DNA from: Solirubrobacterales bacterium
GTDB lineage: Bacteria; Actinomycetota; Thermoleophilia; Solirubrobacterales; 70-9
Direction: 5' to 3'
Assembly (NCBI GenBank): GCA_036513995.1
Contig: DATBXZ010000139.1
Location: forward strand, 1 to 32,134
Length of the DNA: 32,134 bases
Within the stretch, counting starts at the first letter, position 1; each line of letters opens with the position of its first letter. Shown here in pieces: positions 1 through 32,134 of the stretch. Position numbers and translations under genes: made by a program. The notes under the pieces were generated by a model. It worked only from the letters and a program-made list of their open reading frames with translations, was not told the origin of the DNA and ran no database searches.

Positions 1-1467
1 CCGCCGCTGATGGCGCCGGTCCCGGGATCGCGGGCGACGGCCTGTACACCGCCGAAGAAGAGGTTGATCTCGGGCCGGCGGGCGACCGCGAGGCCGCGGG
101 CCTCGAGCCGGGCCAGCGCCGCCTCGTCGATCCCCGGCTCCGCCTGGACGACGCCATGCTCGAAGTGCAGGCGTGGTGCCTCGATCGCCGCCGCCACCGG
201 CAGTTCCTGCTCGACCGTGCGGACGACGGTCTGCAGGATCGCCGAGCGGATCCGGTTGGAGCCGGCGCTGCCGACCCCGAGCACGATCTCGCCGTCGCGC
301 AGGACCATGGTCGGAGCCATCATCGACGGCACCCGGCGGCCAGGCAGGATGCTGTGGAAGCCGAGCGGGTTGAGATCCTCCTCGCCCAGCATGTTGTTGA
401 GGATCACCCCCGTGCCCGGGACCAGCACGCCGGAGCCGGAGCCGTTGGAGCAGGTGACGCCGGCGCACATGCCCTCGCCATCGAGGACCGAGATGTGAGT
501 AGTCGAGCCGAGCAGGTCGCCGGCGGCGAGGTCGAGCCCGGCCGGCTCGAGGAAGCCGGCCTCCATCCCCTCCTCGTAGAGCGCTTCGGCGAACTCGATG
601 CCGCGGCGGCGGTTGGCCGCGTCCATCGCCGCGACCAGCTGCTCGGGGCCGCTCTCGGCGCCAAGCCGCTCGAGCAGGCCGAGGCAGTAGGCGACGAGGA
701 TCCCACCCGAGGACGGGGGCGGGTTGGTCAGCACCTCGGCGCCGCGGAACGGGGCGCGGATCGGCTTGCGCTCGATCGCCTCGTAGGCGGCGAAGTCGCC
801 GCGGCCGAGGGTGCCGCCGTTGGCGACCACGAAGTCGCTCAACGCCGCCGCCACCTCACCACGGCAGAACGGCTCCGCCCCTTCGGCGCCGAACCGTTCC
901 AGCGCCTCGGCCAGCTCGCCGAAGCGGAACTCCTCGCCCTCGCGCAGCGTCCTGCCATGCGGCGCGTACAGCTCCCGCGTGCCCTCGAGCCGGTCGTGGA
1001 TCGGGCCGAGGATGTCGAGGATGTAGGCCTGCTCGGCGTTGACCGGCGCCCCCTCCCGGGCCAGGCGGATACCGGGGCCGACGAGGTCGGCGAGCGGCGC
1101 CGAGCCGAAGCGCTCCAGCGCCCGCACCAGGCCGGCGGCGGTTCCCGGCACACCACAGGAGGCCGGGCCGACGTAGAACGTCTGCACCGTCTCGGCGTCG
1201 AAGTGGACCGGCACCGGCGCCAGCTCGGTTCGCCGCGCGATTCCGTCGAGACCGGGCGCCGCCACGAAGAAATCGATCAGCGCCGTCTCCCCGCCACGGT
1301 GGACCATCATGTAGCCGCCGGCGCCGAAGCCGGTCAGCGGACTCTCGACGGCGAAGGAGGCCAGCACCGCGCAGACCGCGGCGTCGACCGCGTTGCCGCC
1401 CTCGCGCAGGACCCCGGCACCGGCCTCGGCCGTGAGCGGGTGGCCGGCGGCGACGACCCCTTTCATC
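1..1467 (-). CDS. ggt: gamma-glutamyltransferase family protein, first 489 codons (3' end lies beyond window start)
   Basis: Missing from the ORF track because it has no stop codon in the window. Reading the reverse complement from ATG (1467..1465) stays open to position 1: MKGVVAAGHPLTAEAGAGVLREGGNAVDAAV... GGT hallmarks seen by eye: nucleophile/autoprocessing motif LLGSTTHISVLD, GSGSGVLVPGTGVILNNMLGEED, GRRVPSMMAPTMV, GSAGSNRIRSAI. GC3 is high in this frame. Confidence 0.85.
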
Positions 1468-1481
1468 GGGCGCAGCTCGTG

Positions 1482-2963
1482 CTAGCCGGGGAGGAACTCA
1501 GGGACGTCGATGCCGAGCTCACCGGAGCGCTCGGGCGGGCGGCCGCGACCGCTTTCCTTGGTGCGGCGGATGGTCGGCTCGGTGGCGCGGCGCGGCGCGC
1601 TCGGGCGACCGTCGAAGCGGGTGGCGACGACGGTGACCCAGATCTGGTCGGAGAGCTCGTCGTCGACGTTGGCGCCGAAGATGATGTTGGCGTCGGGGTG
1701 GGCGGCCTCGCCGACCACCTTGGCCGCCTCGCTGACCTCGACCAGCGAGAGGTCGGAGCCACCGGTGATCGAGAGCAGGATCGAGCGGGCGCCCTCCATC
1801 GAGGTCTCCAGCAGCGGCGAGGAGATCGCTTTCTCGGCGGCGAGGATGGCGCGCTCGTTGCCGTGCGCCATGCCGATCCCGAGCAGGGCCCGGCCGGCGT
1901 CAGACATGATCGTCCGCACGTCGGCGAAGTCGAGGTTGATCACGGCCGGCAGAGTCACCAGGTCGGAGATGCCCTGGACGCCCTGGCGCAGCACGTCGTC
2001 GGCGACCTGGAAGGCCTCGACCATCGAGGTCTGCTGGTCGAGCACCTCGAGCAGGCGGTCGTTGGGGACGACGATCAGGGTGTCGACCTCGGCGGCCAGC
2101 TCCTCGATGCCTTTCGCGGCCTGCGAGCCGCGCTTGTTGCCCTCGAAGGTGAAAGGCTTGGTGACGATGCCGACGGTCAGCGCGCCGACCTCGCGGGCGA
2201 GGCGGGCAATTACTGGGGCGGCCCCGGTACCTGTTCCGCCGCCCGCGCCGGCGGCGACGAAGACCATGTCGGAGCCCTTGAGCAGGCGCTTGATCTTGTC
2301 CTGCTCCTCGAAGGCGGAGCGGTGGCCGACCTCGGGGTCGGCGCCGGCGCCGAGGCCGCGGGTCTGCTCGTCGCCGATGTGGACGGTGACGTCGGCGACG
2401 CAGAGCTGCAGCGACTGAAGATCGGTGTTGACGGCCATGAACTCGACCCCGGGGATGCGGGCGTCGACCATGCGGTTGACCGCGTTGACGCCGGCACCGC
2501 CGACGCCGACGACTTTGATCACCGGCTGGTGCGGCTCGCCGCTGCCGGGCGGCTCGTAAGCCGGCTCTTCGCGCCCGTAACGCGGGTTGCTCACGGAGGG
2601 TTCCTCGCGGCGCTCGTAGCGCGGCTTCGGTTCCTCGGAGAAGACCCTCTTCAACCGCTCCGGCGGAGTCTCGGCAGGGGGATCTTCAGCTATAGGACCT
2701 TCGGAATCTTGGTCGTACAGAGGCGCCTCTGGCGTGGATGGGCGCTCCTCGCCCGCAGCCTGCGAGGACGAGGAGTGCTCGTCCGCGACAGGACCCGCGG
2801 CCTGAGGCTCCTGTGCCTCGGCCTCCTTCTTGGCCTCGGCGGGATCCTGGCGGCCGTACCTGGGCGCCTCGGGCGGATCGGCGGGAGCGTCCTCCGAAGT
2901 CGAGCGGAAGAGGTCGGAGAGGGGACCCTCGCGCATGCTTGCGCGCTTATTGCGTCGAGCCAT
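1482..2963 (-). CDS. ftsZ: cell division GTPase FtsZ with an N-terminal extension of about 147 aa
   Basis: Tubulin signature GGGTGTGAAPVIA, VIKVVGVGGAGVNAVNRM, T7-loop INLDFADVRTIM, and C-terminal peptide GIDVPEFLPG. Start chosen at ATG 2963..2961 (MARRNKRASMREGP...) because GAAGGAGG lies 9 nt upstream. The track ORF extends to 3041 but has no RBS there and would overlap the upstream gene by 95 nt. Confidence 0.93.
   Translation of the reverse strand: MARRNKRASMREGPLSDLFRSTSEDAPADPPEAPRYGRQDPAEAKKEAEAQEPQAAGPVADEHSSSSQAAGEERPSTPEAPLYDQDSEGPIAEDPPAETPPERLKRVFSEEPKPRYERREEPSVSNPRYGREEPAYEPPGSGEPHQPVIKVVGVGGAGVNAVNRMVDARIPGVEFMAVNTDLQSLQLCVADVTVHIGDEQTRGLGAGADPEVGHRSAFEEQDKIKRLLKGSDMVFVAAGAGGGTGTGAAPVIARLAREVGALTVGIVTKPFTFEGNKRGSQAAKGIEELAAEVDTLIVVPNDRLLEVLDQQTSMVEAFQVADDVLRQGVQGISDLVTLPAVINLDFADVRTIMSDAGRALLGIGMAHGNERAILAAEKAISSPLLETSMEGARSILLSITGGSDLSLVEVSEAAKVVGEAAHPDANIIFGANVDDELSDQIWVTVVATRFDGRPSAPRRATEPTIRRTKESGRGRPPERSGELGIDVPEFLPG
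2731..2790 (-). repeat. copy A of a 60-nt direct repeat (inside the ftsZ N-terminal extension)
   Basis: ggcgtggatgggcgctcctcgcccgcagcctgcgaggacgaggagtgctcgtccgcgaca matches 3905..3964 at 55/60 positions by hand alignment, in the same orientation. It encodes ADEHSSSSQAAGEERPSTPEA. Confidence 0.9.
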
Positions 2964-4110
2964 TCGCCAGAACCTCCTTCGCCAACTCCCGGTAGTAGTT
3001 CGCGGCGCTGCTGCCGGAATCGTACTTGAGGACGCTGGCACCCTTGACGGGGGCCTCGGCGAATTTGATCGCCTTGCGGATCCGGGACTTGAAGACGAGG
3101 TCGCCGAAGTTCTCTTCGAGGATTTCCACCGCCTCCTTGGCGTGGACGGTCCGCGTGTCCAGCATCGTCGGCAGGATGCCCTCGATCTTGACGTCGGGGT
3201 TGAGGTTCTCCTGGATCATCTTCAGCGTGTTCTGGAGCTGGACCAGCCCGCGCATCGAGAGATACTCGCACTGCACGGGGACGATCACTTTGTTCGACAC
3301 GGTGAGCGCGTTGATCGTCAGCAGGCCGAGGCTGGGCGGGGTGTCGATGCAGATGAAGTCGTACTCGCCGTCGACCTCTTTCAGCCCCTTCTCGAGCGAG
3401 CGCTCGCGGCCGATCTTGGTGCTCATCGCGATCTCGGCGCCGGCCAGGTCGATCGAGGCGACGGCGATGTCGATCTCGCGCTTGACGATGATCTCGCTGA
3501 TCGGCATGTCGTTGACGAGCACGTCGTAGAGGCTCTTTTCGACCTTGTCCGGATCGATTCCCTGGCTCATCGTCAGGTTGCCCTGCGGGTCGAGGTCGAT
3601 GCAGAGCACGCGGTAGCCGGACTCGGCGAAGGCGACGGCGAGGTTGAGTGTCGTGGTGGTCTTGGCCACCCCGCCCTTCTGGTTGGCGAAGGCGATCACG
3701 TCGGCGTGCTTGACCGGCAGCTCCGGCTCGGCGTGCAGCTCACGCGCGGCGTCCAACCTGCTCGGCGCGATCAAGTCCCTGGGCAGCATCCGCGCCGGCT
3801 CCTCGGGCTCGGCCTTGACCACGGGCGGTGCCGGCGCAGGGGCCGTGGCAACCTGCTCAACCGAAGCGGCCGGTCCCGAATCCTCTGGCCTCCCTCCCGC
3901 GGGTGGCGCGGATGGGTGCTCCTCGCCCGCAGCCGGCGAGGACGAGGAGTACTCGTCCGCGCCACCCGCGGGCCGGGGGCTCGATCCCTGAGATTCGGCG
4001 ACAGCCCGCTCGGGCACCGCTTCCTCCATGCGCTGGAGCTCTTCGACGATCGGGTGCTGCTCGTCGACCTGGATAGGGGCTGGCTTCGGCTTGCGGCTTA
4101 GAAATCCCAT
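2947..4110 (-). CDS. orphan ParA/Soj/MinD-family P-loop ATPase with a disordered N-terminal extension of about 135 aa
   Basis: Deviant Walker A FANQKGGVAKTTTTLNLA, then RVLCIDLDPQGNLT, DFICIDTPPSLGLLTINAL, VIVPVQCEYLSMRGL. The start is uncertain: ATG 4110 gives 387 aa, in-frame ATG 4029 gives 360 aa, and ATG 3789 gives 280 aa. High GC3 from about codon 13 onward, plus a peptide cassette shared with FtsZ, argue that most of the extension is translated. Confidence 0.85.
   Translation of the reverse strand: MGFLSRKPKPAPIQVDEQHPIVEELQRMEEAVPERAVAESQGSSPRPAGGADEYSSSSPAAGEEHPSAPPAGGRPEDSGPAASVEQVATAPAPAPPVVKAEPEEPARMLPRDLIAPSRLDAARELHAEPELPVKHADVIAFANQKGGVAKTTTTLNLAVAFAESGYRVLCIDLDPQGNLTMSQGIDPDKVEKSLYDVLVNDMPISEIIVKREIDIAVASIDLAGAEIAMSTKIGRERSLEKGLKEVDGEYDFICIDTPPSLGLLTINALTVSNKVIVPVQCEYLSMRGLVQLQNTLKMIQENLNPDVKIEGILPTMLDTRTVHAKEAVEILEENFGDLVFKSRIRKAIKFAEAPVKGASVLKYDSGSSAANYYRELAKEVLANGSTQ
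2973..2980 (-). promoter_or_regulatory. Shine-Dalgarno (GAAGGAGG) for ftsZ, embedded in the last codons of the upstream parA-like gene
   Basis: Minus-strand sequence reads ...GCGAAGGAGGTTCTGGCGAATGGCTCGACGCAATAA... The ATG of ftsZ sits 9 nt after GGAGG. The TAA stop of the parA-like gene (2949..2947) lies 14-17 nt inside ftsZ. Confidence 0.75.
3905..3964 (-). repeat. copy B of the 60-nt direct repeat (inside the parA-like N-terminal extension)
   Basis: ggcgcggatgggtgctcctcgcccgcagccggcgaggacgaggagtactcgtccgcgcca. It encodes ADEYSSSSPAAGEEHPSAPPA, which matches the FtsZ copy at 16/21 aa. The offset of 1174 nt equals the frame offset between the two genes, so both copies are read in the same relative frame. 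Confidence 0.9.
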
Positions 4111-4173
4111 TGCGCCGATATTCGTATGGGGGGCCGCTTTTCCTGCCGGCCTTCGAAATTGCTAGGAATTGCC
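4095..4173. promoter_or_regulatory. AT-enriched island at the parA-like / arsA-like divergent junction (probable divergent promoter region)
   Basis: About 46% A+T over 79 nt (hand count) against a background of about 30%. Sequence: ggcttagaaatcccattgcgccgatattcgtatgggg...gaaattgctaggaattgcc. The longest ORFs on the two strands both begin at nucleotide 4110, which leaves no intergenic space. Confidence 0.35.
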
Positions 4174-5096
4174 CGATCCCCGAGCTTCTCGACAAGCGAC
4201 TGGTCATCGTCACCGGCAAGGGTGGCGTCGGCAAGACGACGGTCGCCGTGGCGCTCGGGATGCGCGCCGCCGCCGAAGGCAAGCGGACGATCGTCTGCGA
4301 GGTCTCCGCCCAGGACAACGCCTCGCGGATGTTCGACCACACCGAGGTCGGCTTCCACGAGGTGGAGATGGAGGAGAACCTCTGGTCGATCTCGATCGAC
4401 CCCGACGAGTCGATGCGCGAGTACGTGCTGCTGCAGCTGAAGGTGCGGGCGATGCGCGACATGCTCTTCCGCAGCCGCATCTTCAACTACCTCGCCGCCG
4501 CCACTCCCGGGCTCAAGGAGCTGGTCACGATCGGCAAGATCTGGGAGCTGGCCCAGCTCGACCGCAAGGTGAAGAAGGGGCGCAAGTACGACCTGGTGAT
4601 CGTCGACGCGCCCGCCACCGGCCACGGCGTCGGCTTTCTGCAGACGCCGCGCACCTTCGCCAGCATCGCCCGGGTCGGTCCGATCCACTCGCAGGCGCAG
4701 ACCCTCGACCGCTTCATCACCGACCACGAGCACACCGGCGTCGCGATCGTGGCGCTGCCGGAGGAGATGCCGGTCAACGAGTCGGCGGCGTTGGAGACGG
4801 ACCTGCGCGACGAGGTCGGCGTCGCCGTCGACCGCGTCTACCTCAACGGCCTCTACCCCGAGCGCTTCTCCAAACCCGAGGCCGAGCGGCTGGCGGGCCT
4901 GGCCGAGGGCGAGGAGGGCGCGGTGCGGGCAGCCGCGCGGGCGGCGCTCTCCGAGCAGGGGCGGGCCCGCTCCCAGCGCGCCCAGCTGGCTCGCCTGCGG
5001 CGCCGGGTCGAGGCGCCGGTCAAGTCCCTCCCCTTCCTCTTCGAGCCCGACCTCGGACCCGAGGCGGCGCGGCAACTCTCCAGGAAGCTCTCCTGA
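4110..5096 (+). CDS. ArsA/Get3-like P-loop ATPase (first of a pair)
   Basis: LVIVTGKGGVGKTTVAVALG P-loop and the ArsA-type switch II signature VIVDAPATGHGVGFLQ. The only canonical in-frame start before the P-loop is TTG 4110. The first 20 codons or so have poor GC3, so the true start is unresolved. The stop overlaps the next start (TGATG at 5094..5098). Confidence 0.8.
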   Translation: MRRYSYGGPLFLPAFEIARNCPIPELLDKRLVIVTGKGGVGKTTVAVALGMRAAAEGKRTIVCEVSAQDNASRMFDHTEVGFHEVEMEENLWSISIDPDESMREYVLLQLKVRAMRDMLFRSRIFNYLAAATPGLKELVTIGKIWELAQLDRKVKKGRKYDLVIVDAPATGHGVGFLQTPRTFASIARVGPIHSQAQTLDRFITDHEHTGVAIVALPEEMPVNESAALETDLRDEVGVAVDRVYLNGLYPERFSKPEAERLAGLAEGEEGAVRAAARAALSEQGRARSQRAQLARLRRRVEAPVKSLPFLFEPDLGPEAARQLSRKLS

Positions 5097-6247
5097 TGCC
5101 CACGCTCGGCGACGTCCTCGACGGCAAGGAGATCTGCATCTGCGCCGGGTCGGGCGGGGTCGGCAAGACGACCACCTCGGCGGCAATCGCGACCGGGATG
5201 GCGGCCCAGGGGCTGAAGGTCTGCGTGCTGACGATCGACCCGGCCAAGCGGCTCGCCGACTCGCTCGGGCTGAAGGAGCTGGGCAACGAGGCGCGCCGGG
5301 TCGACCCGAAGCTGTTCGAGAAGCAGGGCGTGGAGATGAAGGGCGAGCTGTGGGCGATGATGCTCGACGCCAAGGCGACCTTCGACGAGCTGGTCGCGCG
5401 CCAGGCGCCGGACGAGGAGGCGCGCGACCGCGTCCTCGAAAACCGCATCTACCAGCAGATCTCCAGCGCCCTCGCCGGCTCCCAGGAGTACATGGCGATG
5501 GAGAAGCTGTTCGAGCTGCACACCGAGGGCGGGTTCGACCTGCTCGTCCTCGACACGCCGCCGACCCGCAACGCGCTCGACTTCCTCGACGCGCCGAAAC
5601 GGCTAACCCAGTTCATCGAGGGCAGATCGCTGCGGATGTTCATGAAGCCGACCGGGCTGGCGGCGAAGGTCGCCGGCCGCGGCGCCTCGGTCGCGCTGGG
5701 GATCTTCAAACGGATCGTCGGCTTCGACCTGCTGGCCGACCTGGCCGAGTTCTTCAACGCCTTCAGCGGCATGGTCGACGGCTTCCAGGCCCGGGCGAAA
5801 CGGGTGAACAAGCTGCTCGCCGACCCCGGCACCTGCTTCCTGGTCGTCTGCGGCCCCCAGGGCGAGCCGGTCGACGAGGCCGTCTACTTCCACCGCAAAC
5901 TGATCGAGGCGAAACTGCCCTTCGGCGGCGTCATCGTCAACAAGGTCCACTACCCGTCGGAGGAGCTGGCCGGCGAGCCGGCCGACCTGCCGGCGACCCT
6001 TACCGAGAAGCTCGGCGACGAGGACCTGGCGCAGCGGGTGGCGGCGAACTTCTCCGACTACCAGGCCCTGGCCGAGCGCGACGCCCGCAACATCGAGCGC
6101 CTGGCGACCGAGCTGCGCACCCGTGGCGTGATCCGGGTCCCCTACCTAGACGAGGACGTCCACGACCTCGCCGGCCTGGCCGAGATCAACCGCTACCTGT
6201 TCGCGACCGGCGAGGAGCGGGTGGCGATGGCGGCGGGCCGGGCCTAG
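5096..6247 (+). CDS. ArsA/Get3-like P-loop ATPase (second of the pair, divergent switch II)
   Basis: MPTLGDVLDGKEICICAGSGGVGKTTTSAAIATG, TIDPAKRLADSLG, LLVLDTPPTRNALDFLDAP. ATG 5096 overlaps the upstream stop. The first 309 codons of the 692-aa track ORF (4169..6247) are a shadow frame over the first ATPase. Confidence 0.85.
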   Translation: MPTLGDVLDGKEICICAGSGGVGKTTTSAAIATGMAAQGLKVCVLTIDPAKRLADSLGLKELGNEARRVDPKLFEKQGVEMKGELWAMMLDAKATFDELVARQAPDEEARDRVLENRIYQQISSALAGSQEYMAMEKLFELHTEGGFDLLVLDTPPTRNALDFLDAPKRLTQFIEGRSLRMFMKPTGLAAKVAGRGASVALGIFKRIVGFDLLADLAEFFNAFSGMVDGFQARAKRVNKLLADPGTCFLVVCGPQGEPVDEAVYFHRKLIEAKLPFGGVIVNKVHYPSEELAGEPADLPATLTEKLGDEDLAQRVAANFSDYQALAERDARNIERLATELRTRGVIRVPYLDEDVHDLAGLAEINRYLFATGEERVAMAAGRA

Positions 6248-7941
6248 CTGGCGCGGCTGTCGGGGTCGCCGTAGTGCGCGTAGTCGAACTCGAGGTGGCT
6301 GACCTCCCAGTCGGCGTCCTCGGGGACCGGAAAGAGATGGCGCACGCGAGGAGTGTCGATGCGCTCGCGGTGTTCGATGTCGCGCTCGCTGGCGGCGGGC
6401 CACTCGAGCGAGTCGCCGCGGCGCTCGTCTGAGACCTCCTCGAGCCACGGCGTCGCCGTGATCTTGATCTCGTCTTCGGCCGGGATCGGCTCCATGATGC
6501 GGGTCTCCTGCTCCATGAACTCCTCCTCGGTCGATGCGATTTCGATTGGCTCGGGGCGCGCGACGGGCTGCGGAAGCTGTTCGACGCGGAACTCTGGGGG
6601 CTTCGCGATCGGCTCGGGCGGGCGGATCGCCTCGACGGGCTCGGGCGGCACGACGGACTCGATGGCGGCCTCGATCTCCTCGGCGGCTGTGAAGGCGATC
6701 TCGGAGTCGCCGCCTTCCAGGCCGGTGACGATCAGAGTCTCGTCGGCGGTGGCGTTGAGGTCGTTGCCGAGCTCGCCGAGAGCGGCCTGCAGCAGCAGCC
6801 TGCGGACCCCATCCTCGGCCCAGCCGGCCAGGCGCACGCCGTTCTCCAGCGAGCGGCCGTTCATCAGAGCGCGCTCGAGCTCGAGCGTGTCCTCGATCTT
6901 TTCGCGGGCCTCGATCCGGTCCAGCGAGTCGTCGGAGATCAGCGCCGCGGCGCGCATCGGCAGCGAGGCGCCGACCGGGCCGTGGCCCTCGAGCACCGCT
7001 CGCAGAGCCAAAAGGTGGTCGCTGAGCCCGTCGAGCGCGCTCTCGCGCTCGCAGCCCATCTCGAAGCGGCCGACCGCCCAGGTGAGGGCGCTGTCGGGGT
7101 CGGGACGGGCCTCCAGCGTGCCGGCCAGCTCGACCAGCTCGCCTGCCTCCTCCTCGCTGAGTCGGTAGCCACCGGGGCGGGTCGCGGGGGCGCCGGTGGC
7201 GATCCGCCGCCAGCAGTCCTCGCCGGTCGGGGCGAAGGCGAAGGGGCCGAGCCCGATGCCACCGCCTTTGAAGAGCCTCATCACGCTGATCAGCTCGCGC
7301 AGCTGGTTGAGGGCAGCCTCGGCGCCTTCCTCCTCGTGCTGCTCGGCGACGGCGAGGTACTGCGGCTCCCAGGAAGCGCGCCCCATGCCCTCGCTGCGCA
7401 TCGCGTCGATCGGGGCGTCGATCGCGTCGGAGCGGACCACACGCACCCCGTGCGGCAGTTGCAGCCGGGCGATCGACATCCGCAGGCCGACCACGGGGAC
7501 GATCACCACCTCGGCGTCGTCGGCGCCGCGCGCTTCGGCATCGAGCATCGAGAGCGCGCTGTCGAGCCGCGCCCGGTCGAGCGAGAACTCGGTCGACCCC
7601 TCCCAAAGCGCGGAAATGAAGACGGTGAGCATCCGTTCCGCCCGCTCGCCCGGGTCGGCGGGGACGGACTCGCCGCGCTCCTCCAGGTAGGCGGAGGCGA
7701 CGCCGGCCTCGATCGCGGCCTCGCGGGCGGGGCCGAAGCTGGGCAGGGAGCGGAGCTCCTGGGCGCGTTCCTCGACGAAGCGCGAGGTCAGCGGCACGTA
7801 GCTGTAGAAGGCCGAGTCGTCGCCGCTCTCGGCGGAGACGTCGAAGGGAATCTGGTCGCCGCTGGCGACGAGAGAGCTGAAGCGCGTGGCGGCCTCGGTG
7901 GCCAGCCGCTTCAGCGCTTCGTTGAGGAGGAAATCACGCAC
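6244..7941 (-). CDS. hypothetical protein, 565 aa, acidic, with a Pro/Glu-rich C-terminal third
   Basis: This is the only frame here with balanced amino-acid composition; the competing frames are Arg/Gly/Pro-rich shadow frames. GTG start at 7941 has GGAAG about 8 nt upstream. I recognised no family motif. The C-terminal part contains PPEPVEAIRPPEPIAKPPEF...PQPVARPEPIEI and Trp/acidic motifs. Confidence 0.7.
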   Translation of the reverse strand: MRDFLLNEALKRLATEAATRFSSLVASGDQIPFDVSAESGDDSAFYSYVPLTSRFVEERAQELRSLPSFGPAREAAIEAGVASAYLEERGESVPADPGERAERMLTVFISALWEGSTEFSLDRARLDSALSMLDAEARGADDAEVVIVPVVGLRMSIARLQLPHGVRVVRSDAIDAPIDAMRSEGMGRASWEPQYLAVAEQHEEEGAEAALNQLRELISVMRLFKGGGIGLGPFAFAPTGEDCWRRIATGAPATRPGGYRLSEEEAGELVELAGTLEARPDPDSALTWAVGRFEMGCERESALDGLSDHLLALRAVLEGHGPVGASLPMRAAALISDDSLDRIEAREKIEDTLELERALMNGRSLENGVRLAGWAEDGVRRLLLQAALGELGNDLNATADETLIVTGLEGGDSEIAFTAAEEIEAAIESVVPPEPVEAIRPPEPIAKPPEFRVEQLPQPVARPEPIEIASTEEEFMEQETRIMEPIPAEDEIKITATPWLEEVSDERRGDSLEWPAASERDIEHRERIDTPRVRHLFPVPEDADWEVSHLEFDYAHYGDPDSRAS

Positions 7942-8003
7942 GGCTCAGGCTTCCGCCCGCCGGGCAGCGCTCCTGCGCCTGCACGATGCATTGCAAGCGG
8001 GAG

Positions 8004-8019
8004 GTTTGGACGTTTGGAC
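8004..8019. repeat. perfect tandem 8-mer GTTTGGAC x2
   Basis: gtttggacgtttggac abuts the hxlR stop codon (cta at 8019..8021) and lies 63-78 nt upstream of the GTG start of the 565-aa gene. Confidence 0.8.
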
Positions 8020-8360
8020 TAGACGGCGGCGGGCTCGGCGTCTTCGGCCAGGAGCCAGCGGGTGCCGTACTTGCGCATGTCGTCGATCAGCGGCACCAGC
8101 GCCTCGCCCTTGGTGGTCAGGGCGTACTCGACCCGGGGCGGAACCTCCGGATACGTGTGCCGCTCGACGACCCCCTCCTCCTCCAGCGCCCGCAGGCGCA
8201 GGGAGAGAGTGCGCGGGCTGATCCCCTCCAGAGAGCGCTCCAGCTCGCAGAAGCGACTGCTGCCGTCGGCAAGGTCGCGGATCAGCAGCAGCGTCCACTT
8301 GCCGCAGACGACCTCGGCCGTTCGACAGACAGGACAGGTGGAGTTGCTCAGTGCGCTCAT
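8019..8360 (-). CDS. HxlR-family winged-helix transcriptional regulator
   Basis: CPVCRTAEVVCGKWTLLLIRDLADGSSRFCELERSLEGISPRTLSLRLRALEEEGVVERHTYPEVPPRVEYALTTKGEAL is a typical HxlR/DUF24 core. Start placed at ATG 8360 (113 aa). The track start at 8411 is a GTG that would add 17 aa. Confidence 0.85.
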   Translation of the reverse strand: MSALSNSTCPVCRTAEVVCGKWTLLLIRDLADGSSRFCELERSLEGISPRTLSLRLRALEEEGVVERHTYPEVPPRVEYALTTKGEALVPLIDDMRKYGTRWLLAEDAEPAAV

Positions 8361-8405
8361 CGTCAAATCGAGGCGGGGATTCAAAAGCCTCGCTTCAACA
8401 AGTGT

Positions 8406-8431
8406 AGCCACATGGCTTCACTAACTGAAGC
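8406..8431. promoter_or_regulatory. composite inverted repeats AGCCA-CA-TGGCT and GCTTCA-N5-TGAAGC between hxlR and the pilin-like operon
   Basis: agccacatggcttcactaactgaagc, read directly from the sequence. It lies in the divergent spacer, where HxlR-type regulators usually autoregulate. Confidence 0.35.
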
Positions 8432-8505
8432 ATTGGCGAATACCTGTCGAGATGGGCTTTACGTGGGCTTCCCTGGCTAAAGCCGCTTGCCCGTCGGACC
8501 GATGA

Positions 8506-9915
8506 ATGGGCATGTTGGCGGCCCCCGGACGAACCAGCCCTCCTCGCAGCAACCGCGAGGGGGGCTTCGCCCTGATCGAGGTTCTGATCAGCGGCCTGAT
8601 CGCGGTCACGATGACTGGCGCGGTTTTCGGTCTGCTGACCGCATCGGGCCGGTCGGGCACCGAAGACCGTCACCGGACCCAGGCCTACTCGTTGGGCCAG
8701 GAAGACCAAGCACGAATGAGAGGGATGAGGATCTCGACCCTCAACGGGTACAGCCGCGTCAGCCAACCGATCCTTCTCAACGGTGCCGAATACAAAGTCA
8801 CCTCCAGAGCCTCCTTCGTCAACAACAACAGCTCGGCGGCCTCCTGCGAAGAAGGCAACTCCTCGGTCGACTACGTGAAACTCTCCTCGGAAGTCACCTG
8901 GGTCGGCACCAACGGCCGCAAAGTCCAGAACCCGGCCCTAGTCGAGAGCATCATGACCCCCTCGAACGGCTCACTTGACCCGACCCACGGGTCGCTGGTC
9001 TTCCAGGTCACCAACGCCTCGAACGTCGCGATCAGGGAAGTGACCCTGAACACGACCGGGAGCTCTAACCCGGCCAGCCTCAGCGGCAGGACGGACGAAA
9101 ACGGCTGCGCGATCTTCATCGACCAGCCGGAAGGGACGTACTCCATCCTGCCCGGCGGCCTGGCGGCCGGATACGTCAACGAAGACGACGAAGCGCCTGC
9201 GGCGGAACCCTGGGGGATCACCGGCGGCTCTACCAAGACCGTTCAGCTCCACTACGACAAGGGGGCGGCGATCAATGCGAGCTTCAAGGTCCGGCCGTAC
9301 TCCGGCACTCCACCGCTCAGCGAAAACAAGGTCGATTCGGTGCGGGTACTCCAGAATCAGTGGACCGTGCAGGAAAAAATCTTTGGGTCGGTCGGCGGCA
9401 CCCGCTCGACGCCATTCGTGCTCGGCTCGCTCTACCCCTTTGCTAGCTCCTCCTACGTCTATTGGGCGGGGACCTGTGCGGCCAACCAGCCGCCCGCTGG
9501 GGTGATGCTGGGAAGCACCGCTGTCACCTCCGGCGGGACGAGCGCAACGGCACCGCAACTCCCCGCCTTCTATCCAACCGTGATGGGTGAAAACGCGACC
9601 GGAACCATGGTCCCACTCAGCGGCGCCAAGCTGACCGTCGAAGACGAAGGAACCGGTTGCACGGGGAAGCGCGAATTCCTGACGAATACCTCAGGGCAGC
9701 TTAACGAACCAGGGCTTCCGTACGACAACTACAAAGTCTGCGCTTCGGGGTCGGTCACGACCAGAAAGGCGACTGGCACCGAAACAGAAACCAAGATTCG
9801 GCGCGCGACAGCGTCAAACGTCTCCGTCAAGAGCATCACGGGAACCCCCCTCACCCTGGAAATCAAGGGCGCAAGAGCCACAGGTGGCGCATCCCCAGAA
9901 GGCGCGTGCCCATGA
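8506..9915 (+). CDS. large pilin-like protein with a prepilin N-terminal cleavage/methylation motif (469 aa)
   Basis: MGMLAAPGRTSPPRSNREGG|FALIEVLISGLIAVTMTGAVFGLL shows a G/F cleavage site, Glu5 and a hydrophobic helix. The C-terminal part has a beta-rich segment (GRTDENGCAIFIDQPEGTYSI) that resembles carboxypeptidase-regulatory-like folds. Confidence 0.8.
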   Translation: MGMLAAPGRTSPPRSNREGGFALIEVLISGLIAVTMTGAVFGLLTASGRSGTEDRHRTQAYSLGQEDQARMRGMRISTLNGYSRVSQPILLNGAEYKVTSRASFVNNNSSAASCEEGNSSVDYVKLSSEVTWVGTNGRKVQNPALVESIMTPSNGSLDPTHGSLVFQVTNASNVAIREVTLNTTGSSNPASLSGRTDENGCAIFIDQPEGTYSILPGGLAAGYVNEDDEAPAAEPWGITGGSTKTVQLHYDKGAAINASFKVRPYSGTPPLSENKVDSVRVLQNQWTVQEKIFGSVGGTRSTPFVLGSLYPFASSSYVYWAGTCAANQPPAGVMLGSTAVTSGGTSATAPQLPAFYPTVMGENATGTMVPLSGAKLTVEDEGTGCTGKREFLTNTSGQLNEPGLPYDNYKVCASGSVTTRKATGTETETKIRRATASNVSVKSITGTPLTLEIKGARATGGASPEGACP

Positions 9916-10607
9916 GCTTGCGGCGCGTGCTCAAGGACGAGAGCGGCATGACCCTGGTCGAGCTGCTCGTCGCGACGGCGACGGGCACAGTCGTGATGGC
10001 GATGGTCACGGCGGTGCTGATCACCACCATGCACGTGTCGAACCGGGTTGCTAGTCACGTCGAGGCGAACCAGCTCGCGCGGCTGACAATGGGAAAGGTG
10101 ATCGACCAGTTGCACTCCTCCTGCGTCGCCTACGACTATGCCCCGATCAAAGAAAACAGCAATGGCAGCACGCTGATCTTCACCCATCAGACCGGGAGCG
10201 CGGTGCAGCCGGTCCCGGTCAAATCCGAAATTGTCTTCTCCGGCGGCAAATTGACCCAGGCCGACTATCCCTCGACCGGCGGCTCGGCACCGAACTGGAC
10301 CTTCGCGACCTCGCCCGCGACGACCACGACGTTGACGACCAACGTCAGTCAGATCGGCTCGACCCCAATCTTCCGCTACTACGGCTACAACACGAGCGGG
10401 GCGATCTCCTCAACCCCGCTGGCCGAACCGCTGAACAAGGAAAACGCCGAACGCGCGGTCCAGGTCTCAGTCGCTTTCGGGGCCGGCCCACGCACACTTA
10501 GAACCGCCAACGACAGCGGGGCAGTCACCCCGATCCAGAGCTCGGCGCTGCTGCGTCTCACCCCCGCCAGCTTCGAAGCCGGCCCCGAAAACTCACCATG
10601 CCAATGA
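9912..10607 (+). CDS. minor pilin-like protein (PilW-like prepilin motif)
   Basis: MSLRRVLKDESG|MTLVELLVATATGTVVMAMV. ATG 9912 overlaps the upstream stop (ATGA). The track start at 9906 is GTG. Confidence 0.8.
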   Translation: MSLRRVLKDESGMTLVELLVATATGTVVMAMVTAVLITTMHVSNRVASHVEANQLARLTMGKVIDQLHSSCVAYDYAPIKENSNGSTLIFTHQTGSAVQPVPVKSEIVFSGGKLTQADYPSTGGSAPNWTFATSPATTTTLTTNVSQIGSTPIFRYYGYNTSGAISSTPLAEPLNKENAERAVQVSVAFGAGPRTLRTANDSGAVTPIQSSALLRLTPASFEAGPENSPCQ

Positions 10608-12241
10608 ACACCGGGAAGGCGAAATCCGAGGACGGTTTCACGATGATCATCACGCTGATCGCGATGACCGTGATGATGATGCTCGCGGTGGTCGCCGTCA
10701 CAGCGGTCAACGGCGACGGTCACCTCAGCCTGCGCAACCTCGAACAGAAGCAGGCCTACGAGGCGGCCAAGGCCGGCGTCGAAGACTATGCCTTCCATCT
10801 CGACGCTACAAACGGCTCCTATTGGGAAAAATGCACCAACGTGGAACTGCCGAACGCCGTCAATCAGATCGGCTCAACCGCAAAGACCCGCCCGGTGCCC
10901 GGGACGACGGGAGCCAAATACGCGATCGAACTGATCCCTTCCTCGACGCAGACGAGATACACCCAGTGCAGTGAAATCGATCCTTCCGGGAGCATGCTCG
11001 AGCAGACCGGACAGCTGCCGGGGTCGTTCCGGATCCGATCGAACGGCTTCGCCGGCAAGGCGAAAGCGACGATCGTCGCCACTTTCAAACGGCCGAGCTT
11101 CCTCGACTACGTGTACTTCACCCAGTTCGAGACCTCGGACCCGATCACCTATGCGGGGGAAAAGACCTGGCTCCCGGAAGCGTACAAGCAATGCGAAAAA
11201 ACGATGCAGGAAGGACGCTACGCTCAAGAAATTCCGGGTTCGAACGGCGTCTATTGCAACGTGATCTCGTTCAAGTCGGGCGAGGCGATCAGGGGCCCGC
11301 TGCACAGCAACGACGCGATCTTCGTCTGCGGCAACCCGACCTTCGGCCGCAGCCCCGCCGACTCGATCGAGGTCGGCGCCCCGAGCCCCGGCTGGTATGG
11401 GGGCACCAATGCTGCGCTCGGCGAAGCCCGACTCGGCTCACGCGAATGCCCGAGGGCGGAACCAACATTCCCGGGAACCTTCAAAACCAGCTCACCGCCG
11501 CTCAACCCACCGACGACCAACAGCGAACTCTCGACCATCGCCGAACCGGCTTTCAGGTATAGCGGCCAGGTGCGAATCTGCCTCAGCGGCGCGACCATGA
11601 AGGTGAGCACCAACGGGACCTGCGACGGCAGCAAATACTCGGGGGCGATCCCCGCCAACGGCGTCGTCTACGTCTTCAACAACAGCTCCTGCGTGAGCTC
11701 GAAATACGACCCGTACAAGGTCACCTACGAAACGACCTCCGGTTGCGGCAACGCGCTGGTCTCGGGCGAAAACTACTCAGGCCAGCTGACGATCGCCGCC
11801 GAAAACGATGTCCTGATCTCCGGGCCACTGACCCGCCAGTCCGGAACCAACGGGATGCTCGGCCTGATCGCCAATAACTTCGTCCGCGTCTTCCATGCCT
11901 ATCCGACCGAGAAGTACAACGCGGAAGGCAAGGTCGAATGCGGAAGCGGAGCCGGCGAGTCACGACTCGAAAACCTCGAGATCGACGCCGCGATTCTGGC
12001 GATCAAACACTCCTTCATCGTCGACCACTACAACTGCGGCAACGATATGGGCAGTCTGACCGTGAAGGGCGCGATCGCGCAGAAGTTCCGCGGCCCGGTC
12101 GGCACCTTCAGCGGCTCCACGACGGTCAACGGCTACTCCAAGAACTACGAATACGACGACAGGCTCCGCTACGCGGAGCCACCGAGCTTCCTTGACCCGG
12201 TCACCAAGTCCTGGGTGATCGGCAGGGAGACCGCCGGCTGA
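10598..12241 (+). CDS. PilX-N-domain-like pseudopilin / putative tip protein (547 aa, no Glu5)
   Basis: MPMNTGKAKSEDG|FTMIITLIAMTVMMMLAVVAVTAV...QKQAYEAAKAGVEDY resembles the PilX N-terminal domain. A large C-terminal region follows. An alternative ATG at 10604 forms an ATGA overlap with the upstream stop. Confidence 0.75.
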   Translation: MPMNTGKAKSEDGFTMIITLIAMTVMMMLAVVAVTAVNGDGHLSLRNLEQKQAYEAAKAGVEDYAFHLDATNGSYWEKCTNVELPNAVNQIGSTAKTRPVPGTTGAKYAIELIPSSTQTRYTQCSEIDPSGSMLEQTGQLPGSFRIRSNGFAGKAKATIVATFKRPSFLDYVYFTQFETSDPITYAGEKTWLPEAYKQCEKTMQEGRYAQEIPGSNGVYCNVISFKSGEAIRGPLHSNDAIFVCGNPTFGRSPADSIEVGAPSPGWYGGTNAALGEARLGSRECPRAEPTFPGTFKTSSPPLNPPTTNSELSTIAEPAFRYSGQVRICLSGATMKVSTNGTCDGSKYSGAIPANGVVYVFNNSSCVSSKYDPYKVTYETTSGCGNALVSGENYSGQLTIAAENDVLISGPLTRQSGTNGMLGLIANNFVRVFHAYPTEKYNAEGKVECGSGAGESRLENLEIDAAILAIKHSFIVDHYNCGNDMGSLTVKGAIAQKFRGPVGTFSGSTTVNGYSKNYEYDDRLRYAEPPSFLDPVTKSWVIGRETAG

Positions 12242-12338
12242 CGACGAAACAGGCGAAGCGGCGGCATCGCCGCTCGTTCCGGTCCAAAAGTTGCGGAAGC
12301 AAAGTTTTCCGTGCCGGTATGTCGATGAGAGAAGACAG

Positions 12339-13421
12339 ATGTTGGAGCTCACCCGCAAGAAAGACAAGTCGCTGGTCGGACTCGAGATCGAGGCCGACTC
12401 GATCGCCGCGACCGAAGTTCGGGTCAACGGCGACACGAACGTCGCCGCAACGGCGCTCGCCCCCCTGCCCCCGGGCGCCTTCCACGAAGGCGAGGTTGTC
12501 GAGCCTGAAGCCGTCGCCGAGAGCCTGAAGCAGCTCTTCTCTCAACACAAGCTCTCCAAGCGCGTGCGCCTCGGCATCGCCAACCAGAAGGTCGTCGTCC
12601 GTACCCTGCGCCTGCCGGCAATCGAGGATCCAAAGGAGCTGGATGCCGCAATCCGCTTCCAGGCCACCGAGCAGATTCCGATGCCCCTCGACCAGGCTGT
12701 CCTCGACCACCGCGTCGTCGGCGGCGTCGGCGCGGCCGACGGAGAGGCACCGAAAATCGACGTGGTCGTCGTCGCCGCTCGTCGCGACATGATCAGCGCC
12801 TCACTGCAGCCACTCCGCGACGCAGGCCTCGAACCGGTTGGCGTCGACCTCTCGGCCTTCGGCATGATCCGCGCGCTCGAGGTCTCCGCGCCAGTTGCGG
12901 AAGACGAGGTCGCGGGCACGACGGACAGCGGCGCGGTTCTCTATTGCAACGTCGGCGATGTAACCAACCTGGCGGTCGCCAAAGGCCGCTCCTGCCTCTT
13001 CACGCGCATCGCCCCCGCCGGACTCGAGGCGATGGCCACCGATCTCGCCCGCTCGACCGGGTTGACCCGGGAACACGCCCAGCAATGGCTCGGCCATGTC
13101 GGCCTCGAGCTTCCACTCGACCAGATCTCCGGCGACCCTGGCCTGGCCGGGCAGGTCCGCGCCACTCTCGAGGCTGGCGCCGCCTCCCTCGTCGACGAGC
13201 TTCGCCTCTCACTCGACTTCTACGGCACCCAAGACAATTCCGTCCCGGTCGAACGCGTCGTGCTCGGTGGTCCCGCTACGGCCATTCCCGGCCTCGTGCA
13301 GCAGATGAGCGCCCAACTGGGCCTCCCGGTCGAGGCTCGCTGCCCCCAGGCTCTCGGCGCGCTGGACGAATCCACGGCAGCGCGACTCACCCTCTCCTAC
13401 GGCCTCGCTCTCGAGGACTAG
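12339..13421 (+). CDS. pilM: type IV pilus assembly protein PilM (actin-like ATPase fold)
   Basis: MLELTRKKDKSLVGLEIEADSIAATEV..., LGIANQKVVVRTLRLPAI, FQATEQIPMPLDQAVLD, VGVDLSAFGMIRAL. ATG 12339 is preferred over TTG 12291. Confidence 0.88.
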   Translation: MLELTRKKDKSLVGLEIEADSIAATEVRVNGDTNVAATALAPLPPGAFHEGEVVEPEAVAESLKQLFSQHKLSKRVRLGIANQKVVVRTLRLPAIEDPKELDAAIRFQATEQIPMPLDQAVLDHRVVGGVGAADGEAPKIDVVVVAARRDMISASLQPLRDAGLEPVGVDLSAFGMIRALEVSAPVAEDEVAGTTDSGAVLYCNVGDVTNLAVAKGRSCLFTRIAPAGLEAMATDLARSTGLTREHAQQWLGHVGLELPLDQISGDPGLAGQVRATLEAGAASLVDELRLSLDFYGTQDNSVPVERVVLGGPATAIPGLVQQMSAQLGLPVEARCPQALGALDESTAARLTLSYGLALED

Positions 13422-13423
13422 CA

Positions 13424-14185
13424 ATGCGACCAATCAACCTGATCCCGGAGGAGGAGCGGCGTGGCGTCGACGCCAAGCTGCGCAGCGGTCCGCTCGCTTA
13501 CGTTCTGCTCGGGGCGCTAATCGCCCTGCTCGCAGGGGTCACCCTGCTGGTCGTCACCGGCAACCAGATCTCCGAAAGCAAGGCCGAAGCTACTCAGCTG
13601 AAGGGTGAGGTCACGTCCACCGAAGCTGTTGTCGCGAAGCTTGCCGCTTACACCCAGTTCCACGAAGTGCAGACCCAGCGCGTCGCCACCGTTACGAACC
13701 TCGCGAAGAGCCGCTTCGACTGGGAAAAGGTGATGCGCCAGCTGGCGCTCGTCCTGCCCAGCGATGTCTGGCTGACGAGTCTGAACGGCTCCGTGCGACC
13801 AGACGCGGGAAGTGGTGGCAGCGGTCTGCGCCAAGCCGTCCCGGGCCCAGCCCTGGAATTGAGCGGCTGCGGTGGCGATCAGGAGGCAGTTGCCAACTTC
13901 ATCACCGTTCTCCGCGATATCGATGGAGTCACCCGGGTCGGCGTGCAGTCGTCTGACATCGGCGGAGAAGGCGGGGAATCCTCCGGGGGCGGCGGAGAAG
14001 GCGGATCTGTGTCAGCGACGGGCTCGTGCAGCGGCGAATCGATGGCGCAGTTCCAGATCGTCGTCGCCTTCGACGCCGCACCGATCCCGGAAGCGACCAG
14101 TGGCGAAGGGGTCGAAGTTGCGGCCCCCCCCGCTCCGGAAGAAGGCGAAAGCGAAGTTGCTGCCACCTCAACGGAAGGTGGATGA
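13424..14185 (+). CDS. pilN: PilN-like type IV pilus assembly protein
   Basis: MRPINLIPEEERR followed by one TM segment (LAYVLLGALIALLAGVTLLVV), a coiled coil, and AVANFITVLRDIDGVTRVGVQSS. The N-terminal 160 codons of track ORF 12944..14185 are a shadow frame inside pilM. Confidence 0.85.
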   Translation: MRPINLIPEEERRGVDAKLRSGPLAYVLLGALIALLAGVTLLVVTGNQISESKAEATQLKGEVTSTEAVVAKLAAYTQFHEVQTQRVATVTNLAKSRFDWEKVMRQLALVLPSDVWLTSLNGSVRPDAGSGGSGLRQAVPGPALELSGCGGDQEAVANFITVLRDIDGVTRVGVQSSDIGGEGGESSGGGGEGGSVSATGSCSGESMAQFQIVVAFDAAPIPEATSGEGVEVAAPPAPEEGESEVAATSTEGG

Positions 14186-14186
14186 G

Positions 14187-14969
14187 ATGAGCTCCTCGAA
14201 CCGCCTCGTAGTCTCCATTCTCATTCTTGCCGCGCTTGCACTGGGATTCTGGATCCTGCTGCTGAGCCCAAAGCGACAAGAAGCAAGTGACCTATCCGCG
14301 GAAGTCGAACAGCTTCAGAGTTCGCTTGTCCAAGCTCAAAGCCAGGCGAGCCAGGCGTTGACGGCAAAACGCGAATTCCCGCAGGACTACCGCCATCTCG
14401 TCGTGCTCGGTCAGGCAGTCCCAGGCGATGAGGAAACCTCCTCTCTCCTGGTTGAACTGAACCATGTAGCCAAGGCCTCCCACGTAGAGTTCACGAGCAT
14501 TCAGCTCTCCAGTGAAGGTGGCAGCGAAGAAGCTGCCGCGACGGCGACCGCTCCCCAGGTGGGGGCGACGGCCGCCGCCGAACCAGGAGCGACCCTGCCC
14601 GCCACTGAGGCAACCGCGGCGCTGCTGCCACTCGGCGCGACGATCGGCCCGGCTGGCCTGGGGGTCATGCCTTACACCCTCAGCTTCAAAGGCAGCTTCT
14701 TCCATATTGCCGACTTCATTCACGGCATCGACTCCCTGCTGAGGACTTCGAAGTCGAAGCTGGCCGTGGACGGCCGCCTGATCACCCTAGACAGCTTCAG
14801 TCTGACCGAAGCCGGGGAATCCAACTCAGAGCTCAAGGCCGAATTCTCGGTCACCACGTACCTGGTGCCTCCCAGCCAGGGGATTACCGCAGGCGCCTCA
14901 CCGACCGAACCGGCGCTGACCACCGCCACCCCGAGCTCCTATGCAAGCACAGGAGAAGAAGCAGAATGA
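14187..14969 (+). CDS. pilO: PilO-like type IV pilus assembly protein
   Basis: Position directly after pilN (2-nt gap). Has an N-terminal TM segment (LVVSILILAALALGFWILLL) plus coiled coil (DLSAEVEQLQSSLVQAQSQ). GGAAGGTGGA lies upstream of ATG 14187. Confidence 0.65.
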   Translation: MSSSNRLVVSILILAALALGFWILLLSPKRQEASDLSAEVEQLQSSLVQAQSQASQALTAKREFPQDYRHLVVLGQAVPGDEETSSLLVELNHVAKASHVEFTSIQLSSEGGSEEAAATATAPQVGATAAAEPGATLPATEATAALLPLGATIGPAGLGVMPYTLSFKGSFFHIADFIHGIDSLLRTSKSKLAVDGRLITLDSFSLTEAGESNSELKAEFSVTTYLVPPSQGITAGASPTEPALTTATPSSYASTGEEAE

Positions 14970-15850
14970 ACCGCTTCAAGAAAGGGCCCGAGCTCAAACT
15001 TCCCGAGCTGAAGGTGCCTGCCTTCCTCTCCGATCTCTACTACGACTTGCTGGATCGGCGCCTGCTACCGCTGGTCGCTCTGCTCCTGGTCGCGATCGTC
15101 GCTGCGCCCTTCTTGCTGAAGGGCACCTCCGACTCCGAAGTCGAACCCCCCGCGAGCGCCGACGCGAGCGCCAGCGCCGCGGGCCCGACCAGCTCTCTCG
15201 TCGTCTCCAAGGCAGAGCCCGGTCTGCGCGATTACCGGCACCGCCTCGCCCACCTGTCCCCGACCAATCCGTTCCGCGGCCAGCCGGGGAATAAAGGTCC
15301 GGAAGGAAGCGGAACGAGCGAAGAAGGAAGCTCGTCCGAAGGGGAAGGCACGACCACCCCCACCGAAGAAGCCCCGACGGAAGGCTCGAGCGGAGGGGAA
15401 TCGGCACCGACCGAAACTACCGTTCATCACTCGGTCACCTACTTCACCTACGCGATCGACGTCCGCGTGACCCCGATCACCGACGCCGGTGGCAAGCGCA
15501 GCAAGCAGCAGCCCACGGTGCGTAGCGACCTACCACCGCTGACCATGTTGCCCGGACGGGAAACGCCAGCCTTCACCTATATGGGCCCAACCAAGGACAC
15601 CAAGAAGGCGGTGATGCTGGTCTCCGACCGCGTCACCGGGCTATTCGGCGACGCGACCTGCATCGTCGGCACCGAAACCTGCCAGCTGCTGGCGCTAGAA
15701 CCGGGCGTGCCGGAGACCGTCGCTTGGGCAAACAGCGGCCGCAGCTTCAAGATCGAACTGATGAAGATCTACGTGCAGAAGACCGATCAGCTCAATCGGG
15801 CGCCGCTCGGCAAGCCCAAGCAGAGCAAGCAACCCAGCAACGCCGGCTAG
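14966..15850 (+). CDS. hypothetical single-pass membrane protein, last gene of the pilMNO arm (294 aa)
   Basis: ATGA overlap with the pilO stop, and AGGAG 10 nt upstream. One TM segment (LLPLVALLLVAIVAAPFLL), a Ser/Glu/Thr-rich linker, and a C-terminal domain of about 140 aa predicted to be beta-rich. No family recognised. Confidence 0.7.
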   Translation: MNRFKKGPELKLPELKVPAFLSDLYYDLLDRRLLPLVALLLVAIVAAPFLLKGTSDSEVEPPASADASASAAGPTSSLVVSKAEPGLRDYRHRLAHLSPTNPFRGQPGNKGPEGSGTSEEGSSSEGEGTTTPTEEAPTEGSSGGESAPTETTVHHSVTYFTYAIDVRVTPITDAGGKRSKQQPTVRSDLPPLTMLPGRETPAFTYMGPTKDTKKAVMLVSDRVTGLFGDATCIVGTETCQLLALEPGVPETVAWANSGRSFKIELMKIYVQKTDQLNRAPLGKPKQSKQPSNAG

Positions 15851-16605
15851 TTCAGCCCCAGATACAGATCCAACAGCGCGTTGCCGGCAAGCATGCCGAA
15901 AACGCCTCCAAGCGCGAGGAAGGGCCCGAAGGGGATCGCCATCTTGCGACCCTCAGCTCCGTAGCGGGCAATCACGGCCAGCCCCACGGCGCTGCCCAGC
16001 AGCAATGCCGCGAGTAGTGCTGGAGCGACGGCTCGGCCGAGGAAGAGCCCCATCGTCGCCACCAGCTTGACGTCGCCGAGGCCCATCCCGCGGGGATAGA
16101 TCAGGGCGACCACAAATAGGAGACCGCCGGCCGCCGCCGCCGCAACCAGACGCTCAGGAACACCGCCGGGGTCGGTGGGAATCGCAATCGCCAGACAGAG
16201 GACCGCCGCCACCGCGAGAATCTTGTTTGGGATGACCCGAAGCTCGAGGTCGGTCAGGGTGATCGCGACCAGCATCGTCGAGAAGACCATGTCGATCGCG
16301 ATCTCGCCGCCGTCGCCGCGGAAGACGGTGGCGACCGTGGCGAACAGGATCCCGGTCGCCAGCTCAGCAAGCGGGTAGCGAGGAGAGATCTCCGCACCAC
16401 AGCAACGGGCCTGTCCACGCAGGAGCAGCCAGGAAAACAACGGTACGTTGTCCCGGGCCTGGATCTGAGTGCCACAGTGGGGACACTGGGAGCGCGGGCC
16501 GGCAATCGACATTCCCCGGGGAACCCGGTGGGCGACCGCGGTCGCGAAGCTTCCGGCGAGAAGGCCGCCGAAGAACGCGAATACGGCGACGGCAGCGGCG
16601 GGCAT
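15847..16605 (-). CDS. pilD: prepilin peptidase (A24 family) PilD
   Basis: CPHCGTQIQARDNVPLFSWLLLRGQARCCGAEISPRYPLAEL zinc-finger-like N-terminal region, multiple TM segments, and GMGLGDVKL and IPFGPFLALG Asp-containing motifs. Confidence 0.9.
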   Translation of the reverse strand: MPAAAVAVFAFFGGLLAGSFATAVAHRVPRGMSIAGPRSQCPHCGTQIQARDNVPLFSWLLLRGQARCCGAEISPRYPLAELATGILFATVATVFRGDGGEIAIDMVFSTMLVAITLTDLELRVIPNKILAVAAVLCLAIAIPTDPGGVPERLVAAAAAGGLLFVVALIYPRGMGLGDVKLVATMGLFLGRAVAPALLAALLLGSAVGLAVIARYGAEGRKMAIPFGPFLALGGVFGMLAGNALLDLYLGLN

Positions 16606-16660
16606 CGAGCGAGGGTTTTATCCGACCCGCCGGTCGAGTCTCTGTGACGTGGCTTTCGCG

Positions 16661-18040
16661 CTAGCGGAGAACCTGGAAACTGCGCTTTGCCGCCCGCTTC
16701 TCGAAGTTGCCGGCCGCATCGACGGCCTTGACCCTGAGGACGTGGCGATGGTAGCCAAGCCGGGAAAGCCGAAGAGGCGCCTGACATGGCCGCCAGACGC
16801 CGTGATCAAGCTTGCAGAGGAACGAGGTGCTGAGGTCTTCGACGGCGTCGGCAAAGCGGAAGACGACGGTCGGTTTGTGCGTCTTCAGCGCCGGTCCGGC
16901 GGTAATCCGGGTGACGGGGGCGGTCGAGTCCTCGACGTAGACAGTCGGGTCGGGGGTGCAGGGCGACTGGTCACCGCCGCCGTCGATAGAGACTCCGTAG
17001 AAGCTGACGCTGGTGTTCTCGACTACATGAACCGGCAGCCCAGCTTCAAATTCGGAGGCCGAGCCCTGTGCGAGCACCGGGCCCTTGCAGCCATCCTCGC
17101 CGAAGATCTTCACGATCGTGGCATTGGGTGCCTTACCGGTAACCAGCGGGGTCTCTTGGTTCGAAGTGCCTTCGGGCGTAGTCCGGAGCTTCGGTGCCGG
17201 TGGCCGCCCAGGGGGGTCTGGAGTCATGACGGGTGGGCGCTCCGGGGCCGTGGCGGGAGGACTCGCCTCACCCCCACCGCCGCCACCTTCAGGCTCGCTG
17301 GGAAGCGTGACCTCCCGGTAGCTGACCGAGGTCGACGAGCAACTCGAGTGGAAGCCCGCCCAGGAGGCTGTAGCGTAGAGGGTGGTCGTTGAGTTGTCGG
17401 GCACGACAGCTTGTACCCCTTCCGCCGAGAAGCTTTCCCCGCTGCCACTGCCGAGGACCACGCCGGTACAGGCCGGATCGCCATAGATATCGACGGTTGC
17501 TTCGCCCTCGGCCTGGCCAAGCACGAAGGGCAGGTTGTCATCGGCGGGAGAGCTCGGGGTGACGCCCTCGACTATCGGCGCAGCCGGGGCTTCGCTGACC
17601 TGGCGATAGACGATTGGTCTCGAGCAGGTAGAGGTGGTTTCGGCCTCGGAAGGATCGGTAAGCGTGGCGTAAAAGCTGGTGGTTGAGCCGGGAGCGACAG
17701 CAACCTGGATTCCGAGCCCTTCGAATTCGCTGAGTGGGCCGCTTCCGGCGACTTTCACGCAGGCAGAGTCGGTGTAGAGCGTCACCGTTGGGGTCGGGTC
17801 CAGGCTCGCTTTCATGGCCGAGGTCCTGAGACCGATGACCGAAGTGCCAACGCCTCCCTCTCGACCGATGATCCGCGGTGTGGTCGAGAATCCCGGCGAT
17901 TTGGGGTTGGTGTGAGAAAGCAACGGCGCGGAGGGGGCTTCGGCCTCCGCGACCGGCACCCAGATCACACAACCGCCGAGAAGACTTACCGCAATCAACG
18001 CCAGCGCCGATCGCAGATGGGAAATGGGTGCTTTGACCAT
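16661..18040 (-). CDS. exported protein with three Ig-like repeats and a related C-terminal domain
   Basis: Start at ATG 18040 with GAGGTGA 6-7 nt upstream. Signal/anchor sequence MVKAPISHLRSALALIAVSLLGGCVIWVPVAEAEA. Three repeats of about 80-90 aa share the pattern (V/I)x(L/I)(Y/F)xDxxCxG...F...(V)xVxxxSTTxxYATxxD...CS...VxYxxV. A Pro-rich linker reads GGGGGGEASPPATAPERPPVMTPDPPGRPPAP. Confidence 0.75.
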   Translation of the reverse strand: MVKAPISHLRSALALIAVSLLGGCVIWVPVAEAEAPSAPLLSHTNPKSPGFSTTPRIIGREGGVGTSVIGLRTSAMKASLDPTPTVTLYTDSACVKVAGSGPLSEFEGLGIQVAVAPGSTTSFYATLTDPSEAETTSTCSRPIVYRQVSEAPAAPIVEGVTPSSPADDNLPFVLGQAEGEATVDIYGDPACTGVVLGSGSGESFSAEGVQAVVPDNSTTTLYATASWAGFHSSCSSTSVSYREVTLPSEPEGGGGGGEASPPATAPERPPVMTPDPPGRPPAPKLRTTPEGTSNQETPLVTGKAPNATIVKIFGEDGCKGPVLAQGSASEFEAGLPVHVVENTSVSFYGVSIDGGGDQSPCTPDPTVYVEDSTAPVTRITAGPALKTHKPTVVFRFADAVEDLSTSFLCKLDHGVWRPCQAPLRLSRLGYHRHVLRVKAVDAAGNFEKRAAKRSFQVLR

Positions 18041-18102
18041 GTCTGTCACCTCGACCAAATGTCGACGACCCTGAGCGTTGGTACACGTTCTGGACGAAAG
18101 CA

Positions 18103-18132
18103 CGAGGGGCGGGCCTCTCGACCCGCCCCTCG
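18103..18132 (-). terminator. probable intrinsic terminator or attenuator after pilA
   Basis: Perfect 11-bp stem cgaggggcggg / cccgcccctcg with an 8-nt loop, 49 nt downstream of the pilA stop. On the transcribed strand it is followed by UGCUUUCGU. Confidence 0.6.
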
Positions 18133-18180
18133 GCGACTACATACTCAGGCTGCTTCGGCCCGAGCAAAGCAACTAGAGGA

Positions 18181-18669
18181 TCAGCTCCCCCAATTGCCAC
18201 CAGCCGGACAACCCCCGCCACCGGTGGTGGGAGTACACGTGAACGACAGGGTTCCAGAGGTATTGGTGATCGAGAACGTATGTGCTGGCGTTCCCGATCC
18301 GGAGACCGTGAGCTTGTAGCCGGTTGCACCGCCTTTGGTACCGGCACCAGCCTGATCCTGAACGGTAAGGCCAGTAGCGCTGTTAAGCGTCGGCTCGATG
18401 AGTTTCAGCGCAGCGGCGTCGCAATTGACATATTCGCCTTTGGCGTTTTCCGTGCCGCACGTCTCCATCGCTACCTGAGCTGAATGAGCGTACTCCTTGG
18501 CCTTAGCGTCGCCGGCCTTTTCCTTCTGGTTGAAGAACGCCGGCAGCGCGATCGCGGCCAGGATTCCGAGGATGAGCATGACGACGAGAAGCTCGATCAG
18601 CGTAAAGCCGGCCTCGCTGTCGCCGTTGAGCCGGGCTCCAATCTTTGCCCGGATATTCTGGAGCAACAT
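18181..18669 (-). CDS. pilA: major type IV pilin
   Basis: MLLQNIRAKIGARLNGDSEAG|FTLIELLVVMLILGILAAIALPAF. The C-terminal Cys pair is FTCTPTTGGGGCP. AGGAGG lies 5 nt upstream of the ATG. Confidence 0.92.
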   Translation of the reverse strand: MLLQNIRAKIGARLNGDSEAGFTLIELLVVMLILGILAAIALPAFFNQKEKAGDAKAKEYAHSAQVAMETCGTENAKGEYVNCDAAALKLIEPTLNSATGLTVQDQAGAGTKGGATGYKLTVSGSGTPAHTFSITNTSGTLSFTCTPTTGGGGCPAGGNWGS

Positions 18670-18674
18670 AGGTA

Positions 18675-18680
18675 CCTCCT
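18675..18680 (-). promoter_or_regulatory. Shine-Dalgarno AGGAGG of pilA
   Basis: Minus strand reads ctAGGAGGtacctATG. Confidence 0.8.
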
Positions 18681-18940
18681 AGTGGACCTATCGTTTGCGC
18701 CATTGCCCGGGCTTTGGGGTCCGAGACACTGGCAATTACCCCCTCCTCATCGACCCCTAGCGCCCCACCTTTAGCCTCTGCACGGACAAATTCGGGAAGT
18801 ACTAATTTTTGCTTCTGAGCAGCGAAAAGTGCGGTTCGGGGCAGCTAAAAATATTGAGGCAGAAGCACCGTCCTCAGAATTGTTGACCGCCCAGACGTAC
18901 GAACGTCTAGACAGTCGAGAACATCACGTCGACGCTCGGG
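18681..18940 (-). promoter_or_regulatory. pilA upstream region (AT-enriched; probable promoter plus long leader)
   Basis: The full non-coding gap (18670..18940) is 271 nt and is the largest in the pilus locus. It contains A/T-rich tracts (aaaaatatt, actaattttt), 8-bp inverted arms tgcttctg (18811-18818) / cagaagca (18860-18867), and the hairpin agacgt-acga-acgtct (18893-18908) just after the pilC stop. Confidence 0.45.
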
Positions 18941-20182
18941 TCAGCGGATGTGTTCGTAGATCGAGAACATCGGCAGGTACATCGCGATCACGATGAACCC
19001 GACCATGCCGCCGACGAAGACGATCATCAACGGCTCGATCAGCGCCGTCAGCGCCTTGACCTTGGCGTCAACCTCGGCCTCGTAGAAGTCGGCGATCTTG
19101 GCGAGCATATGTTCCAGCTGTCCCGTTTCCTCGCCGACCGCGACCATGTGGCCGACCATCGGCGGGAAGATCGCGTTGGACTCGATCGGACCGGCAAGCG
19201 AGCCGCCCCGCTTGACCGACGCGTAGACGTCCTCCATCGCCTTCTCGACGACGACGTTGCCGGAGGTTTCCCCGGTCAGTTTGATCGCCTGCAGCATCGG
19301 CACGCCGGCGGCGACGGCCCCGGAGAAGGTACGCGACCAGCGGGCCAAGGCCACTTTCTGGATCACGTCGCCGATTTTGGCCGGAATCCGCAGCTTGAAG
19401 CGGTCCCAGAGGTCATGCCCGCGATCGGTCTTCTTCCACTTGACGAAGAAGAAGACCAGGGCCGCCAAACCGGGGATCAGAACGAACCAGTAGCCGGTGA
19501 GCACGTTGGAGGCTGTGACGCAGATCTGTGTGGGAAACGGAAGGCCGGCAGCTTCCTCGGGATGTTCCGCCGCCAATTCTTCGAAGATTTTCACGAAGAC
19601 CGGGATCACGAAGGCGACAATCCCGATCAGGACCACGACAGCGACGCCGAAGACGAGCGCCGGGTACATCAGCGCCGATTTGACCTGCCGACGCAGGGCG
19701 TCGGATTTCTCCACCTGGAAGGCGATCCGGTCGAGTGAGTCCTCGAGTCGGCCGGTGTGCTCTCCCGAGCGAACCATGGCGCGGAAGAGACGGTCGAAGA
19801 CCTTCGGGTAGCGCTCCATCCCCTGCTCCAGGCTGCTCCCCGCCTCGACATCCGAGCGGACCCCGCCAACCGCGTCTTTGAGCATCTCGTCCTGGGTCTG
19901 CGTTTCCAGCGTCTGCAGGGTGCGCAGCATCGGCATCCCGGATGCGACCAGGGTTGCGAACTGACGTGAGAACACCGCCAGCTCGCGCATGTCGACTCCC
20001 TGCCAGCGTTTGAAGATGTCCTCGATCGCGAACGGGGACTTTTTCTCGGAGACGTCGAGGACGATCAGGCCGCGCTGGCGTAGCTGCTCGGAAACTTGGG
20101 CCTTGGAGTCCGCCTCGACTTCTCCCGCGGACGGCACGCCGGCCACGTCCATGGCTTTGAAGGCAAAGGTCGCGGCAGCCAT
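18941..20182 (-). CDS. pilC: type IV pilus platform protein PilC (GspF family)
   Basis: 413 aa. Two GspF-like repeats (FSRQFATLVASGMPMLRTLQ; WSRTFSGAVAAGVPMLQAIK) and three TM segments. Confidence 0.92.
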   Translation of the reverse strand: MAAATFAFKAMDVAGVPSAGEVEADSKAQVSEQLRQRGLIVLDVSEKKSPFAIEDIFKRWQGVDMRELAVFSRQFATLVASGMPMLRTLQTLETQTQDEMLKDAVGGVRSDVEAGSSLEQGMERYPKVFDRLFRAMVRSGEHTGRLEDSLDRIAFQVEKSDALRRQVKSALMYPALVFGVAVVVLIGIVAFVIPVFVKIFEELAAEHPEEAAGLPFPTQICVTASNVLTGYWFVLIPGLAALVFFFVKWKKTDRGHDLWDRFKLRIPAKIGDVIQKVALARWSRTFSGAVAAGVPMLQAIKLTGETSGNVVVEKAMEDVYASVKRGGSLAGPIESNAIFPPMVGHMVAVGEETGQLEHMLAKIADFYEAEVDAKVKALTALIEPLMIVFVGGMVGFIVIAMYLPMFSIYEHIR

Positions 20183-20185
20183 GAC

Positions 20186-21367
20186 TCAGGTACCGGGGAC
20201 GTTGTAGACGGGAGGCGGGGTGCTCTCGCCGCCGTTGTAAGAGGGAGGCGCAGAGCCGGCTTCGGCAAAGGAGCCCGCCTGGGGGTCGCCGGGACCGGAG
20301 CCGAGCAGTCGCTTCAGCTCCTCCGGAACCGAGGCCCTCTGCTCGGCGACGGCGCGGGTGATCTGCCCGGAGCGGGCCAGGCGGACGAGGTCGGCATCCA
20401 TCGTCTGCATGCCCACCGCTCCCGAGGTCTGCACCGCCGCATAGATCTGATGCGTCTTGCCCTCGCGGATCAGGTTGCGGATCGCCGGCGTCGGGATCAG
20501 AACCTCGCAGGCAACGACCCGGCCCACGCCGTCGGCGGTCGGCACCAGCTGCTGGGTGACAATGCCCTGCAGGGCAATCGAGAGCTGGGTCCTGACCTGG
20601 GCCTGCTGCTCGGCCGGGAAGACGTCGATGATGCGGTCGACCGTCTGCGCGGTCGACTGGGTGTGCAGGGTGGCGAAGACGAGGTGGCCGGTCTCGGCCG
20701 CGGTCAGCGCGGTCGCGATCGTCTCCTTGTCGCGCATCTCGCCGACCAGGATCACGTCGGGGTCCTCTCGCAGGGCGGCGCGCAAACCGAGCGCGAAGTC
20801 CTCAGCGTCGGAGCCGATCTCACGCTGGTTGACGATCGAGCCTTTGTGCTGGTGCAGGAACTCGATCGGGTCCTCGATCGTGAGGATGTGGTCGTTCTTC
20901 TCGCTGTTGATCACGTCGATCATCGCCGCCAGGGTCGTGCTCTTGCCGGAGCCGGTCGGGCCGGTGACGAGGACGAAGCCACGCGGTTTCTGGGTCAGCT
21001 CGCGCAGCACCTGGGGCACCTTCAGCGAGTCGAGATGGGGAATCTGCTGAGGCACCAGGCGGAAAGCGGCACTGACCGAGCCGCGCTGCAGGAAGCAGTT
21101 GACGCGGAAGCGGGCAACGCCGGGGATCGCGTAGGCGAAGTCGAGCTGTTTGTGGTTCTCGAACCGTTTGCGCTGGTCGTCGTTGAGGATGCCGTAGACA
21201 GTGTCGCGCGTCATCTGCCCGGTCAGCACCGGGAACCCCTCCATCGGGGTGATCCGCCCCTTGTCCCTCATCGCGGGCGGGAACCCGGCGGTCAGGTGGA
21301 CGTCGGAGGCATTCAGTTCGACCATGCGACCGAGGACGCCGGCGAAATCGAAGTCAAGCGGTGACAC
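20186..21367 (-). CDS. pilT: twitching-motility retraction ATPase PilT with a C-terminal tail of about 45 aa
   Basis: Walker A VTGPTGSGKSTTLAAM, ILTIEDPIEF, DVILVGEMRD, ETGHLVFATLHT, and the PilT-specific PAIRNLIREGK motif. GTG start at 21367 overlaps the pilB end by 14 nt. Confidence 0.92.
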   Translation of the reverse strand: MSPLDFDFAGVLGRMVELNASDVHLTAGFPPAMRDKGRITPMEGFPVLTGQMTRDTVYGILNDDQRKRFENHKQLDFAYAIPGVARFRVNCFLQRGSVSAAFRLVPQQIPHLDSLKVPQVLRELTQKPRGFVLVTGPTGSGKSTTLAAMIDVINSEKNDHILTIEDPIEFLHQHKGSIVNQREIGSDAEDFALGLRAALREDPDVILVGEMRDKETIATALTAAETGHLVFATLHTQSTAQTVDRIIDVFPAEQQAQVRTQLSIALQGIVTQQLVPTADGVGRVVACEVLIPTPAIRNLIREGKTHQIYAAVQTSGAVGMQTMDADLVRLARSGQITRAVAEQRASVPEELKRLLGSGPGDPQAGSFAEAGSAPPSYNGGESTPPPVYNVPGT

Positions 21368-23168
21368 GGAGCACCTCCTCGAGGCTGGTCTGCCCCTCGC
21401 GAACCTTCTCGATGCCGGCCTCGCGCAGGGTGACCATCCCCTCTTCGCGAGCGAGGGTGGCGATGTCGCTCTCTGAGGCGTGGCTTACGGTCATCTCTTT
21501 GAGGCGTTCGGTCAAGCTCATCACGGAGTAGATGCCGATCCGGCCGCGGTAGCCGCCGTGTCCGCAACGCGCGCATCCGACCGGCTGGTACCCCTCTATG
21601 TCGCCGTCCACCTCTACTCCTGCTTCGGCAACCGAAGCTGCAGGGATGCGGAGGGGCTCTTTGCAGCTCGAGCAGAGTTTGCGGGCGAGGCGCTGGGCGA
21701 CGACACAATCGACTGCGGAGGCGGTGAGGAAGGACTCGATTCCCATCTCGTTGAGGCGGGCGATCGCCCCCGGCGCATCGTTGGTGTGCAGCGTGCTCAG
21801 CATCATGTGGCCGGTCAGTGCCGCCTCGATCGCGATCCGCGCCGTCTCCGCGTCGCGGATCTCGCCGACCATGACGATGTCGGGGTCGGCACGCAGGACC
21901 GAGCGCAGCCCACGGGCGAAGTCGAGCCCCGCCTTGCGGTTGACGTTCATCTGGCTGATGCCGGGGATCCGGTACTCGACCGGGTCCTCGATCGTGATGA
22001 TCTTCTTCTCGACCTGGTTCATCTCCGCAAGTGCCGCGTAGAGCGTCGTCGACTTGCCGGAGCCGGTGGGACCGGTGACGAGGACCGCGCCGTAAGCGCT
22101 GCCAAAGGCCTTTTCGAAGCGAGCGCGAGCTTCGCCCTCCATTCCGAGGTCGTCGAGCGTCCGCTCGGCGTTGCTTTCGTCGAGGATCCGGATCGTCCCG
22201 CCCTCGCCGCGCTGAGTCGGCAGGGTGGTCACCCGCAGATCGACGCGGCGATCCTCGACGCTGACGCTGACGCGGCCGTCCTGCGGCACCCGTTTCTCGG
22301 CAATGTCGAGCTCACTCATGATCTTCAGGCGGGAGACGACGGCATTGACCATCCGGCGGGGAATGTGGGCTGCCTCTCTCAGCACTCCGTCGACCCTGAA
22401 GCGAACCCGGAGATCGTCCTCTTCGGGCTCCAGATGGATGTCCGAGGCTCCCTCGGAGACGGCCTGCGCGAGGATGCTGTAGACGAGCTTGATCACCGGC
22501 GCGTCCTCGGCTCCCGCCTGCATTTCCGTCGGGTCAAGGGTGTCGGCATCCGTTTCGGCGCCGTGCTCCTCGATGATCGCGTCCGCGGCAGCACTCTGCA
22601 GAGTGCCGAGCCGGGAGAGCAGCGACTCGATGTCGTCTTCGGCGGCAACGGCGATCCGGCAATCGAGCCCCGTGGCCAGCCTGACGTCGTTGACGACGAG
22701 GACATTGGCCGGGTCGACCGCCGCGACGAGGAGCGTCCGGGCGTCGACATAGCCGACCGGTACGGCTTTGTAGCGGCGGGCCATGGCGACCGGGAAGAGC
22801 GCCGAAGCCCCAAGATCGACTTGGTAGATCCCAAGGTCGACGTGGTCGAGGCCGTAGCGCTCCGCGACCGCGCGCGAGTACTGATCGGTGGTGATCTGAC
22901 CCTGCTCGAGCAGCAGCCCCTCAGGCGTCCGACCGGCGATCGGGCCCGCCTCGATTGCCGCCTCGACGCTCTCCTGACTCGAGAAGCCGAGTTCGACCAA
23001 GACATCGGTGATCAGCCCCCGCGAGTGGCCGCGGTGCAGAGGCGAAGTCAGCCCGGGCACAGAGGGCTCGGGCACAACCGCCATCGCGACCCCCTCACCG
23101 TAGCCGCCGTCGTCCTCGTAGCCGGCGACGGCTCCGACGCGAGGCGGGTATGGATCGGACAGGCTCAT
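21354..23168 (-). CDS. pilB: type IV pilus assembly (extension) ATPase PilB (GspE family)
   Basis: 604 aa. VTGPTGSGKSTTLYAAL, ITIEDPVEYRIPG, tetracysteine region CSSCK...CARCGHGGYRGRIGIYSVM, and a GspE N-terminal domain (LLLEQGQITTDQYSRAVAERYGL). Confidence 0.93.
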   Translation of the reverse strand: MSLSDPYPPRVGAVAGYEDDGGYGEGVAMAVVPEPSVPGLTSPLHRGHSRGLITDVLVELGFSSQESVEAAIEAGPIAGRTPEGLLLEQGQITTDQYSRAVAERYGLDHVDLGIYQVDLGASALFPVAMARRYKAVPVGYVDARTLLVAAVDPANVLVVNDVRLATGLDCRIAVAAEDDIESLLSRLGTLQSAAADAIIEEHGAETDADTLDPTEMQAGAEDAPVIKLVYSILAQAVSEGASDIHLEPEEDDLRVRFRVDGVLREAAHIPRRMVNAVVSRLKIMSELDIAEKRVPQDGRVSVSVEDRRVDLRVTTLPTQRGEGGTIRILDESNAERTLDDLGMEGEARARFEKAFGSAYGAVLVTGPTGSGKSTTLYAALAEMNQVEKKIITIEDPVEYRIPGISQMNVNRKAGLDFARGLRSVLRADPDIVMVGEIRDAETARIAIEAALTGHMMLSTLHTNDAPGAIARLNEMGIESFLTASAVDCVVAQRLARKLCSSCKEPLRIPAASVAEAGVEVDGDIEGYQPVGCARCGHGGYRGRIGIYSVMSLTERLKEMTVSHASESDIATLAREEGMVTLREAGIEKVREGQTSLEEVLRVTA

Positions 23169-23170
23169 GC

Positions 23171-23806
23171 TCAGCCGGGGTAGTAGGTCGCAGATGGACC
23201 GTCGTACCGCGCATCGCGCACTGCCTGTTCCATGCTCTGCGGGCTCTGGTAACCGTAGATAACGCTAGCCTGCGGATTGCCGTCGCTGAGTGAGCGCGGG
23301 CGCACCGTGATCAGCGCCGGAACCCGCTGCACTTCGACCGCCAGCGTCACCGCGGCATAACGGGCTATCTGCGAAACCGGCACGACGAAGACGGCAACAT
23401 CGCCAAGCGCGTTCAGACGGGGAACGGAACGCTTGACGAGGCGATCGTCGATGCCGCCGTCGTGGACGACGAGGAGGACGACGGTCTTGCCGGAGTCGTA
23501 AGCCTCGGCCACCGGATGCGGCAGCGGCGGCGCGGGAATCGAGGCGGCAACCGAGGCGGCCGAGGCTTCGCTGGCGGCGGCTTCGATCGCGCCTTCGACA
23601 GCACCTTCAACCGCTTCTCCCGGCGTGGCGCCGACGGCGGTTCCGGTGGCTTCGGTGCCGGCGACGGCGACCGTTGCTTCGGTCGACGCGGCTTCTTCGC
23701 TTTCTTCGCCACCGCCCATGTTCATCAACATGAAGCCCGCGACCAGGAGAAGAATGACGATCAGCCCAACCTGGTACTTCGGATCGCTGTTGATCTTGTC
23801 CCTCAT
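23171..23806 (-). CDS. hypothetical membrane-anchored protein (211 aa) between the pilT paralog and pilB
   Basis: ATGA overlap with the upstream gene and a 2-nt gap to pilB. One TM segment (VGLIVILLLVAGFMLMNM), an Ala/Glu/Thr-rich linker, and a C-terminal alpha/beta domain of about 110 aa (GKTVVLLVVHDGGIDD...VAVFVVPVSQIARYAAV...VPALITVRP). The strand order resembles a thioredoxin-like fold, but there is no CxxC. Confidence 0.7.
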   Translation of the reverse strand: MRDKINSDPKYQVGLIVILLLVAGFMLMNMGGGEESEEAASTEATVAVAGTEATGTAVGATPGEAVEGAVEGAIEAAASEASAASVAASIPAPPLPHPVAEAYDSGKTVVLLVVHDGGIDDRLVKRSVPRLNALGDVAVFVVPVSQIARYAAVTLAVEVQRVPALITVRPRSLSDGNPQASVIYGYQSPQSMEQAVRDARYDGPSATYYPG

Positions 23807-24921
23807 GACGCCACCGGGGCCTCTCCGAGCTGCTCGATGCCGCTCGCGCGCTGGCCGCCGGCGGCCAGCATCAGTTTGAAGTCGTGGGGGCTGGAGGCGT
23901 AGTCCATCGCCGTCTCCTCGCTGATCCGGCCTTCCATCGCGTAGGTGAGGAGGGCCTGGTCGAAGGTGCGCATGCCGTAGTACTCGCCCTCGGAGATGAC
24001 CTCGGTGATCTTGCCCGTTTCCTCCGGGTTGAGGATCAGGTCCTGGACGCGGCCGGTGACGACGAGCACCTCGGAGGCGGGGACGCGGCCCTCGCCGGTG
24101 ATGTCCGGCACCAGGCGCTGGGCAATCGCCCCCCTCAGGGTCGAGGCCAGCATCACCCTCGCCTGCTGCTGCAGATGGGGCGGGAAGAAGTCGATGATGC
24201 GGTTGATCGTCTCGGTCGCGTCCAGGGTGTGGACCGTGGAGAGGACGAGGTGGCCGGTCTCAGCCGCCGAGAGGGCGGTGCGGACGGTCTCCTCGTCGCG
24301 CATCTCGCCGACCAGGATGATGTCGGGGTCCTGGCGCAGGACCCGTTTCATCGCCCGCCCGAAGCCCTTCGTGTCGGAGCCGACTTCGCGCTGGTTGACG
24401 ATCGAGCGTTTGTCCGGGTGCAGGTACTCGATCGGGTCCTCGAGCGTGATGATGTGGCGCGCCCGGGTCTGGTTGATGTGATCGATCATCGCCGCCAGGG
24501 TCGTGCTCTTGCCCGAGCCGGTGGTGCCGGTGACGAGGATGATCCCCCGCTGCTCCTCGGCCAGGGTGCGGACGACCTCGGGCAAACCGAGGTCGTCGAT
24601 CGAGCGGATCGTGAAGGGAATCGCGCGGCAGACGATCGAGATCGAGCCGCGCTGCTTGAAGCAGTTGACGCGGAAGCGGGAGACGCCCTCCAGCGCGTAG
24701 GCGAAGTCGGCCTCGCCGTCCTCCTCGAATTCAGCCTGCGAGCGCGCCTCGGCGATCGCCTTGAAGGCCTGCTCGGTGTCCTCGGCACTGAGCTCGCCGA
24801 ACCCCTCGAGGGGGATCAGTTCGCCGTGCATGCGAGCGACCGGAGGGGAATCGACCTTCACATGAAGGTCGGATCCCTCCCGCTCGACGAGGGTGCGCAG
24901 GGCTGAGTCGATGTCGAACAT
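23803..24921 (-). CDS. PilT-family hexameric ATPase paralog (PilU-like; lacks the AIRNLIRE motif)
   Basis: VTGTTGSGKSTTLAAMIDHI, ITLEDPIEYLH, DIILVGEMRD, ETGHLVLSTVHT. The position that holds AIRNLIRE in the other copy reads RVQDLILNPEETGK here. Confidence 0.88.
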   Translation of the reverse strand: MFDIDSALRTLVEREGSDLHVKVDSPPVARMHGELIPLEGFGELSAEDTEQAFKAIAEARSQAEFEEDGEADFAYALEGVSRFRVNCFKQRGSISIVCRAIPFTIRSIDDLGLPEVVRTLAEEQRGIILVTGTTGSGKSTTLAAMIDHINQTRARHIITLEDPIEYLHPDKRSIVNQREVGSDTKGFGRAMKRVLRQDPDIILVGEMRDEETVRTALSAAETGHLVLSTVHTLDATETINRIIDFFPPHLQQQARVMLASTLRGAIAQRLVPDITGEGRVPASEVLVVTGRVQDLILNPEETGKITEVISEGEYYGMRTFDQALLTYAMEGRISEETAMDYASSPHDFKLMLAAGGQRASGIEQLGEAPVAS

Positions 24922-24978
24922 CCCGACCTATATCGGCCGGAATGTTCGTCCACTTGACCCAGCAAATAATCGTGCGGG

Positions 24979-26085
24979 CTACGCCACCTCGCGCAGTTTC
25001 TGGGCCTCGCCCAGCGACTGCAGCTTTTTCAGGCTCTGGTTCTCGATCTGGCGGATCCGCTCGCGGGTGACGTTGAAGGTCCGCCCCACCTCGTCGAGCG
25101 TGCGCGGATGCTCGCCGCCGAGGCCGTAGCGCAGCTCCAGAACGCGCCGCTCACGGTAGGAGAGGTTCTCCAGCGCTTCCTTCAGCGCCTCTTTGGTCAG
25201 CAGGTCCGCGGCCCGGTCGAACGGCGACTCGGCCTTCTCGTCGGCGATGAACTGGCCGAACTCGGACTCCTCCTCGTCGCCGACCGGCTTCTCCAGCGAG
25301 ACCGGCGCCTGGGCGGAGCGCTTGATCGAGTCGACCTCCTCGGGATCGATCCCCGTCACCTCGGCGATCTCCTCCGGCGTCGGCTCGCGCCCCAGCTCGG
25401 TGACCAGCTTGCGCTCGGCGCGCCCGATCTTGTTCAGCTTCTCGACCACGTGGACCGGGATCCGGATCGTGCGGGCCTTGTCGGCCAGAGCACGAGCGAT
25501 CGCCTGGCGGATCCACCAGGTCGCGTAGGTCGAGAACTTGAACCCCTTGCGGTAGTCGAACTTCTCGGCCGCACGGACCAGGCCCAGCGTGCCCTCCTGG
25601 ATCAAATCGAGGAAGGGAAGGCCCTGGTTTCGGTAATTTTTTGCGATCGAGACGACCAGGCGCAGGTTCGACTCGACCATTTTCTGCTTCGCGTCGAGGT
25701 CGCCGCGCTCGATGCGCTTGGCGAGTTCGACCTCCTCCGCGGCGGTCAGCAGGCGGACTTTGCCGATGTCCTTGAGGAACAACTGCAGGGAATCCGTGGT
25801 CATGTCCGGTTTCAGGTCCAGCGCCGCTTTCTGGCGACGACGACCTTTTTTGCCGGTGTCGGCGGGCATCGCGTCCGCGGCCGCTTTCTGGGCCGGGTCC
25901 ATGTCCTCGACGAGCTCGATCCCCGACTTCTCGAGGTGCCCGTAGAGATCCTCGACGTCCGACTCGTCGAGATCGACCTCGGACACGGCCGAGGCGATAT
26001 CGCCGAAGGTCAGCACGCCCAGCTGCTGCCCGCGATTGATGAGGCCTTTGACCTCCTCCAACTCCTGAAGCTCTGCTACCAGCAT
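24979..26085 (-). CDS. sigA: RpoD-type (group 1-like) sigma-70 factor
   Basis: Region 1.1-like acidic N-terminus, region 2 [53 protein letters not shown], and region 4 [15 protein letters not shown]...[20 protein letters not shown]. Confidence 0.9.
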
Positions 26086-26282
26086 GCGATCTACTCGTTT
26101 CCCTAGCGCTTCGTGTTTAGTCCTGGCAATGAAATGCCGCCGCGCACCGAAAGTCGCGCCGGCCGATAGAAAAGCGGACCGACGACCTGGCCCGCGAAGT
26201 AAGCATCAAAGGATCTGATCTGCACTGTAGCCCGGAGGGCGTGCGTCGAAACCTCGTCAAACGCTTGTTCGTATCGTAGTCG

Positions 26283-26297
26283 CTTCAGTTTGTGAAG
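26283..26297. promoter_or_regulatory. second copy of the CTTCA-N5-TGAAG inverted repeat
   Basis: gCTTCAgtttgTGAAGt overlaps the GTG candidate start of yihY (26292). It lies in the sigA / yihY divergent spacer. Confidence 0.3.
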
Positions 26298-27233
26298 TCA
26301 ATGCCCAACTCGATGCGCAATCCCAAACCCTGGCTGAGCGCCTTCTGGCAGCGCGCTTACCGCGAGAACGTCACCGGGCTCTCGGCGATGGTCGCCTACA
26401 ACCTGATGCTGGCGGTCTTCCCCTTCGCCCTCCTGGTCCTCTTCGTCTTCGGCCAGGTCCTGAAGATAAAGGGGGTCGAGACCAGCGTCGTCAACGACCT
26501 CGAGCGCCTCTTCCCCAGCGTCGAGCAGCACACCCTGACCGACGTCCTCAACCGCATCCAGGACAACTCGACGACGATCGGGATCGCCGCCTTCATCGGC
26601 TCGCTCTGGATCGGCGCCTCCTTCTGGGGCGCGATGGACACCGCCTTCTGCCGCATCTACCACGTCGAGTGCCGCGGCTGGGTCGAGCAGAAGCGCTTCT
26701 CCTTCGCGATGCTGGGGGTGGTCCTGCTCTTCATCGCCGCCAGCATCTTCGTCCCGGCGATCGAGAGCGGCGTCGTCAACAGCACCGACCGGCTGCCGTT
26801 CGGCCTCGCCCACATCAAGGCGATCGACACGGTGCTGCTGCTCGGCGCCGCCCTGCTCGTCACCTTCGCGATCTGCACGGTGATCTTCTGGGCGGTGCCG
26901 AAAGGGCACATGCCCTGGCGCGCGGTCTGGCCCGGGGCGGCCTTCGTCACCATCGCCGCCGGCCTCGCCAACTGGCTCTTCCCGATCTACCTCTCCAACG
27001 TCTCCAGCCTCTCCCACTTCGGCTCGACCCTGGGCTTCATCCTCATCGCCCTGCTCTGGTTCTACGTGCTCAGCCTGGCGCTGCTGGTCGGCGCGGTGAT
27101 CAACTCGCTGCGCTTCGAGGTCCACGACACCGGCGAGCTCCCCTATGGCCGCAAGCGCCCGTGCGATGGCTGCGGGGGCGCGGGCGAAACGGGCTCGCCG
27201 GCAGGCGTGAGCACTTCGACGCCGAAGCGATGA
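26292..27233 (+). CDS. YihY/BrkB-family integral membrane protein
   Basis: AFWQRAYRENVTGLSAMVAYNLMLAVFPFALLVL, about 6 TM segments, and LWFYVLSLALLVGAVINS. The start is either GTG 26292 or ATG 26301. Confidence 0.8.
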   Translation: MKSMPNSMRNPKPWLSAFWQRAYRENVTGLSAMVAYNLMLAVFPFALLVLFVFGQVLKIKGVETSVVNDLERLFPSVEQHTLTDVLNRIQDNSTTIGIAAFIGSLWIGASFWGAMDTAFCRIYHVECRGWVEQKRFSFAMLGVVLLFIAASIFVPAIESGVVNSTDRLPFGLAHIKAIDTVLLLGAALLVTFAICTVIFWAVPKGHMPWRAVWPGAAFVTIAAGLANWLFPIYLSNVSSLSHFGSTLGFILIALLWFYVLSLALLVGAVINSLRFEVHDTGELPYGRKRPCDGCGGAGETGSPAGVSTSTPKR

Positions 27234-28133
27234 TCACGGCCCCGGCCTGAGGTCCGCCACCGCCTCGTTCAGGGCGGCGGGCAACGGCGTCTTGGCGATC
27301 GCCGGGAGCAACTCCATGCCACTCGGGTCGGTGACGACGGTCTCGGTCGCGAGGCCCTCGACCAGGGGCCGCGCGACGCCGGCGTCGACCGGCGTGACCA
27401 GGCCGATCCAGAGCGAGGAGAGGCGCGGGGTGAGGATCGGGACGGTGAGGCGCAGCGGCGGCCGTCGGCCCAGGGCCCGGGCCAGCTCGTCGATCATGCC
27501 GCCGTAGGTGGTGACGTCGGGGCCGCCGATCTGGATCTCGCGGTCGAGCGGGGCCTCGAGGTCGGCAGCCGCGGCGAGGAAGCCGACGGCGTCGCCGATC
27601 GCGATCGGCTGGGTGCGGGTGGTGACCCAGCGCGGCGTCACCATCAGCGGCAGCCGCCGCACCAGGTAGAAGACGGTGAGGAAGGACTCGCTGCCGGCGC
27701 CGATCACCGCCGCGGCGCGGAAGTAGGTGACCGGGACCTCGCCGGCACCCAGGGCCACGGCCGTGGCGTGGCGGCTGGCCAGGTGCTCGGACCCCTTCCC
27801 CAGCCCACCCAGGTAGACGATCCGCCGCACCCCGGCCGCCGCCGCGGCGGCGGCGAAGTTGGCCGCCCCCTCCTTGTCGCGCCGGGCGAAGTTGCCGTCG
27901 GAACCACGCCCCATCGAGTGCACGAGGTAGTAGGCGACGTCGACCTCCGCCAGCGCCAGCGCCAGCGTCTCCGGCTCGAGCACGTCGGCCCGGCGGACAT
28001 CGCAACCGATGTCCCGCAGCTCGGAGGCGCCCTCCGGATGCCGCGCCAGTGCCCGCACTTCCAAGCCCTGCTCGCGCAACCGCGCACAAAGCCTTCCACC
28101 GACGTAGCCGGTCGACCCGGCAACAGCGATCAC
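27234..28133 (-). CDS. NAD(P)-binding SDR/NmrA-like protein
   Basis: MIAVAGSTGYVGGRLCARLREQG Rossmann GxxGxxG motif, 299 aa. GTG start at 28133. Confidence 0.8.
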   Translation of the reverse strand: MIAVAGSTGYVGGRLCARLREQGLEVRALARHPEGASELRDIGCDVRRADVLEPETLALALAEVDVAYYLVHSMGRGSDGNFARRDKEGAANFAAAAAAAGVRRIVYLGGLGKGSEHLASRHATAVALGAGEVPVTYFRAAAVIGAGSESFLTVFYLVRRLPLMVTPRWVTTRTQPIAIGDAVGFLAAAADLEAPLDREIQIGGPDVTTYGGMIDELARALGRRPPLRLTVPILTPRLSSLWIGLVTPVDAGVARPLVEGLATETVVTDPSGMELLPAIAKTPLPAALNEAVADLRPGP

Positions 28134-28170
28134 ATCGCCACGCTACCCCCGCGCGGCAAAAGCCAAGCTG

Positions 28171-29187
28171 TCAGCCGTATTTCTCGCCGATGATGCCGCG
28201 CAGCTTCGACCGGTCGTGCGTGGCCTGCACCCGGCGCACGGTGCCGGAGCGGGAGCGCATCACCAGCGACTCGGTGGTGGCGCCGTTGCCGCGGTAGCGG
28301 ACGCCCTGGAGGACGTCGCCGTCGGTGACGCCGGTGGCGGAGAAGAAGACGTCGTCGCCGGAGCAGAGGTCGTCGGCGGTGAGGATGCGGTCGAGGTCGT
28401 AGCCGGCGTCGATCGCCGCCTGGCGCTCGCCATCGTCGCGGGGCCAGAGCCGGCCCAGCAGCTGCCCGCCCATCGACTTCAGCGCCGCCGCCGAGAGCAC
28501 GCCCTCGGGGGTGCCGCCGATCCCCCAGAGCAGGTCGACCGGGGAGCGGTCGCTGACCGCAAGCAGGGCGGCGGAGACGTCGCCGTCGCTGATCAGGCGC
28601 AGGCGGGCGCCGGCCTCGCGCACTTCGCGCATCGCCTCCTCGTGGCGAGGGCGGTCGAGCATGACGACGATCACGTCGCCGACGCTCTCGCCCTTGCGCT
28701 CGGCGATCAGCTTCAGGGTCTCCGGCAGCGGCCGGTCGAGGTCGAGCAGGTCGGCGATCTCCTCGCCCCCCGCCATCTTTTCCATGTAGACGCAGGGGCC
28801 GGGGTCGAACATCGAGCCGCGCTCGGCCAGGGCGATCACGGCTAGGGCGCTGGGCATGCCGCGGGCGCAGAGCGTGGTCCCCTCCAGCGGATCGACGGCG
28901 ATGTCGCAGACCGGCGGGCTGCCGTCGCCGATCTGCTCGCCGTTGAAGAGCATCGGCGCTTCGTCCTTCTCGCCCTCGCCGATCACGACGACGCCGTCCA
29001 TCGCGACCGAGTCGAGTACGAAGCGCATCGCGTCGACCGCGGCGCCGTCGGCGGCGAGCTTGTCGCCCCGCCCGACCCAGCGGGCCGCGGCCAGGGCTCC
29101 CGCCTCGGTCACCCGCACCAGCTCCAGGGCGAGGTTGCGGTCGGGCTTGGTCGCCGGGGCACGCGAATCCTGAGGGGCATCTCCCAT
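28171..29187 (-). CDS. glpX: class II fructose-1,6-bisphosphatase GlpX
   Basis: LALELVRVTEAGALAAARWVGRGDKLAADGAAVDAMR, VVIGEGEKDEAPML, DIAVDPLEGTT, LDRPRH, LISDGDV, GIGGTPEGVLSAAALKSMGG, ATGVTDGDVLQGV. Start at ATG 29187 (338 aa). The 725-aa track ORF is an upstream antisense extension. Confidence 0.9.
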   Translation of the reverse strand: MGDAPQDSRAPATKPDRNLALELVRVTEAGALAAARWVGRGDKLAADGAAVDAMRFVLDSVAMDGVVVIGEGEKDEAPMLFNGEQIGDGSPPVCDIAVDPLEGTTLCARGMPSALAVIALAERGSMFDPGPCVYMEKMAGGEEIADLLDLDRPLPETLKLIAERKGESVGDVIVVMLDRPRHEEAMREVREAGARLRLISDGDVSAALLAVSDRSPVDLLWGIGGTPEGVLSAAALKSMGGQLLGRLWPRDDGERQAAIDAGYDLDRILTADDLCSGDDVFFSATGVTDGDVLQGVRYRGNGATTESLVMRSRSGTVRRVQATHDRSKLRGIIGEKYG

Positions 29188-29235
29188 CGCGCGGAGGCTA
29201 GCCGAAGGCGCGCAGCCACGACGTGCGCACTGCGT

Positions 29236-29257
29236 GCCGCGATGCGCGCATCGCGGC
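29236..29257. promoter_or_regulatory. 22-bp perfect palindrome in the glpX / GGDEF-EAL divergent spacer
   Basis: gccgcgatgcgcgcatcgcggc equals its own reverse complement (checked base by base). It sits 49 nt upstream of the glpX ATG. Confidence 0.5.
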
Positions 29258-29330
29258 CTGTGAACTGCGCACGAATTGGTGCAAACGTCCACGTCCTTCG
29301 TTCCCCGGTTAAGTGACGGGGCGCACATAC

Positions 29331-29372
29331 CGATACCGGCGCATCGTGGCGAGACCAGTCGATACCGGCGCA
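29331..29372 (+). repeat. two 13-nt direct repeats CGATACCGGCGCA, 29 nt start-to-start
   Basis: Copies at 29331..29343 and 29360..29372. The second ends 20 nt before the GGDEF-EAL ATG and just before its GGGGAG RBS. Confidence 0.8.
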
Positions 29373-29392
29373 GCCGGAGTGGGGAGATCCTG

Positions 29393-31189
29393 ATGGAGAC
29401 GCAGCTGACCCGCCTGGGCACGGCGCTGAACACACGCACGCCCGACGTGGTCGAGCGGATGATGCTGCGCTCTTCCGCCTCCGCGCAGACGCTCGACCGG
29501 GTGGTCGAAGAGAGCTTCAAGGAGGTGGGTGCGGTCTCGACCGTCGCCGTCGCCCGCTGGATGGCCGGCGAGGGCGAGGCGGTGGCGCGCGAGGTCGGCC
29601 AGGAGTCCTGGCGGATCTTCGCCCAGCTCGCCTCCCAGCGCGAGGCGCCGCTGAACGAGGTGACCAAACGCTGCCTGCGCTGGCGCGACTGCGCCGCCGA
29701 GGTCGTCTGCGAGAGCGCGGCCGAGCTGGAGCTCGAGGAGGCGATCCTCGAACGGGCGCTGCAGATGCTCCAGCGCAGCCTCGACGTCACCCTCGTGCGC
29801 ATGTGCCAGTCCTTCGAGGACGAGCGCCAGCGCGCCCACGATGAGCTGACCAGCCGCCAGAGGGAACTGATCTTCCTCGCCACCCACGACGCCCTCACCG
29901 GGCTGCCGAACCGGACGCTGATCCTCGACCGCATCGAGCAGACGCTGACCCGCACCCGGCTCAAGCAGGAACCGGTGGCGGCGCTGTTCATCGACCTCGA
30001 CAACTTCAAGGCGATCAACGACTCGCTCGGCCACAACGCCGGCGACGAGCTGCTCTGCGCGGTCGCCGCACGGCTCGACGGGGTGATCCGCGAGACCGAC
30101 GCCCTCGGCCGGCTCGGCGGCGACGAGTTCGTCGTCATCGCCGACGGGCTCTCGCTCGCAGCCGGGCCCGAGCTGATCGCCGAGCGCCTGCTCGAAGCCT
30201 TCCAGGAGCCGTTCACAATCGGCTGCGCCGAGGACACGCAGGTCTTCGTCAAGGCCAGCATCGGCATCGCCACCGGCGGTCGCTCCTCCGCCGAGGACCT
30301 GCTGCGCGACGCCGACATCGCCATGTACCGGGCCAAGTGGGGCGGCAAGAGCCGCTACCTCGTCTTCGAGTCCGGGATGGAGGACGAAGTGCAGTCGCGG
30401 CTGGAGCTCGAGATGGACCTGCAGGGCGCGCTCGCCAACGAGGAGTTCTTCCTCGTCTACCAGCCGACCTTCGACCTCGAGACGATGACGCCGACCGGGG
30501 TCGAGGCGCTGATCCGCTGGCGCCGGCCCGGCCGCGGCATCGTCCAGCCGGAGGAATTCATCCCGCTGCTGGAGGAGTCGCGGTTGATCGTCGACGTCGG
30601 CGCCTGGGTCCTCGAGGAGGCTTGCGCCCAGGGCGCCAAATGGCAGCAGGCGGGGTACCCCCTCAATCTCGCGGTCAACGTCTCCGCCCTGCAGCTCGAC
30701 ACCGACGACCTCCTCGACCACGTCGAGGAGGCGCTGAACTCGAGCGGGCTCGACGCCACGGCGCTGACGCTCGAGATCACCGAGACGACGCTGATGAGCA
30801 ACGCCAAGGAGACCGCGCGACGGCTCGCCGAACTGAAGCGCCTCGGGCTGCGCATCGCCGTCGACGACTTCGGCACCGGCTACTCCTCGCTGGCGCACCT
30901 GCGCCAGTTCCCGGTCGACGTGCTCAAGATCGACCGCTCCTTCATCTCCCAGCTGGCGGAGGGGAGCGAGGGCGAGATCCTCCTCCACACCCTGGTCCAG
31001 CTCGGTAAAGCGCTCTCGATCGAGACGACCGCCGAGGGCATCGAGCGCCAGCAGGACCTGACCCTGATCAAGTCGGAGGAGTGCGACAACGGCCAGGGCT
31101 TCCTCTTCACCAGGCCACTCAGCGCCCAGGACGCCGACTCGTTCTTCAGCCAGTGGCCGGCGACCCGCCATTTCGAGGTTCGCCACTGA
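29393..31189 (+). CDS. GGDEF-EAL dual-domain c-di-GMP turnover protein with an uncharacterised N-terminal domain of about 165 aa
   Basis: ATG 29393 is preceded by GGAGTGGGGAG. Motifs: DALTGLPNR, I-site RETD five residues before GRLGGDEFVV, then EALIRW, NLAVNVS, EITE, DDFGTGYSSL, KIDRSF, EGIE, QGFLF. Confidence 0.9.
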   Translation: METQLTRLGTALNTRTPDVVERMMLRSSASAQTLDRVVEESFKEVGAVSTVAVARWMAGEGEAVAREVGQESWRIFAQLASQREAPLNEVTKRCLRWRDCAAEVVCESAAELELEEAILERALQMLQRSLDVTLVRMCQSFEDERQRAHDELTSRQRELIFLATHDALTGLPNRTLILDRIEQTLTRTRLKQEPVAALFIDLDNFKAINDSLGHNAGDELLCAVAARLDGVIRETDALGRLGGDEFVVIADGLSLAAGPELIAERLLEAFQEPFTIGCAEDTQVFVKASIGIATGGRSSAEDLLRDADIAMYRAKWGGKSRYLVFESGMEDEVQSRLELEMDLQGALANEEFFLVYQPTFDLETMTPTGVEALIRWRRPGRGIVQPEEFIPLLEESRLIVDVGAWVLEEACAQGAKWQQAGYPLNLAVNVSALQLDTDDLLDHVEEALNSSGLDATALTLEITETTLMSNAKETARRLAELKRLGLRIAVDDFGTGYSSLAHLRQFPVDVLKIDRSFISQLAEGSEGEILLHTLVQLGKALSIETTAEGIERQQDLTLIKSEECDNGQGFLFTRPLSAQDADSFFSQWPATRHFEVRH

Positions 31190-31210
31190 GTGGCCGGTAG
31201 GGTCTGGCAG

Positions 31211-32134
31211 ATGGAGCGTTGGGGATTGACGTTGCCGCTGCCGGGCATCTCGCTGGCCGATCACGAGGAGCACGTGGCGCGGGCCGAGGCGGCCGGCTAC
31301 ACCGATCTCTGGACGGGAGAGACCGCCGGCCCCGACGGCTTCACGCCGCTGGCGCTGAGCGCCGCCTGGACCGAGCGGATGCGGCTCGGGACCGGGATCG
31401 TCGGCGTCTTCCAGCGCGGGCCGGCGCTGCTGGCCCAGGAGGCCGCGGCGCTCGCCAGCGCCTCCCGCGACCGCTTCGTGCTCGGCATCGGCTCCTCCTC
31501 GGACCGCATCGTCGAAGGCTGGAACGAGATCCCCTTCGAGAAGCCGCTGAGCAAGGTCCGCGAGACGCTCGACTTCCTGCAGACGGCGCTGGCCGGTGAG
31601 CGCACCGCGACCGGCTTCAAGCTCGAATCGCCGCCGGCCGAGCGGGTGCCGATCGTGCTGGCGGCGCTGCGCGGCAAGATGCTGGAGCTGGCGCTGGAGC
31701 GCGCCGACGGCGCCTTCACCAACTTCCTGCCGCTGAGCGGGCTGCCCCAGGTGACCGCGCAGCTGGAGGGCGCCCCGGCGGGCTTCGAGCTGCTCTGCCG
31801 CTTCTTCTGCATCCCCGGCGAGCGCGAGCAGGCCGAGCCGCTGGCCCGCTTCATGTTCTCCTCCTACATCACCGTCCCCGTCTACACGAACTTCTACCGC
31901 TGGCTCGGCTACGGCGAGCAGATCGACCCGATGGTCGCCGCCTGGGAGGCCGGCGACCGCCAGGCGGCCGCGGCGGCGGCACCCTGGGAGCTGATCGAGG
32001 AGATGTTCGTCTTCGGCAGCCCGGAGCAGATGAAGGAGCGGCTGGCGGCCTTCGTCGCGGGCGGCATCACGCTGCCGATCCTGACCCCGATCGTGACGCC
32101 GGACAAGCTGGCCGAGACGATCGAGGCGCTGGCG
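31211..32134 (+). CDS. luciferase-like monooxygenase (LLM) family oxidoreductase, possibly F420-dependent; 3' end beyond window
   Basis: Missing from the track because it has no stop in the window. ATG 31211 opens MERWGLTLPLPGISLADHEEHVARAEAAGYTDLWTGETAGPDGFTPLA...RLGTGIVGVFQRGPALLAQEAAALASAS..RFVLGIGSS, which runs to the window end. High GC3. Confidence 0.75.
   Translation, partial: MERWGLTLPLPGISLADHEEHVARAEAAGYTDLWTGETAGPDGFTPLALSAAWTERMRLGTGIVGVFQRGPALLAQEAAALASASRDRFVLGIGSSSDRIVEGWNEIPFEKPLSKVRETLDFLQTALAGERTATGFKLESPPAERVPIVLAALRGKMLELALERADGAFTNFLPLSGLPQVTAQLEGAPAGFELLCRFFCIPGEREQAEPLARFMFSSYITVPVYTNFYRWLGYGEQIDPMVAAWEAGDRQAAAAAAPWELIEEMFVFGSPEQMKERLAAFVAGGITLPILTPIVTPDKLAETIEALA

Follow-up and report, generated by a model that had tools for sequence, protein, structure and literature searches.

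How the division ring is placed in actinobacteria is a long-standing open question, and we know of neither a Min system nor a nucleoid occlusion factor in these bacteria. A 32,134-nt stretch of DNA from a Solirubrobacterales bacterium (hereafter, the window) raises this question in a specific form: a gene for a ParA-like ATPase overlaps ftsZ, and the issue is whether the ATPase acts on FtsZ or is only expressed together with it. Both genes are located on the minus strand, with parA-like at 2947..4110 (387 aa) and ftsZ at 1482..2963 (493 aa).

The parA-like stop codon (TAA, 2949-2947, minus-strand reading) lies inside ftsZ, for which the ATG occupies positions 2963-2961, and the resulting overlap, from the parA-like stop to the ftsZ start, is 17 nt long (2947..2963, minus strand); ftsZ contains an additional in-frame ATG at 2936. 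The 3' end of parA-like reads, in frame, ...AAG GAG GTT CTG GCG AAT GGC TCG ACG CAA TAA, and its final codons include the Shine-Dalgarno sequence of ftsZ, GAAGGAGG (2973..2980, minus strand), 9 nt 5' of the ATG at 2963. The first-pass annotation had claimed both that the parA-like stop falls within ftsZ and that a ribosome-binding site for ftsZ in the end codons of the ATPase gene couples the two genes tightly, and both claims were borne out. Among 77 genomes of related species in which the frames are intact, AAGGAGG precedes ftsZ in all 77, with a spacer of 9 nt in 76. The overlap, too, is conserved in these relatives, but not its exact length, which is 14 nt in 51 of the 77, 17 nt in 24, and 4 nt in the remaining two.

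The two genes adjoin in all 82 Solirubrobacterales loci, and the pair is kept by all 80 related species genomes. It is also present in two Thermoleophilaceae loci (L083, L084), with an overlap of 14 nt, and in two Gaiellaceae loci (L085, L086), with an overlap of 29 nt and other flanking genes. The adjacency, the conservation of which the first-pass annotation had proposed to check, and the loss of which in relatives it would have taken as a refutation, thus spans three orders of Thermoleophilia, a class of soil actinobacteria and, because the flanking genes differ in Gaiellaceae, the conserved unit is the parA-like/ftsZ pair itself. Judged by the junction and its conservation, parA-like and ftsZ are a translationally coupled two-gene operon that is kept across the class.

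The surroundings of the pair in the window agree with the original description, namely, ggt downstream, a divergent ATPase pair upstream, no dcw genes flanking ftsZ, and no parB. The ATG of ggt is at 1466, 15 nt past the ftsZ stop, and two other loci (L001 and L002) carry a Pfam G_glu_transpept annotation at the equivalent place; ggt is found downstream of ftsZ in two orders, whereas in Gaiellaceae it is 3.5-6 kb distant. The divergent upstream genes encode ArsA/Get3-type ATPases, with BagA/BagB as the best-matching models. Among the 26 scanned ORFs of the window, there was no match to the Mur ligase, FtsQ/A/W, SepF, or ParB families. The window also carries a type IV pilus cluster, an rpoD-like sigma factor gene, glpX, and a GGDEF-EAL gene. 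More broadly, no dcw gene was found near ftsZ at any pair locus examined, and no ParB gene within 10 kb in about 86 loci; ParB annotation is absent at L001, L002, and L083-L086, and a ParB-like N-terminal motif was not found in any locus examined.

The parA-like product is a deviant Walker A ATPase of the Soj/ParA type (AAA_31, 5e-61; CbiA, 7.6e-27), with the start MGFLSRK kept by almost every orthologue that has an intact frame. The closest solved structures are the Mycobacterium smegmatis protein 5IF9/4PFS (E 7e-61) and Myxococcus xanthus ParA, 8RAY (6.5e-57), to which the core is 45% (5IF9, a mycobacterial orphan ParA) and 40% (8RAY, a canonical ParA) identical. The residues of the core (aa 136-387; 2950..3705, minus strand) were mapped via the 8RAY alignment and checked in 77 orthologues, with roles assigned as in ParA (PMC12462528). 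In the Walker A motif KGGVAKT (3658-3678, minus strand), both lysines are present in 77/77 orthologues, and Ala replaces the middle Gly of canonical ParA. The catalytic motif DLDPQGN and the Walker B motif DTPPSLG are invariant, and the equivalents of D58, D60, and N64 are intact in 77/77. Also conserved in the 77 orthologues is the ParB-peptide pocket, formed by I227, L261, L263, I266, M298, and L303 (relative to M. xanthus ParA, V116→I, L150, L152, L155→I, L187→M, and L192). The ParB-arginine site of ParA consists of Y81, E82, D110, and E117, with Y81 and E117 reported as invariant (PMC12462528); Y81, E82→D, and D110 are conserved here as Y195, D196, and D221, and the equivalent of E117 is A228, with Ala in 77/77 orthologues. 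At the sequence level, K349 aligns with R238 of M. xanthus ParA (R189 of Bacillus subtilis Soj), the basic residue involved in non-specific DNA binding; this position is occupied by K in 73 and by R in 4 of the 77 orthologues, with R found in Thermoleophilaceae and Gaiellaceae. With the catalytic, pocket, and DNA-binding residues intact, the ATPase looks functional.

Of the initial assignment to a "ParA/MinD-type", the ParA part stands, given the AAA_31 match and the DNA-binding residue, and the MinD part does not. MinD-type identity was rejected because the protein, which ends ...YRELAKEVLANGSTQ, lacks a C-terminal amphipathic membrane-targeting helix, scores 51.2 bits against minD_bact (TIGR01968), far under the cut-off of 212.9, and retains the basic residue for DNA binding. 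The MinCDE system likewise relies on a ParA/MinD-family ATPase that governs Z-ring placement but, apart from these differences, the 32-kb window contains neither minC nor minE. By its profile matches and residues, then, the ATPase belongs to the Soj/ParA type rather than to the MinD type. It scores 114.2 bits against NCBIfam ParA_partition, under the 180-bit cut-off, and 44.9 bits against Pfam MipZ, over profile positions 2-137 of 262, that is, the N-terminal half, where this match overlaps that of AAA_31 at 206 bits.

The ATPase core is preceded by a 135-aa N-terminal arm (3706..4110, minus strand), in which a hypervariable disordered stretch separates conserved islands, namely, MGFLSRKPKP, a helix at aa 20-30 (PIVEELQRMEEA), and MPRDLIAPSR; AF2 predicts the helix and gives pLDDT <50 for aa 35-105. 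The first-pass annotation regarded this arm as part of an architecture of its own. The disordered arm is indeed present, with about 96-171 aa among the species of the clade, but it is missing in Thermoleophilaceae orthologues and in Gaiellaceae does not exceed about 29 aa, so, on the sequences compared, it is a lineage-specific rather than a defining feature.

FtsZ is, by its sequence features, canonical apart from its own disordered N-terminal arm. It scores 418.1 bits against TIGR00065 (cut-off, 295.2), matches Pfam Tubulin (1.7e-45) and FtsZ_C (8.3e-32), and keeps the nucleotide-binding motif GGGTGTG (GAGGGTGTGAAP) and the T7 loop NLDFADV, both of which are conserved in the other orders. 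The C-terminal peptide of FtsZ is the usual docking site for membrane anchors; as read off the translation, it is IDVPEFLPG (1485..1511, minus strand), with the counterparts DIDVPEFIPR in Thermoleophilaceae and LEPPSFLQS in Gaiellaceae. Core identity among species is 92-98%. One scan of the genome collection gave orthologues only, about 2.5 Mb of related loci contain no second ftsZ, and the ftsZ of the pair is probably the only one in the cell.

The conserved oddity of the pair, as far as the alignments tell, is found on FtsZ, not on the ATPase. The FtsZ arm opens with the peptide MARRNKRASMREGPLSDLFRST (aa 1-22; 2898..2963, minus strand), to which the first-pass annotation had not drawn attention. 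Across 65 FtsZ sequences of three orders, this peptide never varies at M10, R11, E12, G13, P14, L15, L18, F19, R20, or T22, and R7, A8, and S9 each show conservation of 90% or more; the shared consensus is RASMREGPL[AS]xLFRxT. The very N-terminus, MARRNKRASMREGPLSDLFR, has six basic residues among the first 11. The rest of the disordered arm (aa 23-145; 2529..2897, minus strand) contains the islands APRYGR, PPERLKRVFSEEP, and NPRYGREEPAYEPPGSGEP, and is predicted by AF2 with pLDDT mostly <50 and a short helix at aa 100-109. Among FtsZ cluster representatives, only those of Thermoleophilia can be aligned to the query starting at the N-terminus. The peptide occurs only where the pair does, and an FtsZ lacking it, from locus L207, is encoded in a murB-ftsQ-ftsZ setting without parA; thus, the peptide tracks the pair.

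Activating peptides of ParA/MinD ATPases, including those of the ParB N-terminus, MinE, and the N-terminus of PomX, are short, conserved, positively charged, located at the extreme N-terminus, and followed by an unstructured region (PMC7993993). The FtsZ peptide fits this description, being basic, invariant from M10 to T22 at the positions listed, and followed by an arm with pLDDT <50, and so looks like the basic activators of these ATPases. Compared with the ParB motif L11-x-R13-x-L15-x-x-L18-I19 (PMC12462528), the FtsZ counterpart is M10-R11-E-G-P-L15-S-D-L18-F19, after RRNKR; the match is imperfect in that the basic residue is two positions farther from the L-x-x-L-F helix.

Both arms contain a further shared feature, a palindromic element, of which one copy, encoding ...AGPVADEHSSSSQAAGEERPSTP, lies in frame in the FtsZ arm (2730..2810, minus strand; 3' flank decayed) and another, encoding ...PAGGADEYSSSSPAAGEEHPSAP, in frame in the ATPase arm (3904..3982, minus strand; 5' flank decayed). 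The FtsZ-arm element and the copy at 3904-3964 form a 61-nt direct repeat with 92% identity, and the hairpins have energies of -41.5 kcal/mol (z -2.1) and -49.6 kcal/mol (z -4.1) in the FtsZ and ATPase arms, respectively. Further copies are present in ribosomal proteins, DnaX, and E2, where they occupy disordered tails or linkers; the element favours such acidic disordered tails and linkers. Its flanks, GGGTCCTGTC ... GCCACCC, are conserved, and the interior is highly variable yet always self-complementary. Rickettsia palindromic elements (RPE) were originally reported in Rickettsia. The Solirubrobacterales element resembles RPE and MITE-like repeats as a short dispersed palindrome located in frame within genes, and differs from both by its conserved flanks and variable self-complementary interior, free-living, high-GC hosts, and preference for disordered tails; MITE-like repeats are short, palindromic, genome-dispersed, and able to sit in frame within coding genes (PMC10969869). 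Neither a transposase nor any other mechanism of mobility was found for the element. Its presence in both arms calls for caution, in that shared low-complexity segments may not be shared binding motifs. A structured repeat has thus colonised disordered tails of essential proteins, which bears on the evolution of disordered regions.

Taken together, the coupled pair and the invariant FtsZ peptide suggest, without proving, an undescribed mode of division-ring placement. The best reading, to which we assign a little under an even chance, is that a nucleoid-bound ParA-like ATPase acts directly on FtsZ. The ATP-bound ATPase dimer would be held on the nucleoid by non-specific DNA binding, and the hydrophobic pocket at the dimer edge would take the basic peptide RASMREGPL[AS]xLFR, for which the long disordered FtsZ arm may serve as a tether. 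If the pocket binds this peptide, FtsZ would itself supply the segment that binds ParA and activates the ATPase, and a ParB-, MinE-, or PomX-like adaptor would be unnecessary; the place and timing of FtsZ assembly would thereby be tied to the nucleoid. The effect could go in either direction, with FtsZ inhibited over DNA in the manner of MipZ or nucleoid occlusion, or recruited in the manner of PomZ. The full form of this scheme, in which FtsZ is both cargo and activator of a ParA-type ATPase, with its peptide in the ParB-peptide pocket, in a minimal, adaptor-free, two-protein system for nucleoid-reading Z-ring placement, is a speculative proposal that we regard as rather unlikely. Several considerations weigh against direct action of the ATPase on FtsZ. 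The adjacency could mean mere co-expression, the FtsZ peptide matches the ParB motif imperfectly, and the Ala at the E117 position, where ParB arginine is bound, is present in all 77 orthologues. The ATPase core is about equally close to canonical ParA and to orphan ParA, neither of which is ftsZ-adjacent, which counts against an FtsZ-specific role; some of these relatives are reported as ParB interactors (PMC10482377; PMC4255298).

In a rival scenario, which we take to be possible but doubtful, the ATPase is a chromosome-segregation ParA or a PldP/Rv1708-like paralogue with its ParB partner encoded elsewhere, such that the adjacency to ftsZ provides co-expression and a fixed stoichiometry and the FtsZ peptide binds another partner (a membrane anchor or regulator). 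A Soj/ParA-type core with the ParB-peptide pocket and DNA-binding residue intact, and with M. xanthus ParA and the mycobacterial orphan ParA as its nearest solved relatives, speaks for this scenario, but the roughly 86 loci have zero ParB genes within 10 kb, the overlap with ftsZ is kept in three orders despite changing flanks, the FtsZ peptide is restricted to loci with the pair, and E117 of the ParB-arginine site is lost.

The unusual N-terminal arm of FtsZ and the location of its gene outside any dcw cluster might instead point to a second, specialised paralogue, with a dcw copy elsewhere, that together with the ATPase forms a cytomotive or positioning system not for the main septum. The arm-less FtsZ of L207, encoded in murB-ftsQ-ftsZ and 65% identical in the core, comes from a sample shared with a Thermoleophilaceae contig and may point the same way. 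We consider a paralogue improbable, given the score above the equivalog cut-off (418 bits versus 295), the retention of the GGGTGTG motif, the T7 loop, and the C-terminal docking peptide, a core identity of 92-98% among species, as is typical of a housekeeping gene, the small genomes (about 2.5-2.8 Mb), and the lack of a second ftsZ in about 2.5 Mb of related loci. Nor do we give much credence to a historical accident, that is, an ancestral rearrangement with no functional link, kept by inertia given that overlapping genes are hard to part. In favour of such an accident, ggt likewise remains downstream in two orders, although it is not plausibly connected with division. Against such inertia, the pair and its overlap survive in the reshuffled Gaiellaceae neighbourhood, where ggt is 3.5-6 kb off, AAGGAGG (77/77) and its 9-nt spacer (76/77) are maintained, and a class-specific invariant peptide arose on FtsZ.

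The reading of a nucleoid-bound ATPase that acts directly on FtsZ has partial precedents. MipZ of Caulobacter crescentus, a ParA/MinD-family ATPase with non-specific DNA binding and a direct regulatory effect on FtsZ assembly, is recognised by the Pfam model that matches the N-terminal half of the ATPase, but MipZ needs polar ParB and is not encoded beside ftsZ; the ATPase described here is ftsZ-adjacent and matches the Soj-type AAA_31 far more strongly. Moreover, Caulobacter FtsZ lacks an N-terminal peptide of the activating type, whereas Thermoleophilia FtsZ has a candidate. In the PomXYZ system of M. xanthus, nucleoid-bound, ParA-like PomZ positions the Z ring, similar to the role proposed for the ATPase; this system, however, requires the large scaffolds PomX and PomY, none of which is found beside the parA-like/ftsZ pair, where the candidate activating peptide is on FtsZ itself rather than on PomX. 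Chromosomal ParABS (Soj/Spo0J) shares with the ATPase the fold, deviant Walker A, catalytic motif, DNA-binding basic residue, and ParB-peptide pocket, and differs by the adjacent parB, the ParA_partition score (114 bits, <180, for the ATPase), and E117→Ala. PldP of Corynebacterium and Rv1708-MSMEG_3743 ("mycobacterial MinD") are, like the ATPase, orphan actinobacterial ParA paralogues, which have been implicated in septum placement and reported as ParB interactors (PMC4255298; PMC10482377). In the respective organisms, ftsZ belongs to the dcw cluster, and its product is devoid of the N-terminal peptide. Their genes are presumably located near xerD and scpAB, not beside ftsZ. The top-scoring structure, 5IF9/4PFS, annotated as "cobyrinic acid a,c-diamide synthase", shares the Walker A motif NQKGGVAKTTT, with Ala for the canonical Gly, and likewise has no Glu at E117 but, unlike the ATPase, it lacks an N-terminal arm and is not known to be linked with ftsZ; from the chain length and Walker A position, it is probably an Rv3213c-type paralogue.

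The pair is a tractable system, with two genes that are always together class-wide, a 20-residue invariant peptide, and a defined candidate pocket on the ATPase. Should the peptide activate the ATPase, this would be the first case known to us of FtsZ in the adaptor role of ParB, MinE, or PomX and, if true, it would mean adaptor-free, nucleoid-reading placement of the Z ring in a deep-branching class of actinobacteria.

In the window, the parA-like ATPase gene (2947-4110, minus strand; 387 aa, ParA/MinD superfamily, AAA_31 5e-61) is followed by an overlapping ftsZ gene (1482-2963, minus strand; 493 aa, TIGR00065 at 418 bits, cut-off 295). Homologues of the ATPase carry Solirubrobacterales names. 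With each species represented by a single genome, a scan yielded 80 loci, all from Solirubrobacterales-type MAGs and several of them from complete chromosomes of 2.5-2.8 Mb, and the ATPase gene lies immediately 5' of ftsZ in 80 of the 80. When 50%-identity cluster representatives were searched, few FtsZ clusters aligned with the query from the extreme N-terminus, and the relatives of those that did are Thermoleophilaceae and Gaiellaceae. Two Thermoleophilaceae contigs, one of them of 4.18 Mb, carry a 255-aa ParA-like gene that overlaps ftsZ by 14 nt, with ggt after ftsZ and an ArsA-type pair nearby; two Gaiellaceae loci carry a 256-aa ParA-like gene with a 29-nt overlap, and FtsZ of the Gaiellaceae type also occurs on contigs that exceed 1 Mb. 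The adjacency of the two genes, which the first-pass annotation had proposed to check in relatives, is thus retained in all of the Solirubrobacterales loci and in those of the two other groups. Because the Gaiellaceae loci have different neighbours (lhr, fpg and azlCD upstream of the pair) while the pair persists, the conserved unit in three orders of Thermoleophilia is the pair itself, not the surrounding genes. No dcw gene is found next to ftsZ in any Solirubrobacterales, Thermoleophilaceae or Gaiellaceae locus examined. A FtsZ that lacks the N-terminal arm and peptide is encoded on a further contig (L207, 5700-9776; 149 kb, 73% GC), which shares its sample of origin with the Thermoleophilaceae contig L084; the gene context there is murB-ftsQ-ftsZ, and a ParA-like gene is absent. 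The core of this FtsZ shares 65% identity, and it serves as a negative control; in view of it, a second, dcw-linked ftsZ in the class is conceivable.

Read on the minus strand, the parA-like gene ends ...GCG AAG GAG GTT CTG GCG AAT GGC TCG ACG CAA TAA, with the TAA at 2949-2947. The ftsZ ATG at 2963 opens 17 nt ahead of this stop, and GAAGGAGG, a Shine-Dalgarno site at 2980-2973, lies 9 nt 5' of it; the earlier description of a parA-like stop inside ftsZ, with a 17-nt overlap and a Shine-Dalgarno site, is borne out by this reading. A further ATG in the ftsZ frame is present at 2936. The ATG at 2963 is the better candidate for the start, because the Shine-Dalgarno site belongs to it, the spacing between the two ATGs is constantly 24 or 27 nt in the relatives, and the inter-ATG residues, (K/R)RAS, are kept as amino acids in three orders; the codons for these residues overlap the parA-like end in a different frame, yet the amino acids are conserved. 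Among the relatives, 51 genomes have a 14-nt overlap, 24 a 17-nt overlap and two a 4-nt overlap, and 77 of 77 carry AAGGAGG. At the other end of the operon, no Shine-Dalgarno sequence was detected upstream of the parA-like ATG at 4110 (4100-4140, minus strand), and a -10-like GAATAT ends 7 nt before this ATG, a position that suggests that the parA-like-ftsZ mRNA may be leaderless. Consensus scans of 1200-4400 detected no promoter-like site and a single terminator-like site (2802-2821), which is on the opposite (plus) strand and does not exceed shuffled sequences.

Downstream, ggt (1-1466, minus strand) begins 15 nt past the ftsZ stop. It is directly 3' of ftsZ in Solirubrobacterales and Thermoleophilaceae, and 3.5-6 kb away in Gaiellaceae. 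Given the direct downstream location in both orders, the 15-nt gap and the lack of a terminator-like site on the coding strand within it, ggt is probably co-transcribed with ftsZ. Upstream and divergent lies a bagA/bagB-like pair of ArsA/Get3-type ATPase genes (4110-6247, plus strand), for which the BagA and BagB models are the best match; the Mycobacterium tuberculosis models score 148 and 350 bits, each below its cut-off. As listed, bagA starts at TTG 4110, which would leave no intergenic space to the parA-like gene, and for this reason the true start probably lies some 90 nt deeper in the gene, matching the gene call in the Solirubrobacterales locus L001. Beyond this pair are a conserved hypothetical gene (6244-7941, minus strand; 565 aa, no family match) and a HxlR regulator gene, then a type IV pilus cluster (8506-24921: minor pilins, PilM, PilO, prepilin peptidase, PilC, PilB and two PilT-like ATPases) and, beyond it, genes for an rpoD-like sigma factor, glpX and a GGDEF-EAL protein. 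In two Solirubrobacterales loci (L001 and L002), the pilM-pilO end, together with genes for a prepilin peptidase and a pilin-like protein, is placed identically with respect to the pair. Profile matches identified neither dcw genes nor parB among the genes of the window, in agreement with the setting initially described (ggt downstream, a divergent ATPase pair upstream, no dcw gene and no parB). The trio of bagA, bagB and the 565-aa gene is also present in the Thermoleophilaceae locus L083 and is absent beside the pair in Gaiellaceae. The 565-aa protein was considered as a third component of the system and rejected: its gene goes with bagAB, in Solirubrobacterales and one Thermoleophilaceae locus, and not with the pair in Gaiellaceae.

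The best solved match to the ATPase is the orphan ParA of Mycobacterium smegmatis (5IF9/4PFS; E 7e-61, 45% identity), with which it shares the Walker A box KGGVAKT; ParA of Myxococcus xanthus (8RAY; 6.5e-57, 40% identity) and Soj of Helicobacter pylori and Thermus thermophilus are also among the best, and the MinD and ParF structures score much lower. We placed its residues on the M. xanthus ParA numbering via the 8RAY alignment and read their conservation in 77 orthologues, using the published residue roles in catalysis, the ParB-peptide pocket, the arginine site and DNA binding (PMC12462528). The counts omit six long-read MAG assemblies (L004, L008, L024, L032, L035 and L073) in which the parA-like gene looks frameshifted or truncated, probably through homopolymer sequencing errors and not because these are pseudogenes. 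The Walker A lysines and catalytic motif 2 (M. xanthus D58, D60 and N64) are invariant in the 77 orthologues. The positions of the hydrophobic pocket that takes up the ParB peptide (V116, L150, L152, L155, L187 and L192) read I, L, L, I, M and L, and the ParB-arginine site (Y81, E82 and D110) reads Y, D and D, with E117, reported to be invariant in ParA, replaced by alanine in 77 of 77. R238, implicated in non-specific DNA binding, is K, and R in the two other orders. With its catalytic, pocket and DNA-binding residues intact, no C-terminal amphipathic helix and scores well under the cut-offs of the MinD models, the protein is predicted to be an active-looking, nucleoid-type ParA, not a MinD. 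Of the initial label "ParA/MinD-type", the superfamily assignment, given by the AAA_31 match, stands, and the MinD part does not. The ATPase thus has a putative peptide-binding pocket, an altered arginine site and no adjacent ParB gene.

The FtsZ core and its C-terminal docking peptide are canonical. Ahead of the core lie about 145 residues, disordered in the AF2 model, the tip of which is strongly conserved: in 65 sequences from three orders, M10, R11, E12, G13, P14, L15, L18, F19, R20 and T22 are invariant and R7, A8 and S9 nearly so. This peptide lies at the very start of the protein, carries many basic residues (RRNKR...R) and closes with an L-x-x-L-F helix pattern. It resembles the ParB motif L11-x-R13-x-L15-x-x-L18-I19 (PMC12462528), with identical hydrophobic spacing; it differs in that the FtsZ arginine is two residues further from the helix. 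We infer that this shift and the missing E117 of the ATPase might be related. Comparison of the peptide with solved structures gave no match at E up to 10, and no second copy of it or ParB-like motif was found in the window and the 86 related loci (L001-L086). Within the FtsZ arm (2529-2897, minus strand), PRYGR[EQD][ED]P occurs twice, as APRYGRQDP at aa 33-38 and NPRYGREEP at aa 125-131; both copies are conserved throughout the Solirubrobacterales clade and not in other orders, and may represent a clade-specific docking motif.

The first-pass annotation took a disordered ATPase arm of about 135 aa to be a hallmark of the system. The arm is largely disordered (AF2 model), but it is confined to the Solirubrobacterales clade, where its length ranges between about 96 and 171 aa; it is missing from Thermoleophilaceae, where in L084 a stop codon lies three codons before the ParA-like start, and does not exceed about 29 aa in Gaiellaceae, so that the claim fails. 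In both Gaiellaceae loci (L085:9172-9261 and likewise L086), an in-frame ATG is found further upstream, preceded by GAAAGGGG, and its use would lengthen the ParA-like protein by MGLARLLPRPGNRTETAQGPP. The start of this extension resembles MGFLSRKPKP, invariant in the Solirubrobacterales ATPase arm, and the ATPase may therefore carry a second conserved basic N-terminal peptide.

The two arms share a 61-nt direct repeat of 92% identity (2730-2790 in the FtsZ arm and 3904-3964 in the ATPase arm), and both stretches proved to be decayed copies of one palindromic element (2730-2810 and 3904-3982). Conserved flanks, GGGTCCTGTC ... GCCACCC, enclose an interior of about 40-60 nt that varies and is always self-complementary; there are at least 15 interior types, with a median folding energy of -43 kcal/mol and a median z-score of -4.6. 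Under a strict pattern, the two arms in 78 genomes together hold 108 copies, 106 of which share a codon phase, reading AGPV...PPAG. The element occupies both genes in 40 genomes, parA only in 10 and ftsZ only in 17, the presence or absence of one copy being independent of the other. Copies from one and the same genome resemble each other more than random pairs do (mean identity 0.79 vs 0.69; 0 of 1000 permutations as high), and some exchange between the arms is therefore likely. A metagenome scan for the flanks returned at least 120 stretches, and among the matches listed none carries this ParA or this FtsZ; the element lies in frame in disordered tails, extensions or linkers of the ribosomal proteins S1, S5, S9 and S17, of DnaX and of E2 acyltransferase, and also in intergenic spacers. 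In the 21-kb loci, all five copies outside the arms are in a single spacer between genes for a methyltransferase and a GH57 branching enzyme, in both orientations (L035:17810-17881, L044:16588-16633, L067:17585-17648, L068:7779-7842 and L080:17503-17566). An Rfam scan of 1300-4300, the element included, gave no match, nor was a mechanism of mobility identified for the element. We considered a short linear binding motif shared by the arms through concerted evolution, and also a centromere-like site for the ATPase; the hairpin formation, the multiple interiors, the independent occupancy and the genome-wide dispersal led us to reject both. The segment common to the arms is thus a dispersed repeat with a tolerance of, or a preference for, coding regions that are disordered; it is comparable to the Rickettsia palindromic elements and is not a common binding motif.

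What the pair does can be proposed tentatively. The reading that we find best supported, at somewhat short of an even chance, is that the ATPase dimer acts on FtsZ. The dimer would sit on nucleoid DNA, and the invariant, flexibly tethered N-terminal peptide of FtsZ would be its contact point; translational coupling would set the ratio of the two proteins. The effect on FtsZ could be either inhibitory or recruiting, between which the sequence cannot decide. The main rival, doubtful in our view but a serious contender, is that the partner is a ParB encoded elsewhere, gene order merely co-regulating segregation and division. PldP and Rv1708 are reported to have such a partner. The ATPase belongs to the Soj/ParA type by family, but it lacks an adjacent ParB and one residue reported to be invariant in ParA. 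It is improbable that this FtsZ is a specialised second copy; related loci totalling about 2.5 Mb, a small sample, yielded neither dcw genes nor another ftsZ. Equally improbable is an accident of gene order left by inert history.

Searches of the literature for ftsZ in Thermoleophilia, Conexibacter and Rubrobacter, and for a ParA-like protein with an FtsZ N-terminal extension, found no description of a parA-like-ftsZ operon. A class-wide overlapping operon of this kind outside the dcw cluster appears to be new, as do the invariant, activator-like peptide carried by FtsZ itself and the lack of an adaptor gene beside the pair. If the proposed action of the ATPase on FtsZ holds, the system would be functionally akin to MipZ, PomZ and PldP, and contact between the two proteins would link Z-ring assembly to the position of the nucleoid.

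Follow-up and report, generated by a model that had tools for sequence, protein, structure and literature searches.

Near-identical stretches in ftsZ and an adjacent parA-like gene as likely members of a dispersed, in-frame palindromic repeat family of Solirubrobacterales

The window analyzed here is a 32,134-nt stretch of DNA from a Solirubrobacterales bacterium (GCA_036513995.1, DATBXZ010000139.1) with a GC content of 67%. Two adjacent genes encode FtsZ and a ParA-like ATPase (Table 1); the 3' end of the parA-like gene overlaps the start of ftsZ by 17 nt, and the pair lies in a conserved gene order, ArsA-ArsA / ParA-FtsZ-GGT. Both proteins have long N-terminal extensions (~148 residues in FtsZ, whose GTPase domain begins at residue 149, and ~135 residues in the ParA-like protein), and each extension carries one of two near-identical stretches, referred to below as copy A (FtsZ) and copy B (ParA-like). 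The N-terminal peptide of FtsZ, M[AS]RRxKRASMREGPL.DLFRST, is kept in relatives. For the ParA-like protein, a preliminary description of the locus had considered an alternative start at ATG 3789, which would leave copy B untranslated. However, most of the 120 homologues listed, the majority of which cover 96 to 100% of the query, share the N-terminal peptide MGFLSRKPKPAP...EELQRMEEAVPER that is encoded from ATG 4110 (a few others are called at later starts), and of 80 loci obtained with the ATPase domain alone, 79 have it too; the start at ATG 4110 is thus supported, and copy B lies within the translated region.

Table 1. Genes and repeat copies in the window (nt, counted from its first base)
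Feature	Position	Strand	Basis or remark
ftsZ	1482..2963	-	Pfam Tubulin aa 149-308, FtsZ_C aa 357-450
parA-like ATPase gene (AAA_31/CbiA/MipZ-type)	2947..4110	-	Pfam AAA_31/CbiA from aa 137
Copy A stretch matching copy B	2730..2790	-	56/61 identity; interval of the preliminary description
Copy B stretch matching copy A	3904..3964	-	56/61 identity
Copy A, hairpin cassette in the FtsZ N-terminal extension (...AAGPVADEHSSSSQAAGEERPSTP|EAP)	2730..2801	-	Covariance model, alignment, folding
Copy B, hairpin cassette in the ParA-like N-terminal extension (RPAGGADEYSSSSPAAGEEHPSAPPAGG)	3896..3972	-	Inverted repeat, covariance model, folding

Alignment confirmed that positions 2731-2790 and 3905-3964 are identical at 55 of 60 nt, in the same orientation and in frame in both genes, as had been described; one further base (2730-2790 versus 3904-3964) extends the match to 56/61. 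The encoded peptides, ADEHSSSSQAAGEERPSTPEA (FtsZ residues 60 to 80) and ADEYSSSSPAAGEEHPSAPPA (ParA-like residues 51 to 71), agree at 16 of 21 positions, and the dissimilarity of the surrounding sequence was likewise borne out, the flanks being unrelated when compared at the 1,174-nt offset that separates the copies. All five coding differences are nonsynonymous and none is synonymous; in a pair-by-pair comparison, two of the five make up one compensatory replacement of a C-G by a T-A pair, and one C.A to C-G change was also seen. The rare codons GCT and CCA are common to both copies. A degenerate 52-mer allowing up to three mismatches found exactly two sites in the window, copies A and B, and no third copy was detected in the 32 kb by a covariance-model search.

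Both copies are predicted to fold into hairpins. Copy A is partly decayed, with its 3' outer-stem arm (~9 nt, CCCGCGGxx) deleted in the alignment; the covariance model matches it at 2714-2808 (+ strand, 77.5 bits), and its predicted folding energy is -42.9 kcal/mol in the mRNA sense (z -1.3) and -56.2 kcal/mol on the complementary strand (z -4.7). Copy B is complete and is an almost perfect palindrome, with inverted-repeat arms at 3888-3928 and 3940-3980 and with the usual CCTGT bulge replaced so that the left arm exactly complements the right; it is matched at 3888-3979 (+ strand, 72.5 bits) and folds with -65.1 kcal/mol in the sense direction (z -6.6) and -77.5 kcal/mol on the complementary strand (z -10.5).

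The cassette is not restricted to these two genes. A scan of species-representative genomes for the exact 31-nt core returned at least 119 loci, nearly all in Solirubrobacterales MAGs, with at least seven copies on chromosome OY970074.1, and 162 full copies were found in 980 kb of fetched loci. The repeat unit measures ~80 nt, or up to ~115 nt with flanks, at ~75% GC. Among the matches listed, the host clusters were S1 (24), S9 (23), S17 (15), L19 (12), ParA-like (9), FtsZ (9), NusA (8), L10 (7), S5 (6), L5 (5), and also S2; Pfam confirmed these families and added GuaA, so that at least 12 unrelated host families carry the cassette, and a further 37 complete elements, which differ in the inner stem, are found mainly in these host genes. 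The sites are in acidic disordered N- or C-terminal tails. About 160 of the 162 copies are in the same open frame (AGPV...PPAG) and in sense orientation, within ORFs of predicted proteins with Pfam-confirmed domains; for frame assignment, GC3 alone was noisy at high GC and was replaced by host-domain identification. A single orientation prevails throughout the ~14 independent sites, though the antisense frame is also open and acidic. Three copies can occur within one operon (S17, L5, S5). The one noncoding site is an intergenic copy, also in sense orientation, directly after the stop codon of a UspA-like gene in two species (loci L057 and L113). Taken together, copies A and B are best explained as two residents of a dispersed imperfect-palindrome repeat family of Solirubrobacterales.

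The conserved termini of the unit, ..CCGCGGGT / ACCCGCGG.. on the sense strand, pair with each other, covary, and are kept across subfamilies. The unit further comprises a bulge that is asymmetric (CCTGT opposite CC), a short apical loop, and a long stem, rich in GC, with an inner part that is subfamily specific. The consensus hairpin has 33 pairs, and 97.0% of its cells are paired, versus 91.4% in shuffles, none of 500 of which reached the observed value; when the partners are slid, pairing falls to 39 to 50% of cells. Double changes occur in 13 pairs (193 cells). The two strands are not equivalent: the complementary strand is the better folder in 123 of 128 copies (mean folding energy of -63.3 kcal/mol, versus -53.6 kcal/mol in the mRNA sense), and the non-Watson-Crick stem cells on the mRNA strand comprise 322 A.C/C.A combinations, which are G.U on the complement, and only 12 G.U. 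This asymmetry is not predicted by a pure DNA-palindrome model. Avoidance of hydrophobic NTN codons in disordered tails was considered as a source of the A.C excess; it may fit pair 19-69 and fails at pair 28-60, where a Ser codon would pair, at pair 26-62, where the preferred CCG would pair, and at the synonymous GCA of pair 23-65. A search of Rfam at permissive E-values gave no family match, the best models being miRNA precursors at 18 to 22 bits against gathering scores of 89 to 99, which we attribute to chance.

The conserved entity is the nucleic acid hairpin and not the peptide. Between species, identity at 4-fold third positions is 0.925 in the element versus 0.69 in the ATPase domain next to it (amino acid identity, 94%), and identity within the element is 0.82, 0.89, and 0.78 for the three codon positions, with no codon periodicity. 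In sister subfamilies at the same ParA and FtsZ positions, the hairpin and its nucleotide termini are preserved, while the encoded peptides are unrelated (e.g., DDGGALRAGSSSTPPSS, EVDSPAHPPESSTS, and AAGDPPSPATAQETVPP). Because synonymous sites are conserved above the neutral level between species, the sequence must be under purifying selection, which gene conversion by itself would not produce: a host function is needed, or else selection acting on the copying of the element itself.

The cassette also turns over. Filled and empty sites are both found among ParA and FtsZ orthologues, many of which lack it or carry another subfamily; losses leave solo left ends (PAGPV). Among 16 genomes with a cassette in both genes, ParA-FtsZ identity is 0.878 within a genome and 0.724 between genomes, a difference reached in none of 5,000 permutations, and copies in the same genome belong to a common subfamily and subvariant. 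Copies of one genome are thus more alike than orthologues, indicating concerted evolution. The earlier suggestion of recent duplication or gene conversion at the DNA level gains support from this difference, from the absence of synonymous changes between copies A and B, and from the rare codons that they have in common. A right-flank motif, GA.GAGGCG.CTGAGGC, is common to several host families. Target-site duplications were sought at all boundary offsets, and matching flanks were found in no more than 27 of 124 copies (k = 3) or 15 of 124 copies (k = 4 to 5); no associated transposase was seen, no RAYT gene was present in the fetched loci, and BLAST searches of plasmids and phages and two IMG/VR pattern scans returned no copies.

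Two candidate natures of the cassette, selfish DNA and a shared RNA regulatory tag, have to be weighed, and we give the former somewhat better than an even chance and the latter a distinctly smaller one. On balance, the cassette would most likely be a palindromic repeat that maintains itself and is tolerated at those sites alone where its translation does no harm. It would then be the high-GC equivalent of the Rickettsia palindromic elements (RPEs) and not an FtsZ-ParA docking motif. Likeness within a genome would be kept by DNA-level copying among copies, through ectopic gene conversion or recopying, with the conserved termini and the flanks that copies have in common as seeds and probably with help from the hairpin; whole subfamilies would supplant one another over time, and copies would be lost through hairpin deletion, leaving the solo left ends. 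In the tails, the cassette would be translated as a harmless Pro/Ser/Ala/Glu-rich peptide (AGPV...PPAG). The absence of the classical hallmarks of mobile elements (target-site duplication, transposase, and plasmid, phage, or IMG/VR copies) speaks against this explanation. Other features fit a host function better, namely, the narrow host set, which recurs at orthologous positions in many species, the one orientation at all of the ~14 independent sites, and the synonymous conservation above neutral.

The main alternative, possible but clearly the less probable of the two, is a cis-acting RNA tag, that is, a structured element in the coding sequences of growth-related mRNAs that would be coregulated via a common putative trans-acting factor. 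This factor would recognize the conserved base (outer stem plus bulge) and could be an RNase III-like double-stranded RNA nuclease, an RNA-binding protein, or a complementary RNA, and the disordered tails would serve as sites only because a structured insert of 25 to 30 codons is tolerable there. The coherence of the host set (translation, transcription elongation, division, and GMP synthesis) argues for such a tag, as do the constant sense orientation to the attached gene, which extends to the intergenic copy after the UspA-like stop codon in both species, the stem covariation, the interspecies conservation of synonymous sites above neutral, and the combination of a conserved base with a variable distal stem, as in many protein-binding hairpins. 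There is also precedent in the Correia and ERIC repeats, which are cut by RNase III or RNase E within transcripts, with altered expression (PMC10969869). However, it is the mRNA-sense strand that folds worse and carries mismatches of the A.C and not the G.U type, and the FtsZ copy of the window folds no better than shuffles on that strand. Orthologues without the element, or with a different subfamily, would be odd for an essential regulatory site; up to three copies per operon do not suit a one-per-operon tag; a match in Rfam is lacking; and a promoter-like conserved flank for antisense transcription was not noticed on inspection by eye. Still more tentatively, the hairpin could be a shared nucleic acid tag by which growth genes are handled together in small-genome soil Actinomycetota. 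A single trans-acting factor would read the conserved base of the hairpin, either within the mRNAs or opposite to them, for most ribosomal-protein operons and for nusA, ftsZ, parA-like, and guaA. Candidates for such a factor are a nuclease, a binding protein, a complementary RNA, a hairpin-specific recombinase, and a reverse-transcriptase-based copying system; copies within a genome would be uniform because all of them must match it, and the coding sequence would in this way contain a regulon or else a system of directed gene conversion.

The preliminary description had proposed that the peptide (ADEHSSSSQAAGEE..) could act as a short linear motif, or as a phosphorylation patch at its SSSS run, and dock FtsZ and the ParA-like ATPase to a common partner or to each other. 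Its position in the disordered extensions of two proteins that are neighbors and functionally linked, the Ser run, and its location in frame within the predicted translated region of both genes, with the frame kept in nearly all copies, are consistent with this proposal, which nevertheless appears improbable. The occurrence of the peptide in at least 12 unrelated families, and of the cassette at an intergenic site as well, argues against a docking motif, and so do the many orthologues without it and the unrelated subfamily peptides that take its place at the same positions. The preliminary description had itself named occurrence at many unrelated loci, coding and noncoding, as an outcome that would refute its proposal. 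The window copies, moreover, differ by five nonsynonymous and no synonymous changes, and in the family conservation is higher at synonymous sites than at those that alter the amino acid; it tracks the hairpin and not the codons. Chance or compositional convergence of GC-rich coding sequence, or a one-off duplication limited to the ftsZ-parA locus, would suit the low complexity and very high GC content of both matching regions but is refuted by the lack of even one match to the degenerate 52-mer in each of 100 dinucleotide shuffles, by the hundreds of copies at other loci that have an identical 31-nt core, by the hairpin z-scores of -4.7 to -10.5, and by the stem covariation.

A literature search found no description of the cassette. 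Several known systems have some of its features, the RPEs being the closest analogue. RPEs are short dispersed palindromic repeats of ~150 bp, confined to Rickettsia, that lie in frame in unrelated genes, including essential ones, and are translated within the host protein, with several families coexisting and with insertions reported to be compatible with the three-dimensional conformation of the host protein (PMC10969869). The cassette is like them in having many copies per genome, a palindromic structure, in-frame sites in unrelated proteins, and several families. Unlike RPEs, which belong to AT-rich Rickettsia genomes, it is ~80 nt long with ~75% GC and occurs in soil Solirubrobacterales, which are free-living; its sites are limited to the disordered tails of a small group of translation, transcription, and division proteins; and it shows a constant frame and orientation (~160/162), stem covariation, and homogenization within genomes. 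The link to RPEs is thus an analogy of features and not family membership; homology is unlikely given the lineage and base composition. Correia (CREE) repeats of Neisseria and ERIC repeats of enterobacteria have terminal inverted repeats, are cotranscribed with host genes, and can be acted on by RNase III or RNase E (PMC10969869). Like these MITEs, the cassette has hairpin-forming terminal inverted repeats and presence/absence polymorphism. Correia and ERIC MITEs are mostly intergenic, have target-site duplications, and can be traced to IS families, whereas for the cassette target-site duplications were not found and a parent IS is not known, and nearly all of its copies are coding.

REP/REPIN sequences share with the cassette GC-rich hairpin repeats that are homogeneous within a genome and differ between genomes; they are vertically inherited and evolve as a within-genome population. 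REPs are, however, extragenic by definition and tied to a cognate Y1 (HUH) transposase gene (RAYT), whereas the cassette is intragenic at all but one orthologous site (L057/L113). Integron attC sites are likewise imperfect palindromes of variable length in which only the ends and the folded shape are conserved, with extrahelical bases and with one strand as the functional folded form. They stand in tandem cassette arrays beside intI and have RYYYAAC/GTTRRRY ends, in contrast to the cassette, which has ends of its own and is scattered as single copies in housekeeping genes. FtsZ and ParA/MinD partners also carry short linear motifs, which are short conserved stretches in hypervariable disordered extensions, but there the amino acids are conserved and synonymous sites are free; the cassette shows the opposite, with an interchangeable peptide.

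If this description is right, an abundant soil order carries a structured repeat of ~80 nt in the genes of a dozen proteins that are among its most conserved, and a "conserved motif" annotated in these tails would not be a protein motif. After Rickettsia, in-frame palindromic repeats would then be known from a second, independent case, one with clear covariation and concerted evolution, and the question of whether such elements are selfish passengers or are used by the host would become testable. For protein evolution, the cassette would be one route by which the disordered tails of ribosomal proteins are built and remodeled. Because ribosomal-protein markers have identical 31-mers in common, assembly, read mapping, and the alignment of markers can be led astray, in phylogenomics as well as in binning.

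The first hint of other hosts came from a search with a 56-residue double-cassette peptide, which gave 15 candidates and is not informative on absence. The sole match to the terminal pattern, locus L203, does not fold and was set aside as a chance occurrence. On chromosome OY970074.1, the positions of the copies are compatible with co-orientation with replication, the assemblies having no common start point.

The window holds a direct repeat in which 56 of 61 bases are identical between positions 2730 to 2790 and 3904 to 3964, in agreement with the 55 of 60 counted in the preliminary description. A degenerate 52-mer built from both copies matches only these two sites in the window with 3 mismatches allowed, and it was found in none of 100 dinucleotide-preserving shuffles of the window. 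The copies lie in frame in ftsZ and in the adjacent parA-like gene, both on the minus strand, and the earlier peptides and residue numbers are correct. A ParA start at 3789, which would leave that copy untranslated, is rejected because the upstream N-terminal peptide MGFLSRKPKPAP...EELQRMEEAVPER is conserved in homologues, being present in most of the 120 listed (a few others are called at later starts) and in 79 of the 80 loci that the ATPase domain by itself retrieved. The conserved N-terminal peptides of ParA (MGFLSRKPKPAP..) and FtsZ (MARRNKRASMREGPLSDLFRST) precede disordered linkers, and the first 17 nt of ftsZ lie within the 3' end of the parA-like gene. Relatives (loci L001, L121, and L122) keep the same gene order: ArsA-like, ArsA-like (divergent), ParA-like, FtsZ, gamma-glutamyltranspeptidase. 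In other bacteria, ftsZ is usually surrounded by cell-wall and division-cluster genes; here, these do not flank it, and its partner is a ParA/MipZ-type ATPase.

All 5 differences over the 20 shared codons are non-synonymous (V/G, H/Y, Q/P, R/H, and T/A), with no synonymous difference and with the rare codons GCT and CCA in both copies, which argues for common descent at the DNA level rather than peptide conservation, as the duplication or gene conversion proposed earlier would have it. An inverted-repeat search of the window showed the cassette to be an imperfect palindrome. Two of the 5 differences form a compensatory pair (CAC/CGC in ftsZ versus TAC/CAC in parA, C-G to T-A), one replaces a C.A mismatch of the hairpin by C-G, and the others fall in the apical loop and in a bulge. 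In the FtsZ copy, about 9 nt of the 3' arm of the outer stem have been deleted. The ParA copy is without the asymmetric CCTGT bulge of the family (peptide PAGGA, not PAGPVA), and its two arms are exact reverse complements (left arm CCCGCGGGTGGCGCGGA), as though one had served as template for the other.

Coordinates and properties of the cassette copies, their host genes, and other features of the window
Feature	Window position	Strand	Description
ftsZ	1482-2963	minus	Pfam Tubulin from aa 149 and FtsZ_C; hosts one copy, in frame
FtsZ cassette copy	2730-2801	minus	mRNA strand -42.9 kcal/mol, z -1.3; complementary strand -56.2 kcal/mol, z -4.7
parA-like ATPase gene	2947-4110	minus	AAA_31/CbiA/MipZ from aa 137; hosts other copy, in frame
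ftsZ/parA-like overlap	2947-2963	
ParA cassette copy	3896-3972	minus	mRNA strand -65.1 kcal/mol, z -6.6; complementary strand -77.5 kcal/mol, z -10.5
565-aa ORF	6244-7941	minus	Strong coding signal (GC3 0.92); no Pfam match
Three paralogous type II/IV secretion ATPase genes (T2SSE)	20186-24927	minus	Beside PilC and PilM

A search of relatives for dispersal placed the cassette beyond FtsZ and ParA, in unrelated protein families and at one intergenic site. When one genome per species was scanned for the 31-nt core CTCCTCGTCCTCGCNNGCTGCGGGCGAGGAG, at least 119 loci matched, almost all from Solirubrobacterales metagenome-assembled genomes (MAGs) among the matches listed and often several per genome (at least 7 copies on chromosome OY970074.1). 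Hosts were assigned by masking the cassette, clustering the host reading frames, and confirming the families by Pfam; among the matches listed, these were S1 (24 copies), S9 (23), S17 (15), L19 (12), ParA-like (9), FtsZ (9), NusA (8), L10 (7), S5 (6), L5 (5), and S2 (1), with GMP synthase as an additional host. A peptide search also found the cassette in unrelated short proteins. Scanning the 980 kb of fetched loci for the signature of the termini added 37 full elements that differ in inner sequence and lie mostly in these hosts. In the fetched loci, coding copies are always found outside Pfam domains, in tails (N- or C-terminal) or linkers that are acidic and of low complexity; about 160 of 162 copies keep the AGPV...PPAG frame open, and every copy is in sense orientation. 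None of the six frames of the consensus is closed, and one antisense frame, equally acidic, is never used. The sole non-coding site among the fetched loci is orthologous in two species (L057, 4252-4346; L113, 3095-3189), where the element exactly fills the interval from the stop codon of a UspA-like gene, to which it lies in sense orientation, to the convergent stop codon of an S8 peptidase gene. The FtsZ and ParA copies are thus two members of a dispersed family of hairpin-forming, in-frame repeats.

Several further observations concern the hosts. The S1, S2, S5, S9, S17, L5, L10, and L19 proteins of this lineage carry acidic low-complexity extensions of 60 to at least 150 aa (L002-L120), parts of which resemble decayed or partial cassettes (repeated AGPVAE.. 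left ends); these tails may be built partly from the repeat. Two 84-nt copies (L054, in FtsZ, and L064) lack one base, which shifts the reading frame of essential host genes; they may be assembly or sequencing errors in a GC-rich hairpin of MFD MAG assemblies or real frameshifts. In L014 and L053 (JBLMYD01 contigs, MAG238, labeled Chloroflexota), the element sits in the same kind of ribosomal-protein tail as in Solirubrobacterales, which suggests mis-binned contigs rather than an element in another phylum.

The full unit of about 80 nt consists, on the sense strand, of an outer stem CCGCGGGT ... ACCCGCGG and, inward of it, a CCTGT bulge opposite CC, a long second stem, CTCCTCG/CGAGGAG, and a small apical stem-loop. 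RNAalifold predicted 28 pairs from a 127-copy alignment, 12 of them with compensatory changes. In a 33-pair structure, 97.0% of the cells are paired versus 91.4% in column shuffles (0 of 500 reach the observed value) and 39 to 50% with the partners slid; 13 pairs (193 cells) have changed on both sides, for instance AU 57/GC 33/CG 26 at one pair and CG 92/GC 20/UA 6/AU 3 at another. Sister subfamilies keep the termini and the bulge around entirely different, still self-complementary inner stems (58 to 97 nt) and encode unrelated peptides (DDGGALRAGSSSTPPSS, EVDSPAHPPESSTS, AAGDPPPPAVAKASSGAVPP, AAGDPPSPATAQETVPP, and SDTSSSPTGEDPASS). Constraint was measured in an unbiased set of metagenome loci for which the ParA ATPase domain was the sole query. 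In family-A cassettes, identity at four-fold degenerate third positions is 0.925, versus 0.69 in the adjacent ATPase domain, despite 94% amino-acid identity in the latter, and cassette identity by codon position (0.82/0.89/0.78) lacks codon periodicity. The constraint therefore acts on nucleotide sequence and structure rather than on the peptide, and it is as nucleic acid that the cassette is conserved.

All combinations are seen in orthologous ParA and FtsZ extensions, from neither gene or one gene with a cassette to cassettes of different subfamilies. The ParA homologues come without exception from Solirubrobacterales-type assemblies. Most have ..AGPVA[DE]xxSSSSQAAGEEPSxxPPAG.. within an otherwise hypervariable extension; some have no cassette and some quite different peptides at the same place. 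Losses delete the body and leave the left end (PAGPV), and it is common to find a solo left end arrayed ahead of a full element. In the 16 genomes with a cassette in both genes, the pair is of the same subfamily and usually of the same sub-variant. ParA and FtsZ copies have a mean identity of 0.878 within versus 0.724 between genomes (0 of 5000 permutations reach the observed value), and in 8 of the 16 the ParA copy is closer to the FtsZ copy than to any other element of a 69-element set. Within genomes, the family thus undergoes concerted evolution. Apart from a right-flank motif, GA.GAGGCG.CTGAGGC, the flanks are not conserved. The motif is common to different host families and in some copies pairs with left-side GCCTCAGG; this indicates that the copied unit is somewhat longer than the hairpin, and homology between host tails could seed exchange.

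On balance, we favor a self-maintaining palindromic repeat, analogous to the Rickettsia palindromic elements, as the probable explanation: DNA-level copying between copies would spread and homogenize the cassette, which would survive only where its translated product is an innocuous disordered peptide. A cis-acting RNA tag common to growth genes is possible yet doubtful, given that its coherent host set, strictly sense orientation, and above-neutral conservation are set against frequent absence or replacement in orthologues, several copies inside one operon, and an mRNA strand that is the weaker folder. In 123 of 128 copies, the complementary strand gives the more stable fold (means of -63.3 versus -53.6 kcal/mol for the mRNA), as it does in other subfamilies, and the non-Watson-Crick stem cells are A.C/C.A on the mRNA strand 322 times (G.U on the complement), with mRNA-strand G.U only 12 times. 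Part of the A.C excess may come from hydrophobic NTN codons being avoided in disordered tails; this is rejected as the full cause, with pairs 28-60, 26-62, and 23-65 having synonymous or harmless pairing alternatives. The complementary strand could be the relevant folded form, as RNA or single-stranded DNA, or the mRNA hairpin could be selectively weakened; by eye, no conserved promoter-like flank supporting antisense transcription from each copy was noticed. That the peptide is a docking or phosphorylation motif, as first proposed, is very unlikely, with the peptide in unrelated families and the subfamilies encoding unrelated peptides.

In-frame palindromic repeats are already known from Rickettsia, where they insert into unrelated genes (PMC10969869), and the present repeat is of the same kind. 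It differs in lineage and base composition, in being confined to the disordered tails of proteins of translation, transcription, and division, in its fixed frame and orientation, in a conserved base with interchangeable distal stems, and in its clear covariation and concerted evolution. The evidence speaks against a classical MITE: a boundary-offset scan of 124 copies found no target-site duplication, there is no known parent, and plasmid, phage, and viral-contig collections held 0 copies. Membership in MITE, REP, or attC is not claimed because some of their defining features were looked for and not found. Rfam has no matching family, and a literature search found no description of this element.

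A conserved CCGGCGGTTCCTGTCACACTCTGGAGCCGTAATG just upstream of an ORF starting MLRTIANAFSVADIRKKL, putatively secY by eye (L017, L021, L029, L030, L034, L036, L061, L073, L100, L106, L115, and L118), resembles the left end of the element, GGGTCCTGTC, with the right arm absent, and may be a remnant or coincidence. Elsewhere in the window, the T2SSE paralogues account for the larger direct-repeat families D1, D2, D6, D8, D10, and D11, which are unrelated to the cassette, and the 565-aa ORF keeps its position beside the ArsA-like pair in relatives (L001, L121, and L122).
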